From a virus: a stretch of DNA of 64,000 bases. A model generated the notes under the pieces. That model saw nothing but the letters and a program-made list of their open reading frames with translations. It had not been told where the DNA came from and did not search any database. The DNA is taken from the IMG/VR virus record IMGVR_UViG_3300046170_000524. The stretch is one strand, 5' to 3'. This document shows positions 1 through 64,000 of the stretch, piece by piece. Both the position numbers and the translations under genes were made by a program. Position 1 is the first letter of the stretch. Each line of letters begins with the position of its first letter.

Positions 1-1023
1 ACCTGGACCCAGGATGAAATTATTCTTGATGTTGGTGATGAAGTGCCTCCTTATATTTTTGGAATTGGACCTAATGATATCACTTTAAATTTTGAACCTC
101 CTGCGCCCCCAGAGCCAGTTATATCTAAAGCGCAGATATCGATTAATAATGGTAGTCAGCGATATTTCATGCCTTATGAATATCAAAACGGAGTCGGGCA
201 TATGCATTTACCTGTCTTAGTAAAAGCAACATGCTCAACACTTGGATTAAATAATGACTACCTTGGTATGATGTTTATTTTCCAATCTCAGACATTTGGT
301 CACCATTGGTTTAGCTTAGGTTTAGACGGAATGGAGTATCATCCACTTTCTCAGTCATGGAGTGCATATGGAGATGTGTATACATCAGCTGCGGACGGCC
401 GAAGAGAACATACCTGCACTTACATTAGATTGGTCAAATATACAGGTGAGGGTTGGTATAATATCGGGAGAGACAATACAACAGACCATGATACATCAGT
501 TTTAAAACATCCACATTCTGGAGTTTCAATATATACAGATGCATGTACTACAGCGTGGTCTCCGCAAGGACAAAGCATTCCAGATGGTCACTTCACTCAG
601 GAAACACTAGGGGACATTCCAGGGGGTTGGACAAATGGAATATGTGTTGCTAGAAATCTTGGGTTTGACGCTTTATATGGCCCCGCATCACCATACGGTC
701 GTGGGGCAGGTTATCCACGGATTGGCGCTAGTTATGTCGCGAGCGCAAATAGTATTAATTGGAGTGATTTATTTGAAGGAGATTTTCAAATAAATAACTT
801 TATAGAATATGGTTCAGACCCGTCATATAGAGCTGTAGCGTCACTCGGTGACGCACAAAATATAAATTCTGGATGGCTTGATGGTTGTGCTGGCCCGAAA
901 GCTTCTAGCTGGGATTACTGGACTACCGCGGGAATGACCGTTAATCAGCAAGCTTGGAGTTCATCCGGGGGAAATAAAGGTTGGTCGCAAGTACATAAAT
1001 TTATCGATAACCCACCACAGTAA
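1..1023 (+). CDS. Hypothetical, probably virion-associated protein; 5'-truncated by the window edge
   Basis: Frame is open from base 1 (TWTQDEIILDVGDE...), so the listed GTG at 43 is not necessarily the start. Gly/Trp/Ser/Asp-rich and followed by Ig-domain proteins. Confidence 0.55.
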   Translation, partial: TWTQDEIILDVGDEVPPYIFGIGPNDITLNFEPPAPPEPVISKAQISINNGSQRYFMPYEYQNGVGHMHLPVLVKATCSTLGLNNDYLGMMFIFQSQTFGHHWFSLGLDGMEYHPLSQSWSAYGDVYTSAADGRREHTCTYIRLVKYTGEGWYNIGRDNTTDHDTSVLKHPHSGVSIYTDACTTAWSPQGQSIPDGHFTQETLGDIPGGWTNGICVARNLGFDALYGPASPYGRGAGYPRIGASYVASANSINWSDLFEGDFQINNFIEYGSDPSYRAVASLGDAQNINSGWLDGCAGPKASSWDYWTTAGMTVNQQAWSSSGGNKGWSQVHKFIDNPPQ

Positions 1024-1061
1024 ATCTATTCTTTGTTTTAAATTCGCAAAAATATAAAATT

Positions 1062-2114
1062 ATGGCATATATAGTAAAAGCTCAATACGGTCGATATATT
1101 ATAAATGATGAGTCTTATTCATCTATCTTTGTAACAACGGGGAATACAATAACTTTCGACGTTTCTCATCCTAGTAACACAGATCATCCATTAAAAATAT
1201 CCACAACTAAAGACGGAACCCATGGAGTTGATGAAAATGGGAACCAAGGCACAGAACTGGACGACGCTACAGCTATAGTTAATAACGGAGATCCTGGCGA
1301 TCCTAATGCACAAATTATGTTTACTCCTGCACTGGATGGTATTTTTTACTATTATTGTGAGCATCACGCTAATATGGGCTCAAGCATTACGTCAGTACAA
1401 ACAAAGTTCACAGATCTTGGAGCTACCGCATACGACGCACAAGATGGTGACATAACAAACAGAATAACAAAAAAAATATACAAAAAAGATGGAAATAATG
1501 TATTTCAGTTAGTAGCGTCCATCGATGACCCTCATGGTAATCCATGGGAAGTTTTAGATATTGATATAACTGAGCAAGCATCTTATAAAATAGAATATAA
1601 TGCAAAAGGTCTTGATAATATTGATGCATCTAATCAACCATTAGAAAGATATATAAATATCATTACATCCGGGTCGGGGTCAGGCTCGAATCCTGTTTCA
1701 AATGAATGGGCTGTCAGTAATACTAAATGGGAAGGAACTATAGAAGAGTGGTGCGGTTACAATTTTACTTCTGATACGGAAGTTACACTGCAAATTGCCG
1801 GATTTATAGACTTTGGTGTTGGTAGTGGAACGTGGGAGATGAAATTTTACGGTACATATGAAGTCTCAGCAGACGGTATTGTATCCATGTCAAATTGGGA
1901 CGGACCCCATGATGTAGTGAACGTTGGCGGGACTTTTAACCCTGAAGCGCCACATTTCACTTTTACTTTAAAAATTGCTGATGATACTGGAACTTTATTA
2001 AACGAAACCACAGGAGATCAGTGGAATAGCACGCAAGATTTAATTTGGGAAAATACAGCTTTTACGAAGGGTCTTAACATAGAACATTGGAGAGACAGAT
2101 ACATGAATTCATAA
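1062..2114 (+). CDS. Virion-type protein with cupredoxin-like domain and DUF5011-like Ig domain
   Basis: FDVSHPSNTDHPLKI...FYYYCEHHANMG (His...C-x2-H-x2-M), followed by FTDLGATAYDAQDGDIT, typical of DUF5011-type Ig folds. Confidence 0.6.
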   Translation: MAYIVKAQYGRYIINDESYSSIFVTTGNTITFDVSHPSNTDHPLKISTTKDGTHGVDENGNQGTELDDATAIVNNGDPGDPNAQIMFTPALDGIFYYYCEHHANMGSSITSVQTKFTDLGATAYDAQDGDITNRITKKIYKKDGNNVFQLVASIDDPHGNPWEVLDIDITEQASYKIEYNAKGLDNIDASNQPLERYINIITSGSGSGSNPVSNEWAVSNTKWEGTIEEWCGYNFTSDTEVTLQIAGFIDFGVGSGTWEMKFYGTYEVSADGIVSMSNWDGPHDVVNVGGTFNPEAPHFTFTLKIADDTGTLLNETTGDQWNSTQDLIWENTAFTKGLNIEHWRDRYMNS

Positions 2115-2117
2115 ATA

Positions 2118-2432
2118 ATGCAACTAAAAATACAATCTTGTCTATCAGAACCTCCGAGTGAAATATCTTGTTTTCGCGATGTTACATTATATGCAAAAAC
2201 TTATATTTTTGAAGATGTATTACTTGAATGCGAACCTGGTACGCGATCAATATATTGGCATTGGTTAAAAAGTCAAGGTGCGCATGATTTTATTTCAGAA
2301 TTAATTCTTTCAAGCCAAAAAGAACCCGGGTATAGTATTGGAACTACCCCGGGTTATAATATTGTTACAGACCGTATCGCCTGCTATAATCTAAGCGAAA
2401 TTATTAACTCGCTGCAGCAGTTTCTTCGCTAA
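2118..2432 (+). CDS. Hypothetical protein
   Basis: 104-aa ORF starting 3 nt after the previous stop; no recognised motif. Confidence 0.5.
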   Translation: MQLKIQSCLSEPPSEISCFRDVTLYAKTYIFEDVLLECEPGTRSIYWHWLKSQGAHDFISELILSSQKEPGYSIGTTPGYNIVTDRIACYNLSEIINSLQQFLR

Positions 2433-2709
2433 CCTGTTCAACAGCTTCATTCGCGGCATTTTCAGTTTTTGATTTTTCTACCGCGGTGAGAAGTTCAGAA
2501 ACTTGTTCGTCGGTCATATCCTTCACTTGTTCGCGACCTTGCGCTAAGGCTTGATTTTGAACTAGTTGAAGTACTGCATTAAGGGAAACTTGAGAAAGCG
2601 CTTCTGCAAGCGTTGCTCGGCCAAGAAATTCATTAGCCAATGCTACCACTGCATCTTCGCGTTCTTGCGATACTTTTTCGTCTGTGTTTTGAGTATTTTG
2701 ATCTGTCAT
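2404..2709 (-). CDS. Hypothetical acidic helical protein
   Basis: 101-aa ORF with natural composition; TATAAT lies 7 nt upstream of the ATG. Confidence 0.6.
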   Translation of the reverse strand: MTDQNTQNTDEKVSQEREDAVVALANEFLGRATLAEALSQVSLNAVLQLVQNQALAQGREQVKDMTDEQVSELLTAVEKSKTENAANEAVEQVSEETAAAS

Positions 2710-2745
2710 GTTTTATATTATATGATTTTAATTTTTTTTAAAGTA

Positions 2746-2940
2746 TTAATCTGTATTTTGATATGTTGGGTTTTGATTGTTGTATATTCTTTGAGTAAAT
2801 AAATTATGAAATAATACTTGTTGTTGTAATCTATTTATTTCTTTATTTTGATTATTTACCAATTCATTCTGATCCCATGCAAACCACATTATAAAAAATA
2901 AAGCTAATAGTAAGCTCACGATAGTTAAATGATCATTCAT
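2746..2940 (-). CDS. Small membrane-anchored coiled-coil protein
   Basis: N-terminal TM segment (LTIVSLLLALFFIMWFAW) then a Gln/Asn-rich helix; TTGAAA-16-TATTAT-6-ATG upstream. Confidence 0.55.
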   Translation of the reverse strand: MNDHLTIVSLLLALFFIMWFAWDQNELVNNQNKEINRLQQQVLFHNLFTQRIYNNQNPTYQNTD

Positions 2941-3102
2941 TAAGTTATAATAATAGTATAGTTTTTTGTTTCAATTATAATATTTATTTATTTGAAAAAG
3001 ATATAATTTAAACAATAATATATTATAAAATGCAGAGAGTTTCTGCAGTAATCTATATAAAATTTTTAGTGTAAAAATATTAGATAAACATAAACAATTT
3101 AA

Positions 3103-4920
3103 ATGAGCGCAGATTATTATCAAGAAAAAGGTGCAGTAGCTACAGACGCCGCCGATACTGACATCACGGAGTATATCACCAAAACTATAGAAAAATACAA
3201 TGAAGAAACAGGGGAATGGGACATTATTGGTCAAATTAATGACGCTCATCAAAATCAAGAGTTGTGGAGCGAAGAAGATGAGCTTCCGGAAGGAGTAAAT
3301 GTTGGAGATGTTAAAATTGAGGGGTGGACCGTGCCGCACATTGATACTACACAACCTGGAGCTCAATACAGAATAAGATATAATGTAAAAGATGTAGCGA
3401 ATCAGCCCGCAGAAGAGGTTACTAGATTAATAACTATAGATCGACCATCCTCAATGTACTTAAATTATATTGGATTAAGAGATGATGGGATAGCGCAGGT
3501 GCCCACCAATTATACTTTAGGTGGTAGCTATTACTTTTTAAAAGCAGGAGGTCAGGCGTGGTTTGGAGAAGGTGATACTTGGCATTATAATATTTCTTAC
3601 AAAGACATAGAAAGCGAGACGTCGGACGCATCACTTGCGGACGTTAAAAAAGAAAACAATGCATCGTACCAGATCATTAACGATTTCGGAGGTTACCTTG
3701 AATATCAGGATATAACGTTGAGCGATTATGTTTATTCTGATTTCAAATATAAATGGAGCAGGGTAAATGACGTACTTTTTATCGCATACGACGTCTTTAG
3801 AGGAATGCTTGCATATCGAACCGGAATCTTGCATTTCAACGGATATGACACTGGGGTTCAATCCTATGGTAATTTAGATGATCAAACGAATAATAATTAT
3901 TATAGTTGGTTGAGTGAAAATATAGAAAATATCCGAGACTTACGTCATTTCCCTGCGAAGTATGCATTCATATCAATATGCCTTATGGGTAATGGAGACT
4001 TGGTTAGTGCAGACTGGACAAACCCTGAAAAAATGCAAAATCCTCCAATCATCAAAAGCAAGATAAGATCTATAGTCGCCGCAGATATTTCAAGGAACTC
4101 GTCTAGTGCATCTGACTTTGTAGAAAACAATAAAGATGCCGCATTTATATGTGAAGATTTTAGCAGAGATCTATGGTGGATTTATTACGATGCTTCGCAT
4201 AGTTCATGGGGTTCAATAAAATTCAACTTAAATATTAAAGCTCATGAGATACAAGCTATAACTATTCACGAACAAAATGATCTTTGTCGCATAGTATTAA
4301 AAAGTGATACTACAAAAATGTACAACTACACATCTGATAGATCTACCTATCAAACAAAATCTAATTTGACTGATGAAGATTTAGTTGCCCATGATTTTTT
4401 AGATAGTGAGTCAAATATACTAGCAATTTACTGCAGCCTTGACTTCGTTCTGATTACGGAAGATGGAATACATATTGAAAATCATAGTGTTAATCAGTAT
4501 GGTCAGCAGCCCCTGCCATACAGTGCGTCTATCTTGGATGACGATAAAGAAGAATTGCCTGGATCTGCAGAAATATCATGGGCAGAGCTTTTTACAATGT
4601 ATGAATTTGATAAAGTAATTCCTGGAATGGACCACCTTTTGAATGTGATGAGATACGTTCTCAAGCAAGAATATTTAAACGAATGGCAAACAGCGAACGC
4701 GCATATATTTCCTGCTATATATATCTTATGCCCAAGCCCCGTGACTTTGATAGATGCTCGGCCAGATGGGAACCCCAACGGAGTAAATTATTTACAGGGT
4801 CGCCCACAAAGATCTTTCGCTCAAGAAACTTTAGAAAGATTGATACTTGAAGAGCTTACAGTTCAAAGCGGAGAAAAAGTGCTTGATATGAATCCTGGAA
4901 TTAGGAAGTGGAATGAATAA
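3103..4920 (+). CDS. Protein with N-terminal DUF5011-like Ig domain
   Basis: YYQEKGAVATDAADTDITEYI...IDTTQPGAQYRIRYNVKDVANQPAEEVTRLITI matches the DUF5011-type pattern; the remainder is unassigned. Confidence 0.6.
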   Translation: MSADYYQEKGAVATDAADTDITEYITKTIEKYNEETGEWDIIGQINDAHQNQELWSEEDELPEGVNVGDVKIEGWTVPHIDTTQPGAQYRIRYNVKDVANQPAEEVTRLITIDRPSSMYLNYIGLRDDGIAQVPTNYTLGGSYYFLKAGGQAWFGEGDTWHYNISYKDIESETSDASLADVKKENNASYQIINDFGGYLEYQDITLSDYVYSDFKYKWSRVNDVLFIAYDVFRGMLAYRTGILHFNGYDTGVQSYGNLDDQTNNNYYSWLSENIENIRDLRHFPAKYAFISICLMGNGDLVSADWTNPEKMQNPPIIKSKIRSIVAADISRNSSSASDFVENNKDAAFICEDFSRDLWWIYYDASHSSWGSIKFNLNIKAHEIQAITIHEQNDLCRIVLKSDTTKMYNYTSDRSTYQTKSNLTDEDLVAHDFLDSESNILAIYCSLDFVLITEDGIHIENHSVNQYGQQPLPYSASILDDDKEELPGSAEISWAELFTMYEFDKVIPGMDHLLNVMRYVLKQEYLNEWQTANAHIFPAIYILCPSPVTLIDARPDGNPNGVNYLQGRPQRSFAQETLERLILEELTVQSGEKVLDMNPGIRKWNE

Positions 4921-4960
4921 TAATCGCGAAAATAATTAAACGTTGTAAAAAGTATACTTC

Positions 4961-4969
4961 GTGTAACTA
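4961..4969 (+). promoter_or_regulatory. GTGTA-class putative phage late promoter
   Basis: GTGTAACTA; 10 nt between GTGTA and ATG 4976. Confidence 0.6.
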
Positions 4970-4975
4970 CTTAAT

Positions 4976-5482
4976 ATGGCAAATTTTAGAATAGATCAAC
5001 TTCAATCTTTAAGTCCGGCAAACTTTGATCCTTCGAGCGATGTTTTAATTGTTCAAAAACCTAATGGAGGAACATTCAAAATGACTCCTGGAAACGTAGT
5101 AACGAATACGGTCTCTGTCGGCCTGAAGTTTTTAAGTAAAAGCTACTTTGTGGAATCTTTCGGCGGAACTGCAGGAAGTTGGCAGAATAGTTCTTTTAGC
5201 GTTGATTCAGCGAATGTACCAGATACAGCATCTGCAGCGTTCTTATCTATAGATAATAGCGGAGACGATGATCCGGCTTTTGGTTTTAGATTTTTTACAT
5301 CATCTAATTACTCAATCAATAATATGCATGAATTAAAATACCTTAATTTAAGTAGTAGTGACCAACAGTCGGTTACAACTTGTTTTGTTCCAATAGTTAA
5401 TGGAGTAATATACTATAGTTTATATAATATTCCGCATAGCGCAAATAGTAAACTGGATGTTTATATGCATGCGTATATGTAA
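4976..5482 (+). CDS. Hypothetical beta-rich virion/fibre-type protein
   Basis: N-terminus MANFRIDQLQSL...DVLIVQ resembles fibre N-termini; Ser-rich beta C-terminus. Confidence 0.5.
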   Translation: MANFRIDQLQSLSPANFDPSSDVLIVQKPNGGTFKMTPGNVVTNTVSVGLKFLSKSYFVESFGGTAGSWQNSSFSVDSANVPDTASAAFLSIDNSGDDDPAFGFRFFTSSNYSINNMHELKYLNLSSSDQQSVTTCFVPIVNGVIYYSLYNIPHSANSKLDVYMHAYM

Positions 5483-5677
5483 TTATTTATTTTTTTTACT
5501 TTTAATTCTTTTTATTTCGTCTGGTAAAATTTTAACAACTTTATCTGTTTGATTTTCCATCATTAGTTCTGCTGGGGTTGAGCCGTTTAATTTTGCATTT
5601 TCTGTTTTTAGCCAGCAGGTAGATTGATAAGAATTTAAATTTTTACTTAATGTTTCAAGAATTGACTTTTGTGACAT
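5483..5677 (-). CDS. Stand-alone Xre/MbcA/ParS-type antitoxin C-terminal (DUF2384-like) domain
   Basis: WLKTENAKLNGSTPAELM...VVKIL fits the W-L-x2-(P/E)-N-x2-L-x-G-x2-P-x2-L pattern; no HTH and no RES toxin adjacent. Confidence 0.65.
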   Translation of the reverse strand: MSQKSILETLSKNLNSYQSTCWLKTENAKLNGSTPAELMMENQTDKVVKILPDEIKRIKSKKNK

Positions 5678-5682
5678 GTAAT

Positions 5683-5691
5683 ATATTACAC
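5683..5691 (-). promoter_or_regulatory. GTGTA-class putative phage late promoter
   Basis: Minus-strand GTGTAATAT; 9 nt to ATG 5677. Confidence 0.6.
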
Positions 5692-5717
5692 GTTTTTTAT
5701 ATTTTTTTAACTAGAAG

Positions 5718-5726
5718 GTGTAACAT
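5718..5726 (+). promoter_or_regulatory. GTGTA-class putative phage late promoter
   Basis: GTGTAACAT; 11 nt to ATG 5734. Confidence 0.6.
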
Positions 5727-5733
5727 ATAACCT

Positions 5734-6168
5734 ATGGGGCCAATATTAAATACTATTATAGGAGCCGGAATAAAACTAGCATGTAATTTAATTAATGCGT
5801 GGCTAGAACAAAAAAGACAAGATCAATTAGCTTTAGCTGCAAGGGACGAAAAAATGTTAAACGCTTTAATCGCAAGTCAGGAGGCTAATGCGAAAGATCC
5901 TTTTGTAAAAGTAACAAGAAGAATTTTATTTATGAGTATTACGTTTACAATGTGTTTTTTGATGATTTATTATGCAATGAATCCACATATATCATACGAT
6001 TTAATTGTTCCAAAAGGAGATAACGCTAAGTGGGGTTTTTTTGGTTGGGTTTTTGGAGGAAAAGACTGGGAACTGGTGACTATGACCGGAGGATTGATGC
6101 TTGCATCGTTTATGGATTTATGTTTCATGGTGATTGGTTTTTATGCAATACCCAGTAAGCGCAGATGA
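5734..6168 (+). CDS. Holin-like multi-pass membrane protein
   Basis: Amphipathic N-terminus, two hydrophobic segments, basic C-terminus (PSKRR); first of three overlapping membrane genes. Confidence 0.45.
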   Translation: MGPILNTIIGAGIKLACNLINAWLEQKRQDQLALAARDEKMLNALIASQEANAKDPFVKVTRRILFMSITFTMCFLMIYYAMNPHISYDLIVPKGDNAKWGFFGWVFGGKDWELVTMTGGLMLASFMDLCFMVIGFYAIPSKRR

Positions 6169-6392
6169 GATTTTTATTATTTATAATCTTGTTTTTTAAT
6201 GGATGCGCAAGCAAGGTAGCAAAAAGTTTAAGTAAAAAGCCAGATACTGGTTCTATTAAAGATAAATCAGATGTATTTAATATCGCTGAAAGCACTGAAA
6301 CCTATAATCATCAAGATCCGTTAATTTGGTTCGGGATTATTATATTAATCGTTTTGCTATCAGCAATTATACCTTTAATTTTTAAAAAATGA
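6165..6392 (+). CDS. Lipoprotein with C-terminal TM helix (u-spanin-like architecture)
   Basis: MRFLLFIILFFNG-C lipobox-like signal and C-terminal TM LIWFGIIILIVLLSAIIPLIF-KK. Confidence 0.45.
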   Translation: MRFLLFIILFFNGCASKVAKSLSKKPDTGSIKDKSDVFNIAESTETYNHQDPLIWFGIIILIVLLSAIIPLIFKK

Positions 6393-6979
6393 ATAGTGGA
6401 CTTGATATTATAAGCGTGCTAACAGGTGTTGTTTCTGCGGCGACAGCTGTTATTGGAATGTGGTTGAAAATAAAATACGATGAAAAGAAAAGTAAGGAAT
6501 TAAATTATGACCCTTCGGCGCATGGAAATATTATTTCTGCACTTAATTTTGTTATGGAAAAAACAGAGGCTGATAGGGTTTACATTATGGAATTTCATAA
6601 TGGGGAACATTACTTTTCTGGGAGGAGTCAACAAAAACTAAGCTGTACATACGAAGTGATTAGCGAAGGAATAAGCTCTGAATGCCAAACTATGCAAAAC
6701 ATAAGAGTTTCGAATCTTCACGGATTAACAAAATCGATTGCCGCCGAAAAAACTTTTATATGTAAAGATGTAGAAAATTATGGAGAGGATATAGGCTTTA
6801 AATCTTTCTTGCAAGAAAAAGGTGTTAAAAGTTTATTTGCTCGACCTATTAAAACTTTAAATGGAAAAATACTGGGAACTATTTGCCTTGAGTACGTCAA
6901 AGAGAAAAGAGAATGGGGAGTTGATGCAGAGGAGTTTACAAAAAAACAGAGTGTAGTTATTGCAGGTTATTTGATATAA
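6389..6979 (+). CDS. N-terminal TM + GAF-like domain protein (T4 holin T-like architecture)
   Basis: TM at residues ~5-27; ADRVYIMEFHNG...SLFARPIKTLNGKILGTICLEY is a GAF-like signature. Confidence 0.55.
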   Translation: MNSGLDIISVLTGVVSAATAVIGMWLKIKYDEKKSKELNYDPSAHGNIISALNFVMEKTEADRVYIMEFHNGEHYFSGRSQQKLSCTYEVISEGISSECQTMQNIRVSNLHGLTKSIAAEKTFICKDVENYGEDIGFKSFLQEKGVKSLFARPIKTLNGKILGTICLEYVKEKREWGVDAEEFTKKQSVVIAGYLI

Positions 6980-7006
6980 TTAATTTTTTAGCTATAATAT
7001 ATTATT

Positions 7007-7354
7007 ATGGCTTTTTCGTACTGTCCTCATTGTGGATTTAAAAATATGTACTCTATGCAGGCACCAAAATTTTGTGGTGGATGTGGAGAGGGTTTAAGTA
7101 TATTATCTGCAGCAAAAACAAAAGCTGCTGACTCACGCAGATCAACTAAAAAAATAGTTGAAACTATAGATGACCCTGATGGTGTGGATATTTATGAGGT
7201 TCCGAATATTTCAAAATTATCATATAGTGTCGAAAGTGATAAAAATAAATTTAACTTAAAGGACTTGATTCCGCTAGAAGTTTTAGAAAAGTTTCAGGAA
7301 GAAGATGAGCCTATAAAGAAAACAAAAAAACGTGGTAAACCAAGAAAATCCTAA
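7007..7354 (+). CDS. Zinc-ribbon protein
   Basis: YCPHCG...FCGGCG at the N-terminus; overlaps the sigma factor gene. Confidence 0.7.
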   Translation: MAFSYCPHCGFKNMYSMQAPKFCGGCGEGLSILSAAKTKAADSRRSTKKIVETIDDPDGVDIYEVPNISKLSYSVESDKNKFNLKDLIPLEVLEKFQEEDEPIKKTKKRGKPRKS

Positions 7355-8075
7355 GTTTACCTACGAAGATAAATCTGACGAAATTGATTTAGAAGTCAGA
7401 AAAAGAAAGGGTAAGTGGTTTTTAGATTCTTTGGCTTGGTTTGATTTTGAAGATGTTGAGCAAATTATAAAAGCGCATATCCATAAAAAATGGCATCAAT
7501 GGGACCAGTCTAGGTCTTTAAAACCATGGATAAATAAAATAATTACAAATCAGATGAAAAATATTTTGCGAAATAACTATAGTAATTTTGTTAGGCCTTG
7601 CTTGAATTGCCCATTTAATCAATCTTGCGCCGCAAAAGACGGTGGAGAATCTTCTCTTTGCGGTTTCACAAAAAGCGGATTGCAGGATTCTACTTGTCCG
7701 TTGTATGCAAAATGGGAGAGAACTAAAAAACCAGCGTATGGAATAAAAATGGCTCTCGCTCTTGAAAATCATAGCTACGAAGTATCGGCTATGCAAGATC
7801 AAAATTTTGATTTAATGGAAGCTCAGAAAAAATTAAATGAGCACATGAAGAATGAATTATCTCAAAAGCAATATCAAGTCTACGACCTGCTTTTTGTTCA
7901 ACATTTAGATGAAGAAGATGTAGCAAGAAAAATGGGTTATAAGACTACCGAAAAAGGAAGAAAGGCAGGGTATAAACAAATTAAAAATCTCAAAAAAATA
8001 TTCAAGCAAAAAGCTCAAGACATACTAAAAAGAGAAGATATTATTTCTGTTGGATCAACAATATTATGGAGTTAG
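7332..8075 (+). CDS. Phage RNA polymerase sigma factor (sigma70/ECF-like regions 2 and 4) with Cys-rich insert
   Basis: Region 2-like DFEDVEQII...WDQSRSLKPWINKIITNQMKNILR; region 4-like LSQKQYQVYDLLFVQHLDEEDVARKMG; insert CLNCPFNQSC...LCGFT...TCPLY. Confidence 0.75.
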   Translation: MVNQENPKFTYEDKSDEIDLEVRKRKGKWFLDSLAWFDFEDVEQIIKAHIHKKWHQWDQSRSLKPWINKIITNQMKNILRNNYSNFVRPCLNCPFNQSCAAKDGGESSLCGFTKSGLQDSTCPLYAKWERTKKPAYGIKMALALENHSYEVSAMQDQNFDLMEAQKKLNEHMKNELSQKQYQVYDLLFVQHLDEEDVARKMGYKTTEKGRKAGYKQIKNLKKIFKQKAQDILKREDIISVGSTILWS

Positions 8076-9118
8076 ACGAAGACCAAAAAAACATAATCAG
8101 AGATAATTCTGCGGAAATCACAGACCTAACGGAATTAACAAGATTGGTTTTTCCTGATGCCAAAAAAATAGATGGAAGAAGCAAGCAAGGCAGAGCTGTG
8201 AGGGAGTTTTTATTAAGTAATAAAATTGATTACCAAACAAAACATTTTCAACCAAAAGATGATATTCAGTTAACTGAAGAGCAGAAAGATTTTGTAGACA
8301 AATCTATCCAAGATGGGATGACTTGCGCACAAACAGCTACAGTTCTTTTTCCTGAAGTCAGAGTTACTCAAGCAACTAAGGAATATCAAGCCGTATTTGA
8401 ATACGTCGACTCTAACGAAAAAATTAAGACGCCAGCATCGGAAGACGCTATAAATCGACGTTATTTTCCACCTAAAGCGGCGAGTAAAATAATAAAAAAA
8501 ATAAACGACTCAGCTCAGACAAATGTTAATGAAGACAAACTAACAATGAGTGAAAGGAAAAGTGTTGAATCTCTGGGAGCGTTTCTTGCTTCTCCTAGGT
8601 TTATTCAGGTTATAAATACTTATGACGCGCAGGCAGATAGAGATTTATTTGAAGCTGAATTTGTTCGAGCAACATGGGATAAACCAGATCTTACGAGTGA
8701 TGAAATTAATTTATACATTAATGTTTGCATGGATTATATACATTTAAAAAACATTCAAAGCGCAATTAATAAACTAAATAGAATGTTCGACGAAGCAGAA
8801 GATCAGCAAGATTTAACTGTAAGATTGGCAGAATTGCTAAAGACAAAAAGCGAAGAATATAATCAATGCGAAAAAAGAATGGAATCTCTGATCCAGAAAT
8901 TGCAGGGAGATCGATCAAAAAGAATATCTTCAAAACAACAACAAAATGCTAATATCTTGGCTTTGGTTCAGCTATTTCAAGAAGAAGAAGAAAGGGGCGT
9001 GATGTTGAAAATAGCAGAGCTACAGAAACAGGCGGCAAGTAAGGAGGCTGACAGATTAGAATCCATGCCGGATTGGAAGGCAAGAGTACTCGGAATTTCA
9101 AAAGAAGATGTCGTCTAA
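8066..9118 (+). CDS. Helical/coiled-coil protein, possible terminase small subunit
   Basis: Sits in the overlapping gene run leading to terL; long C-terminal coiled coil. The assignment is positional only. Confidence 0.4.
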   Translation: MELDEDQKNIIRDNSAEITDLTELTRLVFPDAKKIDGRSKQGRAVREFLLSNKIDYQTKHFQPKDDIQLTEEQKDFVDKSIQDGMTCAQTATVLFPEVRVTQATKEYQAVFEYVDSNEKIKTPASEDAINRRYFPPKAASKIIKKINDSAQTNVNEDKLTMSERKSVESLGAFLASPRFIQVINTYDAQADRDLFEAEFVRATWDKPDLTSDEINLYINVCMDYIHLKNIQSAINKLNRMFDEAEDQQDLTVRLAELLKTKSEEYNQCEKRMESLIQKLQGDRSKRISSKQQQNANILALVQLFQEEEERGVMLKIAELQKQAASKEADRLESMPDWKARVLGISKEDVV

Positions 9119-10046
9119 TATTTGTAAGATTTGCTCTCTTGAGTTTGAGAGCGAAAAGAAACTTCATATGCACTTGAGGTCTCACAAGATTACTTTGGCG
9201 GAATATTACTTAAAGTATTACCCCAGGTATAATTTATATTTACAATCTATAGGCAAAGAAGAGCTTCTCCCTTTTAAAAACAAAGAGCAATATTTTTCTA
9301 AAGATTTCTCCACAAGAGAACAACTTTTAAAATGGTGTGAAAGTGAGTCTGCAGAAATTGTTAAGCCATATATATTAAGATTGCTAAAAAAAAGAATAGA
9401 GGGGAAAGATTTAAACTTCGCTCCCTCTCATCTAGAGTTGGCGGTGAATGAAATGCCAACTATCGAGCTTTATCAAAAACATTTTGGGTCATATTCATCC
9501 GCTTGCAATGAAGTTGGAGCGAAGCCAATGTTTGGATCTAAATTACCAAATGAGTGGACTAAGGATGTAGACCCTACGATAAAAATATTTATTGATACAA
9601 GAGAACAGCAGCCTTTGACTTTTCCTAATTCGGAATTATTAAAATTGGATTTCGGAGATTACGCAGTTGGAGGAAAACATTATGACTATACTTATGTAGA
9701 CCGCAAAGGCGAGCAAGATTTTAAGTCAACATTAAGCAAAAATAACCTGGAAAGATTTAAATATGAGTTGGAGAGAACCAAGAATTTAGATTCATATTTA
9801 TTTATTGTAACGGAAGGTAGTATATCTAGTATAGAAAAAAATAATCGTTGGGCGCCTCATATGTCTAACATGAAATACATTTACCATAACATGAGAGTAT
9901 TAGCTCATGAATTCGCAGGTAGCTGCCAATTTATTTTCACTGGGAGCAGAGAAGAATCAGAAAGAATTATTCCAAAGATATTAACGTTAGGAAAAAAGCT
10001 TTGGGGCGTTGATTTGCAGTATTACATAGATAATAATTTAATATAA
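9108..10046 (+). CDS. C2H2 zinc finger + ERCC4-domain endonuclease
   Basis: CKICSLEFESEKKLHMHLRSH; IFIDTREQQP...LDFGDYAV...VDRKGEQDF corresponds to the ERCC4 DxRE/GDY/ERK motifs. Confidence 0.8.
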   Translation: MSSNICKICSLEFESEKKLHMHLRSHKITLAEYYLKYYPRYNLYLQSIGKEELLPFKNKEQYFSKDFSTREQLLKWCESESAEIVKPYILRLLKKRIEGKDLNFAPSHLELAVNEMPTIELYQKHFGSYSSACNEVGAKPMFGSKLPNEWTKDVDPTIKIFIDTREQQPLTFPNSELLKLDFGDYAVGGKHYDYTYVDRKGEQDFKSTLSKNNLERFKYELERTKNLDSYLFIVTEGSISSIEKNNRWAPHMSNMKYIYHNMRVLAHEFAGSCQFIFTGSREESERIIPKILTLGKKLWGVDLQYYIDNNLI

Positions 10047-11917
10047 TGGCGTGGGAAACAGGAAATCAATTATCTAGAAATTCAGAAATGAGCTTCAACG
10101 AGCAACTTGAAGAAATTAAAGGTTTCATCGAAGAGAAGGAAGCTAAAATTTTATTGTATAAATTTCTTAGAGAAAATATCACATTTACCGCTGACTTAGT
10201 TAGCGGCGTTCAGCTATTCCCTTTTCAGCACATGGCGATTAAAGCTATGTTCAGCACAGATTACTTTATGGGAGTTTGGTCTCGAGGAATGAGTAAATCT
10301 TTTACTACTGCAATATACGCTTATCTAGATGCAATATTAAATCAAGGTGTTGAGATTGGTATATTATCTAAGTCTTTTCGTCAAGCAAAAATGATCTTTA
10401 AAAAAATTGAAGACATTGCTTCAAAACCTGGTGCGACTTATCTAGCGCAATGCATATCTCATAAATCAAAAAGCAATGACGAATGGTTGCTTGAAATAGG
10501 TAGCAGTAGAATACGCGCATTACCTCTCGGAGATGGAGAAAAGTTACGGGGATTTCGTTTTCACAGAATTATTATTGATGAGTTTGCTTTGATGCCCGAA
10601 AGGATTTATAATGAGGTCATCATACCTTTTCTTAGTGTTGTTGAGAATCCAACTCAGCGAGAAGAGCTTTACAATCTAGAGACAAATTTAATCCAAAAAG
10701 GAGAAATGTCTGAAGACGATAGGCATGTTTGGAGAAACAATAAATTAATTGCACTAAGCTCTGCAAGTTATAAATTCGAATACATGTATAAAGCTTACGA
10801 GCAATTCGAAGAGTTAATAATGGCTGGCAGCACAAAACAAAGTGACGCTCATAGAGTAATAATGCAGTTTAGTTATGATTGCGCCCCAAAACAGTTGTAC
10901 GATCAAAATCTTCTAGATCAAGCTAAATCCACAATGAGTCAAAGCCAGTTCGATCGGGAGTTTGGTTCTATATTCACAGATGATAGTAGTGGGTATTTTA
11001 AAACCTCTAAAATGGCATCTTGCACACTTAAAGATGGGGAAAACCCTCATATAGAAGTTTGTGGAGAAGTTGGTGCAAAATATATATTGGCATTTGATCC
11101 AAGTTGGGCGGAGAGTGAGAGCAGTGACGACTTTGCGATGATGGTATTCAAATTAAATGATGATAAAAAAATTGGCACTGTAGTTCATAGCTATGCATTA
11201 TCTGGAACAAACTTAAAACAACATATATTTTATTTTTATTATTTGCTAACTCATTTTAATATTGTATCTATTGTAGGAGATTATAATGGAGGAGTTCAGT
11301 TTATAAATGCATGCAATGAAAGTTCATTATTTAAAAAGAATAAATTAAATATTGGATGTATGAATACAAACTTTGATGATATAGAACATTATCAACAAAA
11401 ATTAATAGAAGGAAAAAAGGAATACAATTTACAGGATAAGACGATTTGTTATCTGCGCAAACCTACAAGCCAATGGATTAGATTAGCAAATGAATTACTT
11501 CAAGCAAATTTTGATCACCATAGAATATATTTCGCGAGCAGGGCAATAGATGATGCATATAACGAACAAAGAAATAAAAAAATACCTATACAAGATATTA
11601 AATTCTTAAGAACTTCTCAAAGCTTAGAGAGGCAAACTAACGCTGCAAAAATGATTGATTTCGTAGAGCATCAATTTGACATGATGAACTTAATTAAAAC
11701 GCAATGCTCCCTTATTCAAATATCGACTTCTGCAGGAGGAACACAAACTTTCGATTTGCCATCGAGCTTAAAAAGACAAACAGGTCCAGAGAAAGCCAGA
11801 AAAGATTCTTATTCTGCATTAGTTCTTGGAAATTGGATGATTAAGCTTTATTATGATATGATGAATGTTAAGGCGGAAAATGTGAATTATACTTTTACTC
11901 CCATGTTTATAAACTAG
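10046..11917 (+). CDS. terL: Terminase large subunit
   Basis: Walker A-like SRGMSKS, IRALPLGDGEKLRGFRFHRIIIDE (Walker B), RNase H-like LAFDPS and the C-terminal KDSYSA motif. Confidence 0.9.
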   Translation: MAWETGNQLSRNSEMSFNEQLEEIKGFIEEKEAKILLYKFLRENITFTADLVSGVQLFPFQHMAIKAMFSTDYFMGVWSRGMSKSFTTAIYAYLDAILNQGVEIGILSKSFRQAKMIFKKIEDIASKPGATYLAQCISHKSKSNDEWLLEIGSSRIRALPLGDGEKLRGFRFHRIIIDEFALMPERIYNEVIIPFLSVVENPTQREELYNLETNLIQKGEMSEDDRHVWRNNKLIALSSASYKFEYMYKAYEQFEELIMAGSTKQSDAHRVIMQFSYDCAPKQLYDQNLLDQAKSTMSQSQFDREFGSIFTDDSSGYFKTSKMASCTLKDGENPHIEVCGEVGAKYILAFDPSWAESESSDDFAMMVFKLNDDKKIGTVVHSYALSGTNLKQHIFYFYYLLTHFNIVSIVGDYNGGVQFINACNESSLFKKNKLNIGCMNTNFDDIEHYQQKLIEGKKEYNLQDKTICYLRKPTSQWIRLANELLQANFDHHRIYFASRAIDDAYNEQRNKKIPIQDIKFLRTSQSLERQTNAAKMIDFVEHQFDMMNLIKTQCSLIQISTSAGGTQTFDLPSSLKRQTGPEKARKDSYSALVLGNWMIKLYYDMMNVKAENVNYTFTPMFIN

Positions 11918-11926
11918 GTGTACCTT
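11918..11926 (+). promoter_or_regulatory. GTGTA-class putative phage late promoter
   Basis: GTGTACCTT; 12 nt to ATG 11935 of the head operon. Confidence 0.6.
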
Positions 11927-11934
11927 TTACGTAA

Positions 11935-13542
11935 ATGTCTAAAAAATATAAATATACAACAACTTTTGATAGTGTAGTTTTTGCTTCTAGTGATATTGAA
12001 GAATCTAATATAAGCAAAGCTTCACTTGAGTCACTTAGGCCCCTAATTCCAAAAGACATTAATTTAGATAGAAACATTGATCTTCTTGGTGTTGCGTTTA
12101 ATGCGGCTGTAGTTAATAAATTTAATAAAAATGGAGATGGTATTGATAGCGAGGCGGCTGTAGCCATTAAGGATTATTTCGTTCATAAGCCAACAAACAT
12201 TGAGCACGATAGAGACAAAATAGTTGGACATATTGTTTCTGCAGGTTTTTCAAGATATGATGACTCATCCAAACTTATGTCAGAAGAGGAGGCTTTGATT
12301 GAAGATAATGCGTACAATATTGCTCTCGCTGCTGTGATTTATAAAACAGCAAGTAAAGAGTTTGCAGATCTAGTTGTAAACTCAACCGATGAAGAGAGTG
12401 ATTATCACGCAACCGTTTCAGCTAGTTGGGAAGTTGGATTTAATGAATATGTAATTTCTGTTGGCGGAGACGATCTATATGGATCTACTATTATATCAGA
12501 CCCTCAAGAAATTAAAGCTTACTCTCCTTATTTAAAATCTTTAGGCGGAAAAGGAGTATTGAAAGACGGCAGAAAGGTTAATCGATTAATTATTGGAGAC
12601 ATTTACCCTCTTGGCATTGGATTCACATCTAACCCTGCTGCAGACGTAAAAGGTCTTATTGCAGAAAAGGGTGATGCACCTGAAGTTAAGCAAAACAGAA
12701 ATGAACCAATTAATCAATTAATCACAAAAACCGAAAAAACTTCCCATTCCGCAGAAGAAAATGTACTAAACAAAGAAACCAATCATAATACCATTATGGA
12801 CAAAGATACAATCATAAATGAATTCCGAGCAGCTTTAGACGAAAAGCTTGGCAACCAAGATTTCTCTGAAGAAAGCGTCGCCAGCATCTCCAAGGTGTTT
12901 ATCGAGGCTATCCGCGAGAAAGGCGAACAGTATGTCGCTGATCTTGAAAAAGCTAAAGCTGAAAAAGAAGAAGCTGTTCAGGCTCAAAATTCTCTTCAAG
13001 AGAAAATGGGAGAAGTAGAGCAGCAATTACAATCCACTCAAGAAAAACTTGCAGTCCTCGAAGAAGAGAATTCTGCTCGTGAAGCAGAAGTTCGTTTTAA
13101 TTCTCGCATGGAGGCGCTAAACGAAATTTATGAACTTGACGAAGACGATTCTAAAATCGTAGCTTCTGAGCTTGCAAGCTTAGACGAAACTGAAGAAAGT
13201 TTTGCCGGGTATCAAGAAAAATTAGCTAAAGTTTGGAAACATAAAAATAAAGAATTTATCGCCGCTGAACAAAAAGCGTTTGAAAATCGCGTGACTCAAG
13301 AAGTTGAAAAACGTTTATCTCAAACCGCGGAAGCTTCAGATAATAGCGAAAAAGTTGAGGTTTCAGAAGCGTCAGAAACTGAAGAGGAAGTAGAAGAAAG
13401 TGATGAAGTCGCTGAAGCTCTTGATTCTCTTGAGGTTGAAGAAGCAGCTGTTATCAATAACAACGAAAGTTCTTCAGAGGGAGATTCTCTTCGCGATCGT
13501 TTCGCAAAGACCTTTAAAGAATCTGTTAAAATTTCATATTAA
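11935..13542 (+). CDS. Prohead protease fused to scaffold-like coiled coil
   Basis: AVVNKFNKNGDG, PTNIEHDRDKIVGH and VSASWEV protease-like motifs; Glu-rich coiled-coil C-terminal half; directly upstream of the capsid genes. Confidence 0.75.
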   Translation: MSKKYKYTTTFDSVVFASSDIEESNISKASLESLRPLIPKDINLDRNIDLLGVAFNAAVVNKFNKNGDGIDSEAAVAIKDYFVHKPTNIEHDRDKIVGHIVSAGFSRYDDSSKLMSEEEALIEDNAYNIALAAVIYKTASKEFADLVVNSTDEESDYHATVSASWEVGFNEYVISVGGDDLYGSTIISDPQEIKAYSPYLKSLGGKGVLKDGRKVNRLIIGDIYPLGIGFTSNPAADVKGLIAEKGDAPEVKQNRNEPINQLITKTEKTSHSAEENVLNKETNHNTIMDKDTIINEFRAALDEKLGNQDFSEESVASISKVFIEAIREKGEQYVADLEKAKAEKEEAVQAQNSLQEKMGEVEQQLQSTQEKLAVLEEENSAREAEVRFNSRMEALNEIYELDEDDSKIVASELASLDETEESFAGYQEKLAKVWKHKNKEFIAAEQKAFENRVTQEVEKRLSQTAEASDNSEKVEVSEASETEEEVEESDEVAEALDSLEVEEAAVINNNESSSEGDSLRDRFAKTFKESVKISY

Positions 13543-13561
13543 TAATATAGGAAAATAAATT

Positions 13562-14182
13562 ATGGCAAAAAGAATACTACCATACCGAGACTACAGTGAG
13601 CATGATGTCCTTAATATGTTCGCACTTGAAATTGGCAGCGGAGACGATTTATCTACATTCGTCTCTAATGGCGGTGGAAAGTTCGACGCAGGCGTTGTTG
13701 TTTCTGTAAGCGCGGGAGCTCTACCTGGTGAGGTTTCCGAATTGCGTGCATCAACTCCAGATAATCTTCGTGATTATCTTGGCGCTAGTTTTAGTGGTGC
13801 GCATATTGGATTCAACGGATACCCCGCTAACGGTATGACCGTTGCTCCTGCTGCAGCTGGCAGTCGTGGACTTGGAATCACTCTTCGTGAAACCTTGGCT
13901 TTCGACGAGAATGGAGAAAAATTACTCTATTACAAACAAAAACTTGATGAAGCCCAAGCAGTGCTTCCCGGTCAAACAGTTCCTGTTTTGACTCGAGGAT
14001 TAGTTCTTCTTGCTGCTAGTGCAATTAGTGGAACTCCATCTGTTGGAGACGATCTTGAGGTTAAATCTGGCGGTAAATTAGGAACACAAGCTTCTGGTTC
14101 AGTAGTAGGTTCTGTAATCGCTATTGGAGAAGAAAGCAATGATTCATCTGCAAAGAAATATCTCTGCAAAGTCAGCTTCTAA
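13562..14182 (+). CDS. Capsid decoration/cement protein (probable)
   Basis: Gly/Ala-rich protein between protease and MCP, with highly biased (high-expression) codon use. Confidence 0.55.
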   Translation: MAKRILPYRDYSEHDVLNMFALEIGSGDDLSTFVSNGGGKFDAGVVVSVSAGALPGEVSELRASTPDNLRDYLGASFSGAHIGFNGYPANGMTVAPAAAGSRGLGITLRETLAFDENGEKLLYYKQKLDEAQAVLPGQTVPVLTRGLVLLAASAISGTPSVGDDLEVKSGGKLGTQASGSVVGSVIAIGEESNDSSAKKYLCKVSF

Positions 14183-14200
14183 GAAAGGAATTAAAGAATA

Positions 14201-15319
14201 ATGAAAATTACTTTAGAAAGAACACCCGAGCAAGTCGAGCTTATTAAAGCTATGGCTTCGAAAAATAGAGATGTCGCTTATGAAGCTCAAACCGCTCTTG
14301 CTGAATTTATCGGTCCAGTATTAGCGGAAGTTGTTAATGCTGCTCCTACAGTCAGCAATATGTTTAATTCTCTTCAATTTAATTCTGATGAGAGTCCAAG
14401 TATTCCTTTGGATCTTTATCATGATATTACTGACGAAGATTACATTCAAGTTTGGAGTCAATCCGTTCCCGGAGGCCTTCCAACCAATCAAGTCGCTCCT
14501 TCACAAAGTGAGCTTAAGTTTACGACTTATACTCTCGACAGTGCATTGAGTTTCGATAAGCGTTACGCTTCTCGTTCAAGGCTTGACGTTGTAAGTAAAA
14601 CATTTACTCGCATGGCGCAAGAAATTCTTCTTAAACAAGAAAAAACTTCTGCCACCATGATTATGACCGCATTGGCCAACGCCGAAACAAATAGCGAAAA
14701 GCATGTTATTCGTTCTGCTCAAGCAAATCGTTTCTTACTTTCTGACCTTAATAAATTATTTACTAAGGCAAAAAGAATCAACGCAGCTTGGACTGGCGGA
14801 ACTCCTGCTGAGCGTCGTGGACGCGGAATCACAGATCTTCTTGTTTCTCCTGAAATCGTAGAGGAAATTCGTGGCTTAGCTTATAATCCGATCAACACTA
14901 AAGGTGACAACACTGATATCGCTGGTACAGACAGCATGCGTGACGCTATCTTTAACAGCGCTGGTATTCCTGAATTCTATGGCGTATCTATCCAAGAGTA
15001 TAACGAAATGGGTGATGGGCAAAAATGGAATTCTGTTTTTGATACAGCTGCTGGAAACACCGATTATGGAGATCATTATGCAGTAAGCGCTAGCAAGAGT
15101 AGTTTTGACGGCGCAAGCGAACAAATCCTTGTTGGAGTTGATCTTAGTCGTGAATCTATGATTCGCGCAGTAGCAACTGATTCCGAGTCTGGAGACGAGT
15201 TCTCTCTCGTTGCAGATGACCAATTCGTAACACGTCAATCAAAAATTGGTTACTACGGCTCTCTTGAAGAAGGTCGTATGATCATCGATGACCGCGTGTT
15301 GATGGGTCTTATCGTTTAA
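14201..15319 (+). CDS. Major capsid protein
   Basis: 372 aa in the canonical position after protease and decoration genes; biased codons; followed by a strong terminator. Confidence 0.8.
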   Translation: MKITLERTPEQVELIKAMASKNRDVAYEAQTALAEFIGPVLAEVVNAAPTVSNMFNSLQFNSDESPSIPLDLYHDITDEDYIQVWSQSVPGGLPTNQVAPSQSELKFTTYTLDSALSFDKRYASRSRLDVVSKTFTRMAQEILLKQEKTSATMIMTALANAETNSEKHVIRSAQANRFLLSDLNKLFTKAKRINAAWTGGTPAERRGRGITDLLVSPEIVEEIRGLAYNPINTKGDNTDIAGTDSMRDAIFNSAGIPEFYGVSIQEYNEMGDGQKWNSVFDTAAGNTDYGDHYAVSASKSSFDGASEQILVGVDLSRESMIRAVATDSESGDEFSLVADDQFVTRQSKIGYYGSLEEGRMIIDDRVLMGLIV

Positions 15320-15347
15320 TTCTAAACGAATTAGCGTTTTATAAAAG

Positions 15348-15378
15348 ATCCACCTCAGGCAACTGGGGTGGATTTTTT
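15348..15378 (+). terminator. Rho-independent terminator after MCP
   Basis: ATCCACCTCAG-GCAA-CTGGGGTGGAT 11-bp stem, GNRA loop, then TTTTT. Confidence 0.9.
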
Positions 15379-15433
15379 ATTTAAATTCTTTATAATAATG
15401 TGTACAAATATATCAAGGTAAAAGGTTATCACT

Positions 15434-15829
15434 ATGGCAAATAAAAAACAATCGAGTAAAGCTAAATCTTCCAAGAAAAAATTAGCAGATTTAGAGCAAA
15501 CAAATGGCAAGGTATATGAAGATAAAGTGGCTCGCGCAAAAGAGCTTGAAGATCTTCTAGGAATACCTAAGATTAACCCTTTCAAAACTAATGACAAAAG
15601 AGTCTTTCAGGAAATGCTTCAAGATATGAATTTAACAGACCTACAAGCCTTTGCCGTTAAGGTTGGAGTTTTTCCTTCTGGCAATAAAACCGTATTGAAA
15701 AATAAAATTAAGAGAGCATTTGATTCAAGCTTGTATGGAAAAGGCAGTGTTCAAATTATGGGTGAACCAATGAAGCTTGACCCTAAAAATCCTACTCATA
15801 AAGAAGTCATTGATTATTTAAACAATTAA
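15434..15829 (+). CDS. Hypothetical protein (post-capsid position)
   Basis: 131-aa basic ORF; GTGTA at 15400, 29 nt upstream. Confidence 0.55.
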   Translation: MANKKQSSKAKSSKKKLADLEQTNGKVYEDKVARAKELEDLLGIPKINPFKTNDKRVFQEMLQDMNLTDLQAFAVKVGVFPSGNKTVLKNKIKRAFDSSLYGKGSVQIMGEPMKLDPKNPTHKEVIDYLNN

Positions 15830-15830
15830 C

Positions 15831-16340
15831 ATGTCCCACGATTTATTTCCAGATACAAATCTAGGTAAACTAGCAGTTAATATTTACGATCAAGATATTG
15901 GCGATCAAGAGCATGGAGAAGCAAGGAATAAAGAAATCACATTAATATCTGGCTGGATAGAAGGGCATTTAGGCGAATTAAATAACTTAATCTATACTTC
16001 TTTTAGTGGAGATAATCCAGAAGGCTTTAATTTGGAGGAACAATCGATTATAAGAGAAATGTATATATCTGATTATAATCGAAAAGCTCAGAGAAAAGTT
16101 TTAAATGGATCAATGAACGGTTCTGATTTCCTTGTGATAAAAGAAGGTGACTCAATGATACAAAAACCTAATCAGAATTTAATAGCTAAAAGCTATCAAG
16201 ACGCATATGATTCATCTCAAGACAGATTGAAAGATTTGATTTATTCTTATAATCTATACAGCGCGAAGCCAAATCAAGTTTATGGTGCGGACGCTCCATC
16301 TACTGGGCAAAATCCTTCCTTAGATTCATATTATAAATAA
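15831..16340 (+). CDS. Hypothetical protein, possible head-tail connector
   Basis: Helical 169-aa ORF following the capsid genes; assignment is positional. Confidence 0.45.
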   Translation: MSHDLFPDTNLGKLAVNIYDQDIGDQEHGEARNKEITLISGWIEGHLGELNNLIYTSFSGDNPEGFNLEEQSIIREMYISDYNRKAQRKVLNGSMNGSDFLVIKEGDSMIQKPNQNLIAKSYQDAYDSSQDRLKDLIYSYNLYSAKPNQVYGADAPSTGQNPSLDSYYK

Positions 16341-16343
16341 AAG

Positions 16344-16352
16344 GTGTAACAA
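16344..16352 (+). promoter_or_regulatory. GTGTA-class putative phage late promoter
   Basis: GTGTAACAA; 9 nt to ATG 16358. Confidence 0.6.
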
Positions 16353-16357
16353 AATAT

Positions 16358-16858
16358 ATGGACAATATATCCGAAAGCAATAATTCTAATAAAATAGTTA
16401 AATCCCAATTATTTCATATCTGGAAAAAATCAAGATTAATGTATGATATGGTTAAGGACGAAACTGTATTAGAAGACTGGGTTAAGAAAAGTATTTTTGA
16501 AGCTTACGAAAACATAGACCAAGCTCTACAATACGCTGAGTACGAAAAAATATTTCCAAATCAGAAAGAGCAGGGGGAAGTCGGCGATAAAGAGAAAAAT
16601 AATTATCTTAGTAATCAAGATAAGCGTTATCCGACTCCCGCTTCTCAAGAAACTGGGGATCAATTTATGACAAGATGCATTCTCGACGCAAATATGAAAA
16701 AAAGATACCCTGTTCAGGGAGATAGGTTTGCGGCGTGCATGTCTATTTTTAATGATAAGAAAGATGAAGGATCCACAAATCCTGGAGAGAAATTTGAAGA
16801 CCCGATGGAAGTTAAGGATAAGGAAGAAATTAATCCTGTTAAACCTTTGCTTCCGTAA
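16358..16858 (+). CDS. Hypothetical protein with Cys-pair helical motif
   Basis: PTPASQETGDQFMTRC...RYPVQGDRFAACMSIF motif. Confidence 0.55.
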   Translation: MDNISESNNSNKIVKSQLFHIWKKSRLMYDMVKDETVLEDWVKKSIFEAYENIDQALQYAEYEKIFPNQKEQGEVGDKEKNNYLSNQDKRYPTPASQETGDQFMTRCILDANMKKRYPVQGDRFAACMSIFNDKKDEGSTNPGEKFEDPMEVKDKEEINPVKPLLP

Positions 16859-19310
16859 TATTATATATAATATCTTCTTTGCTAAAGCTAAATTTGATAT
16901 TTTGATTATCTTTAAGGTCTTTACTTAAGAGGAGTTTAGAGAGCTTGTTTTCTATGTGTTTTTGAATTAATCTCTTAACTGGTCTCGCCCCCATCTTTTC
17001 TAATGCTGCAGATTCTGCTATAAAAGATGATACTTTAGGAGTGATTGATATTTTTATATTTCTATCTTTTAATTTATCTGAAAGCTTATCTGCTTCTAGT
17101 TTTACGATTTTAGATATATCTTTTGCGTCAAAATTTTTGAATAAAATTATTTCATTCAAGCGATTTAAGAACTCTGGCCTAAAAAATGTCTTTAATTCAT
17201 TTTTTAGTTTATCCATAGCTTCTGTTTCTCCTATTGGCGCACCAAAACCTATTGAGGGTTTACTAATTTTTTCGCTGCCTATATTACCGGTTAAAATAAT
17301 TGTGCAATTAGAGAAGTTAATTTTTCTGCCTGAATTGTCTGTAACAAAACCTTCTTCGAGGATTTGCAACAAAATGTTTAAAACCTCTGGGTGAGCTTTC
17401 TCTACCTCATCAAATAATACAACGCTATAAGGATTTCTTCTAACTTTTTCAGTTAATTCTCCACCCTCTTCATATCCAACATATCCTGGAGACGCACCAA
17501 TAAGGCGACTGGACGAAATTTTCTCGGAAAACTCGCTCATATCCAATTGAATTAATTTATCTTTGCTTCCGTATATAAATTCAGCAATGCATTTAGCTGT
17601 ATATGTTTTCCCTGTGCCGCTCGCGCCCACAAGCAAAAAACTCCCTACAGGTTTACTTGGGTCTTGTAATCCGGACTTCGATCTTAATATACATTCTGAA
17701 ATTTCTTTTATAGCTTGTTGTTGGCCAACAATTTTTTTATTTAACTGTTTAAAAAGTCCAAGCATTTTTTCGGAATCTTTTCTGGAGACTTCTGACATGG
17801 GAATTCCTGTTCTGGCAGAAATAACTTCATATATATCTTTTTTTCTAACTGAAATTTTAGATTTTATAGTTTTTGTTGCCCACTCAGAAATAACTTCGTC
17901 ATATCTTTCAAGTAGATCTAATTGTTTATCCTCTAGTTCAATAGATCTTGCGCCAGTTAAGTGAACCTTTGATTCTTGCAGGGCTAAATTTTCCAATTCT
18001 TTTTCAATGTCTTTGGCTTCCTGGGGTCTTTCAATGTTTTTAATTTTGACTTTTGAGCCGACTTGATCTAAGATATCAATTGCTTTGTCTGGAAATTGTT
18101 TATCTACAATATATCTCGCTGAGAGGTTTACAACCAGATCTAACACTTCATCTGGGTAATAAATACTATGGAATTGCTCGTATTTAGTTTTTATACCATA
18201 AATTATTTGTTTAGCTTCTTCTTTTGTCGGCTCAATAACCTTTACACCCTGAAATCTTCTATCTAGAGCTCCGTCTTTTAATATAGATTTTTTATATTCT
18301 TCTTGCGTGGTTGCTCCAATGCATTTTAATTCTCCTCTAGCCAATAATGGCTTTAATAAATTTGCTGCATCCATACTTCCTTCGGCGCTACCTGCGCCAA
18401 CTAAAGTATGTATTTCGTCAATAAATAATATTATATCTTTATTTTTCTTAGCCTCCTCGATAATGCCCTTTAACCTCTCTTCAAATTGACCTCTATATTT
18501 TGTTCCCGCTATTAAAGATCCCAAATCTAGGGAATAAATTATTTTATTGAGCAAGAAATCGCAGCAAGATCCATTCGTGATTTCTTGAGCTAAACCTTCA
18601 ACTATAGCGGTTTTACCTACTCCTGGGTCACCCAAAAGAACTGGGTTATTTTTAGTTCTTCTACATAAGATTTCGCATACTTCAGATATTTCTTTATTCT
18701 TACCTATGATATTGTCAAATTTACCTTGAGATGCTAAGTTGTTTAAATTAGTAGCAAATTTTTCTAAGTTTTGTAATTTTGAATCTTTTGCAGGAGCTGG
18801 TTGTGTGAAGTACTTTTCTCTGCTTTTAGTGTTGGGTTTATGTTCCTTGGATAAATGAAGATATTCTCTTACTTCGGCAATAATATCATTTTCTGTAGCA
18901 TTAAATGATTCGAAATATTCTGGTATATTTGACTCTTCGTATTTAAGCAAAGCTAAAAGTATATGTTCAATTCCAACATATTCGTGACCGAGTTTTTCGC
19001 TGATTGAAGCGGCGACCTTTAATACAAGATGAAAGTGCTCATCATAAACAGGGGAATTTTCTTCTGGATCTACATTGAGCTGATCTTGGTCGGACATTAC
19101 AAAAAGAGAGTCTTCAATTTTTTCTTTTAATTGCATTTGATCAATTTGCAGCAAAAATAAAATTTCACTTAAAATTCCAGCATTTAAATTAACCATTCCG
19201 AAAAATAAATGATCTAATGTGATATACTCGTTAAAATATTTTTTAGCAACCTTTTTAGCTTCATTTATGGCTTGTTGTGCGCGAGGCGTAAAGTTAGGTT
19301 TTGGAGTCAT
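16839..19310 (-). CDS. clpC: ATP-dependent Clp protease ATPase subunit, ClpC/ClpA type
   Basis: Clp N-domain repeats, two Walker A motifs (GDPGVGKT, GASGTGKT), GAGSAEG, DEVEKAHP and ClpP-docking IGF loop. The second ATG (19310) is preferred because it fits the GTGTA spacing; 19316 is the alternative. Confidence 0.93.
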   Translation of the reverse strand: MTPKPNFTPRAQQAINEAKKVAKKYFNEYITLDHLFFGMVNLNAGILSEILFLLQIDQMQLKEKIEDSLFVMSDQDQLNVDPEENSPVYDEHFHLVLKVAASISEKLGHEYVGIEHILLALLKYEESNIPEYFESFNATENDIIAEVREYLHLSKEHKPNTKSREKYFTQPAPAKDSKLQNLEKFATNLNNLASQGKFDNIIGKNKEISEVCEILCRRTKNNPVLLGDPGVGKTAIVEGLAQEITNGSCCDFLLNKIIYSLDLGSLIAGTKYRGQFEERLKGIIEEAKKNKDIILFIDEIHTLVGAGSAEGSMDAANLLKPLLARGELKCIGATTQEEYKKSILKDGALDRRFQGVKVIEPTKEEAKQIIYGIKTKYEQFHSIYYPDEVLDLVVNLSARYIVDKQFPDKAIDILDQVGSKVKIKNIERPQEAKDIEKELENLALQESKVHLTGARSIELEDKQLDLLERYDEVISEWATKTIKSKISVRKKDIYEVISARTGIPMSEVSRKDSEKMLGLFKQLNKKIVGQQQAIKEISECILRSKSGLQDPSKPVGSFLLVGASGTGKTYTAKCIAEFIYGSKDKLIQLDMSEFSEKISSSRLIGASPGYVGYEEGGELTEKVRRNPYSVVLFDEVEKAHPEVLNILLQILEEGFVTDNSGRKINFSNCTIILTGNIGSEKISKPSIGFGAPIGETEAMDKLKNELKTFFRPEFLNRLNEIILFKNFDAKDISKIVKLEADKLSDKLKDRNIKISITPKVSSFIAESAALEKMGARPVKRLIQKHIENKLSKLLLSKDLKDNQNIKFSFSKEDIIYNITEAKV

Positions 19311-19317
19311 TTTCATG

Positions 19318-19326
19318 TAATTACAC
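19318..19326 (-). promoter_or_regulatory. GTGTA-class putative phage late promoter
   Basis: Minus-strand GTGTAATTA; 11 nt to ATG 19310. Confidence 0.55.
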
Positions 19327-19332
19327 TGTAAA

Positions 19333-21891
19333 TTATTTAATATCAGACATTTTCATATATATCTTTTCATCCATTATATTCAATGAATCTAAAAAAACTA
19401 TATCTTCACCTTTTCTTCCGTATACTACTATTATGTTCTTTTTTGATGGAGTTTTCTTTTTTGATTCAAAATATCTGTCATAAAAATTACCTCTTCTTGA
19501 GTTTAAGAGCATGGCATCATATTTACCATGTTCATCTGTAATTGATAGTTTCATATATTTATTTCCATTACGAGAAGTTCTTTTGATGCAATCTTCTACA
19601 ACTCCGATAAATTTACCTTTGTCATCTGAATTCATAAGATTTAAGTCCCTTGAATCTTTTAATGCCTCATAGGAGTCCATAAAGCATGATTTTAGTGAAG
19701 AGCTGTGACTGTATCCAAGCAACTCTGTTTCAAAATACCAATTAGCAAAACCTTGATACATTTTATTTTTATCGTAAATTGACTTATATATGTCATATTT
19801 TTTCTTAAATGTTTTAAATCTAGACTCTTTCATCAAAGGCTTCCCGTCATCTCCAACTAGGTCGCCTTTTTTGGCATCTGCTATGCAGTTTAGAAGTTTA
19901 TATTCATATTTATCACCAAGAGAAATAAAATTGCGTTTCTCTCTATCAGTGAGGAGGTTAAATGCTTGAGCTTCAAGTACCATTAGCGATCTATTTTTAC
20001 CTTTACTTTCTAGAGCTCCAGCTTGTATTAACGCGCTCAAAATACCAATGTTTAATCCTGCTTGCTTTGCTGCGAGAAAGATGTCGTATTTTGTCGGAGT
20101 TTCACTAGAACGAAAATCTCTAAGAGACTGAAGGGATTTCTCGCTTACGCCCTTGATGCTATTTAGTCCAAATCTAATATTTTTACCTTCAATAGAAAAA
20201 TCCATTCCAGACTTAGCTAAGTCGGGGGATAATAATTTAATTCCGAAATTAGATAGTTCTTGGCATACTTTAGCTATTTCTTCTTGTGGAGAAGGCTCGT
20301 ATTTGGTCATTTTTAATAAAGATATAAAAAACTGCTGTGGATAGTTAAATTTTAGATAAGTGGTCCATGCTGATAGAGTTGCGTATGCAAGAGAGTGCGA
20401 TTTGTTAAAAGAATAGTTCGCGCTATCTTCTGCTACACTCCACAAAATGTGGGATATTTCTCTAGGCAGATCGTTTTGCTCTACTTTGTCTTCAATCTTC
20501 TTTTTCCATGCAGGCATTTGATCAACTTTTTTCTTACCAACGATCCTTCTGAGCTGTTCCGCTTCATCAAGAGTGAACCCAACTTTAACCGCCATTTGCA
20601 TTAATTGCTCTTGATAGAGTGGAATTCCTCCTGTATAGTCTAAAACGTCACTAAAAAATTCATGGATGACCTGAGCCTCTTCTGTTTCAGAATATGTGGC
20701 ATAGTTATCTAAAAATTCTAATGCACCTGGCCTTCCAATTGCCACAACTGCACTAAGCTGCTCTAGGTCTTTTGGCTTGATTTTCTTGCAGACCCTATAG
20801 TTTGTGTCAGACTCAAGCTGAAAAAGCCCGTGAGGCGCCTTCAGGCCTTGCAGAGGTTTATATACGTCTGCGTCATTTAGGTCTACAGCGGAAATATCCA
20901 TGTCTAAGTTGCGACACACATCATAAATCACACTTAATGTTCTTAAACCTAAGATATCAAACTTTACCATAAGCTCTGCAACCCAATTCATGTCGTACCC
21001 TGTCACTAAAGCTCCATCATTTGATTTTTGAATTGGGCAAATATCAGTAATTTTTTGGAAAGAAATTGCGATTCCGCTAGGGTGTACGCCAGTGTTTTTA
21101 TTTAAACCTTCTAGCTTAAGAGCGATCTCAAAGACTTCTGCGTTATTAGCTGCCCAATCTGCAAATTTTTCACTCTCTTCTATTGCAGATGAAATTGGCA
21201 TAACAACTCCAAACTTTTTTGGAATGGTGTCGCTAACCTCATTAACTTCTTGCTCAGAAAATTCTCCAGCAATTTTTCCGCATTCCTTTATACAGAGCTT
21301 TCCGCTAAGAGTGTTTAGCGTTAATATTTTAGCTGTACGAGCAGGATGTTTTTTTTCTATGTATTCTATAACCTCAGCCCTTCTTTCATAAGCAATATCA
21401 TTATCCACGTCAGCCAAAAGGCTGCCATCAAGATATGTTGTTCCGTTTTTTTCTATTTTTCTTGCCCTACTTTTAGAAACAAAACGCTCGAAAAATAAGC
21501 TGTATTTAACTGGATCAACATTAGTTACGCCAATTAAGTATAAAACTAGGGAGCCCGCAGCAGATCCTCTGCCTGGGCCCGTAGGTATATCATTTTCGTG
21601 GCAATAATTTATTATATCCCAGTTTAATAAAATATAATCTATAAACCCTAGCTCATCTAAGATTTTAAGCTCTGATTTTGCTCTATCAAAATATTCTTTC
21701 TTATTTTTAAATTTATCTATACCTCTATCATAAACTCCTTTATGGCATAGCTTACGTAGAAAGTCGAAGTTTGAAATATCTTCTGATGCATCAAGCATTT
21801 CATAGTATTTCTTTTCGATTTTAATTTCTGGTAATTTTACGCCTGGAGGTGCACAATCTTCGTAATCTGTAAACTGTTCTGTAAAACTCAT
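19333..21891 (-). CDS. dnaE: DNA polymerase III alpha catalytic core, lacking the PHP domain
   Basis: GPGRGSAAGSLV, LFFERF, ADVDND, HPSG, KFDILGL, YQEQLM, FNKSHS. Start placed at ATG 21891, which overlaps the upstream stop (TAATG). Confidence 0.93.
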   Translation of the reverse strand: MSFTEQFTDYEDCAPPGVKLPEIKIEKKYYEMLDASEDISNFDFLRKLCHKGVYDRGIDKFKNKKEYFDRAKSELKILDELGFIDYILLNWDIINYCHENDIPTGPGRGSAAGSLVLYLIGVTNVDPVKYSLFFERFVSKSRARKIEKNGTTYLDGSLLADVDNDIAYERRAEVIEYIEKKHPARTAKILTLNTLSGKLCIKECGKIAGEFSEQEVNEVSDTIPKKFGVVMPISSAIEESEKFADWAANNAEVFEIALKLEGLNKNTGVHPSGIAISFQKITDICPIQKSNDGALVTGYDMNWVAELMVKFDILGLRTLSVIYDVCRNLDMDISAVDLNDADVYKPLQGLKAPHGLFQLESDTNYRVCKKIKPKDLEQLSAVVAIGRPGALEFLDNYATYSETEEAQVIHEFFSDVLDYTGGIPLYQEQLMQMAVKVGFTLDEAEQLRRIVGKKKVDQMPAWKKKIEDKVEQNDLPREISHILWSVAEDSANYSFNKSHSLAYATLSAWTTYLKFNYPQQFFISLLKMTKYEPSPQEEIAKVCQELSNFGIKLLSPDLAKSGMDFSIEGKNIRFGLNSIKGVSEKSLQSLRDFRSSETPTKYDIFLAAKQAGLNIGILSALIQAGALESKGKNRSLMVLEAQAFNLLTDREKRNFISLGDKYEYKLLNCIADAKKGDLVGDDGKPLMKESRFKTFKKKYDIYKSIYDKNKMYQGFANWYFETELLGYSHSSSLKSCFMDSYEALKDSRDLNLMNSDDKGKFIGVVEDCIKRTSRNGNKYMKLSITDEHGKYDAMLLNSRRGNFYDRYFESKKKTPSKKNIIVVYGRKGEDIVFLDSLNIMDEKIYMKMSDIK

Positions 21892-22535
21892 TATACTTCT
21901 ATCTCCCATATCATTTTTTTGAATACTTCGTAGTTAACTCTAATGTCATATAAAGCATCATGCAATTTTTTCTCATCAAAGTCAACATCAAAATCTTTGC
22001 AGCATTGCTTTAGATTACAACTTAAGCCTCTCTCGATAAGGTGGTTAAGTCGATATTGCCACGCTAAAAAATTATCGTCTTTGTCTAATCTAATTCTTTT
22101 CTTTAGAGCTTTTGCTAGGCAAAGAGTGTCTACTAGGTGTTCTGTGTAGCTAAAATCAGCCTCTGCATTTTCATCAATTAATTTTCGATGAACATTATGC
22201 ATGTAAACATCAAAACCTAATAGATTATGGCCAACCTTGAGATATGAGTCGTCATACAAATATTTCTCAAAGTGATCTAATGCGGCTTTGGGGCATGTAG
22301 CTTTTTTCTTATACTTTGCCTCGGTAAAGCCAGTAATTTTTGCGGCATCAGGGGATACATTTAATTCTTCCCACTTAAGCCAATAATCTTTCTGTTCAAC
22401 AATTTTGTTGTTTTCTATGACAAGAAATGCTAATTGCCATGGTTTATTATTTGAAACAAGATTTAAATTACATGTTTCATAATCGAACAGTAAATACTTT
22501 TTATTCTTTTGAAATCTAAGCAGTGATTCTTTCAT
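21891..22535 (-). CDS. DEDDh 3'-5' exonuclease (Pol III epsilon-like)
   Basis: LFDYET, GHNLLGFD, DTLCLA, HDALYD. Confidence 0.88.
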   Translation of the reverse strand: MKESLLRFQKNKKYLLFDYETCNLNLVSNNKPWQLAFLVIENNKIVEQKDYWLKWEELNVSPDAAKITGFTEAKYKKKATCPKAALDHFEKYLYDDSYLKVGHNLLGFDVYMHNVHRKLIDENAEADFSYTEHLVDTLCLAKALKKRIRLDKDDNFLAWQYRLNHLIERGLSCNLKQCCKDFDVDFDEKKLHDALYDIRVNYEVFKKMIWEIEV

Positions 22536-23038
22536 TGAATGTCTTTTCTTTGTGTGTTGTTATAATCGATAAATAATTCTTCATCTTTAAGAATTTCTTT
22601 ATTTGTAGTAAATCGAAAACAAAAATCTTTATAATCTATATTATAATCTATATTATTTTTTTGTGAGTGATTGTATATCATGCCATATCCCAATACAGTG
22701 GCTGTTGAAAAAATTTTATTTAAATCCTTATAACCTAGGGAATTAAGCTCTTCAATGAACGTATTTGCAATTTCTTCGTCATCTATATTAAGTAAAAATT
22801 TACTCCTAAAGTCGAGTTTTTGATTCTGTTCTGCGCTTATTTTTTTATCATAAAACATAGAGAAAATGTATCTTTTAAGCTCCGCGTCCTGCACTTCAAT
22901 TGGGCAACCAGATACGATAAAGTGACACTCTTCGATAACTTTTCCTGCCTCTATATTTTGATCTGCAAAAACTCCTCTACCCATTTTTTCTGTATTTCTT
23001 ACAGAAATACATTCTGGCTTAACTAGATTGCTTTTCAT
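22532..23038 (-). CDS. SET-domain protein (putative lysine methyltransferase)
   Basis: GRGVFADQNIEAG, GMIYNHS and EELFIDY are SET motifs I, III and IV. The likely start is MKSNL at 23038. Confidence 0.85.
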   Translation of the reverse strand: MKSNLVKPECISVRNTEKMGRGVFADQNIEAGKVIEECHFIVSGCPIEVQDAELKRYIFSMFYDKKISAEQNQKLDFRSKFLLNIDDEEIANTFIEELNSLGYKDLNKIFSTATVLGYGMIYNHSQKNNIDYNIDYKDFCFRFTTNKEILKDEELFIDYNNTQRKDIQ

Positions 23039-23792
23039 TTTTTTTCTTCCAGCTTTCGAAGCAAAATTCATTGCTGCCGAAGTGATCTAAGTTTGGTTTT
23101 GATAATGTTTTATTACCGAAGCTTCTACCAGTGATGCACTTATATGTTTGTAGAGCCTTTACGTCTTTTTTGTTTTTATAATATATACTTTTTGTATGTT
23201 GTGTTTTTAAATTATTACCAGCTGCATACTCTTGAACTTTTTTAGCCACAAAATTATCAAATGGAAGAGAATTATTCTCTATAAACAATGTTGGCTTACA
23301 AAAATCAAAGTTTGGTGTGCAATTGCAAAATTTAATTAAATTATTAAATATAAATGAATCATAAAATGGTACAGCCAGTAGTAAGTCTTTATTTTTCCAG
23401 TATTTTTTTAAAGTCTTGCGATCCACACAATTGAAGTTCTCTGTATTAGCTTCGCTTGATATACTATTTAACAATTTGCATCCATTTGCGTTTTTGGCAA
23501 AGATTATGATCTTATGCGAGGATTGTTGACTTTCTTCTTTAGGGTTGATTTTAGAATCTTCTTTCATGTTTATTCTTAAACCAAAAATTAATTTTAATCC
23601 AAGATTGTCTGCTTGTTTTTTAGCTTGTAGGAATCCAGTTAATGAATCTTCTACAAGAACTACTTCTTTTAATTTATTTTCTGTAGCAATTGTAAAAACA
23701 CTGTCCGACTTACCTTCTTTATGTGTAATTGGATCTTCAAGCGTTAATATACTTTTGCCTATAGAAAAGTGACTTTTAAATAAAGGAATCAT
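23019..23792 (-). CDS. Stand-alone PHP domain of DNA Pol III alpha (N-terminal part of split DnaE)
   Basis: IPLFKSHFSIGKS, VLVEDSLTGF, LIFG, IIIFAKNANGCKLLNSISS align by eye to the DnaE PHP N-terminus. Confidence 0.8.
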   Translation of the reverse strand: MIPLFKSHFSIGKSILTLEDPITHKEGKSDSVFTIATENKLKEVVLVEDSLTGFLQAKKQADNLGLKLIFGLRINMKEDSKINPKEESQQSSHKIIIFAKNANGCKLLNSISSEANTENFNCVDRKTLKKYWKNKDLLLAVPFYDSFIFNNLIKFCNCTPNFDFCKPTLFIENNSLPFDNFVAKKVQEYAAGNNLKTQHTKSIYYKNKKDVKALQTYKCITGRSFGNKTLSKPNLDHFGSNEFCFESWKKKNEKQSS

Positions 23793-23798
23793 GCTAAT

Positions 23799-23827
23799 AT
23801 TCTATAGTAAATATAGTTCAATGTCAA
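23799..23827 (-). promoter_or_regulatory. sigma70-type promoter, leaderless, for the PHP-SET-exo-dnaE operon
   Basis: TTGACA-17-TAGAAT-6-ATG. Confidence 0.8.
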
Positions 23828-23860
23828 GAAAGAAAAGTTGTTAACAGCTATATATTCCTA

Positions 23861-23889
23861 TTGACAATTACCCCCTCAAATGTTAATAT
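23861..23889 (+). promoter_or_regulatory. sigma70-type promoter for nrdA
   Basis: TTGACA-17-TAATAT, 12 nt before the ATG; divergent from the dnaE operon promoter. Confidence 0.75.
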
Positions 23890-23901
23890 TTTAAACACAA
23901 T

Positions 23902-26337
23902 ATGGATATAAAAGTAAAAAAACGAAACGGACGTCTTCAAGACTTTAATGTCGAGAAAATTAATGCTAATGTTGAACGCGCATGTAACGATATCGCTGAT
24001 GTATCAGTAAGTGAAATCGTGCTAGATGCTCAACTTCAATTATACGACAAGATCACAACCAGGGAAATTGATACAGCTCTTATATTAAGTGCTCGAGAAA
24101 AGATCGAAAAGGAACCTAACTATAGTTACGCCGCAGGTAGATTACTACTAAATACAGTATATAAAGAAGTTTTTAAAGAAGGTGTTGATAGTGACGCGTT
24201 CAGGCTTCAATACAGGAAGAGCTTTATTCAAGGAATAAAAAAGCTCGTTAAGGGTGGTAAGCTTAATACTGGAATGTTGGAATATGATTTAGGGAAGCTT
24301 TCTGAAGCTATTCGTATTCGTAGAGATAACTCTTTTAAATATTTGGGTATACAAATTTTAACAGATAGGTATTTTATTAGAGAAGACGATAAAATCATGG
24401 AGGCCCCTCAGTCTTTTTGGATGAGAGTCGCAATGGGCTTAGCGCTAAACGAAGAAAATAAAGAGGATTGGGCTATTAAATATTATGATATGTTTAGTCA
24501 ATTTTTATACACCTCTTCAACTCCTACTCTTTTTAATAGTGGGACTGTCAGATCTCAATTAAGCTCATGTTATTTAAACACTTTTGATGACAGTATTGAT
24601 GGTATTTTTGACGGTGCTTGGCAAGAGGCTCGTAAGAGTAAATATGCTGGAGGCCTAGGTCTTGATGTAACCCCTTTTAGGTCAACAGGTTCATATATTA
24701 AGGGAACTAACGGTGTTTCTAGCGGGCTTGTTCCGTGGCTTAAGATATACAATGATCTTCTTGTCGCAGTGAATCAAGGAGGCAAGCGTCCAGGAGCTGG
24801 ATGCGCTTACTTAGAGCCTTGGCATTTAGATTTTGAAGACTTTTTAAACTTAAGGAGAAACACTGGGGATGACAGGTTGAGGTGTCATGATATGAACACT
24901 GCTTCTTGGATTCCTGATGAATTTATGCGTAGAGTTCAGAATGAAGATGTTTGGTACTTTTTTGATCCAAAAGAATCTGGCCTGCACGATTTGTTTGGGG
25001 CGGAGTTCGATAAAAAGTACAATGAACTATGTAATCAGGCAGAAGAAGGCTTAATTAAAAATTACAGAATAACCCCTGCAAAAGAGTTGTGGAAAAAAAA
25101 TGCTCAAGGTTTTATTTGAAACTTCTCACCCATGGAATACTTTCAAAGATCCGTGCAATATTAGATATACAAATCAACATGAAGGTATTGTTCATAGTAG
25201 TAATTTATGTACAGAAATCACTCTTCACACTAAATCTTCTAAATACGAAAAGGGAGAAAAGACTAATATTGGAGAGACTGCAGTATGTAATCTTGGGTCA
25301 GTCAACCTTCTTAATCATTTAGATGAAAACAATACCTTGGATTATGATAAATTAAAAAATACGATACATACTGCTATTAGAGCTTTAGATAGCGTTGTAG
25401 ATCTTAATTTTTATCCAACTAAGGAAGCGGAGGCTAGCAATTTAAGGCATCGCCCTATTGGTTTAGGCATGATGGCATTGCATGATATTTGTCATAGAAT
25501 GAATATTAATATTGATAGTGATGAGGCTGTAGAGTTCAATGATAAATTATTTGAATTTTATTCTTATCACGCAATATATGCTAGTTCTCTATTAGCTAAA
25601 GAAAAAGGTAGATACGAAACTTTTGATGGGTCTCTGTGGAGCAAAAATATTTTACCTATTGACTCTAATAATAGATTAATGAATTACCGTACAAAATCCA
25701 AGGAGTCTGAAAGAGGTGAGGGGGAAAGCATGAAAGACGAATGGCTTGAATTAAGGGCTCATATATCTGAATTTGGTATGCGTAATAGTAATGTTATGGC
25801 TATTGCGCCAACAGCTACCATCGGCTATATTAATGGAGTAGAGCAAAGTATAGAACCTAATTTTTCTGTGTTGTTTGTTTATGAAAACAAAAGCGGCAAT
25901 TTCTTTATTACAAATGAACACTTTATTAATGACATGAAAAATGCTGGTTTATGGAATAGCGAAATCGCTAAGCTCGTAAAAAGCGTTGATGGGGACCTAT
26001 CTTTACTAAATGGAGATATTCCATCTGAATTAAAAGAGAAATATAAAACAGCGTTTGATCGCGATATGTTTAAACTAATTGAATGTAATGCGGCTCGCCA
26101 AAAATGGATAGACCAAGCGGTAAGCTTTAATTTATACAATAAATCTACTTCCTTAAAGTATTTAAATGATGTTTATATGTCTTGCTGGGAAGCTGGATTA
26201 AAACAACTTATTATCTTCGTAATCGCGCTGCATCCAAAGTAGAAAAAGCTCATAATGATGAAAGTAAAAAAGAAGAACCATCCGCTTGCAGTATAGAAGC
26301 GATGAAGAATGGTGGTACTTGTGAAAGCTGTCAATAG
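23902..26337 (+). CDS. nrdA: Ribonucleotide reductase class I alpha subunit with ATP cone (two apparent indels)
   Basis: ATP cone (VKKRNG), TPTLFN, LSSCY, SNLCTEI, VCNLGS, APTAT. A +1 shift at the A8 run 25093-25100 and a -1 shift at ~26190 restore LKTTYYLRNR...CESCQ* ending at 26337. Confidence 0.92.
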
Positions 26338-26606
26338 TGAATCGACATCAACATTTAAAAGCTTTTAAAGAAGCTATTGTTAGATGTAAATTAATTAGAA
26401 GAGATCTAAGAAGAATTAATTCTAATATAGATTCTATAAATTATAGAAAAAATAGAGATTACGCTGAAACAGCTTATGTTCAAACATTGGAAGAGATAAT
26501 AGATAGAGGTAAAAAGTATCTTTCTCTAAACCCAGAGGCAGATGAATCAATAAGAGTTGCGATAGATATTGAAAAATATCAGCATCTTTTAGATAAATTA
26601 GAGTAA
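26337..26606 (+). CDS. Hypothetical protein
   Basis: 89-aa helical ORF whose GTG overlaps the restored nrdA stop. Confidence 0.55.
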   Translation: MNRHQHLKAFKEAIVRCKLIRRDLRRINSNIDSINYRKNRDYAETAYVQTLEEIIDRGKKYLSLNPEADESIRVAIDIEKYQHLLDKLE

Positions 26607-26614
26607 ACTTAATC

Positions 26615-26643
26615 TTGACTTAGGACGTTATTTATTATACAAT
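26615..26643 (+). promoter_or_regulatory. sigma70-type promoter, leaderless, for nrdB
   Basis: TTGACT-17-TACAAT-6-ATG. Confidence 0.8.
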
Positions 26644-26649
26644 AAAACT

Positions 26650-27663
26650 ATGAATGATAAAACAGGAGAATTACTAACAAAAAATATCGCGGGGGTAAAT
26701 AGAATTTTACCTCATAAACATAAATATGCGTGGGATTTATTTTTAAAGAGTTGTGCCAATAATTGGATGCCTACTGAAATTAGTATGCAAAACGACATTA
26801 AACAATGGAAAAACGATGAAATTACAGAAGACGAAAAATTACTCGTTAAACGCTGCCTTGGATTCTTTGCGGGATCTGAGTCTTTGGTTGGTAATAACCT
26901 GCTGCTTTCGGCTTTTAGATTTATTACTGATGCTGAATGCCGTCAGTATATACTTCGTCAGGCTTTTGAAGAAAGCCTTCACAATCTTACAGTAGTATAC
27001 GTTTGTGATAGTTTAGATTTGGATATAGAAGAAGTTTTTGCCGCTTACGAAACAATACCAAGCATTAAAGCAAAAGATGACTTTTTGATGACTATCACTA
27101 ATGATATTAGTCGCCAAGACTTTAACGCTCACACTACAGAAGGCAAGCAAGAAATTTTACGTAATTTTTTAACCTATTGGATTGTTTGTGAAGGAACTTT
27201 CTTTTTCAGCGGGTTTGCAATGCTATTGGCTTTAGGTCGCCAAAATAAACTTCAAGGAATTTCTGACCAAATTAAATACACTCTTCGCGATGAAAGTTCT
27301 CATATTGCATTTGGCACGTATTTAATTAATACTTTGATCGAGCAAAATCCCGAAATATGGACAGAAGAAATACAGCAAGAATTTGTTGAACATATGAAAA
27401 AAGCTGTTGAGCTTGAAATAGCTTATGCGCACGATGTTCTTCCTACGGGAATACTTGGACTAAATGCAGAAATGTTTGTTGAATATATGCACTATATTGG
27501 AAATCGTAGATTAGAGGGTATTGGTCTAGAGTATCGCTTCCCTAGCGACAAAAACCCTTTCCCTTGGCTTAGTGAGGTTGTTGATGTCCAGGCAATGGGG
27601 AATTTCTTCGAAAGAAGAGTTAGGGAGTATCAACAGAGCGGCTCTTTAGAAGACGATTTCTAA
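26650..27663 (+). CDS. nrdB: Ribonucleotide reductase beta subunit, class Ic-like (no radical Tyr)
   Basis: NNWMPTE, FFAGSESLVGNN, EESLHNLTV, EGTFF, RDESSH, NFFE; Val at the H+4 tyrosine position. Confidence 0.92.
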   Translation: MNDKTGELLTKNIAGVNRILPHKHKYAWDLFLKSCANNWMPTEISMQNDIKQWKNDEITEDEKLLVKRCLGFFAGSESLVGNNLLLSAFRFITDAECRQYILRQAFEESLHNLTVVYVCDSLDLDIEEVFAAYETIPSIKAKDDFLMTITNDISRQDFNAHTTEGKQEILRNFLTYWIVCEGTFFFSGFAMLLALGRQNKLQGISDQIKYTLRDESSHIAFGTYLINTLIEQNPEIWTEEIQQEFVEHMKKAVELEIAYAHDVLPTGILGLNAEMFVEYMHYIGNRRLEGIGLEYRFPSDKNPFPWLSEVVDVQAMGNFFERRVREYQQSGSLEDDF

Positions 27664-28728
27664 TAAAGAAGATTCGACCGTTACTCCTGGGCCAAAAGTT
27701 GCTGAAAAAATATTTTTTTCATTGTTCGAACAATTTTCTAATACTTCTTTTAATACAAATAAAATAGTAGGGCTACTCATATTTCCGTATTGTTTGAGGA
27801 TATTTCTAGAATGTTTTAAATCTGCATCTGGTTTGAATTTTTGAAACGAATCAAGTATCGCTCTTCCTCCAGGATGAATTGCCCAGCAGTCTATAGAGCT
27901 TTCTATTTCTGGCATATACTTAAGAGCTTGATTTATATTTTCGGATATAAAATTTGGAAGATCTGGGTTTAAGGTTAAATCGAAGCCATTATCTCCAACC
28001 TTCCACGCTAAATTTTTTCCATCATCATTTATTACATGAGAATTAAATGATTTCATTTCTAAAAATGGTTGTTCTTTTGTTAATTTTTTATTAGAAGAAA
28101 CTATGCAGGCCGCACAACCATCAGAAAAAATAGAGTTTCCTATAATATAGTTTACATCATCTGTTAGTTTCATGTGCAGAGTACACATCTCAATGCAGAC
28201 AACTAAAACCTTAGCATCTTTATTGCTCTTGCAAAATTCTGATGCGGTTTTTAAGGCTGGAAATGCAGCTTGACATCCCATGAAACCAATATTTACCCTT
28301 TCTATATTTTTATTTAAATTAAATTCATTTATGATCTCTATGTCTAAGCCTGGATTATAGAAACCCGTACATGAAACAGTTATAATGTGGGTAATTTCTT
28401 GTAGGTTTATTTTTTTTGAAATTTTTGATATTGCATTAAAAGCAAGCGGGCCACTGTTTTTTTTATATATATTATTTCTTTCTGAAGTAGAAGGATTATG
28501 CAAAGTATTGTTTTCATTTCTATGGAAAAGTTCTGTTTCAGTAGTTGAAAACTTTAAGTCTTTTACTACAGAGTATCTATTTTTAATGCCAGATTTTTTG
28601 ATTGCTTGTTTAATTAAAAGCTTATACCTTCTATCATCTTGAAAGTGAGTGATAAAATTGTAAATTTCTTCTTGGCTGCTTTTGCATTGAGGATTTGAGG
28701 TCTCTATGCAGTTTATATATGTTCCCAT
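27646..28728 (-). CDS. Type III polyketide synthase (chalcone/stilbene synthase superfamily)
   Basis: VSCTG, GFMGCQAAF (catalytic Cys), IFSDG, WAIHPGG (His), YGNMSS (Asn), FGPG. Confidence 0.92.
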   Translation of the reverse strand: MGTYINCIETSNPQCKSSQEEIYNFITHFQDDRRYKLLIKQAIKKSGIKNRYSVVKDLKFSTTETELFHRNENNTLHNPSTSERNNIYKKNSGPLAFNAISKISKKINLQEITHIITVSCTGFYNPGLDIEIINEFNLNKNIERVNIGFMGCQAAFPALKTASEFCKSNKDAKVLVVCIEMCTLHMKLTDDVNYIIGNSIFSDGCAACIVSSNKKLTKEQPFLEMKSFNSHVINDDGKNLAWKVGDNGFDLTLNPDLPNFISENINQALKYMPEIESSIDCWAIHPGGRAILDSFQKFKPDADLKHSRNILKQYGNMSSPTILFVLKEVLENCSNNEKNIFSATFGPGVTVESSLLEIVF

Positions 28729-28765
28729 AAAATATATTATGGGAATTTAAAATGAATTCAACAAA

Positions 28766-30070
28766 TTAGCCCAAAATATCTAATAAGGGCTCACCTTTAT
28801 GGGCTATAGTAAAAGGCCTGCCTGATGGAGAATATTGGTAGTCATTTAGTGGAAGCCCTAAAGTATGCGCAATCGTTGCATTTAAGTCTTCTGGCTTGAT
28901 TGGCTTACCTTTTGTGGGAGTACGGCCTGTTTTGTCAGTTTCCCCATAAGTCATTCCACCTTTAACTCCTCCCCCCGCCAAAAAAGCGGTAAAACAATAA
29001 GGCCAGTGATCTCTTCCGTCTCTTCCATTGATATTTGGAGTTCTTCCAAATTCAGAAGTTAAAACCACTAAGGTGTCAGAAAGCATACCTCTTCGGTTTA
29101 AATCAATTAACAGGCCGCTTAAAGCTTGATCGATGTCAGTACAATTTGCTGCAACTCTATCAAAGTTATTATCATGCGTATCCCATCCACCTCTTGTTAC
29201 TTCAACGTATCTTACGCCATGCTCTACGAGCCTTCTTGCTAATAAGCATCCTTTTGCAAAATTAGTTTGACCATAAAGATTGCTTGTGGACTCAGGCTCT
29301 TTTGTAATGTCAAAAGCATTTAAGTCATTACTATTCATTAATTTAATTGCGTCTTTGTATAGAGTCAGAGTAAGCTCTTACTTGTTTTCTGCGGGAACTG
29401 GGTGGAAAAATTCTCATTTAGATGCCTCTGCGATAGATATTCTGCTTTGAAAATGCTCGTGATCTAGAGTATGATGCCATTTTGCTATTGGCTAGTCCTG
29501 CGGCTTGGATTATTGATTGGTAAGGCGCCGTATTTAGATTCTAGAAAGCCTGCGCCGCCTCCGCCTCCCCCTATTTTAACATTGGACTGGGTATGGTTCT
29601 GTTGATTGCACCTCCAAGTTTGGACACCCAGCTACCAAATGTTGGGTGCACAATTGTGCCTCTTTTCAGGTAGCTGGTATGCATTAAGATAACTCGCTTG
29701 CTCATGAGCTCCCTGGCTTGTGTTCATTGTTTTAATTATTGCTCCATGATGCATAAGCTCGTGCGGTCTTTGGTAGGTTTTCTGATAAGAATCACTCCGT
29801 CCGCGCTTGTTGGAATAGATTTTGTCGGCCCCTGAATATCTGGCGCGTCTGGCTTCGGCCCAAATGTATCAAGGTGAGACATGGCTCCTCCCATATTTAA
29901 ATATATTACGTGCCTTGCTGTTGGTACTCTGGCTGCCTGGCTCTAAGCGCGCTAACACTGTTATGTATATACGCTCCTGCCATTGGCATAAGACCCACCC
30001 CAAAACATGCTTTTGCAGCATGAGCTATAAATTCTCTTCTTCCTAATTCGTCTATTGTATTAAAGTTCAT
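28766..30070 (-). CDS. DUF1501-family Tat-exported protein (multiple apparent indels in the 5' half)
   Basis: GRREFIA twin-Arg signal; stitched frames give HVIYLNMGGAMSHLDTF, QGAHEQA, HPTFGSW. Intact C-terminus GCLLARRLVEHGVRYV, GGWDTH, SEFGRTP, GRDHW, GGGVKGG. Confidence 0.85.
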
Positions 30071-30077
30071 AATAGAC

Positions 30078-30086
30078 TTATTACAC
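30078..30086 (-). promoter_or_regulatory. GTGTA-class putative phage late promoter
   Basis: Minus-strand GTGTAATAA; 11 nt to ATG 30070. Confidence 0.6.
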
Positions 30087-30125
30087 AATTTTGAGAAAAG
30101 TCAACAGAAAGTGGTATGATATATT

Positions 30126-30575
30126 GTGCGGTTTTTATTGCTTATATTCATTATACCCAGCATTTTATGCGCTAGATTACAAAGAGAAGATTATTTAGAT
30201 AATTGTGATTGGTGCAAAAATCAAGCTAAGTCTACTCAGCCATTAGATATCGGCGAATGGAGTATGAGATGTAAGCAAAAACCGAAACCAATATGGTTTA
30301 ATTATAGAAATATAGGCAGAGCATATGGAACTTATAAAGAAAAAACTTCTATGTGTTGGATTTATTCTGAAAAATTAGGTTGGATATACAACACCCCTCA
30401 ATATAAAGATTATATTTATACTCACAAACTTGGATGGATCTACGTAAAAGATGGCAAGGTTTATGTCTTCAAAAAGAAAAAGTGGGATTATTTTACAAAT
30501 ATAAATTCGTGTGTGTTTATTAATGTCCAGATTATTTCTTTGTATGCCTCTTTCTTGTCTTTTAATGACGATTAG
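30126..30575 (+). CDS. Exported protein with repeated LGWIY motifs
   Basis: Signal-like N-terminus; WIYSEKLGWIY and YIYTHKLGWIYV repeats; TGg-TATGAT 5 nt before the GTG. The 3' end is uncertain because it overlaps the convergent gene. Confidence 0.6.
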   Translation: MRFLLLIFIIPSILCARLQREDYLDNCDWCKNQAKSTQPLDIGEWSMRCKQKPKPIWFNYRNIGRAYGTYKEKTSMCWIYSEKLGWIYNTPQYKDYIYTHKLGWIYVKDGKVYVFKKKKWDYFTNINSCVFINVQIISLYASFLSFNDD

Positions 30576-32763
30576 TAAATATTGTTAATTTCTTTTGAGG
30601 AGGGCTTTCTGTTTAATATATATCTATATCCTGCTTGTAATTTTATCATCTAATGACTTTTGCGACTGCACTGCTTTTATAATTTCAAAGTTTTTATTTT
30701 TTAATAACCTTGTTTCTACAAAACCGTTAAGCAAGATTGAGTACCTGGGTCGCAGAGGCGCTTTTATTTGCGTTTTCGATCTGCTCCCTATCTGAACCAC
30801 CAAACTCACGAATAAGGTGCCCTACGGGCGCAGGAGAAGGTAGTTCTGAGGCTCTTACGGAATTACGATCTTTTACAAAGTTTTGCTTGTAATCGTCTTT
30901 CTTGGTTTGTTGCTGGGATTTAAATTTATCAACACAAGATTCGCAGCAAAATGCAACCGTCTCTCCGTTTTCATTAATAGCTAATAAAGTTGGATCAATA
31001 GCTCTGCCAGGTTTAATTGGGCAATCTGTATTTATTGGTTCTGTGAATTTTGGTTTATTTGTTGTTTTTGGCCTTTCGGTTTTATTTATTTTGGCCATAA
31101 GATCTTGAAATAATTCTTCACCAGTCATTGCCGAAAAGTTTTGAAACTCTTCGTAACCTTTTGTGTTTTGCTGAAGTTTTCTAGAATCTATATCGTTAAA
31201 CGTTAAATTTACTAATGAATCCCAGACTTGTTCGCCACTCATTCTTTCAAGCATTGGCCCTTGATAGAAATATGGAATAGCGTTGTGAGATTGTTTTTCA
31301 GAATTTGGTCCTGCGATAATCCATTTTACATCTACAGGCATAGACTGATCTTTATTATCTTTTGGGATAACATCTCTTATTACAGATTGACGCTGAAAAG
31401 TTTTTGTGTTATATAATACCCTTAAAAACTCTTTTAAATCGTAATCTAAAGCTACCATAACTTTTTCCAAATGTAGCTGAAGTTTTGGATCTGTAGCTAA
31501 TGTATCATCAAACATGTTATCAATTGGCTCAATTAAAGCTAGTCCAAAAGCTTCTTTCCATAACCTATTTACAATAACAGCTGTAAATCTAGGATTCGAA
31601 TCTGTTGCAAGCCAATTTGCATATATTTCTCGAGACCCTGCTTGAGGAGCTTTTGTTTTTATGTCGATTTCTTTTCCAAAAATTGTTTTTCCAGATAACA
31701 TTTCGCTCGGCTTTGCGTTATCATATTGATAGTCATTTGGTAAATTAATTTTTCCTGAACCCAGGCTATCTAGACCTGTTTGAAGAATGTCTTGAATGCC
31801 CCTAGATTCATTTCTTAGCTGTCTAGATTTTTGCGGCTCACCTGCTTGCTCTAGCCTTCTTTGTTCTGTATTAACCAATCTATTAAATTGACCTAAATTA
31901 TCAACACCTCTTCTTCTTAGATTTGTCGAACCGCTTGTGAACGCAGCCATTTCGTAGAATTGTTTTTGTGTCCAGCGATCAAATGGATGATCATGGCACT
32001 GGGCGCATTCAAGACTAGTGCCAAGAAAGATGCGAACTGTATTGGCCATATTGTCGAGGGGCATGTTTACATCTCGCGCAAAGTAACTAACTCCTTCATT
32101 ACCTCTTTCCCATAAAGCTCCAGATGAAGAAAGCATTTCTCTTACCCAAACATCATATGGTCTATTATTTGATATAAATTCTTTTACATAATTTTTATAT
32201 GGTATACCTGATACTCTATTATTTAATCTATCTTTTATTCTTAATATATCAGCCCAGAAGTTGAACCAATGACTCACATACCCTTCGCTGCCTAATAGTT
32301 GATCTATTAATTTTGATCTTTTGTTTTTGTCTTTACTATTTAAAAAGGTGTCTACTTCCGTTAACGACGGAGTTCTTCCGATAACCTTTAAATAAGATCT
32401 GCGCAAAAATGTAGCATCATCAACTTCTTTGTTTGGTTTGAGGTTATATGATCGTAATTTTGTTTCAATTAAACTATCAATATATCTTGCATGGGTATTT
32501 AAATCTTTATCTGATAGTGGTTTTTTAAATTTCGGCAAAGCTTCGTGGCTTGGCGGGAAGTTGTTTTTGATATAAGCTTGATTATCTTCTGTAAGAGAAT
32601 CTATTGCTATTCTAAATAATTGCAGGTCACTTGCTCTTTTTATTAAAGCGTGAGTTGCATTTGCCTCAAGAATATCTCCTTTTAAATCTTTTCCGTTATT
32701 AAAATAAAGAGTATCAGCGAAACAGTAAATTGATGATAATAATAGTAAAAGTAGTTTTTTCAT
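30488..32763 (-). CDS. DUF1549/DUF1553 (PSD1-type) secreted protein with SHD1-like N-terminus, CxxCH and YHS-like insert (3' indels)
   Basis: Signal peptide; DATFLRRSYL..IGRTP, HWFNFWADILR, FLGTSLECAQCHDHPFD, NPRFTAVIVNRLW, YDLKEFLRVL. Shifted frames continue to EIIWTLINTHEFIFVK* at 30488. Confidence 0.88.
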
Positions 32764-32770
32764 AATAAAA

Positions 32771-32779
32771 TTATTACAC
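32771..32779 (-). promoter_or_regulatory. GTGTA-class putative phage late promoter
   Basis: Minus-strand GTGTAATAA; 11 nt to ATG 32763; TTGACA also lies 16 nt upstream of the TA. Confidence 0.6.
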
Positions 32780-32818
32780 TATTTGATTAATTTGTCAAGA
32801 AGTTTTTTAATCGCGCCA

Positions 32819-32849
32819 ACAAAAAAGCCGCCCATTTCTGAGCGGCTTT
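32819..32849 (-). terminator. Rho-independent terminator
   Basis: Minus strand GCCGCTCA-GAAA-TGGGCGGC-TTTTTT. Confidence 0.85.
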
Positions 32850-32872
32850 AGGAACATTATATTAGATAAAGT

Positions 32873-33112
32873 TTAATCTTTATCGCTTTTTTGCTTAAAA
32901 AGCGCAACGATAAGCAAAAGAGTGATAATTCCCGCTAAGGAAGCCCCTTCTCCTACGAATCCTGTGACAACATCCTGAAGGTTGCCAATAACATTAATGG
33001 GTGCTCCTGCGCCAAATACGACCTGGGCGACAACGAGCAATCCGATAATAGAGAGCAGGACACTGGTAACTCCTCCTGCGTAATTTTTGATTGTATCTAT
33101 TGTATTTTTCAT
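32873..33112 (-). CDS. Small inner-membrane protein (2 TM)
   Basis: MKNTIDTIKNYAGGVTSVLLSIIGLLVVAQVVFG...LAGIITLLLIVALF; start placed at ATG 33112. Confidence 0.7.
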   Translation of the reverse strand: MKNTIDTIKNYAGGVTSVLLSIIGLLVVAQVVFGAGAPINVIGNLQDVVTGFVGEGASLAGIITLLLIVALFKQKSDKD

Positions 33113-33119
33113 AATTAAA

Positions 33120-33773
33120 TTAGAAAGAAAAGGTGAATGATGCGGAAAGTACGTCTTCTCCGTCAATTGAGTCTGAGTCTACTCGATCGTATCCAGCAGA
33201 AGCTTGAACTGAATCTGTCAAGGTTTTTGATAAAGATAATCCGAGAGAATAATAATCATTATCTTCAATGCCGTATCTATCGGAATTACCTAAAGCGCCA
33301 GCCAATGTCAAGTCTGCGAAGTTCAGGTCAAAAGTATGAGAAGCTCCACCTTCAAATACATAATTATTATCGCTAGTATCTCTAAGAATTAAAAAATACG
33401 GGGATAAGGCATAATTAAGACTTAATTCAAGGGCTGCATCAAGTTGACTGCCTCCATCGATGATTTCTTCATGCTCAAGTCCGACATAAACGTTTAATAA
33501 GTCTCCAATTGCGCTGGAAACGCCGCCAGAGAAAATATAAACACTCTTTCCATCAGAGAGCTCGTCAAAAGATGAAACTGAGCCTTCTACGTTCAGACTT
33601 TCGACTTCTGCGCCATAAGATACTGAAGCCGAAATACTTTCTTCGGTCAAAAGCGAACCTTTACTGAATGTATCGGTGCCATAACCCAAGGAAACGGCGC
33701 CTGATCCAGCATGGACTGCGTTAATAAAAAAAGCTGCTACAAGAGCAGTAACTGTTATTAGTTTGGTTTTCAT
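33120..33773 (-). CDS. Outer-membrane beta-barrel protein
   Basis: Sec signal peptide, alternating amphipathic strands and C-terminal SASFTFSF (BAM-type terminal Phe). Confidence 0.75.
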   Translation of the reverse strand: MKTKLITVTALVAAFFINAVHAGSGAVSLGYGTDTFSKGSLLTEESISASVSYGAEVESLNVEGSVSSFDELSDGKSVYIFSGGVSSAIGDLLNVYVGLEHEEIIDGGSQLDAALELSLNYALSPYFLILRDTSDNNYVFEGGASHTFDLNFADLTLAGALGNSDRYGIEDNDYYSLGLSLSKTLTDSVQASAGYDRVDSDSIDGEDVLSASFTFSF

Positions 33774-33787
33774 AATTAAAACTCCAG

Positions 33788-33816
33788 ATTATAAAACAAA
33801 AACTATCGTTTGTCAA
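33788..33816 (-). promoter_or_regulatory. Perfect-consensus sigma70 promoter for the OMP operon
   Basis: TTGACA-17-TATAAT. Confidence 0.85.
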
Positions 33817-34238
33817 GTAATTTTTATTCTAGTCTTTGATTTTTCTTTTTTTCTTGGTATTGTAATCTCTAATATGCCATTATTCATTTTTGCTGATATT
33901 TTTTCTTGATCCAATTCAGAGCTTATTTTAAATGTATTTTTAAATCCATCTTTAAATATTTGTTGTTGAGTATATTTTCCTTCGATAGATTCTTCTTTTG
34001 GGCTTTGATAAGAAACAATTAATTTATCAGCTTGACAGTCGATGTTTATATCTTCTTTTGGTATGCCAGGAGTAAGAAGTTCTATTACGGTTTCTTTTTC
34101 TTTGGAAATAACATTTGCTTGTACTGGATAATCATCTAAGCTTTTAAACTCATCATTATCTAATAAGTCATCAAATATATTTTTAAATGTATCAGAAATA
34201 AATTTTGGTTGATATTGTTTTTTTAAGTAGTATGCCAT
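33813..34238 (-). CDS. hsp20: Small heat-shock protein Hsp20
   Basis: PVQANV, LLTPGIPKEDINI, FKNTFKI, ISAKMNNGILEITIP. Confidence 0.9.
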   Translation of the reverse strand: MAYYLKKQYQPKFISDTFKNIFDDLLDNDEFKSLDDYPVQANVISKEKETVIELLTPGIPKEDINIDCQADKLIVSYQSPKEESIEGKYTQQQIFKDGFKNTFKISSELDQEKISAKMNNGILEITIPRKKEKSKTRIKIT

Positions 34239-34322
34239 TTTGTCTCTTTTTTTAAGTGTTATAAACTAGTGTGTAAATTTGTCTCTTAAATCACTAAATT
34301 CAAGTATTTACTATTAAAGTAT

Positions 34323-34339
34323 TGCTAATAGTATGCCAA
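34323..34339 (-). promoter_or_regulatory. Possible sigma54 (-24/-12) promoter upstream of hsp20
   Basis: TTGGCATACTATTAGCA: GG-N10-GC spacing, with TAGC instead of TTGC. Confidence 0.35.
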
Positions 34340-34343
34340 AAAA

Positions 34344-34940
34344 TTAAGATCTAAACAAAAAAGGTTTCCACTCTTCTCGCTCTCGCTGAAATGGGTGAAA
34401 GAATGGATATGGGTTGGCGGGCTTAAGCTCTTTTCCTTCTTTATTTGTATATGGATAAATTGCCGCCTTCTTGCAATTACAGGTTTGACAAGTAAGCGTA
34501 ACATTATAACTTTCTTTTGTGCCTCCTTTACTTTTTGGGTAAATATGCTCTATTGTCATATCTTTCATGTCAAACTTATCACCGCAAATTTGACAACGAC
34601 CTTTATATCTTTTATATAAATAGCGTAAGTTAGGCTTGTTCTTGGTTTGATAAACCCATTTTGCGGTTGTCAACAAAATGGTTGGAACGGGGTATAATGC
34701 ATTAGAAGAAGAGAGAAATGGTTGACTCTTATAGTAAGATGCTCGAGATGAATCAATCCAATCTTCCCACAATAAAGGTTCTCCTGAGAAACTCAGAGCT
34801 TTAACAGAGGGATTTTTATGCGAAGATGATCCTGAAGATATTAATTTTCTAATACCTTCTTTTGCTGTAGTAATATTAATTGGTGTCCAGAAATGAGACA
34901 GTATTAACACTGTCCTGTCCTTGCTATCAATTAAATTCAA
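34344..34940 (-). CDS. HNH endonuclease (McrA-like)
   Basis: CQICG...TIEHIYPKSKGG...NVTLTCQTCNCKK. Confidence 0.88.
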   Translation of the reverse strand: MNLIDSKDRTVLILSHFWTPINITTAKEGIRKLISSGSSSHKNPSVKALSFSGEPLLWEDWIDSSRASYYKSQPFLSSSNALYPVPTILLTTAKWVYQTKNKPNLRYLYKRYKGRCQICGDKFDMKDMTIEHIYPKSKGGTKESYNVTLTCQTCNCKKAAIYPYTNKEGKELKPANPYPFFHPFQREREEWKPFLFRS

Positions 34941-34942
34941 AT

Positions 34943-36371
34943 TTATTTTTCTTCGTGATGTCCGCCGTTGGAAGAATTAGGTTTTTCATGAGTATAGCCC
35001 ATTTTTTTCATTTTCAAATGATCTTCCATGGTCTTCGCTTTATAGCCTTTGCCTGTTTTTCGGGTCATACATCATATGAGGCTTGAAATCTTCTGCAGCA
35101 TAATCCTTTTTCATTTTTTTAGATTGAGCTTTTTTAATAGCTTCTTTTGACGGGTAATCTTTATCTCCTGGCTTTGCAGCTTTATAGTTTTTGCCCATTC
35201 TTTTTTTCTTTTTTTGAATATTTTCCCAGAGTCCTGCATCAGAAGTTCTCCTTGTTTTTTAAGGAATTGCATCTTGGATGGGCTTAGGTAATTTTTTTTG
35301 CTTTTCAGTTAAACCAGCTTCTCCTTTTTCATATAAAGAGCTTTTCATTTTATCGTATTGTATAGCGCATGCAGCATATGTTTTATCTTTATCCATTCCA
35401 GCTGTATTTACTAAATCTTTATCATAACTTGCGCAATGATCCATAAATGGTTTTTTCATGTAATCTTCAGTAGCTTCAGAAGATTCTTCGGGCTCTTCCA
35501 AGTTTTCTTCTTCTCCTTTAGTTACTTTAGTAACACTTTTTTTACTCCACATTTTACAACTCCAATAACGAGCTTTTGTTTTTGGGCCAGGATTAGAACA
35601 GTTATGACGAGCTCTAAAGTTTTTGCGACGACCAGGGTCATCACGTTTTATTTCCATATTTGGGTCACCGAAATTCACTTTAACGACATTACCTTTTTCA
35701 TTTTTAACATAAACAGAAAACTTTTTTGGCCCTTTTGGCGTTCTGAAAGGTTTGTTTAATTTTTTCCCTTTATTAACTTCTGCTGCCCAACTTTCTTCGC
35801 TAACATATTCTTCGAAACCTAATTCATCAACATCAATAAAAATTGTACTCCACATTTCATCTGTAAACTCTGGGTCTTCTTGTAGCTGATGATTATAAAT
35901 ATCTAACTTTGCTTGAATAAAATCTTCTTCTGTAAAAAAGTTTTCTTCTCTTATGCCATCATCGATAAGAACATTTGCAGAAGCTTTTGCGATATCTTGA
36001 TCTGCTTTTCTGTACGAATCTTTAACTTTGCCTCCTCTAACCATTTTTAAGAATGTATTCACTCGAGCCATAGCCCATTGACCTCTACTTTTGCCTGGTC
36101 TATGGCTAGAAGAAAATGCTCCTGCGCCTCTGCGATAAACTTTCTTTAATTGAGAAAGGGTAACTTTTTTGCTGTATTTAGAATTATGTTCTTTTACCTT
36201 AGATTTTAGGGACTCTAGAACTTTTTCTGAAAAGGTTATTTTGCCACCTTTTTCTCCTGCGCTCCCTGGCTTATTTTTATCTGAGCCTTTGCGTTTTTCT
36301 GATTTTTTTGCGGGTGTTTGCGCTGAACTCTTTGGTCCAGGACGTTTAGCTGAGTGAGATTCATTTTCCAT
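34943..36371 (-). CDS. Modular Lys/Arg-rich phage protein (apparent indels near 35260-35060)
   Basis: Modules KVYRRGAGAFSSSHRPG..WAMARVN and LNKPFRTPKGPKKFSVYV..FGDP..FRARHNC..ARYWSCKMW. Shifted frames continue GLWENIQKK... and FKPHMMYDPKTGKGY...HLKMKKMGYTHEKP to a stop at 34943. Confidence 0.7.
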
Positions 36372-36373
36372 AG

Positions 36374-37408
36374 TTATTTATTACACAATAAATTGTAATC
36401 ATTATCGTACATTTTTTGAACTAATTTTTTAAAATTTGTTTTTCTTTTCCAACCCAATTCTTTTTCAGCTAAAGATGGATCTCCGCATAGTTTATGAACT
36501 TCTGCTGGTCGATAAAATTTTCGATTAACTTCAAATAGTATTTCTTTGTTTTCTGTAAAATATTTTTCTTCTTCGTTCTTGCCTGATTTGATGTATTTAA
36601 TACCGGAATAATTTAATGCTTCTTCGAGAAATTCTCTTACACTATGCATTTCGCCGCTTCCGAGTACATAATTTTTTGGACGATCTTGATTAAGCATTAA
36701 CCAAACGCCGTCCATAAAATCCTCTGCGTCACTCCAGTCCCTTTTAGCTTCAATATTTCCTAAAGTAAGAGGTGTTATTTTTTGATTATTTTCTATTTGA
36801 GTTTTTATTTTTGCGATGCCATGAGTAATTTTTCTTGTGACGAAATCTAAGCCTCGCCTTTTTCCTTCGTGATTAAATAACCATCCTTGTATCGCATATA
36901 AGCCGTAAGACTCTCTGTAAACCCTTACGATATGCCTTGCGGCGCATTTTGCTGCTCCATAAGGAGATTGAGGAAGCAATGGATGGGATTCGTTTTGAGG
37001 AGAGAAAACAACGTCACCAAATTCTTCACTGCTTCCAGCATTATAAAACCTACAGTGAGGAGAGAACCTTCTGATTGATTCTAAAATATGTAGTACCGCA
37101 TTAGAATCTGTTTCCCACGTTTGTATTGGATAATTCCAACTCCCAGCTACAAAAGATTGTGCGGCAAAGTTTATGAAAAAATCTGGCTGCAAATCAATCA
37201 CTATATCACGAATACTATGCGCGTCATTTAAATCCATGTCAATTAGCTCAAATCGCGATTCATTTTCTAGATGTAAAATATTTTCATGGTTTTTAACGCT
37301 TAAGCGTCGAGCGGTGCCATATATTTTATAATTTGTATTTTTTAAAAGATAGTCAACCATGTGGCTGCCATCTTGACCTGTTACTCCTGTTACTATTATT
37401 TTTTTCAT
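36374..37408 (-). CDS. gmd: GDP-mannose 4,6-dehydratase
   Basis: GVTGQDGSH, FAAQSFV, AGSSEEFG, SPYGAAK, LFNHEG, FVTRKIT, RDWSDA, RPAEV. Confidence 0.93.
   Translation of the reverse strand: MKKIIVTGVTGQDGSHMVDYLLKNTNYKIYGTARRLSVKNHENILHLENESRFELIDMDLNDAHSIRDIVIDLQPDFFINFAAQSFVAGSWNYPIQTWETDSNAVLHILESIRRFSPHCRFYNAGSSEEFGDVVFSPQNESHPLLPQSPYGAAKCAARHIVRVYRESYGLYAIQGWLFNHEGKRRGLDFVTRKITHGIAKIKTQIENNQKITPLTLGNIEAKRDWSDAEDFMDGVWLMLNQDRPKNYVLGSGEMHSVREFLEEALNYSGIKYIKSGKNEEEKYFTENKEILFEVNRKFYRPAEVHKLCGDPSLAEKELGWKRKTNFKKLVQKMYDNDYNLLCNK
36378..36386 (-). promoter_or_regulatory. GTGTA-class putative phage late promoter
   Basis: Minus-strand GTGTAATAA; 10 nt to ATG 36371. Confidence 0.6.
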
Positions 37409-37434
37409 TTTTTGTAGTATTCTAATTTATTAAA

Positions 37435-38703
37435 TTAATTATGAACAAATAATATTGAGGGGATTTTTATTACTTTCTGTTTATCGCAAAAAGTTAAACA
37501 ATCTGAGAAATAATCCCAATCACCATTAAAGTTTTTATATTTAAATTTAACTTTCTTAACTATTTCGGTTTTTATAGCTGCGCTTCCCATGTCAATGGCT
37601 CCTTCTTTTAATCTACTAGTACACAAGCCATAAGGATATAATCTATCAAATTGTCCATTTCCTATGTGGTTGTGAACGCAGTCCCAAACAATAAAATCCG
37701 GGTCTTGAATGATTTGATTATTAATTAAAGAAATCCATTCCGGCACATAATAATTGTCGCAATTTGTGATTACTGTATATTCTGAATTTGATATACAATT
37801 ATTTATTCCGAAATTTCTTAACGAGTGACCGTAATCATTGTACCTTTTATCTGTTGCAGATAAGAATATGCTTTCGTGATCCAGGTAACCATTTTCCTGC
37901 AAGTCTTTTTTGGTTTCCTCATATAAATCTCCTTTGCCGTCATGTATAATATGAAGTCTCCAATTATCAGATGATTGGGAGCGAATGCTGTCTACGAAGC
38001 ATTTTAATTTGAAGCCATGATCGTAAGTTACGGCGATAATTTCTATAATTTTATCTCTTGGAGCAGATTGATTGAACGGAGTTAGAAATAACTCATTGCC
38101 TGGCAGATTGCCCCATTTTTCCATATATAATTTTTGTAATTTATGAAAATTTTTATTAATACTTGGATCGCCTCCATTGGGGGAAATTGTTGCGCTGTTA
38201 ATAAAGGTATTTGGGTTGATGAAGCTATGCTCTATAATATTTTTATTCTTTAATTCTAATCGATATAAATAATCTCTGTCCTCGAAATAAGCTGGATAAA
38301 AAGCTTCGTCAAATCTAAATTCTTTAAAACATTTTTTTGTAACGCAAAAAGCAGACATTTCAAATTCACTTTGACATCTAATTAGGTCGAACGTTTGATT
38401 TTTAAAAAAGTTTTTTAATTCTTCTTCATGCAAATCTAAATAAACATCATCATTTAGAATTAAAGCATAGTCATGTTTTTCGAATATTTTATCGCAAAGA
38501 TAATTCCATGATTTTGCGACTCCAAAATTTTCTAAAGCATTAAAGTAATTATAATTATTTTCTCGGGAGACAATGTTTTGATCACCATTATCTATTATAT
38601 AGATATCTGTATTTGGGAATTGTTTGAAATATTTTTTTAAAGTTGGGTTTAACAAGTCCGACCTATTTAACGAAGGTATGCCTATGGCGAAATTATTTTT
38701 CAT
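37435..38703 (-). CDS. Tandem (double) GT2-family glycosyltransferase
   Basis: N-terminal domain: IDNG, GVAKSWN, LILNDD, YFEDRDY. C-terminal domain: IHDG, TNCDNYY, DWDYF. Confidence 0.8.
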   Translation of the reverse strand: MKNNFAIGIPSLNRSDLLNPTLKKYFKQFPNTDIYIIDNGDQNIVSRENNYNYFNALENFGVAKSWNYLCDKIFEKHDYALILNDDVYLDLHEEELKNFFKNQTFDLIRCQSEFEMSAFCVTKKCFKEFRFDEAFYPAYFEDRDYLYRLELKNKNIIEHSFINPNTFINSATISPNGGDPSINKNFHKLQKLYMEKWGNLPGNELFLTPFNQSAPRDKIIEIIAVTYDHGFKLKCFVDSIRSQSSDNWRLHIIHDGKGDLYEETKKDLQENGYLDHESIFLSATDKRYNDYGHSLRNFGINNCISNSEYTVITNCDNYYVPEWISLINNQIIQDPDFIVWDCVHNHIGNGQFDRLYPYGLCTSRLKEGAIDMGSAAIKTEIVKKVKFKYKNFNGDWDYFSDCLTFCDKQKVIKIPSILFVHN

Positions 38704-39110
38704 TTTAATTTAATTATTAAATTCGAAAGTTCTTTGCTGATTGGATTTGGCAAGGTTTTTTCTTCTATCTTAAAAAATCCCCATTCATCATGTTCGAAGG
38801 CATCTTTTGCTGAAGTAGAGGGAAAAATTAAGTTTTTTACTTCAAAAGAAAATAAAGAAAAATATTTATTTGGATGAATTTCAAAATCTCCGACAAACTC
38901 AAGGTCTTTTTTTGCAGAAATTCCTGTTTCCTCAAAAAATTCTCTTCCAGCTGCACTCTTGGGGGTTTCTTTTTTCTCTATCATTCCGCAAGGAACAGAC
39001 CAGTAGCCTGTAAAATTTTGACAAACAAGACTTCTCCTTCCGAGTAAAACTAAGTTGCCAAATTTAACGGCGATGCCTGCGGCGATATAATTTTTATTGA
39101 AGGAAATCAT
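38700..39110 (-). CDS. NUDIX hydrolase
   Basis: Canonical Nudix box GMIEKKETPKSAAGREFFEETGI. Confidence 0.9.
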   Translation of the reverse strand: MISFNKNYIAAGIAVKFGNLVLLGRRSLVCQNFTGYWSVPCGMIEKKETPKSAAGREFFEETGISAKKDLEFVGDFEIHPNKYFSLFSFEVKNLIFPSTSAKDAFEHDEWGFFKIEEKTLPNPISKELSNLIIKLK

Positions 39111-40170
39111 CTATTTTTGCTTTGTTTTGCCAATGCGGGCAGCCCTCATAATTCATTTTCACTATTTCATCTCCTTCTTCAGGCTCGAGTTCGTGTTTGC
39201 AGTCAATGAATGCACTTTTTTTGATTTTACCTTCAACATCTTTTAATGCATAATATTCCATAGGTTTTCTATATGGACAAATAAAAGCTTTAATTGGTTC
39301 CCCATTCTTGTCTAAAATAGGCTTTCCTTTTGACATTTTATAACCATCTTTTCCGCAAGCCAGTGGACCTCCGAAGGTTCCATCTCTTGGGAAGTCTTGC
39401 TTAGCCGCAAGGTTACTAATTGCAGTGGCCTCATTGAAATTATCTAAATATTCTTGAAACTGTGTTAATTGATACTCAAATCCTTCAAGCTCTTCTGGAG
39501 TTATTTTATCCATGCGCAAATAACCTTTTCCGTAATTACCCAAAAGATCTTTATCTAGGTCAAATCTCAAAAATAAAAACTCGCTCTGGGGGTCTGTTTC
39601 TGGCATAAGGTGTTTTACCGCTAAGCAATATATTAAGTTCTGTAAATTATCTGTTACCTCTTTACCTTTAAAAACTGACTTGCTACTTTTAAAATCTCGA
39701 ATAATGACCGAATTGTCTTTATATACAAAAAGTTTATCTATATATCCACGAATTGCATATCTAATACCTTGTTCTTCTTTGTGTATTTCTAAATCAAAAA
39801 ATTGTTCCGACTCTGCTTTCACAGGCTTTTCTTCGCTATCTCCAAAGAAATCACATCGTAGGCCGTTAACTATCATTTCGTCAATAAGTTTAAGATTTTC
39901 TGAATCATTAACAGAAAGCTCTTGAGCTTCTTTTTTTACCTGTGCCGCAACGACTTCCGTATTCCAGATGGTTCCCTCTTTTACTATTTTATTAAATTCT
40001 CTTTTATGTTTATCGCCTAATAGCTCAAATACATTATGACAAATAGTTCCTCGACTTGACCCGTCATTTCCAGAATCTGGAAGCTTGAGCTTGTAATTGC
40101 ACCAATAAGTCCAACTGCAGGTTTGTGCAGTTTTTATTCTACTTGCGGATAATTTTGTTAACTCACTCAT
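39094..40170 (-). CDS. PD-(D/E)XK nuclease (RecB/AddB-like)
   Basis: KLSASRIK, RGTICHNVFE, IRGYIDKL, IRDFKSSK, QNLIYCLA; C-terminal Cys residues. Confidence 0.85.
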   Translation of the reverse strand: MSELTKLSASRIKTAQTCSWTYWCNYKLKLPDSGNDGSSRGTICHNVFELLGDKHKREFNKIVKEGTIWNTEVVAAQVKKEAQELSVNDSENLKLIDEMIVNGLRCDFFGDSEEKPVKAESEQFFDLEIHKEEQGIRYAIRGYIDKLFVYKDNSVIIRDFKSSKSVFKGKEVTDNLQNLIYCLAVKHLMPETDPQSEFLFLRFDLDKDLLGNYGKGYLRMDKITPEELEGFEYQLTQFQEYLDNFNEATAISNLAAKQDFPRDGTFGGPLACGKDGYKMSKGKPILDKNGEPIKAFICPYRKPMEYYALKDVEGKIKKSAFIDCKHELEPEEGDEIVKMNYEGCPHWQNKAKIDDFLQ

Positions 40171-41200
40171 TGTCTATAATTTTTTTATTTTTTAATAAAG
40201 TTTTAGGCAATGATTTATATATTTCATTTATTTTATCTAAGATGAAAGATCTTTGTTTTTCTGGCTCTGTAGATAATAACTTATTCTTCCACGAATTAAA
40301 GTCTTCATCGGTCATTTCTCCGAAATCTTTTTTATTCGGCAAGCATATTGAGATTTGATCGGGATTATAATAGTTTAGTAATTTTAAGTAATTTTTTATA
40401 CTTGCATTAAGACCTCTGTTTTCTCTAGAGCTAAAATCATTGTTCAAAGATATAAAAATCTTTTGGGGGTTTAAAGATAAGGTCGAGCAGACAAGCTTGG
40501 AGGATATATCTAACCCGAATGTTACTAAAACATTTTTGTGGTCATGCTCATGTAAATTAAGCATATCTCCAATACTCTCTACAAAAATAACTGACTGATT
40601 TTCTTCAATTGAAGCTCTTGTTTCTTCATTTACATACAGTGGGTATACCCAGCTTTTTTTCCTACCAATATGTTTCCATTTCGGCCTATCCGAAGATTGT
40701 ATCATGTCTCTTCCGGAAAAGCCGTGTATCTGCTTATGTTCGTTATATATAGGGAAAACAAACCTTTTATTTAGCTTTCCCGTTGTTGCTAATCCACCTT
40801 TTAGGTTTTGTAGGCTTTTAGTTGATATACCTTTGTCATTATAAAACTTATAATGAGGCAGTAATCTTTCAAGACAGTTATCTTCGTATATTTCTTCCAT
40901 TTCTAATTTTTCTGAAAATGTTACTTTATTATAATTTGATCCAATATCTTCTTCGTTAATATATTGTTTGATTTGACTTGGGTCATTTGTTCCTAAGGTG
41001 ATTTCCACCAGCCTTTTGAAGGGAGAAAAAGAACTGTTCTGAACATGGTCTTTCCATACGCCTGTGTTCTTGTAGATTTGAATGGCGGTTTTGTTATCCC
41101 CATTTCTGAATACAGCATTAGTTTGCCAATACGAGCCTCTATCTGCAAGTTTATAGCCCAGGCTTATTAGTGATTCTTTGATTTTTTCTGGAGACACCAT
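40163..41200 (-). CDS. dnaG: DNA primase (TOPRIM, DnaG-like)
   Basis: RFVFPIYN, GFSGR, VIFVESIGD, LNND, KDFGE; adjacent to DnaB. Confidence 0.8.
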   Translation of the reverse strand: MVSPEKIKESLISLGYKLADRGSYWQTNAVFRNGDNKTAIQIYKNTGVWKDHVQNSSFSPFKRLVEITLGTNDPSQIKQYINEEDIGSNYNKVTFSEKLEMEEIYEDNCLERLLPHYKFYNDKGISTKSLQNLKGGLATTGKLNKRFVFPIYNEHKQIHGFSGRDMIQSSDRPKWKHIGRKKSWVYPLYVNEETRASIEENQSVIFVESIGDMLNLHEHDHKNVLVTFGLDISSKLVCSTLSLNPQKIFISLNNDFSSRENRGLNASIKNYLKLLNYYNPDQISICLPNKKDFGEMTDEDFNSWKNKLLSTEPEKQRSFILDKINEIYKSLPKTLLKNKKIIDNE

Positions 41201-42714
41201 TAAATGTTTGGAAGTTCTTCTGCAAATCCTTCAAGCGCTCCTACGCCTTCAGAATCCATATGATCGACTAAATCTTGAAGATCACCTCTTTCTTCTAGAG
41301 CGAAATTTTCCATATGTAAGTTAATGTAGTTTTTTCTTTTACTTCCGTCTGGCATCTCCACGGGTTGGAGCGCTCTGTGTACGTCTTTTCCCAGCCATCG
41401 ATACTTAAGACAAATAAGTTTGTGTGTGCCAAAATTTTCTGGTTCAGATTGAATCTCGTCCATTGTCTTTTGTCTTAAAAGAAAAAGGTGCGAACAAAAT
41501 TGAGTAATTTGGTCAGAAAGAGAGACTATGCTTTCATCGTCAACCACATTTTCAGCGCTTCGATTATTTGTTATTCCAAGCCTATTACTTTGCACGCTGG
41601 TAAGCATAGCTACTGCGGGGACATCATTAAAACATAATTCTTTTTGGATTAGTTGTTTGAATTTATCAACCATTCTTCCTACTGTTTCCCAAGAGCTGGC
41701 GCCATTTTGTCTTTCGTATGTGGTCTTAATATAATCGAAGCTAAAAATCATTTTATTTCCTCGACCTATTTCTGAAAAGTAAAATCTTCTTATAATATTT
41801 AGCATGCTATCTATGCTATGCCCTGCTACATTATAATAGTAGAACTTGAAGTTTTTGATTTTATTCCAAGTACTTCTAACCTTACTTATAATCTCATCAC
41901 CAGCCTGTCTCCAGCGACCTGTTTCAAGTAAATGCATTGGAACTCCTGAGAGAGCAGAGCACTGTCTTATGATCAACTCTTCCTTACTCATCTCTCCATT
42001 ATCAAAATGCAATACCGGCACATGGTTATTCATCTCAGAAACTTTCGTGCAGAAGTCCATACAGAACTGCGTTTTTCCTACTCCTGCTCTTGCCACAACA
42101 ACCGTTATGTTTCCTGGGCGAAGTAAAGAGCCATAAAGATCATTTACTCTTTGATGGGGCCCCATCAAGCCAAACTCATCAATAGGATTGTTTCCTCTCT
42201 CCTCAATAAAGTCTTCCATTTCATCGAATAAATTCTCAGGCTTGTTTGAGCCCATTTCGTATAGATTTATTTTATCATTATATATTTTGTCTGCTTGACT
42301 CACAATGTCATCAAATGAAGCATTAGCTGACAAGGATTTCATGCTTTTTGCTACATCTAGTGAAGAGTTGTGAATCTCTCTTCTGACGGTAATTTTTTTC
42401 AACTCTTGAGCAGCCTTCAATACTCCATCTTTCGAGATTTGCCTAAGGGATAACGCTTTGATGTAGTCGGAAATATTTATATTATCTTCAAAGGATATAT
42501 TTAATGATTGCACCCTTTGCGTAAGAATCACTTCGTCTAGCGCATCTCCTTTTTCAAGGCTTTGCCTTAGCACAGAAAATATCGTTTTATTTACAATAGT
42601 GTTCTGGTCAAAAAAATCTGAAGCGTCTATAAACGAAGCAATTAATGGATAAGTTTGTGGGTGCTTTATTAGTCCCGCGATTAAGTGTTGTTCTAATTCA
42701 TATGAGTATACCAT
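41200..42714 (-). CDS. dnaB: Replicative DNA helicase
   Basis: ELEQHLIAGL N-domain, ARAGVGKT, DNGEMSKEELIIR, FDYIK, SVQSNR. Confidence 0.9.
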   Translation of the reverse strand: MVYSYELEQHLIAGLIKHPQTYPLIASFIDASDFFDQNTIVNKTIFSVLRQSLEKGDALDEVILTQRVQSLNISFEDNINISDYIKALSLRQISKDGVLKAAQELKKITVRREIHNSSLDVAKSMKSLSANASFDDIVSQADKIYNDKINLYEMGSNKPENLFDEMEDFIEERGNNPIDEFGLMGPHQRVNDLYGSLLRPGNITVVVARAGVGKTQFCMDFCTKVSEMNNHVPVLHFDNGEMSKEELIIRQCSALSGVPMHLLETGRWRQAGDEIISKVRSTWNKIKNFKFYYYNVAGHSIDSMLNIIRRFYFSEIGRGNKMIFSFDYIKTTYERQNGASSWETVGRMVDKFKQLIQKELCFNDVPAVAMLTSVQSNRLGITNNRSAENVVDDESIVSLSDQITQFCSHLFLLRQKTMDEIQSEPENFGTHKLICLKYRWLGKDVHRALQPVEMPDGSKRKNYINLHMENFALEERGDLQDLVDHMDSEGVGALEGFAEELPNI

Positions 42715-42720
42715 ATTCGT

Positions 42721-42749
42721 ATGGTATCACACAAGAGAAATAAAGTCAA
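42721..42749 (-). promoter_or_regulatory. sigma70-type promoter, leaderless, for the dnaB operon
   Basis: TTGACT-17-TACCAT-6-ATG. Confidence 0.8.
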
Positions 42750-43027
42750 GGAGTTTCTTCGTCTCCTAAGTCAGGTGGAAGATTGAGTTCTATATTTTGT
42801 GCGGAAATTTGATCCAAATACTCTTCTAAAGCTTTTCTTAATCCCATTTCTATTATTGGTGAATTAGCTTTAGTTATTATAGCTGGCAAACCTTCTTGAT
42901 TTACGTAAGACAATATAAAGCCACTGTCTCCCCCGTTTGATCCAGAGAATTCAAATAATTGACTAATAATATTTTCTGGCAAATTAAATTTTGATAAATT
43001 ATCTGGATCGATAAAGTCGTCGCTCAT
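42746..43027 (-). CDS. Hypothetical acidic protein
   Basis: 93-aa ORF preceded by a GTGTA motif. Confidence 0.6.
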   Translation of the reverse strand: MSDDFIDPDNLSKFNLPENIISQLFEFSGSNGGDSGFILSYVNQEGLPAIITKANSPIIEMGLRKALEEYLDQISAQNIELNLPPDLGDEETP

Positions 43028-43032
43028 ATTAT

Positions 43033-43041
43033 ATTATACAC
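43033..43041 (-). promoter_or_regulatory. GTGTA-class putative phage late promoter
   Basis: Minus-strand GTGTATAAT; 9 nt to ATG 43027. Confidence 0.6.
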
Positions 43042-43044
43042 CAA

Positions 43045-43455
43045 CTATAAATTAACACCAAAACTTTTAAAAAGTTTTTCGTCTACAACATCTCCATCGT
43101 AAATTTCTATAAGCTGTATTTTATTGATTTCACAAAACTTTAATTTATCTCTATCTCTCTGCAGTTGATTGATATAATTAATTTTATTTTTGCCGTGAAA
43201 AAAAGGAACGTATTTTGTATGTTGTTTACCTTGTACCTCTACTGCTATTTTTTTATTGGCGTTATAAAAGTCCAAAGAAAGTTTTGTGCCTGCGACAGGG
43301 AATTCTTCAAAGACGATGTGGTTTTTCCAATATTTATAAAGAAATTTTTTTACATTAAACTGTATTTTACTTCGGCTTGATCCTTCCCAATCTATCAAAT
43401 AATTTTTAGCTTTTTTAACCGCCCTGTCTGCTCCGCTTAAAGTCTTAAAGCGCAT
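43045..43455 (-). CDS. Vsr/DUF559-like endonuclease
   Basis: EEFPV...LSLDFY...IAVEVQGKQH...RDRDKLKFC. Confidence 0.75.
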   Translation of the reverse strand: MRFKTLSGADRAVKKAKNYLIDWEGSSRSKIQFNVKKFLYKYWKNHIVFEEFPVAGTKLSLDFYNANKKIAVEVQGKQHTKYVPFFHGKNKINYINQLQRDRDKLKFCEINKIQLIEIYDGDVVDEKLFKSFGVNL

Positions 43456-44551
43456 TGGTTAAATTTTTAAAATCTTCATAGAGAAAATCCGAAAGCTTTT
43501 CATTTTCTTCTAAAAAGTCAATCAACCTTTGTTCTCCTTGAAATTTCTCGTTAATCTCTAGTTTTTTGTCAGAAAGTTCCTGAATAAGGTCTTGGGATAC
43601 AGAAATCCAAGCTCCTTTCTTTTCTATTAAGTTAAATAGATATAACATGTCTAAAATTTCCCTAGCTCTCCAAACGGACTTGCCGTTTTTTTGCCCGTAT
43701 TTAATGGGGTATCTTACTGTGGAACCTGTTTTTTCGTTTACGCTTTTTCTGAATTTTATTTTGCAGTAATGCCCGATAGGCTCACCTTTATCATCTAATT
43801 TTGTGGCTGTGGGATTTTTGAAGATTAAGTCCGAGTTATATCTTTCTTCAAACTCAAGAATGAAGTTGGCATAATGTTTGATTGCATTGCCACCAGCTTG
43901 CTTTACCCTTGGACCTCCTCTGGCTGCATATGGGTTTGTTGCGACTTCTACGCGAACTTGGCTGGTTAAGATCATTGTGTGACCCATTTTTGTAATTGGT
44001 AAAACCATTTTTTTTAAAAAGACAGAAGTAATTAGTGCTCCGCCCGCTACTTGCTCTGACTCTGCGAAAGGTTTATCTATGTCTCCAACTCTACATAAGG
44101 CATCAACGCTATCAACAATAAACATATATTTTTTATCATTTTCATTATTAAATACAAGCTCTCTAATTAGCTCAAAAACTTTTTCAAATATATTGCAGTC
44201 AAAGCAAAAGAATTTTTCAGGATCAGTATCTATTCCTGATCTTTCAATCATTTCTGGACTAAATCTACCTTCGCTTTTTATGTATATAATCATACCTTTT
44301 TTTCCGAAATGTTTCTGGAAGTTTCTTGCAAATGCCATTGCGCAACTAGTTTTACCTCCTTCGTTAATCCCTGTAAATCTGTGTGCGCCGCTCGGTAGTC
44401 CTCCGCCTAATGCGATATCAAGATTAAGGCTGCCGCTTGAAATTTTGTAATCTTCAGATTCGTGAAAATTGTAGTGGTATTTTTGATTATCTTTGTCAGA
44501 TAAAAATTTTGCTATTTGATCTGTGGTTTGAATGTCTTTAGTTTTGCTCAT
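43445..44551 (-). CDS. recA: RecA-like recombinase
   Basis: ISSGSLNLDIALGGGLP, GINEGGKTS, IVDSVDAL, SQVR, GGNAIKHYA. Confidence 0.9.
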   Translation of the reverse strand: MSKTKDIQTTDQIAKFLSDKDNQKYHYNFHESEDYKISSGSLNLDIALGGGLPSGAHRFTGINEGGKTSCAMAFARNFQKHFGKKGMIIYIKSEGRFSPEMIERSGIDTDPEKFFCFDCNIFEKVFELIRELVFNNENDKKYMFIVDSVDALCRVGDIDKPFAESEQVAGGALITSVFLKKMVLPITKMGHTMILTSQVRVEVATNPYAARGGPRVKQAGGNAIKHYANFILEFEERYNSDLIFKNPTATKLDDKGEPIGHYCKIKFRKSVNEKTGSTVRYPIKYGQKNGKSVWRAREILDMLYLFNLIEKKGAWISVSQDLIQELSDKKLEINEKFQGEQRLIDFLEENEKLSDFLYEDFKNLTNAL

Positions 44552-44876
44552 CTATAAATTGTCGTATGGTTTTACTTTTTTTCGAGATAATTTTATCTTT
44601 ACCCCTTTTTTCCCCAAGAGGAATTTCTATTTTTTCGGGGATGACATAATTAAATTCAGTATATAGTTTTTTTAGTTTAGCGAGCCCGTATTCGGATCGT
44701 AAAATCGCAAGCGATTGTACTTTTTCGAAGTTAACTTTTTCCCAGAAGTCTTGCTTGGGAAAAATTTCGATTAAGTCATTAAGGAGTTTCATTTCCCTAG
44801 CCCAAAACACTCGCTTTTGCTTGCTTGGTTCAATTACTAATTTTTTAATTAAATTTCGCTTATTTAGCTTTGCCAC
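44538..44876 (-). CDS. Hypothetical protein
   Basis: 112-aa basic ORF with GTG start, first gene of the recA operon. Confidence 0.6.
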   Translation of the reverse strand: MAKLNKRNLIKKLVIEPSKQKRVFWAREMKLLNDLIEIFPKQDFWEKVNFEKVQSLAILRSEYGLAKLKKLYTEFNYVIPEKIEIPLGEKRGKDKIISKKSKTIRQFIDEQN

Positions 44877-44882
44877 CTAATC

Positions 44883-44911
44883 ATGATAATCAATTTTGAA
44901 TTAAGAGTCAA
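44883..44911 (-). promoter_or_regulatory. sigma70-type promoter, leaderless, for the recA operon
   Basis: TTGACT-17-TATCAT-6-GTG. Confidence 0.8.
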
Positions 44912-47023
44912 GAATAAAATTGTAATTGGGAGAAATTTGTTTAAATTGTTTGTTGCTAATTGTCGGGCTAATTAGCTTGTTTATTTTTTGTTCAAAAAGT
45001 TTTTTGATGTTAGAGATTTCTTTATCTTTGCATTGCATATCTATTTCGAGAAATATATTCGAGTAAGTGATGATTTCTTGTTTTGTTAAGTCTCTGGGTT
45101 GAATTAGTTCGTGAGACCCTCCTAAGGAAGAATTTGCTTCTAGTTTAAAATTAATTCCGTCTTTCGAGCTTACTTTTATTATTCTTGTTTTTTGTTTTTT
45201 TATAAATAAATTTTCTTCTAGAAGTTTATTTTTTGTGTCTAACAGTTCGTTTAGCTTTTGCTTCAGCCTTTCGCTTGGGTCAGGAAGTTTTCTGTTTTTT
45301 AACTCTTTATTTTCAGAGTTTAATCTATTATTTAAAAAATCTAATTCTGTTAATTTTAATTTTAAATCTCTCACCTCTATTTCGAAAGATTCTGATTTGA
45401 CTCTTAATTTTGAAATATCTTCTTTTAATTTTTTATTTTTAGATAAAAGCTCTTTATTTTCATTCTCCATTAACGAAGCTTTTAGTTTTATTTTCTCGAA
45501 CTGTTCTATGTTTAAGCAGATTTCTGATTTTAACTCTTCTATTTTTTCTTTATTTTGTTTATGGTTCCCTAGTACGGTTTTTATTTCTTTGCGCTTTTAA
45601 TTGTTTCGTCTGCTCGGTTGAGTAGGTTTTGTTTTTTTATTTTGATTTCTTCAATTTCTTTTTCTGCGCAGGCTTTTTGCTGCATAAGCTCTTCAAGATC
45701 TTCTGTTATCTGGGATGTATCTTCTTTTTTGAGAAGCTCTTTCTGGGACTCTATTTTGAGTTTGCGTAGAACCTCTTTATTTTGAGATATTTCTTCTTGA
45801 TATTTTTTCGCTTGATTTTCTTTTAACTCTATTATTTTTAATTCTTGATCTAAGTCTTTTTTTCTTTCAGAAATTTCAATTTCTTCGCTCTCAATCGCTT
45901 TTCTTTGAGCTTCTACTTCCGCGATTTTTTCAAGAATAATTGTATCGTCTGCCATTGCTTTCGGGAATTTTTTACTTAAGCTAATGTGTGCGGCTAGAAC
46001 TAATAATACTGCAAGCGGGTCAAAAACAAAAATAAGTATGATAATTACTATCCTTACAGCCTTACCTATGTCGAACTCCATACCTGTGAAATCAGCTATT
46101 AACTCTGCAACATATTTCACCGGCCCGACTTCCGCTTCTAGCTGTCTCGACCCATCATCGAGATCAAATTTTTGCCTCTCGAGTTCATCTATTCTGTTTA
46201 GGGCTTCAGCTATATTTTGGTTTAATTTTTCAATTTTTAAATCTACATCTTCTGGACTTTCGAATCCAATAGATTGATAATCTTGTATTCTTTTTCTAAT
46301 TTCAGAAATTAATGTAGATGTTTCGTTTCTATACTTAGATATGCGCGACTCTATTTCATTTTTCTTTTTACTCAAGCCCTCTCTTTCCTTCGCTTGTTCT
46401 GTAGTTATCTGTTCTAAGTCTTTTTTCTTACTAGAAAAGAGCCCTCCGGATTTATTTTTAACTGCATTTAACTCTTCATTTAATTTATCTATTCTAGATT
46501 GAATTGGTAACAACATTTTGTTATCAAGCTCTATGTCTTTTTCAAGTTGTTTGGTTAGTTGTTCAATTTTTTTCTGCTCTAAATCTATATTTTCTGAACT
46601 TTTGTTTGATAGGTTTTGATTCTTCTGTTCGCTTTGAGTGATGAGGTCTTTTTGTCTCTGAATGTACTCTTGCTCTCTATTGATTTTTGTTTCAACTTGT
46701 TCTACTAGAGCTTTAGCTTTCACACTATTTTGTTCATGTTCTATATGAGACTTAGATAAAAAGCCAAATATACCCATGCTTGTAATACCCATTAAGACTA
46801 AAATTGCAGAAAATAAATATATTTTTAACGAGGTGGGGGCGGATTTCCAGTTTTTATGAAGCCAGATTGCGGCAACAATTTTTCCAATTTCTAAGGCTGC
46901 TCCCATAGCTATTACGGCTTCTATGGAGCCTGGGAAAATAGTTGCAAGGCCAATTATGCTGAAGTAGGCCGCAATTACAGAAATGCTGAGCGCGGATAAT
47001 AAAGTTAGTAAGGCAAAAATCAT
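44901..47023 (-). CDS. Membrane-anchored long coiled-coil protein (one apparent indel at ~45585 joins two ORFs)
   Basis: Three N-terminal TMs, a central TM (IVIIILIFVFDPLAVLLVLAA) and long coiled coils; adding one A at GCA-AA(A)-GAA fuses 45581..47023 with 44901..45470. Confidence 0.7.
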
Positions 47024-47259
47024 AATATTTTATAATTTGAATTTGGTGATTGTTTTTTGTTTTCCGAATCTATTGTTGATATGTTTGGTCTGTTTGAATT
47101 TGCGTAATGCCCGCCATTATCATTCGCGTAATAATCTCTATCACCTTTGTTTGCGGCAGGATTTATTTCAGACTGAGAAGGATAATCGTTTTCCGAGGGC
47201 GTGCTGTCTCGATTGTCATTACCGTATCGAAAATTCGGGTCATGTGTATGATTGCTCAT
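47020..47259 (-). CDS. Small polar low-complexity protein
   Basis: 79-aa Asn/Asp-rich ORF with a GTGTA motif 9 nt upstream. Confidence 0.5.
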   Translation of the reverse strand: MSNHTHDPNFRYGNDNRDSTPSENDYPSQSEINPAANKGDRDYYANDNGGHYANSNRPNISTIDSENKKQSPNSNYKIL

Positions 47260-47264
47260 ATTAC

Positions 47265-47273
47265 GGTATACAC
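47265..47273 (-). promoter_or_regulatory. GTGTA-class putative phage late promoter
   Basis: Minus-strand GTGTATACC; 9 nt to ATG 47259. Confidence 0.5.
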
Positions 47274-47452
47274 TACTCTTCTGCTATGTCTGACATTTTT
47301 ACTGTAATTATTTGACCATTGTCTAATTTTATTGTTGCAAATATAGCTCCATCGTCCGGACCGCCAATTTCTTCGTATTCACTGGTTACCTCTCCAGTGA
47401 ATTCGTTTCCGTTGACTTTTACAATACATATTTTTTTAGGTTTGTCTGACAT
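47273..47452 (-). CDS. 59-aa small beta protein (missed by the ORF track)
   Basis: MSDKPKKICIVKVNGNEFTGEVTSEYEEIGGPDDGAIFATIKLDNGQIITVKMSDIAEE*; GTGTA motif 9 nt upstream. Confidence 0.7.
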   Translation of the reverse strand: MSDKPKKICIVKVNGNEFTGEVTSEYEEIGGPDDGAIFATIKLDNGQIITVKMSDIAEE

Positions 47453-47457
47453 GTAGT

Positions 47458-47466
47458 TTGTTACAC
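47458..47466 (-). promoter_or_regulatory. GTGTA-class putative phage late promoter
   Basis: Minus-strand GTGTAACAA; 9 nt to ATG 47452. Confidence 0.6.
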
Positions 47467-47531
47467 AATATTAAATATATGAAATGTTGAAAGTTAACTT
47501 TATACTTTTATTAGACTTTACTTTAACTTTT

Positions 47532-47540
47532 GTGTACCAT
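47532..47540 (+). promoter_or_regulatory. GTGTA-class putative phage late promoter
   Basis: GTGTACCAT; 9 nt to the second ATG (47546) of the portal gene. Confidence 0.55.
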
Positions 47541-47542
47541 AA

Positions 47543-49531
47543 ATGATGAGCAAAAGAAAATACGTAAAACGTTCTGATTATTGGAAAAAATTTGACAAAG
47601 CTTCTTCGGGTAATTTAAATGACTTTTTACAAAAAGATATTGTTTCTCCGTCTTCTGCGGGAGAGCCATATTATATAGAGTCTTTTGCTGATTATAGTAG
47701 AACTCAATCTTCTTCTGGTGAATTTGCTTCAAGAAGGAATAAAGCTCATAAGTCAGATAAAAAGTTTAGATTTTCAAATATATCCGGAGGAATGCTTCCG
47801 TATGTTTATGGCAGTGATGGAGTTAATGTAAGAGATACTATAGAATTATGTCAAAAGGCATACGCAAATATTGCTGTATTTAGGAACGCGATTGATGTTA
47901 TGTCAGAGTTTGCAAATTCAAGTATTTACTTAGAAGGTGGAACTCAAAACTCTCGAGATTTTGTCTATAAATGGTTTGAGAGAATTAATTTATGGAATTT
48001 AAAAGATCAGTACTTCAGAGAATATTATAGGAGTGGTAATATATTTTTATATCGAGTCGACGGAAGCTTTTCTAAATCTGATTTTGATAAGTTGACAAAA
48101 ATTTACGGATCCTCTTTAGCTCTAAAGCCTGGTAAATTGCCTGTTAAATATATTTTATTAAATCCTTATGATATTGTTGCGACAAAAGGGTCTTCGTTTG
48201 AAACAGGGTTGTATGAAAAAATATTATCTGAATATGATATTGAGAGATTAAAAAACCCAAAAACTGAATATGATCAACAAGTATATGAAGCTTTAGATGT
48301 TGATACTAAAGAAAAAATAAAGAATGGTAAATATAATTCAGATGGCATAAGAATAAAATTAGATCCAGGTCATTTAGTATATTCATTTTATAAAAAACAA
48401 GATTATGAGCCTTTCGCCGTTCCTTTTGGTTATCCAGTTTTGGATGACATTAATTTTAAATTAGAATTAAAACAAATTGATCAAGCTATATGTAGAACAA
48501 TTGAAAATGTAATTCTTCTCATCACCATGGGCGCGGAGCCAGATAAAGGTGGCATTAATCCTCGCAACATGGAGGCTATGCAGAATTTATTTAAAAATGA
48601 AAGCGTTGGACGCGTTCTTGTTAGTGATTATACTACGAAAGCTCAGTTTGTGATACCTGATATCGGTAAGGTTGTGGGCCCTGCAAAATATGAAGTTATT
48701 AATAACGATATTAAGGATGGTTTACAGAATGTTATTATTGGCGACGAAAGATATAGTAATACTCAAGTAAAAGCTAAAATATTTCTTGAAAGACTAGAAG
48801 AGTCCAGAAACGCATTTATTTATGATTTTCTACAGCCCCAAGTAAAAATGATTTGTCAAAATTTAGGCTTTAGGAAGTACCCTACCGTTAAGTTTGAACA
48901 AACGGATATTAAAGATGAAGTACAGCTCCAGAGAGTTGCTACTCGATTAATGGAGCTTGGTATAATTACCCCTGAGCAAGGAATGCATGTTTTAGAAAAA
49001 GGTACATATCCTAAAGCAGAAGAGATGTCCCCTTCTCAGGAGAAATATATTGAACAGAGAAAAAAGGGCATGTATAACCCTATTGTCGGAGGAGTTCCGA
49101 TGGTATCTACTGAATTAGGAGATGCGACGGATAATATAAAGCCTAAACAAGAGGTTGGTAGGCCTATTGGTACTTCTGGTATTCCCCAGCAAAACAAAAG
49201 CGAAAGTCGAGAACTATTTTCTAGAAAAGATTTGCAAGAAATTATTTATGCAACAGAAGAGTTAAGGAACGAAGGTTATAAGCAAATGCGAAAAAAGCTT
49301 AACAAGAAAAAGCTTAAGAAAAGTGAATCTGATATGATTGACGAACTTTGCGAGTCAATAGTTTTATCTTCTGATCAAAAAGAATGGAGCCAAAAGATTC
49401 AAGATTGTATATCTAATCCTGAAATAATAGAGTCTTTGGATGTTTTTAATAAAATACAAGAATTGTCTGTCGAGCATAATTTAGATTTATATTCTTCAGC
49501 TATTCTATTTCATAGTAATAAAAGGAGCTAA
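47543..49531 (+). CDS. Portal protein
   Basis: LCQKAYANIAVFRNAIDVMSEF, YFREYYRSGNIFLY, PFAVPFGYPVL; size and helical pattern fit a large-phage portal. Confidence 0.75.
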   Translation: MMSKRKYVKRSDYWKKFDKASSGNLNDFLQKDIVSPSSAGEPYYIESFADYSRTQSSSGEFASRRNKAHKSDKKFRFSNISGGMLPYVYGSDGVNVRDTIELCQKAYANIAVFRNAIDVMSEFANSSIYLEGGTQNSRDFVYKWFERINLWNLKDQYFREYYRSGNIFLYRVDGSFSKSDFDKLTKIYGSSLALKPGKLPVKYILLNPYDIVATKGSSFETGLYEKILSEYDIERLKNPKTEYDQQVYEALDVDTKEKIKNGKYNSDGIRIKLDPGHLVYSFYKKQDYEPFAVPFGYPVLDDINFKLELKQIDQAICRTIENVILLITMGAEPDKGGINPRNMEAMQNLFKNESVGRVLVSDYTTKAQFVIPDIGKVVGPAKYEVINNDIKDGLQNVIIGDERYSNTQVKAKIFLERLEESRNAFIYDFLQPQVKMICQNLGFRKYPTVKFEQTDIKDEVQLQRVATRLMELGIITPEQGMHVLEKGTYPKAEEMSPSQEKYIEQRKKGMYNPIVGGVPMVSTELGDATDNIKPKQEVGRPIGTSGIPQQNKSESRELFSRKDLQEIIYATEELRNEGYKQMRKKLNKKKLKKSESDMIDELCESIVLSSDQKEWSQKIQDCISNPEIIESLDVFNKIQELSVEHNLDLYSSAILFHSNKRS

Positions 49532-49533
49532 GA

Positions 49534-50013
49534 ATGGGAGCGTTCGAAACTTTTGTTAATGCCAACTTAGGTATACGGAAGCCTTTAATTACTGACTCTG
49601 GTCATCCTTCTGGCAGCGCAAAAGCTGCGGGAGTAGTCGGCTCTCATTATATAGATTCTGATACAAATTTTATATATGAAAAGACAGGAGAAAACAATTC
49701 TGCAGATTGGGTTAAAATACGAAGTCTGGGAGAAACTGTGCAAGATGTTGTAAGTAACGAAAGACCTTTTTCTGCATCCCTTGACCTGCCGACTGGAGTT
49801 GATACATTATCTTACAGTTATCAATCTATTGGGGACAACACTAATTACAACTCCCCCCCTCAAGTTATAGCTTCAATGAGACTGGGGGAAGATTCAGAAT
49901 TTTTTTACGCATACTCAACATACAATGTTAGTACTACTGGATTTTACATAGCATTTTCAGATCAAATATCAGAAACAGGCAATCATTTAGATATTTCTAT
50001 TCATAAAGACTAA
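49534..50013 (+). CDS. Virion structural protein
   Basis: Between portal and fibre genes; its C-terminal beta module resembles those repeated in the fibre proteins. Confidence 0.55.
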   Translation: MGAFETFVNANLGIRKPLITDSGHPSGSAKAAGVVGSHYIDSDTNFIYEKTGENNSADWVKIRSLGETVQDVVSNERPFSASLDLPTGVDTLSYSYQSIGDNTNYNSPPQVIASMRLGEDSEFFYAYSTYNVSTTGFYIAFSDQISETGNHLDISIHKD

Positions 50014-50055
50014 ATGATAGTGTATAAAACTAAGAAAAGTTAAACTTTAGGTAAA

Positions 50056-53000
50056 ATGGCAATTAATCAATTATATTTAATTAAAAGTGGAGAAAATTCA
50101 TTTGTTGAGGAAACAGGGACAATTATTAGTATTAGTGGGGGGCAGGTTGGTATAGGAACAAGTGCTCCTGAATCATATCTCCATATTACTGGAAGCACTC
50201 AGATCGATGGCGACTTAACTGTTAAGGGTAATTTTTCTACAGTTAATGAAACAACTGTGCAGATTGATGACAAAAATATTGAATTAGGTGTTGGATCAAA
50301 TTCTGATATGCTGTCCAATGGAGGAGGTATAACCCTAAAAGGCTTTACCGATAAAACTATTACTTGGTTAAACTATAATGACGCATGGAATTTTAATACA
50401 AATATTTACGTAGATGGTAGCGGTAATTTCGCCTCAGGGGTTAATATAGAGGGGGAAGCTGTTTTTAATTCGGACTTGAATGTAAGCGGTAACGGTAATT
50501 TCGCCTCAGGGGTTAATATAGAGGGAGAAGCTGTTTTTAATTCGGACTTGAATGTAAGCGGTAACGGTAATTTCGCCTCAGGGGTTAATATAGAGGGAGA
50601 AGCTGTTTTTAATTCGGACTTGAATGTAAGCGGTAACGGTAATTTCGCCTCAGGGGTTAATATAGAGGGAGAAGCTGTTTTTAATTCGGACTTGAATGTA
50701 AGCGGTAACGGTAATTTCGCCTCAGGGGTTAATATAGAGGGAGAAGCTGTTTTTAATTCGGACTTGAATGTAAGCGGTAACGGTAATTTCGCCTCAGGGG
50801 TTAATATAGAGGGAGAAGCTGTTTTTAATTCGGACTTGAATGTAAGCGGTAACGGTAATTTCGCCTCAGGGGTTAATATAGAGGGAGAAGCTGTTTTTAA
50901 TTCGGACTTGAATGTAAGCGGTAACGGTAATTTCGCCTCAGGGGTTAATATAGAGGGAGAAGCTGTTTTTAATTCGGACTTGAATGTAAGCGGTAACGGT
51001 AATTTCGCCTCAGGTTTATTTTTTAAAAACCAACCCGTTTTAACCGGAATAGAGTCTGATTTGAGCAAATGGAAAATAAATGATACTCCAAGCTCTGATA
51101 CATATAACGTAAACATTTCTGGGGATGGTCAAGACTATTTATTCTCTGAAGACTTCGAAGGGTTGGACCCTGAAATTAAAATTAAAAGTGGTGGCACTTT
51201 AGTTTTCAGTAATATAGGTCAAGGGCACGCTTTGGCTGTAAAAAATAATGAAAATGTCGATGTCTCGGTAGAGTCTAATAATCAGACAATATTTGCTCCA
51301 ACTCAAACTGGAATATATACGTATTATTGCCAATCTCACCCTGAAGTTATGAAGGGGCAAATTCACGTTTTAAATAACCAGGAAATTTTTTATAATGACG
51401 GTGACGTGGGTATTGGAACGGATAGTCCTGCCTACAGCTTGGATGTTGTGGGCAAGGGGAACTTTAGCGAAGGTCTTTATGTTAACGGAAACTCTGTCTT
51501 GACTGGTAGCACCTCTGTTTTAGGAAAATGGGAAGACGGCGCGGAAGCTGGAGAGATTTTTTATAAAGCTGGAAATGTAGGTATCGGAACAGATAACCCT
51601 TCTTATAATCTAGAGGTTAAGGGTAGCGGAAATTTTTCAGAGGGATTGTATGTTAACGGAAACTCTGTCTTGACTGGTAGCACCTCTGATTTAGGAAAAT
51701 GGGGAGACGGCGCAGAAGCTGGAGAGATTTTTTATAAGGCTGGAAATGTAGGTATCGGAACGGATAATCCTTCTGTAAATCTTGACGTAGTTGGAAAGAC
51801 TCAAGTAAGCGAATCTTTTTCTGTTTCGAACATTTTTTCTATAGATGATCAGGGGCGAGTCGGTGGTCAGACACCTTTTTCTAATGATGTTATACAGTGG
51901 GATGGATTAAAATGGGTAGCCGCTCAATCTGCTGAGGGTGGTTCGAATGGTGGGGGAGAAGTCCCTTCTGCTTTATTATATAATTTATCAAGCGGAGAGT
52001 CCATTCAGCAAGTCTCGTTTGGGCAGACTTTTAATGTTATTCCTCGCATAGCAACAAATCTTGAAATTAATGGAGAAGGGTCTATTATTCCTTACATTAT
52101 TTCTGGATTGAGTACAAGCGGTTATAATGCGGTTTTTGCCAAAAAAATACCAAACAATAATTATCGAATTCATACTGTTTTTGGTGGTAAAGATGTTTAT
52201 TGGGAAACTGGCGTATCAAATAGTTTGGTTTATAATGATGGAGATGTTAATTTATTAAGAAATTTAAGTGTTAGTGGAAGTTTGACTGTGCAAGGAAGTC
52301 CTGTATTAACCGGAAGCGTTTCAGATCTTGGGAAATGGGAGGATTCAGTAACCGCTGGAGAAATTTATTATAATGGCGGAAATGTGGGTATTGGTACAAT
52401 TGACCCCGCTTATAGCTTACATGTAAATGGAACAATTTACAATCAAAACGGAGGAATCAATGTCGCCAATAAATTTAATGTTTCTACATTGGGTGCAGTT
52501 GGTGGACAAAGTCCAGATTTTAATGAAGTAATCAAATGGGACGGAACAAAATGGATTGCTGGTAGCGCTCCTGGTGGTGGAGCTACTTCATCAAGTGAGG
52601 CGCCAAGTGCATTTGATACTTGGTTAAATCAGGGATCTGCAATTCAAGTAATTTCATTTGTTGATGCTCCTGAAGGTGGTTATCAATCAATTCCTTCAAT
52701 TTCTACAGACGTAGAGATTATTGAGGGGGATATTATTCCTTATGCTATATCTGGAGTTTCTACAACCGGATATTATGCAGTATTTTCCGATCCAATTCCT
52801 ACCGCTAACAATTATAAAATTCATACCACTTTTGGAGGTAAAGAGGTTTATTGGCAAACTGGTGCTGGCGGAAACTCAATTTATTATGATGGTGACGATG
52901 TTTCTGTAGACAATCTAACTATTGGCGGAAATCTTACGGTCAATGGCACGCAAACTATTGTTAACACAGAAACTGTGGAGATCGAAGACCATAATTTGGT

Positions 53001-55411
53001 TATCGCGGCGAATACAGGGCACAATCAATTAACCGCTGAATATCCTGGAGCTGGTGGTGCATATGCCGGTATACTTTGGGGTACTGGAGATGCTGGTGCA
53101 GCGTCACCTGTTAGTTTGACATATCAGTCGAACAAGGGTTTTGCATTTGAAGGCGGTAACGTAGGTATTGGCACCTCGAGTCCTGAAGGTAGATTACACG
53201 TTAAGGCTTCTAGCTCTGGGGCTACTGATGTTGCAGATGGAACTTTAATAGTAGAGCAAGGATCAAATCCTTCTATTCAGATTCTTTCAGCAGAAAATCG
53301 AATTCAATCAATAAAGTTTGGTGATCCTCAAGCTGGTGATGTAGGAAGAATAACTTATTCTCATCTGGACGACAAAATGAGTTTTGTTAGCAACGGCACA
53401 TCAAACATGACTATCGACTCCGCAGGCAACGTAGGTATTGGTACTACGGAGTCCTAGTTATAAGTTAGATGTTGAAGAAGCTACTAATGCAACTTATGCA
53501 GCTAGAATATTTAATAGAGGTGGAGATTCATATGGTTTGCTTGTTAAGACATTTTCTCAGGATGATGAGACATATCCTATACTCGATTTAGAGAATTCAA
53601 CGTCAAATGTGTTTAGGGTGCAAGCGAACGGCAACGTAGGTATTGGTACTACGAGTCCTGATGAAATGTTACATGTTGTAAACACATCAGGCGGCTCTTC
53701 TATTAAGATTGAAGGAGCAGCAGCAAGTTCAAGTAATATATTATTTGGAGATGCAGGTGGTAGAGTAAGATACGACTACGCTGCAGATAATATAGCATTA
53801 TGGACAAGCGGAACTGAAAAACTTACTGTCACAAGTGGCGGCAACGTAGGTATTGGTACTACGAGTCCTGATAGACTTATGCATCTTGCTTCTAATGCTG
53901 CGATAATTTGCATAGAAGATACCGCAGGTGCTACAGATGACAAGCGAGCGCAAATTCAGGTTGATGATGGTAAATTTGAAATCAACAGTCGAAACGATGA
54001 CAATAGCAACAGAACTGACAATATTTTTGTAGCCGATTTAGGCACAGGCAACGTAGGTATTGGTACTACGAATCCTAGTGCTAAAACAGTCATTAAAAGC
54101 GGTGTAAACAGTTTACCTAATTCTGATATAAGTGCCGATACAGGCACGGCTTTAAGAATTTTGGGAGCAGATGAAGCTGCAATCGATTTGGGTTCAACAG
54201 GTAGAATTAATAATGGCGGGGTGGGTCAGTGGATTCAGGCTAGGCATAGTGGGAATGACAGCACTTATTATAATTTACTCTTAAATCCAAATGGAGGCAA
54301 CGTCGGTATTGGTACTACGAGTCCTGTTGGCGCGCTAGAAGTTAATGCTAACTCTACCGAAGTTGTACTTAGAGGAACTTCTCCTGATGGATTATCATTT
54401 ATTGACATTAAGAAACTCAACTCAGGTGATACAGAATTCAGTAACGCTTTATACGCTGGAGGTACATCAGGCGACTATATTTTTAGCAACGGCAACGTAG
54501 GTATTGGTACTACGAGTCCTAGTGCTAATCTTCATGTTCTTAAAGATATGGGTAATGCCAATGTAGATGGCAGTTTTACATTGCAGAAAACTGCATACAC
54601 AAGGTCAAGTTCACACCCAGAAGGTTCAGGGCAATTCATGACACACAAGTTGCATGAGCTAAGTTACTCTGGAGATTTCTCTACTAGTGGAAATAATCAC
54701 CTTAATGACACTATCATTGGACTCGATGTAAACTTGGACACTAATGCTGGCGGTCAATACGCTGCTTTATTCAACGGAGGGAATGTCGGTATTGGTACTA
54801 CGAGTCCTGGTTATAAATTGCATGTATCGGATGACCGTGACGGTAATTTTGTGGCTGAAATACAAAATACTTCAAATGGGACTATAGGATCTACAGGTCC
54901 ACATGGATTACATATTAAATATCGAAATTCATCTCCTGACCAAACACATATGGATTTTCTTAGATGCAGTGATTCCACAGCTACACGCATGCGAGTTTAT
55001 AGTGACGGTGACGTGTGGACAAGTGATTCAGGCTTTCTGTCTTCAGATGAACGTTTAAAGACTAATATTCAAGACGCAACTTCCAAACTGGAAGATATCA
55101 AAAGACTAAAAGTTCGTAATTTTGAATGGATTTCTGAATTTCACCCCGAAAAGGTTGGAGAAAAGAAAATTGGTTTTATAGCTCAAGAACTGGAAGAAGT
55201 TTTCCCGGGTCTAGTAAGTGATCACAATATCTCCTCTGATGATGGTGAAGTCGTGAATAGAAAAAGTATTCGCATGGGAGCTTTGATTCCTGTTCTCACC
55301 AAAGCAATTCAAGAACAACAAGCCATCATCGAAGACTTGAGGTCTCAAAACGAGTCGCAGCAATCCACAATTAACGATCTCATTTTACGTATAGAAACTC
55401 TAGAACAATAA
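50056..55411 (+). CDS. Long tail fibre with GNVGIGT repeats and C-terminal peptidase S74-like chaperone (one apparent indel at ~53449)
   Basis: ORFs 50056..53457 and 53438..55411 join if one G is removed from ggtactacgGagtcct; SDERLKTNI S74-like motif plus terminal coiled coil. Confidence 0.8.
50421..51014 (+). repeat. In-frame 72-bp tandem repeat, 8 full copies + 18 bp
   Basis: Unit encodes GNFASGVNIEGEAVFNSDLNVSGN; starts at 50421, 50493, 50565, 50637, 50709, 50781, 50853, 50925, 50997; only one synonymous difference (first copy). Confidence 0.95.
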
Positions 55412-57292
55412 TAAAAAATGAAAAATTTAAGAACAGGCACCGCGAAATTCGACACAATTAGAGCAAAAGATGCAAGTGGGTTGCATATTCAAGATGATGC
55501 AGGCAATGGGCTGTTTATCAAAGATGGAGGAAATGTAGGTATTGGTACTACGAGTCCTGATAAATTATTTCATGTGGAAACAAATGATACTAGCACAAAT
55601 GCTATAGCTAAATTTAAAAACGCTGGGGATGGTGATGCAACATTGCAGATAGGCAATGCTACTACAAATTTTGTTATTGGAATGGACAATTCAGATTCCG
55701 ATAAATTTAAGCTTGGATATGGTGATGCATTGGAAAGCATAACAGGAATGACTATCGACTCCTCTGCTAACGTAGGTATTGGTACTACGAATCCTGTTTA
55801 TAATTTGCAGGTTCAGGCATCAACGCCAATTGTTTCTATTGTTTCTAATGTTGATAGTTCATCAAGATTAAATTTATTCGAAAGAATAGGATCTGGACAG
55901 AGTTTAGGTGCTTTTATTAAATATAATGGTACTACGAATGCGTTAGAATTGGGCAATACTGTTAACGATAGTGATGCCGTGAATATATCTGTTTCTAGAG
56001 TTTCTGGCAACGTAGGTATTGGTACTACGAATCCTAATGCGAAGTTAGAGGTTAAGACAGCGGAAAACTTGCATATGCGAGTAGGAAGTCTTGCACCCGA
56101 AATAAGCCCTATAGTTCGATTTCAGGGTCAATCATCTTTGGGGCAAAATTGGTATGGAGACATACAGCTAGATGCAGAAGATGGAATATTTAGCATGTTT
56201 GCTCCTAATACGGTAGGCCCAATAGTTAAATCATTAAATATTATTCAAGGCGGCAATGTAGGTATTGGTACTACGAGTCCTGATTCTAAGCTTCATCTTT
56301 CCACAACAGGATTAGATGGCTTGCGGTTATCGGTTGATTCACAGAGTTATTATCACATGATTCGCCCTAATGGTGATGGCCTGTATATAGGTGCAGATGA
56401 AGACAGTTCAGGAGGATCAGGTGCAGACATCCGCCTAAACATCAAAGGAGATGAGAAGATGCGCATCGACTCCAACGGCAACGTCGGTATTGGTACTACG
56501 AGTCCGCAGCACAAACTTGATATTTCAACAGATGACACAAATGGGTTGAGGTTGATAAACCCTGCTGCCGCGAAAGTAAATCAAAGTAATGACCCGCCAG
56601 CAATTTTATTTCAGGCAAACGGATGGGACACTAATGTAGGATCAAGAGCATATTCAGCTAGAATCAGAGTAAACTCCAACTACTCAGGTGCATCAGATCG
56701 TGGGAACACGCATCCTGTGATGAATTTCGATCTAGAGACGAATGAAAACAATCCTGATGACAATCTAAGTACCAAGATGATGATCAATGCTGACGGCCAA
56801 GTCGGGATTGGTACTACTGATCCTAATGCTCGGCTCGAAGTTAAGACGAGAAACTCGGATGAATTGGCAATTCGAGTAATGTCTGCTAATGATAATTCAT
56901 TATTCGATATACGAAAGTCAGATAATGGAGATACTGAGTTTTTAAATACTTACTACAGTGCATCAGAAGGTGGATTATCAGGTGGTTTTGCATTTAAAAC
57001 TACTGATAATGCATCGGGCGCAGCAAAACAGACTCGTATGAGTATTCTACAGAACGGCCGAGTCGGGATTGGTACTACGAATCCTGATAAGCCTCTAGAA
57101 ATTGCGCAATCCGATGGTACTAGTGGGATTAGATTAAACTATATTCCATCCACTTATCCTAACAATTACCTAGCAGATATATACCACGATGGAGGTAATG
57201 GTTTAATATTAGAATCAAAATTAGGTTCCGCAACCATCGCAGGTGACATATTGCTTGCTCCAAATGGCGGCAACGTAGGTATTGGTACTACG
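53434..57292 (+). repeat. Dispersed in-frame ~27-30 bp repeat (ggcaacgtaggtattggtactacgagtcct consensus), 15 copies
   Basis: GG(T/G)ATTGGTACTAC core starts at 53434, 53639, 53849, 54056, 54305, 54500, 54788, 55538, 55775, 56015, 56261, 56486, 56804, 57065, 57278; further copies at 63543 and 63813. Confidence 0.9.
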
Positions 57293-57781
57293 GATCCTGG
57301 TTCTTATAAATTGAATGTGAATGGAGCGGCATTTTTCTCTAATACGATAACCGTAGATGCAACAAATTATACTTCTGACGACCGTGTCAAACACAACGAA
57401 CAACCAATCGTTGGCGCACTTGAAACACTCGGCAAGATAACTCCCAAAAAGTACATCAAAACAACCGAAATGTACGATGCAAATCACGATTTCGAACTTG
57501 ATGCAGATGGTAATCCGATTAATGAAAATGGCGAACCAGTAGAACATCGCATCGAAGCAGGTGTAATCGCGCAACAAGTATTGACTGTGGATGAATTGGC
57601 ATTTGCGGTCAGCCCAGAAGGCGTAGACGAAGATGGAGTTGTAACAAGCCCACATGGACTCGATTACAATAGTTTATTTACTTATGCAATCGCCGCAATC
57701 CAAGAACAACAGGAAATAATTGAAACTCAGAACTCTAGGATAGACGAACTAATATCTCGCATTGAAACCCTTGAGCAATAA
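55418..57781 (+). CDS. Tail fibre protein with GNVGIGTT repeats and peptidase S74-like C-terminus
   Basis: Eight GxVGIGTTxP repeats; TSDDRVKHNE...EAGVIAQ...YNSLFTY and a terminal coiled coil. Confidence 0.85.
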   Translation: MKNLRTGTAKFDTIRAKDASGLHIQDDAGNGLFIKDGGNVGIGTTSPDKLFHVETNDTSTNAIAKFKNAGDGDATLQIGNATTNFVIGMDNSDSDKFKLGYGDALESITGMTIDSSANVGIGTTNPVYNLQVQASTPIVSIVSNVDSSSRLNLFERIGSGQSLGAFIKYNGTTNALELGNTVNDSDAVNISVSRVSGNVGIGTTNPNAKLEVKTAENLHMRVGSLAPEISPIVRFQGQSSLGQNWYGDIQLDAEDGIFSMFAPNTVGPIVKSLNIIQGGNVGIGTTSPDSKLHLSTTGLDGLRLSVDSQSYYHMIRPNGDGLYIGADEDSSGGSGADIRLNIKGDEKMRIDSNGNVGIGTTSPQHKLDISTDDTNGLRLINPAAAKVNQSNDPPAILFQANGWDTNVGSRAYSARIRVNSNYSGASDRGNTHPVMNFDLETNENNPDDNLSTKMMINADGQVGIGTTDPNARLEVKTRNSDELAIRVMSANDNSLFDIRKSDNGDTEFLNTYYSASEGGLSGGFAFKTTDNASGAAKQTRMSILQNGRVGIGTTNPDKPLEIAQSDGTSGIRLNYIPSTYPNNYLADIYHDGGNGLILESKLGSATIAGDILLAPNGGNVGIGTTDPGSYKLNVNGAAFFSNTITVDATNYTSDDRVKHNEQPIVGALETLGKITPKKYIKTTEMYDANHDFELDADGNPINENGEPVEHRIEAGVIAQQVLTVDELAFAVSPEGVDEDGVVTSPHGLDYNSLFTYAIAAIQEQQEIIETQNSRIDELISRIETLEQ

Positions 57782-57801
57782 TTTATTAATTAAAAAATAA
57801 T

Positions 57802-60582
57802 ATGAAAGATTTTACAGCAACAAACGCAGAATTCGAAAGTATAGATATATCTGAAAAGTTTCAGGTTAGTGAAAGTGGGGCGATTGGTGGTGTTATTCCT
57901 AGTGGGGTAAATGATATTATTAAGTGGGATGGAAGTCAATGGATCGCAGGAATTAATCCCGGAGGAAACGGTGGAGGCGGAGGAGGATCTGGTGTTGCAG
58001 ATCCATTCACAACCAATTTAATTAGCGGCCAATCTCTGCAAAATATTTCATTTAATCAAACATTAGATTCTGCGCCAAGTATTGCTACTGATTTAGAAAT
58101 AGATGGAGATGGATCTATTATTCCATATACAATATCTGGATTAAGTACTACTGGTTATACAGCTATATTTGCAGAAGAAATTCCAAATAATAATTATAAA
58201 ATACATACGGTTTTTGGAGGGGGATCTTCGAGCGGAGGTAGCGAATTATCTGGAGAAGAATTAAGAGCAATAAATAAAACTATTGTTGATAGTCCAGTGG
58301 ATGTTTTTGTGTATGATACCAGTCGTGACAGTGATGGTGGCGCTTGGAGAAAGCGTACACAGAATACCAGTTGGTATAATGAGGAGTTGAATACCGCGAC
58401 TAGGGGTGCTCGCCGCGAATTTCCAGCAGTGGCTGTGATTGTGGCGGAAGCAGACAAGGTTACCATTTATGATGGTGATGATCCAGATTTGAGCATGTGG
58501 ATGGTGATCAATCAAATTGGTTCATGGAGTAATATATTTTTTAGTTGCTTGTATTGTTTAAATGGTAAGCTTGTTATCGGTAGTGGTAGTGGTTATACTG
58601 ATGTATGTTTCATTAAAGAGAGAATGTCTAAAATACATCCAGCTGCTGAATACACTGGTGATTATATTTGGAATGAACTAACGTACAATCCTCTATATGT
58701 TATTGAAAGACCTGGGCTTGGCATTGTTAATAACGTGATCAACGACGTCGCCATGACCGTACTACCAAACGCACCAATTGATGAAGATACTGGTTTACTG
58801 GTGCCTACAATTGCTGTGGCCACCGATGGTGGTGTGAGTGTGATAAAGGATGATGGAACGGTGGTGGATATAGTTTCAGATAACCTCAATGGAGAAACTC
58901 CTTTAGAAGTTGATTTTAGAGGGCGACTTTTGTATTTGCTTCTTGGTAGCAAAGAAAGTGTTTCTAATACTTGGAATAGTGTTTCAACAATTTATATCCC
59001 AGATGATGATGTTTCTACAACATACAGGTATTCAGGAGATTATATAGCTCAATATTCTAGGTACAATGGATTACCCTCAAGTGAACCAGCTAATTCTGGG
59101 CATGATATGCTGGTTCCCATTAATTCTCAAACGCATCTTCCAACGGCTCAAAGATCACGAGCAATCAACGTTTTGGGAACAGATCATTTGTATATTGGTG
59201 GAGAGGGATCTGAGGATAAAGCTGGTGGAGTTGCCGCAATCTCTGAAAATTTAACAAACCCAAAAAATGGGTTAATTGCACACACAACAAGCCGATACAA
59301 CACCGGTTGGATGCCCGGTGACATCAAACTTGCTGCATTGAGTGATAGTTTTGTGGAAAATGTGGGGGTGAATAGTGATGAGTTAGTGGAGAATGGCGAT
59401 TTTTCAACAGCTTTAGGTGATGAATGGAGTGATGAATCTACGGGTACAGGCTCAATTTCGCTAAACGCATCTGGCTATATTGATTTAATCTCTCAAGGCA
59501 GCAGCAATAGAGCTATAGCAGATCAATCATTTTCGACAGTTATAGGAAAAACATATACTTTATCTTTAGATGTAATAGCAACAGATGGAAATTCAAGTGT
59601 ATATCTAGGAACTTCTGCCGGAGCGAATGATATAACTTCGAGTGCATTAAACTTGTTATCTTTAGGTGCTCATGGTTTTACTTTTGTAGCCACAACCACA
59701 ACAACATTTATAAGATTATGGGGGTCTACCGAAAGTAGCACTAACTCTTTCGACAACATCTCAGTCCGTCTAGCAGTAGAAGATCGCAGTGTTAATGGCA
59801 ATGGTTTACAAATTGTTGGCGAAATACAAAAAACACCCGTTGCGCCCGGCGCGGATCTTGTGGCATACAGTGGATTCAGTGCGAACAATTATTTGGTTCA
59901 GCCATACAATGCGGATTTAAACTTTGGTACAGGGGATTTTTGTGTGATGGGGTGGCATTATGATGATTATTTGTCACACCTGCATAGCGCAACAGATGCG
60001 CAGAAAAGCGTTAGTATTACAGACTCTAGTAATAATTTTGTATTATTTTCAGGTAATGTTGGTAGAATAGATTTTGCAGTTGGCGGAGATAATTATAATG
60101 GGGTTATTAATAGTGTATTGATTGATAACTTGTGGCAGTTGGTTACATTCGCTCGAAAGAATAATGTGTTAAAGGTATATGTAGACGATAAGGTAGTATA
60201 TGAAGTCCCAGATTCAAGTCAAAATGTTAGCAATATAGGTGGCGATCTGTATTTAGGAGGTTATTGGCATAATGGTGCATTTATAACTCCAGGGGACTCA
60301 AAATCAGCTTTACTTCGCATCTCTTCCACCGCTCCAACCGCCGAACAAATCGCCAAGATCTATCGCGATGAAAAAGTATTATTTACTGAAGGCGCACAGG
60401 CCACATTATATGGCACAAGCGATGCCGTGACTGCACTTGCATACGATGACAGCGAGCAACTATTACATGTTGGCACAGCCAGTGGTCGCAGTGATTTCCG
60501 CGGACTTGCTCGTGTAAACAATACAACCACCGCAATTTCAAACAGCATCAGCGCAGCTGAAGGCACAATCATTCAAAACTAA
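57802..60582 (+). CDS. Tail/receptor-binding protein with carbohydrate-binding-like and LamG-like domains (paralogue A)
   Basis: ELVENGDFS module; WQLVTFARKNNVLKVYVD LamG-like pattern; shares blocks with the next gene. Confidence 0.7.
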   Translation: MKDFTATNAEFESIDISEKFQVSESGAIGGVIPSGVNDIIKWDGSQWIAGINPGGNGGGGGGSGVADPFTTNLISGQSLQNISFNQTLDSAPSIATDLEIDGDGSIIPYTISGLSTTGYTAIFAEEIPNNNYKIHTVFGGGSSSGGSELSGEELRAINKTIVDSPVDVFVYDTSRDSDGGAWRKRTQNTSWYNEELNTATRGARREFPAVAVIVAEADKVTIYDGDDPDLSMWMVINQIGSWSNIFFSCLYCLNGKLVIGSGSGYTDVCFIKERMSKIHPAAEYTGDYIWNELTYNPLYVIERPGLGIVNNVINDVAMTVLPNAPIDEDTGLLVPTIAVATDGGVSVIKDDGTVVDIVSDNLNGETPLEVDFRGRLLYLLLGSKESVSNTWNSVSTIYIPDDDVSTTYRYSGDYIAQYSRYNGLPSSEPANSGHDMLVPINSQTHLPTAQRSRAINVLGTDHLYIGGEGSEDKAGGVAAISENLTNPKNGLIAHTTSRYNTGWMPGDIKLAALSDSFVENVGVNSDELVENGDFSTALGDEWSDESTGTGSISLNASGYIDLISQGSSNRAIADQSFSTVIGKTYTLSLDVIATDGNSSVYLGTSAGANDITSSALNLLSLGAHGFTFVATTTTTFIRLWGSTESSTNSFDNISVRLAVEDRSVNGNGLQIVGEIQKTPVAPGADLVAYSGFSANNYLVQPYNADLNFGTGDFCVMGWHYDDYLSHLHSATDAQKSVSITDSSNNFVLFSGNVGRIDFAVGGDNYNGVINSVLIDNLWQLVTFARKNNVLKVYVDDKVVYEVPDSSQNVSNIGGDLYLGGYWHNGAFITPGDSKSALLRISSTAPTAEQIAKIYRDEKVLFTEGAQATLYGTSDAVTALAYDDSEQLLHVGTASGRSDFRGLARVNNTTTAISNSISAAEGTIIQN

Positions 60583-60583
60583 T

Positions 60584-63427
60584 ATGAGCGAAGTACAAAA
60601 AAAACAAACAAATCTACGCGAAAAACTCGCCGAGCTTCTGGATTTTAGAAAGATGCGCGACCGCTTGAGTGGTCTGGGCTTGTACATTGGAAAGGATCGT
60701 ACAAACACCGATGAAAATTTATTGGTTCGCGGTGGTGCTAATGTGGACGATCTACAACTTGCTGAAATTTCTGCGGCTGTGGGTGGCACAGCAGTGGATG
60801 TGTTTGTGTATGATACCAGCCGTGATAGTGATGGTGGAAAGTGGCGCGAGCGTACACAGAATACCAGTTGGTATAATGAGAAGTTGAATACCGCGACTAG
60901 GGGTGCTCGCCGCGAATTTCCCGCGGTTGCAGTGATTGTGGCGGAAGCAAACAAGGTTACTATTTATGATGGCGATGATCCAGATTTGAGCATGTGGATG
61001 GTGTTTAATGCTTCTGGCGGAAGAATGATTTGGGCAACTCAACTTAGTTGTGTAAATTCATTAAATGCTAAGTTATCAATAGGCTCTCCAGGTTCTGGTT
61101 TTAGGTATATTGATTTTATTTCAGAAGACATGAGGGAGTGGAGGACGACCGGCGTAAATTCTATATCTGGTAATATATCTGAACGAAATGCTGGAGATTT
61201 AAGTCTTCAAGATATTCCTGGGCAAGATGTTATAGTAAATCAAATAATAAACGACATCGCCATGACCGTACTACCAAATGCACCTGTTGATCCAGCGACC
61301 GGTTTGCCGACTCCCACAATTGCTGTGGCGTGCGGAGATGGATCGAGCTCGGGGTTTTCAATTATTAATCATGATGGCACAGTAGCAAACAAATCGTATA
61401 TAGAAAGTGCAAAAAGTCAAAGTGTATCATTTACTTCTGATAACAGATTGGTTGTTTCTCAAAAAAGAAATAGTAATGGTGATATTTGGGTGGCTATATA
61501 CGACAATTTAACGACCAGCACAAGCACAACTGGTGTTATTGTTCATGATCCAAACATATCTGTCAAGTATAATGATATTAATTATTTGAATTTACCCAAT
61601 ATTTTAAGTGGAACCACTGGTACTATTGGTGATAAATATATAATGTCTGAGAATGGACTAACTTTGATTGATGAAGGGGAGACTTATGTGGATGATGATG
61701 GTGCAAAAATTTACGGTATGGCTGCATACGCCACCTCCAAATACAACACCGGTTGGATGCCCGGTGACATCAAGCTTGCTGCATTGAGTGATAGTGTTGT
61801 GGAGAATGTGGGGGTGGATGAAAGTGAATTAGTTCCCAATGGAACTTTCGATTTAAATACAAATAACTGGAGCTCTACTAACTCAACCACATTGAGTGTC
61901 GATAATCAAAGATTAAAACTTCAAGGCATGGGAAGCTCTTATCCCACCGCATATACTTCGGTAAATGTTGTTGAAGGTATTGAGTACGAAGTTTCTGCGG
62001 AATATATCAGTAACTCTAACTCTTTTAGCGGAAGAATTCGAGTTAGTTCATCTAGTCCATTGGGTGGAGATATAGTTAATGGAACTATTAAAAGTGCAGG
62101 AACTACTCACGTTAATAGGTTTACTGCACCATCTACAGGAAGCGTTTATATTGCATTAATGCTTCAGGACTCAGGTGGTAATAGTTCAGGAATATGGGAT
62201 AATGTTTCTGTAAAGAGGAGCGGCGAACTAATAACAAATGGCGATTTTTCAAATGGAACAACTGGGTGGAGTGGTTTATCTGGAGGTGTTTTATCCATAG
62301 ACAATGAGCGATTAAAAATAGAAGAAACAACCAACGCTGTAGATGCTTATGCTGTTAATTCTAGCGTTATTCCAACTGTAGTTGGCAAAAAATATATAAT
62401 AACATGGCAATTTATAAAAGGCACCAATACGGGATTTTCGGTGCGTTTTGGTAATGGCGGCGATCAGACTTCTGATTACAAGTCTAACACTGTCGGGGAG
62501 TATACTGATGATGGATATTATTCATTTGAATTTACCGCAACAGCAACTGAGCTCAATTTATCTTTTATTGTAAACGAGGCGAGCACTTACGGTTTTGTAG
62601 ACAACGTCAGTGTTCGTCCCGTCGAAGCGGATCGTAGTGTTAACGACAATGGTTTGCAAATTTTTGGCGAAATAAACAAAACACCCGTTGCACCCGGCGC
62701 GGATCTTGTGGCATACAGTGGATTTAGTGAGAACAATTATTTGGTTCAGCCATATAATGCGGATTTGGATTTCACTGACACAATGTCTATAATGCTTTGG
62801 GTCAAAGGTGTTACAGGTAATTTTAATCCGATCGATAGAGGAACAAGAGGTGTTGATCATTCATATGGCTTGTATTTAAAGGATGCAGGTGGTGATATAA
62901 GATTTTATTATAGTGTTGATGGAACAACCGATCTTCGGGTTGAAATTGCAGATGGCGCTTCGTTGATACAATCGGGTTGGCACCATGTAGCTGTTTGTAC
63001 ATCGGAAGGAAAAATTAAAATGTATGTCGATGGAAAATTATTAAAAACCGCCGATCAGGTGGGCAATTTTTACTCACAATCAATCAATCAAAATGGACTT
63101 AGGGTTGGGAGAGGATCTATTAATTCTGCTAGTTGGGAAGATCACCTATTAGCTGCACTTCGCATTTCTGCCACTGCTCCAACCGCCGAACAAATCGCCA
63201 AAATCTACCGCGATGAAAAACCATTATTTCAACAAGGCGCGCAGGCCACACTATATGGCACAAGCGATGCCGTGACTGCACTTGCATACGATCAAAAAAC
63301 CGAACTTCTACATGTTGGCACAGCCAGTGGTCGCAGCGACTTTTCTGGATTATCTAGAGTTCACCAAACAAATTCTCCAGTAACTACTTGTATTGACGCC
63401 GAAGACGGATTAATCGCAGAAAATTAA
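60584..63427 (+). CDS. Tail/receptor-binding protein with LamG-like domain (paralogue B)
   Basis: Two NG(T/D)F modules; GWHHVAVCTSEGKIKMYVDG LamG motif; paralogous to 57802..60582. Confidence 0.7.
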   Translation: MSEVQKKQTNLREKLAELLDFRKMRDRLSGLGLYIGKDRTNTDENLLVRGGANVDDLQLAEISAAVGGTAVDVFVYDTSRDSDGGKWRERTQNTSWYNEKLNTATRGARREFPAVAVIVAEANKVTIYDGDDPDLSMWMVFNASGGRMIWATQLSCVNSLNAKLSIGSPGSGFRYIDFISEDMREWRTTGVNSISGNISERNAGDLSLQDIPGQDVIVNQIINDIAMTVLPNAPVDPATGLPTPTIAVACGDGSSSGFSIINHDGTVANKSYIESAKSQSVSFTSDNRLVVSQKRNSNGDIWVAIYDNLTTSTSTTGVIVHDPNISVKYNDINYLNLPNILSGTTGTIGDKYIMSENGLTLIDEGETYVDDDGAKIYGMAAYATSKYNTGWMPGDIKLAALSDSVVENVGVDESELVPNGTFDLNTNNWSSTNSTTLSVDNQRLKLQGMGSSYPTAYTSVNVVEGIEYEVSAEYISNSNSFSGRIRVSSSSPLGGDIVNGTIKSAGTTHVNRFTAPSTGSVYIALMLQDSGGNSSGIWDNVSVKRSGELITNGDFSNGTTGWSGLSGGVLSIDNERLKIEETTNAVDAYAVNSSVIPTVVGKKYIITWQFIKGTNTGFSVRFGNGGDQTSDYKSNTVGEYTDDGYYSFEFTATATELNLSFIVNEASTYGFVDNVSVRPVEADRSVNDNGLQIFGEINKTPVAPGADLVAYSGFSENNYLVQPYNADLDFTDTMSIMLWVKGVTGNFNPIDRGTRGVDHSYGLYLKDAGGDIRFYYSVDGTTDLRVEIADGASLIQSGWHHVAVCTSEGKIKMYVDGKLLKTADQVGNFYSQSINQNGLRVGRGSINSASWEDHLLAALRISATAPTAEQIAKIYRDEKPLFQQGAQATLYGTSDAVTALAYDQKTELLHVGTASGRSDFSGLSRVHQTNSPVTTCIDAEDGLIAEN

Positions 63428-63431
63428 TAAT

Positions 63432-64000
63432 ATGAAGATTACAAAACAAAAAATAAATCTCCGCGAAAAACTAAAAATTTTAGACAATAAGGTAAACTTT
63501 GAAGAGGTTGTGCGCGGCCTTGGAGAATACGATGGAAATGTAGGTATTGGTACTACGGAGCCTGATTTAAAACTTGAAGTCGCTGGCATGCCTGCTGCTG
63601 GTCAAGGGACTAATACAAGATCTAAAGTTTCTTTAGAGCCGTTTAGTGACCCGAATAGATCATTGGATATCTATTCAGATGGTGTGATTAATAGTTATAA
63701 CACTAATTCTCCCCAGGTTGGCTCGGGCGGACTACAGTTTCAAATTGGAGGGAGCACCGACCTGAGCATTAAAGGTGGTAATCGGCTGGAAGATTCTACA
63801 GTCGGCAACGTAGGTATTGGTACTTTGAATCCTGGTGCGAAACTGGAAATAGCTGAGCCTCAAGGTAGCCCTCAATTATTAATTAATAATAATGCAACTA
63901 GCTTTAATAGTGCGTCAATTAAATTTATTAGTGGAGGAACAGGAAATCCTGTAAGTCTAATTGAATCAGGAGGTACTAGTACTGACAGACAAGGATTATT
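63432..64000 (+). CDS. Further GNVGIGT-repeat fibre protein, 3'-truncated by the window edge
   Basis: MKITKQKINLREKLKIL...GNVGIGTTEP...GNVGIGTLNP; frame is open to the window end; N-terminus resembles KQTNLREKL of 60584. Confidence 0.75.
   Translation, partial: MKITKQKINLREKLKILDNKVNFEEVVRGLGEYDGNVGIGTTEPDLKLEVAGMPAAGQGTNTRSKVSLEPFSDPNRSLDIYSDGVINSYNTNSPQVGSGGLQFQIGGSTDLSIKGGNRLEDSTVGNVGIGTLNPGAKLEIAEPQGSPQLLINNNATSFNSASIKFISGGTGNPVSLIESGGTSTDRQGL

Follow-up and report, generated by a model that had tools for sequence, protein, structure and literature searches.

A type III polyketide synthase gene in a large uncultured tailed phage and its predicted phenolic lipid product

The stretch of DNA analyzed here, the 64,000 nucleotides of IMG/VR record IMGVR_UViG_3300046170_000524 that we call the window, carries a gene for a type III polyketide synthase (PKS), a gene that is almost unknown in phages. 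The gene is intact, resides in the genome of a large uncultured tailed phage, has conserved orthologs in related phages, and has evolved under purifying selection. On balance, we favor the view that it is owned by the phage and encodes a functional enzyme that would be primed by long-chain acyl groups and generate a phenolic lipid with a role in the cell envelope. Table 1 lists the features on which this view is built.

Table 1 Features of the PKS locus (positions in the window)
Feature	Position	Strand	Remarks
nrdB, class I ribonucleotide reductase small subunit	26650..27663	+	convergent neighbor; Pfam Ribonuc_red_sm, 256 bits
Type III polyketide synthase gene	27646..28728	-	360 aa, intact ORF
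Convergent overlap of PKS and nrdB 3' ends	27646..27663		18 nt, from stop codon positions
Catalytic Asn316 codon (GNMSS)	27781..27783	-	aligned to PKS18 Asn346; codon checked
Catalytic His285 codon (IHPGG)	27874..27876	-	aligned to PKS18 His313; codon checked
Trp242 codon, candidate aldol-switch aromatic residue	28003..28005	-	invariant in family alignment
Gatekeeper Phe201 codon, (L/I)F(G/S)DG motif	28126..28128	-	invariant in family alignment; aligned to Phe of PKS18 SLFGDG
Cys182 codon	28183..28185	-	aligned to PKS18 Cys205, long acyl tunnel (1TED and C205F mutant 1TEE); invariant in family alignment
Catalytic Cys152 codon (FMGC)	28273..28275	-	aligned to PKS18 Cys175; codon checked
Candidate promoter-like element TTGAAT-N16-TAATAT	28734..28761	-	ends 5 nt before PKS ATG; predicted only
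DUF1501 gene	28766..30064	-	upstream of PKS, same strand, 37-nt gap; Pfam match on C-terminal part
PSCyt2/PSD1 (DUF1549/DUF1553) gene, DUF1501 partner	30727..32763	-	Pfam; 3' end cut by DUF1501 error patch

Family identity and catalytic residues

Type III PKSs are homodimers that extend a CoA- or ACP-linked starter by repeated condensation with malonyl-CoA. The phage ORF begins with ATG, contains no internal stops, and encodes a protein that matches the Pfam models Chal_sti_synt_N and Chal_sti_synt_C with scores of 76.2 and 74.6 bits, respectively (cut-off of 27 for both). Among solved structures, those closest to it in sequence are PKS18 of Mycobacterium tuberculosis, the Mycobacterium marinum and Ectocarpus enzymes, and Steely1. 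PKS18 (1TED) ranks first, with an E-value of 3e-44 for a single-sequence search and 3.5e-76 for a profile. The alignment to PKS18 assigns the catalytic triad to Cys152, His285, and Asn316, which are unchanged in all 22 sequences of the family alignment. The gatekeeper residue, Phe201, sits within the sequence SIFSDG and aligns with the Phe of the LFGDG motif, which we take to be CHS Phe215. Thus, the Cys-His-Asn triad and the gatekeeper Phe motif from which the initial annotation had recognized an intact type III PKS are both present. The loop F345-G346-P347-G348 is also invariant in the family alignment.

An AlphaFold2 model of the enzyme was obtained with a pLDDT of 90.7 and a pTM of 0.92. 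We also considered the 71 columns that are conserved in at least 90% of 83 bacterial homologs. All five phage sequences retain the family residue in 61 of these columns, so chance resemblance is of no concern; clade-specific changes mark the phage PKSs at 10 otherwise conserved positions.

No Shine-Dalgarno sequence precedes the ATG of the PKS gene, whose transcript could thus lack a leader or carry a very short one. An ortholog that shares 67% identity and lies in a different context has the same upstream layout (TTGAAT-N16-TAAAAT-N5-ATG). The candidate element in the window scored below the threshold of a consensus promoter scan, and the sites found in that scan were no more numerous than in shuffled sequence; statements about the promoter are therefore positional observations.

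Residence in the phage genome

The PKS gene is flanked on both sides by phage genes, which include those for terminase, cement protein, tail fibers, DnaB, primase, RecA, Pol III alpha, and a PD-(D/E)XK nuclease. Its GC content is 0.307 and its GC3 is 0.235, which matches the phage genes (0.24–0.33 in 14 others from the window). The overlap between the PKS gene and nrdB includes both stop codons, that of the PKS (complement of 27646-27648) and that of nrdB (27661-27663), and it is kept in the relative L001 and in further contigs that carry the PKS. The identical PKS protein occurs on 17 contigs; 10 of these, from 10 samples, have the same neighbors. Samples with the identical gene include JGI 3300048556, 3300049740, and 3300022074 and SRR32281492. 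The gene order DUF1501-PKS-nrdB-nrdA surrounds the identical protein in assemblies of at least 10 further samples and is preserved around orthologs with 91% and 69% identity. In the 67% ortholog, nrdB is still nearby, and an adjoining ORF of 159 amino acids has no Pfam match. Comparison with L001 yielded a dN/dS of 0.09 at a dS of 0.49, and values of about 0.10 were obtained with more distant orthologs. The AT-rich codons, the 3' overlap with nrdB, and the embedding within a phage that the initial annotation had cited against contamination were all borne out.

The record to which the window belongs extends more than 118 kb before the window starts, which puts the size of the phage genome at about 180 kb or more. 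The phage has no close relative in culture, as identity between its terminase and those of cultured phages reaches 26% at most. A megablast comparison of 15 kb with GenBank phages returned no match, PHROGs contains no family for PKS, DUF1501, or PSCyt, DUF1501 is absent from GenBank phages, and the window contains no tRNA genes. An integrase was not found in a 122-kb relative. One related phage lacks the PKS, and the locus is therefore a variable island. This cargo island also encodes GT2, GDP-mannose dehydratase, an OMP-like protein, HSP20, and PSCyt/DUF1501.

The DUF1501 gene encodes an intact protein of 430 amino acids in all relatives. In the window it is broken by many one-base insertions, as revealed by alignment to L001 and L002 and an indel map; nrdA is also frameshifted. 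The damage forms a patch (29.2–30.7 kb) of mismatches and one-base insertions relative to an otherwise near-identical contig. We rejected DUF1501 as a real pseudogene, given that it is intact on contigs with the identical PKS, and the breaks in DUF1501 and nrdA look like local sequence errors of the window's assembly. The PSCyt2/PSD1 protein contains 756–808 amino acids in relatives, and a strong sigma-70-like site (32798-32770) and a terminator-like hairpin (32849-32824) lie upstream of its gene.

The five phage PKS sequences form one clade with a long stem branch of 1.55 changes per site. A split with 98% SH-aLRT support puts the clade on the same side as the Bacteroidota/Rhodothermota group, with which it has a deletion of four residues in common. 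The tree did not uphold the kinship with PVC type III PKSs suggested by the initial annotation, as the phage clade is not nested in any Verrucomicrobiota clade. We claim no donor for the gene because of the length of the stem and its odd composition. The neighboring DUF1501 protein is about 80% identical to Verrucomicrobiota proteins and, judged from this one gene pair, the host of the phage is probably a member of the Verrucomicrobiota.

Predicted product and alternative functions

Both PKS18 and the Ectocarpus enzyme PKS1 can be primed with long-chain acyl groups; PKS18 produces pyrones and Steely1 produces a resorcinol. Among this handful of enzymes, the residue aligned with Trp242 is Leu in PKS18 and in those of M. 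marinum and Ectocarpus, and Trp in Steely1. The spacing of Trp242 from the triad fits that of Trp228 in ArsMB (PMC13730376). Together, Cys182 and Trp242 suggest a long-chain acyl starter and resorcinol-type cyclization. The product in the infected cell is most likely a phenolic lipid, either an alkylresorcinol or an alkylpyrone, a class that is not reliably readable from the sequence of a type III PKS; the authors of the ArsMB study say likewise of their own model (PMC13730376). The initial annotation had proposed that a lipid or small molecule made by the phage alters the host membrane, blocks superinfection, signals, or deters grazers. To narrow this proposal, we favor a membrane-associated, long-chain phenolic lipid because of the closest relatives of the enzyme and the residues at its tunnel and aldol switch. 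Specificity has possibly shifted, given the very long branch and the 10 clade-specific changes at conserved positions.

These considerations suggest a mechanism in which Cys152 would be primed by a long-chain fatty acyl-CoA or acyl-ACP. Three decarboxylative condensations of malonyl-CoA would then occur on the Cys-His-Asn triad, and the tetraketide would be converted to a 5-alkylresorcinol, most likely by aldol condensation, or alternatively to an alkylpyrone by lactonization. The amphipathic product would remain in the membranes of the infected cell. A lone enzyme of this kind can suffice in a naive host: ArsMB by itself directs the formation of cell-associated C13 and C15 alkylresorcinols, which are associated with membranes, in E. 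coli, and the producing cells exhibit greater resistance to endolysin and H2O2 (PMC13730376); planctomycetal enzymes expressed in C. glutamicum generate C15 and C17 resorcinols (PMC10896814).

The phage PKS stands alone. Its neighbors are DUF1501 and nrdB, rather than the methyltransferase and flavin oxidoreductase of an srsABC- or hid-type operon. Neither the window nor the 122-kb relative was found to encode a methyltransferase, flavin hydroxylase, acyl-activating enzyme, or carrier protein, and PF01494, PF01209, PF00501, and PF00550 are all absent from the relative, which is 86% complete. Since partner enzymes are missing from both, the PKS would have to use host pools. The richness of the cargo island in envelope-related genes suggests that the enzyme acts in envelope remodeling or protection of the infected cell. 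Starter, product, expression timing, and physiological role are features that we infer for this enzyme.

Phage auxiliary genes often duplicate a rate-limiting step of the host. The PKS could accordingly supply the first committed step of a host pathway, with host enzymes converting its product to a methoxy-alkylresorcinol or polyketide-quinone electron carrier; the benefit would be a boost to respiration or redox capacity rather than a direct change in the envelope. The gene neighborhoods of bacterial relatives are in keeping with such a pathway. In the three closest homologs examined, the PKS is clustered with a UbiE-type methyltransferase, an FAD monooxygenase, and YceI, accompanied in some by MMPL or UbiA, and one relative (P0122) is a PKS-methyltransferase fusion. 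However, no match to the phage PKS was obtained in the Verrucomicrobiota metagenome-assembled genome (MAG) whose DUF1501 pair is the closest named one, and 81 genomes of the order to which that MAG belongs yielded weak Pfam matches only, the best four loci being 24–27% identical to the phage enzyme. The phage enzymes share no more than 44% identity with any bacterial enzyme and have no close host counterpart, which renders a contribution to a host pathway unlikely.

We consider it quite unlikely that the enzyme takes a short starter, or works from malonyl-CoA alone, to produce phloroglucinol, tetrahydroxynaphthalene, or dihydroxyphenylacetyl-CoA as a pigment, signal, or antibiotic. The best NCBIfam match is DpgA, but its score of 136.9 bits is far below the cut-off of 425 bits. 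The type III PKS of Streptomyces phage ZL12, the only other one in GenBank phages, is annotated as RppA-like, but it is only 24% identical to the enzyme studied here. The long branch would allow a shift in specificity; against it stand the conserved Cys182 of the tunnel and the association of the nearest solved and genomic relatives with long-chain lipids.

That the protein is instead a FabH-like KAS III that starts fatty-acid synthesis for the phage is highly improbable; the initial annotation had named plain FabH-like behavior and a chimeric host contig as grounds for refuting its reading, and the sequence evidence speaks against both. The thiolase fold and the Cys-His-Asn triad are common to FabH, and weak matches to Pfam ACP_syn_III (30 and 29 bits) were recorded. 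However, FabH models scored far below their cut-offs (TIGR00747, 29.7 bits against 292.1; NF006829, 40.5 against 249; NF005703, 41.7 against 304), the type III PKS motifs GFMGC, HPGG, GNMSS, and FGPG are present, and all of the matches listed in a Foldseek search of the PDB with the model are type III PKSs (TM 0.82–0.90). An assembly chimera, host contamination, a prophage flank, or a decaying passenger without a role, as might be proposed from the frameshifts in DUF1501 and nrdA and from one public copy binned in a Flavobacteriia MAG, can be practically dismissed: the junctions recur in independent assemblies of many samples, phage genes lie on both flanks, GC3 is phage-like and dN/dS low, the neighbors of the identical PKS are unbroken in every other place where it occurs, which confines the damage to the window's assembly, and the Flavobacteriia copy comes from a contig of 1.7 kb.

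Relation to known systems and implications

Several known systems can be compared with the preferred reading, a phage-owned PKS that produces a long-chain phenolic lipid. PKS18, a long-chain alpha-pyrone synthase, resembles the phage enzyme in its triad and its tunnel cysteine and is among the best matches by fold (TM 0.88), whereas it has Leu in place of Trp242, shares about 28% identity, and comes from another organism and genomic context. The alkylresorcinol synthases, which include Streptomyces SrsA, Azotobacter ArsB, planctomycetal enzymes (PMC10896814), and Pontimonas ArsMB (PMC13730376), have the fold, the triad, and the tunnel Cys in common with the phage PKS and apparently also a Trp at the candidate aldol-switch position; for genomic representatives of the broad family, identity to the phage enzyme is about 35–44%. 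The phage enzyme differs in that it is phage-carried, lacks an adjacent methyltransferase or flavoprotein gene, and belongs to a separate, long-branch clade with 10 replacements; its product is a predicted one.

The initial annotation regarded the PKS as an unusual gene for a phage, and database searches support this view. Among 50,697 GenBank phage records, a type III PKS was found only in ZL12, and a search of 2.9 million IMG/VR contigs revealed only one relative. Our search of the literature for type III PKSs in phages turned up no description of one in an environmental phage and nothing but a statement on actinobacterial plasmid-prophages, according to which T3PKS genes in prophages have been reported only from plasmid-borne actinobacterial ones (PMC10023795). 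The ZL12 enzyme, pZL12.100, is similar in being associated with a phage, and our searches recovered no further type III PKS outside the lineage studied here. Its gene is located on a temperate plasmid-prophage of an actinomycete; the PKS described here, in contrast, belongs to a large phage, with no integrase detected in its relative, that probably infects Gram-negative aquatic bacteria.

Phages are known to reprogram central metabolism, and biosynthetic genes for secondary metabolites or specialized lipids are thought to be rare among them. Like the auxiliary metabolic genes psbA of cyanophages and nrdAB, the PKS is a host-type gene in a variable cargo island with phage-like composition and purifying selection; phage genes on both sides and conservation among related phages likewise conform to the definition of an auxiliary gene. 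Known auxiliary classes serve central or energy metabolism, whereas the PKS would serve secondary or lipid metabolism. To our knowledge, polyketide synthases are not an established class of phage auxiliary gene.

The bolder proposal that environmental phages in which no integrase was detected fill the membranes of their hosts with an alkylresorcinol-type phenolic lipid, using one enzyme and host precursors, is one that we advance tentatively, as possible rather than probable. If true, such lipid loading could harden the envelope against muralytic or oxidative attack from outside, set the timing of lysis, or chemically exclude competitors, and the PKS would be the first polyketide synthase shown to serve phages as an auxiliary gene beyond the plasmid-prophages of actinomycetes. 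The copy that is labeled Flavobacteriia illustrates that surveys of bacterial biosynthetic potential may count viral genes. Strong purifying selection on the PKS in a phage lineage present in many metagenomes implies that the phage gains from a small-molecule or lipid product while it infects.

Identity and rarity of the phage enzyme

The PKS comprises 360 residues that match the N- and C-terminal domains of the chalcone/stilbene synthase family in a domain profile search (76.2 and 74.6 bits; cut-off 27), whereas KAS III domains match weakly. The enzyme does not behave in these searches as a plain FabH-like KAS III, the reading that would have undercut the initial annotation: NCBIfam FabH-type models score 30–42 bits against cut-offs of 249–304, and the top-scoring NCBIfam model, DpgA, reaches 137 bits (cut-off 425). 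The best solved relative is PKS18, the long-chain type III PKS of M. tuberculosis (PDB 1TED; E 3e-44). With positions counted along the alignment, Cys152, His285, and Asn316 correspond to Cys175, His313, and Asn346 of PKS18, while Cys182 corresponds to Cys205, which is substituted in entry 1TEE. The Phe previously assigned to the gatekeeper motif is indeed found there (Phe201). An AlphaFold2 model built from a 22-sequence input (pLDDT 90.7, pTM 0.92) was compared with the PDB using Foldseek; all of the matches listed are type III PKSs (TM 0.82–0.90). Across 83 bacterial homologs, 71 columns are at least 90% conserved; all five phage sequences retain 61 of these unaltered, and the changes in the remaining 10 are conservative.

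The initial annotation had regarded type III PKSs as unusual phage cargo, and database searches bear this out. A search of 50,697 GenBank phage records yielded a single case, in Streptomyces phage ZL12: an enzyme annotated as RppA-like and only 24% identical to the PKS of the window. Two motif-based scans of 2.9 million IMG/VR contigs, which can miss divergent enzymes, returned only L001, a 122-kb phage relative with a 91% ortholog. A survey of actinobacterial prophages reported T3PKS in plasmid-borne prophages only (PMC10023795). Our literature search turned up no account of an environmental phage with a type III PKS. The representative library also contains a protein of 4818 residues (P0121) with 12 separate stretches matching type III PKS; either a tandem multi-PKS or concatenation during gene calling may explain it.

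Genomic setting, sequence quality, and expression signals

The PKS is bordered by phage genes in both directions. The genome is at least ~180 kb, because further windows from the same record begin >118 kb ahead of this one and a 194-kb contig also encodes the identical PKS protein. L001 is colinear with the window across the fetched 21-kb stretch (nucleotide identity 75–86%); a search of L001 for an integrase found none. Among cultured phages, no terminase exceeds 26% identity to that of the window. The window also encodes replication and chaperone cargo uncommon in phages: a two-ring AAA+ protein resembling ClpB, a protein with a SET domain, and Pol III alpha divided among separate genes.

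Features of the window and corresponding positions in related contigs
Feature	Position (nt)	Details
Terminase	10046-11917	
Cement protein	13562-14182	
ClpB-like AAA+, SET-domain protein, split Pol III alpha	16839-23792	Separate PHP, exonuclease, and polymerase-core genes
Pol III alpha core, PHP, exonuclease	19333-23792	
Variable cargo island	23019-39110	PHP (23019-23792) to NUDIX (38700-39110); GT2, GDP-mannose 4,6-dehydratase, DUF5824, HNH endonuclease, HSP20, OMP-like beta-barrel protein, PSCyt, DUF1501, PKS, nrdB/nrdA
nrdA frame breaks	25100; 26203	+1 and -1, respectively, in T runs
nrdA C-terminal tail	26182-26337	Tail ends in CESCQ; coordinates are those of the small ORF that contains it
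PKS	27646-28728 (-)	
PKS upstream element	28761-28734	TTGAAT-N16-TAATAT-N5-ATG
PSCyt2/PSD1 and DUF1501	28766-32763	L001 5829-9963; L090 7704-11293; L091 5284-9299
Probable error patch	29200-30732	Many mismatches and ~17 one-base insertions (chiefly of C or G) relative to otherwise near-identical contigs
Small ORF between PSCyt and DUF1501	30126-30575 (+)	L001 8231-8617 (-)
DnaB, primase, PD-(D/E)XK nuclease, RecA	39094-44551	
Tail-fibre genes	53438-63427	
GTGTAA/GTGTAC, ~10-15 nt before starts	3103, 4976, 5734, 11935, 15434, 16358, 19316(-), 36371(-), 47543, 50056, 30064(-), 32763(-)	

The identical PKS protein occurs on 17 contigs, and the 10 places listed are 10 distinct samples. On many of them, where contig ends permit the check, the order is PSCyt, a small antisense ORF, DUF1501, PKS, nrdB, orf89, and nrdA. 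This order is retained with the 91% (L001) and 69% (L002, L097–L100) orthologs. The 67% ortholog (L003, L004) has HSP20 upstream and an additional 159-aa ORF ahead of nrdB. In the more distant phage relative L090, PSCyt-DUF1501 lies between NUDIX and SET without PKS or nrdAB there, and the island position holds only these two genes and two ORFs. These differing layouts place the PKS in a variable cargo island. The gene was previously described as embedded, with phage-like AT-rich codons and a 3' overlap with nrdB; GC3 is 0.235, similar to the remainder of the window, and the overlap spans 18 nt. With the same junctions across samples, phage genes on both sides, and a pairwise dN/dS of 0.09 at dS 0.49 (~0.10 against distant orthologs), the PKS is neither a chimera nor a passenger.

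Part of the neighborhood is less reliable. Outside a short patch, the window differs from the near-identical contig L107 by 0–5 mismatches per 200 nt (zero in most bins); at ~29,200–30,100 it shows 12–15 mismatches and 2–5 one-base insertions per 200 nt, with changes biased from A/T to G/C, and comparison with L001 extends the insertions to 30,732. The patch disrupts DUF1501 and the 3' end of PSCyt, and nrdA is broken into three frames. DUF1501 is 430 aa in every other identical-PKS contig where the gene is uncut by the contig end, nrdA is a single 806–811-aa gene in relatives, and identical-PKS contigs that reach it list the 811-aa product. Because the genes are intact in these other samples, the patch is probably a local consensus error, and both it and the nrdA breaks most likely reflect this assembly rather than biology. 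The PKS itself is untouched by patch or indels. Long contigs from this phage group contain many consensus errors: in L098 (ENA ERZ28548088), a 191-kb 'pilon' long-read contig of the 69% relative, frameshifts cross most genes while the PKS is intact. The deposited protein P0394 (NDG53981.1) shares at least 90% identity with the phage PKS. It is assigned to a Flavobacteriia MAG as a type III PKS, on a contig of 1.7 kb, and probably stems from viral DNA that was binned with bacterial sequence.

A promoter-like element lies directly upstream of the PKS start, with no Shine-Dalgarno sequence before the ATG; the 67% ortholog, in a different context, has TTGAAT-N16-TAAAAT-N5-ATG. The element scores too low for the consensus promoter scan, which found sites no more numerous than in shuffled sequence. 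The region's five top-scoring sigma-70-like sites each lie directly ahead of a gene start (that of the OMP-like gene, PSCyt, PHP, nrdA, or nrdB). At 10–15 nt before the start, many structural-part genes instead carry GTGTAA, and so do DUF1501 and PSCyt; the PKS lacks it. This pattern hints that the PKS may be expressed alongside nucleotide-metabolism genes rather than late genes. Most recurrences of GTGTAA/GTGTAC before start codons fall in the window's structural part; nucleotide-metabolism genes have TTGACA-N17-TATAAT-like sites in its place. The two may represent separate promoter classes.

Origin of the PKS and probable host

Outside the phage clade, the best identity to the PKS among 5.8 billion protein clusters is 44%; an exhaustive scan, without profiles, of 1.8 billion representatives gave a consistent result. 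Maximum-likelihood analysis of 88 sequences groups the five phage PKSs into a single clade (SH-aLRT 100), whose stem measures 1.55 changes per site. Kinship with PVC enzymes had been suggested; instead, the clade falls outside every Verrucomicrobiota group and on the Bacteroidota/Rhodothermota side of the split (98% support), sharing a 4-residue deletion with that group. We name no donor because of the long branch and skewed composition.

Homologs of DUF1501 form a continuous series from 99% to 80% and 77% identity; the last two are proteins of named Verrucomicrobiota MAGs, one of which carries a matching PSCyt-DUF1501 pair. This kinship points to Verrucomicrobiota as the probable host. The histories of DUF1501 and the PKS differ, which argues that the two neighbors were acquired separately. 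DUF1501 is strongly conserved among the phages (dN 0.02), at ~80% identity to Verrucomicrobiota MAG proteins, and is absent from the 50,697 GenBank phages. In the PKS-less relative the pair occupies another position. The small ORF between PSCyt and DUF1501, on the opposite strand and with a hydrophobic N-terminus, is a 128-aa gene call in nearly all related contigs and has no Pfam match.

Predicted product and role

The gene clusters around the three closest bacterial homologs examined are of the phenolic-lipid/alkylquinone type, with a UbiE-type methyltransferase, FAD monooxygenase, and YceI, plus MMPL or UbiA. No such partners, acyl-AMP ligase, or carrier protein were found in the phage relative G001, which implies that the PKS would have to be primed from host acyl thioesters and extended with malonyl-CoA. 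Two residues may bear on its chemistry: Cys182, the counterpart of a PKS18 tunnel residue, and Trp242, which is invariant in the family. At the position of the latter, PKS18, the M. marinum enzyme, and Ectocarpus PKS1 have Leu, and Steely1 has Trp. PKS18 produces pyrones and Steely1 a resorcinol. The spacing of Trp242 to the triad is compatible with that of Trp228 in ArsMB, a Pontimonas enzyme in which this residue is proposed to favour aldol cyclisation (PMC13730376). Expressed singly in E. coli, a host lacking its own type III PKS, such a gene yielded cell-associated C13 and C15 alkylresorcinols, which raised resistance to endolysin and peroxide (PMC13730376); planctomycetal type III PKSs in C. 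glutamicum yielded C15 and C17 resorcinols (PMC10896814). Taken together, the homolog clusters, the two residues, and these results make a long-chain alkylresorcinol the likeliest product, with an alkylpyrone ranked second.

Alternatively, host enzymes could convert the product to a quinone; this reading loses weight because neither the putative host MAG nor a sample of its order has a close PKS cluster. The most likely role would be an effect on the membrane or envelope of the infected cell. The other cargo of the island is compatible with such a role: GT2, GDP-mannose dehydratase, an OMP-like protein, HSP20, and the periplasmic PSCyt/DUF1501 pair. The PKS adds a divergent member to an established family, and what is novel about it is its carrier, a phage, and its stand-alone state.

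Follow-up and report, generated by a model that had tools for sequence, protein, structure and literature searches.

The gene pair and its phage setting

The window analysed here, the whole 64,000-nucleotide stretch of IMG/VR record IMGVR_UViG_3300046170_000524, is bona fide phage DNA. It encodes terminase, tail fibre, DnaB and a DnaE-type polymerase, and hallmark phage genes flank the pair described below on both sides. No near-identical DNA to the window was found among deposited phage genomes. The features of the locus are as follows.

32824-32849, minus strand: intrinsic-terminator-like hairpin (11 bp stem and T tail) closing the upstream porin/2-TM unit
32770-32798, minus strand: promoter-like site of PSCyt2-PSD1, TTGACA-17-AATAAT with TG, 11/12; includes GTGTAATAAT
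30488-32763, minus strand: PSCyt2(DUF1549)-PSD1(DUF1553) gene; window open frame 30727-32763 (678 aa), true frame 756 aa
32716-32763, minus strand: Sec-type signal of PSCyt2-PSD1, MKKLLLLLLSSIYCFA
32554-32715, minus strand: SHD1-like domain of PSCyt2-PSD1
31933-32481, minus strand: PSCyt2 domain
31987-32007, minus strand: CAQCHDH, residues 253-259 of PSCyt2-PSD1
from 31632 down, minus strand: PSD1 domain
30934-31023, minus strand: TRASH/YHS-like Cys insert, single copy, CPIKPGR...FCCESC, residues 581-610
30055-30487: intergenic insert of 430 bp between the PSCyt2-PSD1 and DUF1501 genes, present or absent
30126-30575, plus strand: small opposite-strand ORF within the intergenic insert, 128 aa in relatives
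30071-30104, minus strand: second promoter-like site before DUF1501: TTGACT, spacer, TGTAATAA[G]
28766-30070, minus strand: DUF1501 gene, 430 aa in relatives; its 3' part, 28766-29377, is a single frame
30029-30040, minus strand: Tat motif GRREFI of DUF1501
27646-28728, minus strand: type III polyketide synthase (PKS), chalcone-synthase N and C domains; a neighbour outside the module

Pfam searches confirmed all families of what a preliminary description of this DNA had called a PVC signature pair. The open frame 30727-32763 (minus strand) matched PSCyt2/DUF1549 (PF07583; 4e-45, 154.7 bits against a cut-off of 29.8) and PSD1/DUF1553 (PF07587; 3e-19, 69.8 bits against 28.5); the intact PSCyt2-PSD1 protein of the relative L013 scored 155.6 and 90.7 bits. 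For DUF1501 (PF07394), the part at 28766-29377 gave 3e-71 and 241 bits, and the 5' fragment at 29736-29942 gave 1e-06 and 28.3 bits (both on the minus strand). The order PSCyt2-PSD1 then DUF1501, co-oriented, is identical at viral and cellular loci. Other elements of the description were also found, namely the position directly upstream of the PKS gene (37 nt from the DUF1501 stop), GTGTA 11 nt before each ATG and, in the partner protein, the Sec-type signal, CAQCHDH, the Cys-rich insert and (by structural match) the SHD1-like domain. The claimed Tat-exported DUF1501 has its twin-arginine motif, GRREFI, but in the window the gene is split into about 8 frame fragments rather than forming one ORF. 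Both signal peptides (Sec on the partner, Tat on DUF1501) were judged by motif inspection alone. As the terminator-like hairpin closes the porin/2-TM unit, the pair probably opens a separate transcription unit.

Frameshifts coincide with haplotype differences

Since about 12 breaks disrupt the DUF1501 frame and the partner loses its final 78 residues (678 aa versus 756 aa in relatives), the deposited sequence could be read as two real pseudogenes, decaying cargo useless to the present strain. The nature of the breaks makes this highly improbable. Ten insertion events from 29364 to 29938 put 12 spurious bases into DUF1501; PSCyt2-PSD1 has spurious single-base insertions near 30735, 30637 and 30584, and pairwise alignment adds one or two further ones around 30559-30567. 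All indels (17/17) are small insertions, with no deletion, and at every one of them two natural phage haplotypes show neighbouring differences, both alleles being present in tandem. Allele identity switched 6 times over 533 informative sites in 30900-33200, 48 times over 125 sites in 29350-30054 and 25 times over 74 sites in 30488-30899. Frequent flips, about one every 2.6 informative sites, thus characterise the 1.4-kb broken stretch and argue against decay. As a point against an artefact, alleles are also mixed in the DUF1501 3' part (28766-29349; 86 sites, 30 switches), where no frameshift occurs, which suggests that a natural third haplotype contributes there.

Two homopolymer-length differences split the nrdA gene of the window as well. 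Such homopolymer errors elsewhere in the window point to an error-prone assembly, and all relatives are intact, with dN/dS of about 0.05. Since all indels are insertions holding both haplotype alleles in tandem, the frameshifts look like a collapsed-haplotype consensus artefact, created by merging two co-occurring haplotypes. This is consistent with the earlier view of the indels as errors rather than decay. More generally, dense frameshifts in long-read metagenome contigs may be due to haplotype merging, the sign of which is tandem alleles.

Related phages carry the pair intact and under selection

Intact copies of the genes occur in at least 40 related viral contigs; the viral loci found by search numbered 37 and 32. 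PSCyt2-PSD1 lies directly upstream of intact DUF1501 in most viral loci, and the pair occupies the same syntenic slot in relatives. In two genomes that CheckV rates 100% complete (203 and 194 kb), each gene is single-copy. Median dN/dS values were 0.053 and 0.050, with dS of at least 1.3 in most pairs, and the pair is under strong purifying selection. This retention and linkage supported the proposal that the module is worth keeping for a virus. In some phages (L055/57/61, V3) DUF1501 occurs without its PSCyt2-PSD1 partner. DUF1501 is never lost, most lineages retain the partner as well, and both the TRASH repeats and the host cytochrome gene (see below) are dispensable. Flanked by phage genes, conserved, selected and present in complete genomes, the pair is a phage auxiliary metabolic gene.

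Replication and nucleotide genes (RNR, NUDIX, GDP-mannose dehydratase, Hsp20) surround the accessory island in which the pair is located. The pair adjoins a phage porin-like OMP gene and a small membrane protein gene with their own consensus promoter. The intergenic insert is present in L006-9, L013 and L018-20 and absent from L001-5, L010-12 and L014-17; its opposite-strand ORF belongs to no family and is foreign to the host operon. In L062/64/93 and L012, the stretch before the cargo has sequences resembling tRNA 3' ends, but these were rejected as such, ARAGORN having found no tRNA gene there.

Probable origin in marine Opitutales

The nearest cellular copies lie in an operon of marine Opitutales, in agreement with the suggested capture by a phage from PVC-type bacteria. 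The pair occurs in 23 Opitutales-group MAG/SAG contigs (GC 0.38-0.52), with identities of 72-80% and 47-58%, and nothing else is common to them and the window. The host operon comprises PSCyt2-PSD1 with TRASH repeats, DUF1501, and then a third gene encoding three PSCyt1 cytochrome c domains; wherever an Opitutales locus extends far enough, a divergent multihaem-TPR gene faces the operon. Operon and flanks are conserved across marine Opitutales. Host genomes each have 18-30 DUF1501 paralogues, the phage-type operon being one, atypical. As a separate observation, the third gene and the multihaem-TPR gene point to electron transfer, which speaks against plain hydrolysis. A neighbouring host aminotransferase was considered as PhnW, which would have given a phosphonate link, and proved to be SufS.

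In both gene trees (a quick search for DUF1501, FastTree for the partner), viral clade V2 fell inside a host clade (support 100), V1 was separate (96-99) and V4 basal. The trees indicate that at least three separate phage lineages are interleaved with host copies and that phages acquired the module more than once. Judged by sequence, the module is host-derived, the host three-gene unit being represented by copies of its first two members. Phage versions are streamlined, with one or no TRASH repeat, the third gene dropped and sometimes DUF1501 alone. No homologue of the third gene was found in the two complete phage genomes, and a protein search with it was also negative in phages; PSCyt1 had no match across 4 phage records, in a search in which the control was silent. 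The carrier phages (about 120-215 kb) likely infect marine Opitutales (Verrucomicrobiota), an assignment based wholly on cargo-gene homology, and the pair would thus provide a host assignment for a family of ~200-kb ocean phages.

Upstream motifs

GTGTAATAA precedes both genes of the pair. The promoter-like boxes of both genes end 6 nt before the ATG, which for PSCyt2-PSD1 implies a leaderless or near-leaderless transcript, and the host gene upstream region has the same leaderless layout as both phage genes. At the second site, where relatives have TGTAATAAT, position 30077 carries a spuriously inserted G. This site is restricted to haplotypes with the intergenic insert; where relatives lack the 430-bp insert, a spacer of 22 nt precedes DUF1501, which then has no separate promoter.

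TTGAC is found at -35 from the start codon at 5 further window genes. GTGTA[AC] lies in sense at most 45 nt upstream of a start codon in 11/29 occurrences versus 0.5 expected, and is a real phage-wide upstream motif. Enrichment was seen only for this shorter motif, scored by position relative to start codons: the strict pattern TTGAC-N15-19-TGTAATAAT occurs once in the window, and GTGTAATAAT at one mismatch showed no enrichment (7 found versus 7.8 expected). The 'phage-type promoters' claimed previously therefore stand in so far as the motif is common to other phage genes and missing from host orthologues, but the boxes themselves are near-consensus sigma70-like.

The PSCyt2-PSD1 partner

The phage protein has 756 aa versus about 841 aa in the host. 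C253, C256, H257 and H259 are invariant in an alignment of 34 sequences, in which there is no invariant Met or distant His as sixth ligand; C-x2-C-H-x-H is possible equally as a haem CxxCH or as a Cys2His2 metal site. The Cys-rich insert scored below cut-off with the TRASH-type profile PF24273 (phage protein 16.7 bits, host proteins 21.2-24.7, cut-off 27) and with the YHS profile (17.9 bits, cut-off 30.3). Its Cys pattern is conserved; hosts have two TRASH-like repeats, phages of clade V1 have one and those of V2/V4 lack them, which indicates that the insert was inherited from the host and is no phage addition. PSCyt1 (PF07635) had no match in the phage protein; the Opitutales orthologue also lacks it, PSCyt1 sitting on a separate gene, and its absence is therefore no bar to module membership.

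The SHD1-like domain has no Pfam match. It resembles Sla1 homology domain 1 (PDB 2hbp; VIA-align Z 7.2, rmsd 2.0 A, 55/66 residues), the match covering model residues 14-69 (Foldseek probability 1.00, TM 0.65 normalised by target). The 756-aa model gave no Foldseek match at E <= 0.001 and, in VIA-align, the small SHD1 domain was the sole find, with nothing else reaching Z >= 8; since these searches used the whole of a long model, this is no proof of a new fold. By sequence, the PDB returned noise only.

DUF1501 models as an alkaline-phosphatase-superfamily enzyme

The AF2 model of DUF1501 (pLDDT 84.8) places the protein in the alkaline-phosphatase superfamily, nearest to ENPP/PafA and then sulfatases. 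The best matches were ENPP6 (Z 20.4, rmsd 3.0 A, 244 residues), ENPP7 (20.0), PafA (19.8) and Xac NPP (19.2), with ENPP4 in the same group (Z 19.2-20.4); sulfatases followed at Z 17-18.7, only 1-3 units lower, and the periplasmic domains of LtaS, LtaP, EptA and PbgA/YejM at 15.7-16.6. In the sequence alignment T68, T87, D293, H295, H351 and H121 are invariant and D350 is present in at least 90% of sequences; T68, T87, D293, H295, H351 and D350 are candidates for the Thr nucleophile and the Asp/His bimetal site of an NPP/PafA-type phosphoesterase. DELGRREFI is conserved, R11 and R12 each being kept in 90% or more of the 40 sequences.

Similarity at the sequence level was narrow. The PDB gave nothing for DUF1501, and a profile search found only the C-terminal metal-binding strand in common with sulfatases; hhalign against a host sulfatase aligned the same 34 columns, so that the nucleophile is not alignable. 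A formylglycine (type I) sulfatase was considered and ruled against by the absent Cys/Ser-x-Pro-x-Arg ([CS]xPxR missing in 39/40 sequences) and by the Pfam search of the window DUF1501, which gave DUF1501 as sole family and no sulfatase (PF00884) or Phosphodiest match.

Proposed function

Overall, we favour as reasonably probable a host-derived phage module with artefactual frameshifts, whose periplasmic DUF1501 enzyme boosts a host step. Host RNA polymerase would transcribe the pair from the sigma70-like, near-leaderless promoters. PSCyt2-PSD1 would be exported unfolded by Sec and then acquire haem or metal on its invariant CxxCHxH, and DUF1501 would be exported by Tat already folded, metal centre included. 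In the periplasm DUF1501 would act as the catalytic, rate-limiting subunit, from its model a putative metalloenzyme on a phosphate or sulfate ester, with the helical PSCyt2-PSD1 as its dedicated partner and the remaining cytochrome coming from the host. The infecting phage would in this way raise a host periplasmic step yielding nutrient or energy. As to the chemistry, phosphoester hydrolysis is our tentative first candidate and a redox-coupled reaction a possible, more doubtful one; other chemistry is unlikely, and a sulfoester reaction more unlikely still.

The pair could instead be a periplasmic redox module, in which c-type haem on PSCyt2-PSD1 links DUF1501 to the host PSCyt1 cytochrome and multihaem-TPR protein and the phage raises host energy yield rather than nutrient supply. 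The invariant CxxCH is in keeping with this, as is export of its protein by Sec, which fits haem attachment in the periplasm, and in all sufficiently flanked Opitutales loci the pair is followed by the three-PSCyt1 gene and faces the multihaem cytochrome-TPR gene. We nevertheless judge it unlikely, since phages left behind the only clear-cut cytochrome gene, those with DUF1501 alone also dropped the CxxCH partner, and the missing Met or distant His leaves a Cys2His2 site equally open. A further point against it is that no alkaline-phosphatase-superfamily enzyme is known to be a redox enzyme. In its favour, electron transport was proposed by Kamneva et al. 2012 (PMC3542564).

Envelope remodelling with superinfection exclusion would make DUF1501 an LtaS/EptA-type transferase acting on a glycolipid or receptor of the periplasm or outer membrane and blocking adsorption of related phages. 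Such enzymes are among its structural neighbours, and the pair adjoins the porin-like OMP and small membrane protein genes; but they rank under ENPP/PafA and sulfatases, DUF1501 has no membrane anchor, and the orthologous host operon is a conserved chromosomal locus with cytochrome partners, which favours metabolism over anti-phage masking and makes this reading improbable. Cooperation with the type III PKS, suggested previously and implying, for example, that the pair processes or exports its polyketide, can practically be dismissed: the genes are adjacent and co-oriented in the window and L013, but the PKS is absent from all other pair carriers (nrdB directly follows DUF1501 in L006, L018, L019 and L001-5) and from host operons, and it has no signal peptide whereas the pair is exported.

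Returning to a periplasmic enzyme that boosts a host step, the independent capture of one orthologue group by several phage lineages, followed by trimming and strict conservation, suggests that its activity limits something in infection. It is conceivable, if rather doubtful, that the TRASH-partnered, atypical paralogue was captured repeatedly because its product performs a rate-limiting periplasmic reaction that limits ocean phage yield. This could be phosphate release from an abundant dissolved organic ester, or metal/haem-dependent oxidation feeding host cytochromes. If so, the minimal phage versions would define the catalytic core versus the dispensable parts of the family and offer a first route into the biochemistry of PVC DUF1501 proteins, for which the phage pair is a compact, single-copy handle for heterologous expression.

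Comparison with known systems

Few gene families of Planctomycetes and Verrucomicrobia are as expanded or as poorly understood as the PSCyt/PSD and DUF1501 pairs, whose descriptions date from 2004 and 2012 and which fill 1-2% of many of these genomes. DUF1501 with PSCyt1/PSCyt2/PSD1 was presented as a 'conserved genetic module' of Planctomycetes, Verrucomicrobia and Lentisphaerae by Kamneva et al. 2012 (PMC3542564), the PSCyt/PSD domains going back to Studholme et al. 2004 (as cited in PMC3542564), and was also treated by He et al. 2017 (PMC5615132). To call the pair an undescribed system was thus an overstatement. What is new relative to the literature searched (non-exhaustively), in which we found no report of DUF1501/DUF1549/DUF1553 in phages, is the presence of the module in phages. 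The phage pair shares with the PVC module its Pfam families, gene order and orientation, the signal peptide on the first gene and twin-arginine on the second, the invariant CxxCH, and membership of one marine Opitutales orthologue group at the identities given above. It differs in being phage-encoded, in lacking PSCyt1 (found in many, not all, PVC module architectures) and carbohydrate-binding domains, in its shortened partner with one TRASH-like repeat instead of two, in its separation from the host third gene and in its phage-specific upstream motifs; in some haplotypes the genes are, in addition, split by the inserted opposite-strand ORF and second promoter.

Marine cyanophages carry nutrient-acquisition auxiliary metabolic genes of the phoA/pstS type. 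The phage pair resembles these in being host-derived, exported or periplasmic, located in an accessory island, under purifying selection and repeatedly acquired, and differs in being a two-protein module and in its likely hosts, Verrucomicrobia, from whose phages the literature searched yielded no such genes. Tat export, as for DUF1501, is a property of PhoD/PhoX phosphatases. With NPP/PafA and formylglycine sulfatases, modelled DUF1501 shares fold-level similarity and conserved Asp/His pairs and Thr; it differs in its identity of only 10-17% and in lacking Cys/Ser-x-Pro-x-Arg, and, whereas those enzymes have no obligatory partner gene, DUF1501 has one.

A PSCyt2/PSD1-DUF1501 pair in a phage accessory island

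The preliminary description reported a gene pair of planctomycete and verrucomicrobial type in a phage, and this observation was confirmed by domain scores and phage hallmark genes. Genes for the large terminase, tail fibre, DnaB helicase, DnaE-type polymerase and a ClpB/ClpC-like ATPase are all present, and by this gene content the window is a phage.

Features of the pair locus (window positions)
27646-28728, minus strand: type III polyketide synthase (PKS) ORF, co-oriented with the pair
28766 to ~30070, minus strand: DUF1501 stretch, in pieces (3e-71 for 28766-29377; 1e-06 for 29736-29942)
30126-30575, plus strand: small ORF in a 430-bp present/absent insert between the pair genes (128 aa in relatives)
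30727-32763, minus strand: PSCyt2/DUF1549 plus PSD1/DUF1553 ORF ("partner"), 678 aa (domain scores 4e-45 and 3e-19)
32824-32849: terminator upstream of the partner gene

The pair lies within an accessory island encoding Hsp20, an HNH endonuclease, GDP-mannose dehydratase, a glycosyltransferase, NUDIX, a porin-like OMP and the large and small RNR subunits. All motifs named previously were found: in the partner, a signal peptide, an SHD1-like N-domain (fold match to 2hbp, Z 7.2, rmsd 2.0 Å over 55 residues), CAQCHDH and a Cys-rich TRASH/YHS-like insert; in DUF1501, the Tat motif GRREFI; and GTGTA 11 nt before each ATG.

The porin-like OMP (217 aa) and a 97-aa membrane protein adjoin the pair (32873-33773, minus strand), as a unit with a perfect TTGACA-17-TATAAT promoter and its own terminator. 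This OMP still stands beside DUF1501 in phages without the partner gene (locus L055) and in viral clade V3 (loci L062 and L093).

The frameshifts are very probably an assembly artefact

Intact relatives have one 756-aa ORF and one 427-436-aa ORF; in L013, a related locus, the intact pair occupies 10001-12271 and 12687-13979. Compared with these relatives, the window contains 17 additional bases in the stretch from 29364 to 30735; every one is an insertion, and none is in a homopolymer. Were these indels real, as the preliminary description allowed, the genes would be pseudogenes. We aligned the window three ways with two natural haplotypes (L001 and L006 types, after two related loci). Between 33200 and 30900 the window was of L001 type, with just 6 isolated switches over 533 informative sites. 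Allele identity flipped 25 times in 74 sites at 30488-30899, and 48 times in 125 sites at 29350-30054. Each insertion sat at adjacent inter-haplotype differences, with both alleles side by side in the window; at one such site it has CCC-AG-TC-CAA, against AG in L006 and TC in L001. Neither gene decay nor natural recombination would produce such a pattern, which a consensus built from mixed reads would. Since both alleles stand in tandem at every insertion and allele flipping is dense, we attribute the frameshifts to assembly, and the indels are very probably not real. The window may be a chimera of two strains at the pair locus; its gene order, PKS included, occurs naturally in the related locus L013.

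Separately, nrdA (class I RNR large subunit; 23902-26337, plus strand), one ORF of 805-811 aa in relatives, is divided in the window between ORFs 23902-25119 and 25100-26242 and a residual tail. Two differences in homopolymer length account for the breaks (T8 versus T7 at ~25093 and T4 versus T5 at ~26199, minus-strand reading); they are probably long-read errors and fit an error-prone long-read assembly.

The pair is widespread and conserved among phages

Queried with one or the other protein, IMG/VR yielded 37 and 32 loci. These lie on more than 40 contigs, and their protein identity goes as low as 39%. Among the related records, three have a completeness rating of 100% (194-214 kb). DUF1501 lies directly downstream of PSCyt2-PSD1 in most loci. 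DUF1501 also occurs without the partner, in L055/57/61 within the window's clade and in clade V3, including a complete 214-kb genome. Median pairwise dN/dS within the window's clade was 0.053 for the partner and 0.050 for DUF1501. Because these values are low and synonymous sites are near saturation, both genes have long been functional in phages. The earlier interpretation is supported in part: its reading of capture and retention by the phage stands.

Repeated capture, probably from marine Opitutales

The closest cellular copies came from 23 contigs of marine Opitutia, Opitutales, Puniceicoccaceae and 'Ca. Seribacter' MAGs and single-cell genomes (identity 72-80% for DUF1501 and 47-58% for the partner). 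These contigs share only the pair with the window and have a GC content of 0.38-0.52, versus 0.33-0.38 in the window.

Conserved gene arrangement in all host loci
Gene 1: divergent multihaem-cytochrome/TPR gene
Gene 2: PSCyt2-PSD1, ~841 aa, two TRASH-like repeats
Gene 3: DUF1501
Gene 4: 570-700-aa protein with three PSCyt1 cytochrome c domains
Downstream: SufS, then a convergent sulfatase

DUF1501 paralogues number 18-30 per host genome (2.5-3.7 Mb), and the captured copy ranks with the most atypical of them (356 bits versus 480-530 for most). Trees of the two proteins were congruent. The window's viral clade, V1, was monophyletic (support 96-99); V2 (L024/25/28) was nested in a host clade beside a Puniceicoccaceae sequence in both trees (support 100); V4 was basal; and V3, with DUF1501 only, was separate. 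These placements require at least three exchanges, in which partner and DUF1501 moved together. Phage versions are reduced: TRASH repeats number two in hosts, one in V1 and none in V2 and V4. No homologue of the hosts' three-PSCyt1 cytochrome was detected in phage records, by domain search of 4 records or by protein search.

Locus L093 (JAYQMT010000004.1; 210,818 bp, GC 0.35), labelled as a Cellvibrionales MAG, has DUF1501, the porin-like OMP, the small membrane protein and tail-fibre-like genes in common with the window. Most likely it is the complete genome of a related phage, mis-binned into a gammaproteobacterial MAG. Directly upstream of the cargo in four loci is a sequence resembling a tRNA T-arm and acceptor 3' end (GGTTCGA(A/C)TCC...CCACCA): just upstream of DUF1501 in L062, L064 and L093 (~9250-9313 or 9930-9991), and upstream of the partner gene in L012 (~9930-9985). 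ARAGORN called no tRNA gene at these four sites, which may be att-site remnants marking cargo insertion.

Host-like promoters and a phage-specific motif

Ahead of the partner gene lies a near-consensus TTGACA-17-AATAAT box with an upstream TG; the box stops 6 nt short of the ATG. Five other window genes, dnaB among them, likewise have TTGAC at -35 relative to the start codon. The spacing in these six genes (35 nt to the ATG, or 34 nt in DUF1501 owing to an intervening spurious base) suggests leaderless transcripts. Since host orthologues show the same layout, with TTGCC/TTGCA near -35 and an A/T-rich box near -10, the promoter design is host-like and near-leaderless.

GTGTA proved to be a genuine phage motif: 11 of 29 GTGTA[AC] occurrences lie upstream of phage genes against 0.5 expected. 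The motif precedes the cargo in almost every phage version and is missing there from all host versions. It stands 10-17 nt (sometimes 34 nt) before 11 start codons, including those of structural genes and the Clp ATPase (sites include 4961, 5718, 11918, 16344 and 47532), and may act in transcription or translation as a promoter or signal specific to the phage.

Only haplotypes with the 430-bp insert, which holds the small opposite-strand ORF, provide DUF1501 with a separate promoter. Without the insert the spacer is ~22 nt and the pair has to be co-transcribed, as in the host. The small ORF (12247-12633, minus strand, in L013) encodes GWIY-type repeats, shows 55-90% identity across 8 phage contigs and matched no Pfam family; L016/17/29 have a distant homologue of 173 aa at another position. 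The ORF has the look of a small mobile gene with which the second promoter arrived.

The type III PKS is a separate gain

Joint action with the PKS product had been proposed for the pair, and co-occurrence in related phages did not bear this out. Among the related phage contigs examined, the PKS was present only in the window and L013 (14017-15099); in all other carriers DUF1501 is followed directly by nrdB or other genes. Given this restriction to two contigs, the PKS is a separate insertion in the same island, gained recently at strain level. Its best NCBIfam match, DpgA-like, was below cut-off.

Predicted roles of the two proteins

The DUF1501 model (pLDDT 84.8) has an alkaline-phosphatase-superfamily fold. 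An all-against-representatives fold search placed ENPP6, ENPP7, PafA, ENPP4 and Xac NPP at the top (Z 19.2-20.4), with sulfatases not far behind (Z 17-18.7) and then LtaS/EptA-type transferases (about 16); Foldseek returned sulfatases at TM ~0.4. DUF1501 lacks the sulfatase nucleophile motif, and its invariant Thr, Asp and His fit a putative metal-dependent esterase or transferase. The partner model (pLDDT 81.2) consists largely of helices, and fold searches gave no clear PDB relative beyond the SHD1 domain; its invariant C-x2-C-H-x-H fits haem c or, equally, a Cys2His2 metal site.

From these fold matches and invariant residues, DUF1501 would be the catalytic, rate-limiting periplasmic subunit and the partner its dedicated helper, with remaining components supplied by the host. 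Phosphoester chemistry is our tentative first choice for DUF1501; redox-coupled chemistry comes close behind, some other chemistry is less likely and sulfoester chemistry least likely.

Relation to the known module

The label "undescribed system" was an overstatement. Kamneva et al. 2012 (PMC3542564) had already described the PSCyt/PSD plus DUF1501 module, and He et al. 2017 (PMC5615132) mention it too, both leaving its function unknown. A non-exhaustive literature search found no paper reporting the PSCyt2/PSD1-DUF1501 module in phages. The pair belongs to this known, functionally orphan module: it is of the same kind as the PVC module of Kamneva et al. 2012 and is here phage-borne. The module can now be recognised as an auxiliary gene set that recurs in phages.

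Follow-up and report, generated by a model that had tools for sequence, protein, structure and literature searches.

A nearly fixed 30-nt coding repeat as a probable recombination handle for in-frame shuffling of phage tail fibre cassettes

The window analyzed here, a 64,000-nt stretch of marine phage DNA, encodes tail fibres that form trimeric beta-helices and belong to the S74 type, which has an intramolecular chaperone. Their modules, of 46-96 residues, carry the capping-loop motif GNVGIGTTSP at every border; we call the DNA that encodes this motif the handle and the interval between handles a cassette.

50056-55411, + strand: fibre gene 1, a single gene of about 1,790 codons, present in the window as two ORFs (50056-53457 and 53438-55411)
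53452, + strand: extra T in handle 1 (ACG GAG (T)CC TAG), which breaks fibre gene 1
55043-55216, + strand: Peptidase_S74 intramolecular chaperone domain of gene 1 (E 2.9e-14; S-D-E-R-L-K motif)
55418-57781, + strand: fibre gene 2, encoding 787 aa; its 8 handles delimit 7 cassettes, and an S74 chaperone lies at the C-terminal end
57374-57589, + strand: Peptidase_S74 domain of gene 2 (E 3.3e-5, above the cut-off; S-D-D-R-V-K motif)
63432-63998, + strand: third fibre gene of like kind, with two handles; it runs off the window, which holds its 5' part

Fibre gene 1 has a stable N-terminal part to about 53185, then a cassette array and then its C-terminal S74 chaperone. In runs X1 and X9 the contigs are one letter shorter at 53452 and so keep the frame, and we therefore read the two window ORFs as one gene; its homologue in the relative L001 is one 1,402-aa ORF. 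The T is either an assembly error, which is probable, or a rare variant. An initial annotation of this DNA had placed 15 repeat copies in two genes. The count was correct, but the window as assembled shows three ORFs for the array because the extra T splits the first gene. The third fibre gene has a homologue in L001 (17134-19062) with 5 handles. Farther upstream, fibre gene 1 also contains a genuinely recent tandem array of 9 x 72 nt.

The 30-nt consensus of the handle, in frame, is GGC AAC GTA GGT ATT GGT ACT ACG AGT CCT. With up to 2 mismatches, GGTATTGGTACTACG occurs 17 times in the window against 0.05 expected by chance: 15 copies run from 53434 to 57292, and the two further copies annotated at 63543 and 63813 were both found. 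All 17 are on the + strand of fibre ORFs, in one frame and exactly over the peptide motif, and no copy was found outside the fibre genes in the 64-kb window. The handles themselves span 53425-57298 (15 copies), with two more near 63534-63833.

53155-53184, + strand: boundary handle, degenerate in the window (GGT ATT GGC ACC TCG); collinearity with L001 stops here
53425-53455, + strand: handle 1, carrying the extra T
53630-53659, + strand: handle 2
53840-53869, + strand: handle 3
54047-54076, + strand: handle 4
54296-54325, + strand: handle 5
54491-54520, + strand: handle 6
54779-54808, + strand: handle 7, the last ahead of the gene-1 tip and S74 domain
55529-55558, + strand: handle 8, the first in gene 2
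55766-55795, + strand: handle 9
56006-56035, + strand: handle 10
56252-56281, + strand: handle 11
56477-56506, + strand: handle 12
56795-56824, + strand: handle 13, variant GGG ATT GGT ACT ACT
57056-57085, + strand: handle 14, variant GGG ATT GGT ACT ACG
57269-57298, + strand: handle 15, the last ahead of the gene-2 tip and S74 domain
63534-63563, + strand: handle in the third fibre gene
63804-63833, + strand: handle in the third fibre gene, Thr to Leu (TTG)

Successive handles are spaced by 205, 210, 207, 249, 195 and 288 nt in gene 1, by 750 nt across the gene border, and by 237, 240, 246, 225, 318, 261 and 213 nt in gene 2. Only the first spacing (205 nt, with its 1-nt frameshift) is not a multiple of 3, so that the earlier statement that every spacer is in frame holds with this one exception.

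Codon identity among the handles spans ten codons, from -3 to +6 relative to the GIG glycine. In a codon-by-codon binomial test against the window's own codon usage, P values ranged from 1.5e-3 to 3.7e-15. ACG, which supplies 7.7% of Thr codons in the window, was used in 14/15 handles, as first annotated; GGC was used in 12/14 against a usage of 17%, whereas GTT, 51% of window Val codons, was never used. The identity has a sharp edge, since a conserved Leu at +10, four codons downstream of the handle, is spelled with 5 codons. Upstream in gene 1 the same motif occurs with varied codons, again in agreement with the initial annotation.

50140-52407, + strand: five motif copies with heterogeneous codons, starting at 50140, 51400, 51571, 51742 and 52378

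A sixth such copy starts at 53155. The segment 50140-52407 aligns collinearly with L001 at about 90% and is unshuffled, and it therefore serves as an internal control. In collinear genes, 12-18% of fourfold sites differ between window and L001, and of the 3 upstream motif copies that can be compared between orthologues, 2 show synonymous differences. An unbiased degenerate scan recovered 224 GNVGIGTT copies from 119 other viral loci with diverse codons, and the handle spelling was not within their 15 commonest; some phages had their own uniform version within a genome and others had none. The relatives L001-L004, recruited by peptides outside the motif, keep the spelling at 32-60% protein identity (71 copies: ATT 71/71, ACT 71/71, ACG 59/62), and the exact 24-mer of the handle was present in 1 of 185,579 species genomes. 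The varied codons upstream and in the 224 other viral copies show that protein constraint does not explain the fixed spelling. Together with the codon test and the Leu edge, the viral copies uphold the initial proposal of conservation beyond protein constraint.

Protein constraint could be joined by translational selection at each module border, as when ribosomes pause at the rare codon ACG to aid co-translational folding, and the spelling would then be fixed with no recombination. The motif is indeed a conserved structural loop, and ACG, AAC and GTC are minority codons, as a pause model wants. Most codons of the core (GGT, ATT, ACT, CCT) are common, however, other codons are used in the upstream gene 1 and viral copies, and the cassette sharing described below, with its breakpoints at the repeat, is left unaccounted for. 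Codon diversity elsewhere and cassette sharing largely refute this explanation, which we consider highly improbable. Synonymous-site conservation is also the classic mark of an overlapping nucleic-acid function, and recombination could be a side effect of a string that acts as a regulator or packaging-factor site or as an RNA element. We judge this very unlikely, given that 17/17 copies sit on the peptide motif of fibre genes, that no significant dyad or secondary structure was found in the handle (z -0.33), that other lineages spell the motif otherwise, and that the 24-mer occurs in a single species genome.

The interiors of the window modules are unrelated in DNA and mostly so by BLASTP, with 2 similar pairs, and share a flanking pattern, xxxLxV...[ML]xIxxxG. 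The earlier description of the spacers as unrelated was therefore accurate for DNA and needs qualification for protein. The common pattern suggests that the modules are probably structurally equivalent. Tandem arrays can form by recent duplication of one module, as the 9 x 72 nt array illustrates, and a constrained motif might then have had too little time for synonymous change. Such an origin of the cassette array fails because the interiors are unrelated and no cassette was duplicated within any source, with no within-source pair at or above 85% identity. The codon diversity at the conserved Leu also refutes it, and relatives keep the handle spelling at 32-36% protein identity; we regard simple recent duplication as excluded, or at best extremely unlikely.

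The comparison set comprised 58 sources, and every compared sequence was a metagenome assembly. These held 220 cassettes of 184 types, 28 of which were common to more than one source. Handle-to-handle intervals were in frame in 219/220 cases, the lone exception being the interval with the extra T at 53452, and in 53 of 57 comparisons the flanking cassettes were unlike. Of the window cassettes, seven turn up again in L001, L003, L004, L042, L058 and L062, with 89-99% nucleotide identity.

53838-54075, + strand: cassette found in L004 (95.4%) and L042 (97.4%), both ends within handles
54290-54524, + strand: cassette found in L001 (97.0%), there after the 54500 cassette, not before
54487-54811, + strand: cassette found in L001 and L003 (96.6%)
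56238-56505, + strand: gene-2 cassette found in L003 (98.8%) and L001 (96.3%)
56459-56829, + strand: cassette found in L001, L003 and L004 (89-91%), with different neighbours each time
56793-57085, + strand: cassette found in L058 (95.2%)
57065-57299, + strand: cassette found in L062 (93.2%)

Alignments of the recurring cassettes end 3-34 nt from handle centres, and identity jumps at handles from about 50% to 97-100% and then falls back to about 50%. Cassette order also varies among relatives: the window has cassette 54305 before 54500 and L001 has the opposite order, the gene-2 cassette 56261 is placed in gene 1 of L001, and in L003 the 54500 cassette sits between 56261 and 56486. Shuffling relative to L001 starts at the first canonical handle. 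No TerL, polymerase, RecA-like protein or p662 of the window was found in the L003 (62 kb) and L004 (68 kb) records; L058 shares a DNA polymerase (62% identical) and a RecA-like protein (49%) with the window. The initial annotation had proposed that the repeat is a handle for recombination or gene conversion within and between genes, and these order changes and repeat breakpoints support it.

Metagenome assemblers might instead have joined different phages at the repeat. The comparison sequences are all metagenome contigs, at least one probable assembly error lies in the window itself, at 53452, and Logan k=31 contigs break at handles; apparent joints in the public runs, all of them k=31 contigs, had sides of at most 38 nt, too short to bear on exchange. 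Standard assemblies nonetheless use reads and final k-mers that are longer than the repeat, with its at most 34 nt of exact identity, and two chimeric joins would be required for every single cassette that is shared. Furthermore, the 56261-54500 adjacency is present in both L001 and L003, which come from independent metagenomes, L002 and L039 are collinear across 7 cassettes, contigs of X1 span 8 window handles at 100% identity, and the intervals are in frame almost throughout. Artefactual mosaics are thus highly unlikely.

A recombinase and a nuclease are encoded in the window.

43445-44551, - strand: RecA/UvsX-family recombinase (phrog_97 E 4.7e-37; Pfam RecA E 1.4e-16)
39094-40170, - strand: PD-(D/E)XK exonuclease

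The initial annotation had seen no dedicated recombinase. No dedicated or site-specific one was found in the window, but the general recombinase and the nuclease are present. The RecA/UvsX-family protein is a candidate for catalyzing cassette exchange, with the exonuclease as a possible end-processing partner. Pairs of window handles match exactly over only 9-34 nt (median 19), and efficient RecA-type exchange in E. coli reportedly takes some 23-27 bp, the length usually quoted. Since handle identity is at or below this length, the enzymology of exchange is uncertain. Alternatively, a dedicated enzyme could recognize the 30-mer, for instance a site-specific recombinase or a homing-type nuclease whose cut there promotes exchange. 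Several observations are in keeping with this: the 15-nt core is almost letter-perfect in phages with unrelated backbones, pairwise handle homology is short for RecA-type exchange, and a nuclease of ERCC4 type that has a zinc finger is encoded in the window (9108-10046). ORF listing and domain search found no recombinase or nuclease gene in or adjoining the fibre locus, however; the handle lacks a significant dyad, none of the window's tested backbone genes is shared by the L003 or L004 record, and uniform but different spellings in other phages fit homology better than a fixed site. A dedicated enzyme is therefore unlikely.

These results suggest that the repeats are, with good probability, homologous-recombination handles for the in-frame shuffling of fibre cassettes. 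In this phage lineage the ten motif codons form one nearly fixed 30-nt string in a constant reading frame. Because this string is the only DNA common to the modules, general homologous recombination, the mechanism that we infer, would join modules in frame between any two copies, and the joins would fall at a structurally neutral module border. Copies could exchange within one genome, between paralogous fibre genes or between co-infecting phages. A single crossover would yield a chimeric fibre or a module duplication or deletion, whereas a double crossover would replace or insert one cassette. The string would stay identical through exchange because each event copies it and drifted copies leave the exchange pool; its spelling may be either selected for exchange or merely homogenized by it. 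Such exchange would probably generate a combinatorial library of fibre shafts and binding clefts, and hence host-range variation, with shuffling expected to change receptor specificity.

The handle system is a striking form of a strategy already known from phages, the principle of which is familiar from T-even gp37/gp38, where natural and laboratory exchanges fall within or near conserved motifs (1998 J Mol Biol 282:543; Trojet et al. 2011, PMC3157838). In both systems short conserved motifs part hypervariable segments of a host-recognition protein, and chimeric fibres arise from a pool common to related phages. Unlike T-even fibres, those of the window match only S74 and no gp37/gp38 family, use one handle 15-17 times along whole shafts in a regular array with fixed synonymous sites, share its spelling with phages without a detectable shared backbone, and exchange whole structural subdomains rather than loops of one domain. 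A host-range effect has been demonstrated for T-even phages and would be expected for the window phage.

S74/MAT (mosaic adhesive trimer) fibres include Bdellovibrio Bd2133 and Bd3182, phage T5 pb1 and K1F endosialidase (Caulton et al. 2024, PMC10769870), with solved structures PDB 8OND, 8ONC, 4UW8 and 3GW6. In these fibres, capping loops bound beta-helix subdomains and a surface cleft. The window fibres share the C-terminal Peptidase_S74 chaperone with its SDxxxK motif and the repeated motif V-G-..-P-x-x-x-L bounding beta-helix subdomains, and residues 108-234 of ORF 53438-55411 align to Bd2133 (PDB 8OND; E 1e-8) motif on motif. The window motif is this known capping loop. Caulton et al. (PMC10769870) treat it as a protein feature, with mosaicism at fibre tips, and a term search of that text found no mention of invariance of the motif in DNA or of exchange there. 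A literature search for 'NVGIGT' returned no paper.

Receptor-binding protein fragments are still being shuffled, and tail fibres are among the recently mosaic classes (Smug et al. 2023, PMC10684548); that study is a statistical survey at the protein and HMM level and names no junction sequence or mechanism. As cited in PMC5601072, the Streptococcus thermophilus phage antireceptor has a variable region, VR2, and domains parted by collagen-like repeats (Duplessis and Moineau 2001). There too, a receptor-binding gene contains a variable host-specificity segment with repeats on its flanks, but these repeats are of Gly-X-Y type and the variable regions number 1 or 2, against 6-8 cassettes per gene in the window. 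Those collagen-like repeats may act as recombination sites. CRISPR-like arrays and integron cassettes likewise alternate short identical repeats with unique segments of similar size. The resemblance is one of layout only: the window repeats are coding and in frame, their 'spacers' are protein modules, and there are no cas or integrase genes and no palindromic repeat or attC structure at the handle.

The boundary handle at 53155-53184, degenerate in the window, is canonical in L001, in contigs of X1 and X9 and in part of those of X6 and X11. Three clustered substitutions (C53172T, C53175T and T53176A) separate the window from otherwise 99%-identical contigs there, and the cluster looks like a short conversion patch.

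The source of the window is a large, uncultured marine phage with AT-rich DNA (35.7% GC), and its fibre genes lie within a plus-strand block of structural genes (50056-63998); elsewhere, the window has genes for a terminase, DnaE-type polymerase, DnaB helicase and ribonucleotide reductase. Searched by blastn, the fibre locus had no match among GenBank phages. The fibre ORFs that end in, or resemble those that end in, a chaperone domain are as follows:

53438-55411, plus strand: ORF with a C-terminal Peptidase_S74 chaperone (domain and SDxxxK motif)
55418-57781, plus strand: ORF with a C-terminal Peptidase_S74 chaperone (domain and SDxxxK motif); fibre gene 2
63432 to beyond the window end, plus strand: third fibre gene, of like type

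ORFs 50056-53457 and 53438-55411 are a single gene (fibre gene 1), because L001, a closely related contig, has one 1,402-codon ORF at that place and because the window carries an extra T at 53452, inside the first copy of the 30-nt repeat or "handle" (ACG GAG [T]CC TAG), which breaks the gene in two. Contigs from X1 and X9, public seawater or viral metagenome runs, are otherwise about 99% identical and are without exactly this base, so that their restored frame reads ...GNVGIGTTEPSYKLDV.... The initial annotation had counted 15 repeat copies across two genes; both copies and genes stand, but as the window reads they occupy three ORFs.

Within its N-terminal shaft, fibre gene 1 has a 72-nt unit (24 aa) repeated nine times in tandem nearly without change (50247-51110), and shaft length is VNTR-like because L001 has 8 units fewer (576 nt) at this site. 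Directly after the tandem array, the fibre protein includes a cupredoxin-like segment (51130-51370; His ... Cys-x2-His-x4-Met: YYCQSHPEVMKGQIHV) for which Pfam gave no match. Directly upstream of the gene, a 159-aa protein (49534-50013) weakly resembles H-type lectins (E 0.0034, below the cut-off), and its N-terminal 67 residues are found again in contig L058 at 75% identity.

The locus belongs to the S74 fibre family. Peptidase_S74 (PF13884) was detected in fibre gene 1 with 53.5 bits (E 2.9e-14) and in fibre gene 2 with 24.5 bits (cut-off 22), and the translations carry the SDxxxK motif defined by Caulton 2024 (PMC10769870) at the start of the chaperone, as S-D-E-R-L-K and S-D-D-R-V-K. In S74 fibres, V-G-..-P-x-x-x-L motifs form "capping loops" that edge intertwined trimeric beta-helix subdomains, and Bd3182 has a surface cleft bounded by two of these loops (Caulton et al. 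2024, PMC10769870). By phmmer, residues 108-234 of ORF 53438-55411 align with the crystal structure of Bdellovibrio Bd2133 (8OND, E 1e-8), with the window motif copies falling onto those of Bd2133. C-terminal chaperone, SDxxxK motif and repeated capping-loop motif are thus all found in the window fibres. By homology, these fibres would be intertwined homotrimers with autoproteolytic release of the chaperone; a cassette, the module between two handles, most likely corresponds to one beta-helix subdomain with its cleft, and the handle may be the one spot at which any two subdomains could join without disturbing the fold.

The handle is conserved far beyond its peptide. Allowing up to two mismatches, the 15-mer GGTATTGGTACTACG occurs 17 times in the window against 0.05 expected, and all 17 copies lie on a single strand, within fibre genes and in the frame reading G-I-G-T-T. 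Codon identity extends across ten codons (GGC AAC GTA GGT ATT GGT ACT ACG AGT CCT). Judged against the window's own codon usage, ACG is used in 14 of 15 handles but makes up 7.7% of Thr codons (P = 3.7e-15), GGC is used in 12 of 14 as against 17% of Gly codons, and GTT, at 51% the majority Val codon, is absent at the handle Val; all 15 of 15 handles have ATT, ACT and the second GGT. Identity has a sharp edge: a conserved Leu four codons past the Pro has five different codons, and codon usage at the Val at +12 is normal. A phage-encoded tRNA-Thr(CGU) as the cause of ACG use is ruled out, since a tRNA search of the window found none. DNA folding of the handle predicted no structure.

Uniform spelling could also reflect constraint on the protein. 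This is ruled out by six further, upstream copies of the handle peptide motif in fibre gene 1, in which codons vary, together with copies elsewhere. Scanned with a degenerate pattern covering all spellings of GNVGIGTT, IMG/VR gave at least 120 matching loci; the 119 analysed hold 224 motif copies with diverse codons, and among these copies the window's spelling is outside the 15 commonest. Some viral contigs (L085, L092, L098, L126, L138) have a uniform spelling of their own, such as GGTATAGGTACTACA or GGTATCGGGACGACG, roughly following GC content, and others (L078, L103) are heterogeneous, so uniform spelling is a trait of particular lineages and not of the motif. Separately spelled loci may represent distinct exchange "dialects". 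Among non-canonical spellings, for which the unbiased sample is sparse, one cassette-like common piece was found, the only one of its kind there (326 nt, 89%, L176 and L180), with both ends on motif copies.

Recent tandem duplication would likewise produce identical codons. It is excluded because module interiors are unrelated at the DNA level, BLASTP among them yields just two similar pairs, and within any source no cassette pair reaches 85% identity. The initial annotation had described the repeat, the varied codons of the upstream copies and a synonymous conservation exceeding protein constraint, all of which are borne out here, and had taken the repeat as a handle. Its statement that the spacers are unrelated and in frame holds for their DNA; the two BLASTP pairs and the interval with T53452 depart from it, the latter being the sole exception to handle distances in multiples of three.

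The same spelling recurs in relatives found through peptide patterns lying outside the motif (L001-L004; protein identity to the window 60%, 35%, 32% and 36%). Across 71 array copies in five sequences, ATT and ACT are each used in 71 of 71, GGT in 66 and 68 of 71 at its two positions, and ACG in 59 of 62. Fourfold sites in genes collinear between the window and L001 differ at 12-18% (the synonymous comparison of p662 left out L002, owing to indels), and orthologous upstream, heterogeneous motif copies show synonymous differences in two of three comparable cases. The exact 24-mer was present in 57 IMG/VR contigs and in 1 of 185,579 species genomes. This sole cellular-genome match, L183 (NVRX02000007.1, a "Candidatus Wolfebacteria" MAG), is a contig of 63 kb in which a fibre-like gene contains 7 motif copies of mixed spellings; it is probably a viral contig mis-binned into the MAG and is no guide to a host.

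Comparison among phages shows cassettes changing place, with junctions at the repeat. By blastn, L001 aligns collinearly with the window at about 90% as far as the handle at 53155-53184 and resumes at 57062; between these points they have only individual modules in common. Seven window cassettes are found again at 89-99% identity in L001, L003, L004, L042, L058 or L062, and the ends of these alignments are 3-34 nt off handle centres. Forced alignments of four cassettes rise from about 50% identity to 97-100% over the whole cassette and return to about 50%, switching at handles. Cassettes, named here by their start, differ in order and in gene: 54305 precedes 54500 in the window and follows it in L001; 56261 is in fibre gene 2 in the window and in gene 1 in L001; and L003 has 56261, 54500 and 56486 in succession where the window has 56261 directly followed by 56486. 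The initial annotation had proposed cassette swapping within and between genes and had named cassette order among relatives and breakpoints at the repeat as checks; these comparisons agree with it on each point.

We surveyed the canonical spelling in 58 sources, counting a cassette if two canonical handles flank it. This gave 220 cassettes, which fall into 184 types at 85% nucleotide identity; 219 of the 220 intervals are in frame, the one exception being that with T53452. Twenty-eight types are common to at least two sources, and a flanking cassette differed between sources in 53 of 57 comparisons; the collinear pair L002 and L039 had 12 of 12 the same. Exchange partners include distant genomes. 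The L003 record (62 kb, estimated 83% complete) and the L004 record (68 kb, estimated 72% complete) lack any match to the terminase, the polymerase, the RecA-like protein and the neighbouring 662-aa structural protein of the window, and L058 has 62% identity to the window in the polymerase and 49% in the RecA-like protein.

Further mosaicism was seen nearby. The last cassette and S74 domain of fibre gene 2 (57241-57706) are 94% identical to 18354-18819 of L001, the tip of a different fibre gene, and 91.5% identical to the positional homologue in L001 (10818-12271); here a tip has been exchanged between fibre genes that are paralogues. Downstream, 57802-63427 holds two paralogous genes (926 and 947 aa) with Laminin_G_3 domains, in which blocks of 82-91% nucleotide identity alternate with unrelated segments and which are mosaic relative to L001 too. 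This is shuffling of another kind, the second seen here, and the 30-nt handle is absent from it.

The locus is present in seawater samples from 20 runs. Four public metagenome runs compared with the window (X1, X6, X9 and X11) consist of Logan k=31 contigs, which end at handles. Contigs from X1 span eight window handles at 100% identity and therefore support the window's own cassette order there, with six junctions unbridged. Fifteen apparent "joints" had both ends at handles and sides of just 21-38 nt; as alternative cassette orders they were rejected, being the repeat mapping onto another copy. No recombination event was observed in these k=31 contigs, which break at handles, and single cassettes with uneven or missing cover in X6, X9 and X11 were not counted as evidence. 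One X6 contig (54721-56046, 4 differences) runs on for 240 nt unlike the window past handle 10, which hints at an alternative cassette. The boundary handle 53155-53184 is polymorphic: the window reads GGC ACC TCG, X1, X9 and L001 have the canonical GGT ACT ACG, and X6 and X11 have both forms. Its three clustered substitutions (53172, 53175, 53176), in a background otherwise 99% identical, are a hint of short-patch conversion.

We consider it very probable that the repeats act as recombination handles for fibre cassettes. The simplest mechanism would be general homologous recombination at the handles, the sole DNA common to the modules, between non-allelic handles in one genome, paralogous fibre genes or co-infecting phages; exchange itself would then keep the handles identical. 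The window encodes these candidate enzymes:

9108-10046, plus strand: ERCC4-type nuclease with N-terminal C2H2 zinc finger
39094-40170, minus strand: PD-(D/E)XK exonuclease
43445-44551, minus strand: RecA/UvsX-family recombinase (phrog_97 E 4.7e-37; Pfam RecA E 1.4e-16)

None is dedicated to the fibre locus, in keeping with the initial annotation, which had seen no dedicated recombinase but had passed over the RecA/UvsX-family protein. Exact identity between window handle pairs is short (9-34 nt, median 19); the efficiency of exchange and the enzyme are therefore uncertain, and a dedicated factor acting at the handles is a less likely alternative. A bolder reading, which we regard as rather doubtful, is that the 30-nt string is a community-wide "assembly standard" under second-order selection, with its spelling an exchange barcode. 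A guild of marine phages with unrelated genomes would hold one exact in-frame adaptor at each beta-helix subdomain border, which would let every cassette of a common pool (184 types or more) fit into any fibre. Other guilds would hold their own "dialects", and the spelling, possibly read by a dedicated factor, would set who can exchange receptor-binding modules with whom.

Fibre proteins largely determine phage host range, and fibres evolve by module exchange. To our knowledge, DNA rules for frequent in-frame exchange are documented in very few systems, essentially T-even gp37/gp38. There, conserved motifs in receptor-binding genes are preferred crossover points for swapping variable segments (Tetart 1998; Trojet 2011, PMC3157838). 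Likewise, variable segments of a receptor-binding protein alternate with conserved motifs in the window, and natural recombinant junctions lie in or beside these motifs. In its working the locus resembles the T-even system, to which it is not homologous: S74 is the only Pfam family in the window fibres, and the tip region has a weak match to the T4 gp37 tip (6F45, E 0.049). The locus is also consistent with the shuffling of fragments seen generally in fibres (Smug 2023, PMC10684548). CRISPR-like, integron-like and DGR identities were rejected. Unlike the repeats of CRISPR or integron arrays, the handles are in-frame coding sequence, and Pfam and PHROGs scans of the window proteins gave no integrase or Cas genes; unlike in a DGR, cassettes differ wholesale and not at A positions, and no reverse transcriptase was found among the 30 larger window proteins compared with PHROGs.

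The peptide NVGIGT was not found in the papers searched, and matches to VGIGT were irrelevant. Undescribed in the literature searched are the use of one adaptor to border each module along entire fibre shafts, the invariance of its synonymous sites, the fact that it falls on the S74/MAT capping loop, and its occurrence, together with a pool of 184 or more cassette types, in phages of unrelated backbone. The rule is explicit and simple here: a 30-nt adaptor, equal to the capping-loop border, at every module boundary, identical in each letter among phages of unrelated backbone, with a large cassette pool travelling between them. Such exchange would be expected to alter host range and may itself be favoured by selection for evolvability, making the locus a test case for whether evolvability is selected. 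The spelling could serve as a metagenome marker of which uncultured phages exchange receptor modules, and the arrangement is a natural template for the design of modular fibres.

For annotators and assemblers there is a caution, as breaks and frameshift calls readily arise at the repeats in genes of this sort. At 23902-26242, the large subunit of ribonucleotide reductase is split between two frames, as the overlapping ORFs 23902-25119 and 25100-26242, which cover phrog_84 positions 61-452 and 452-768; this split is probably another assembly frameshift error.
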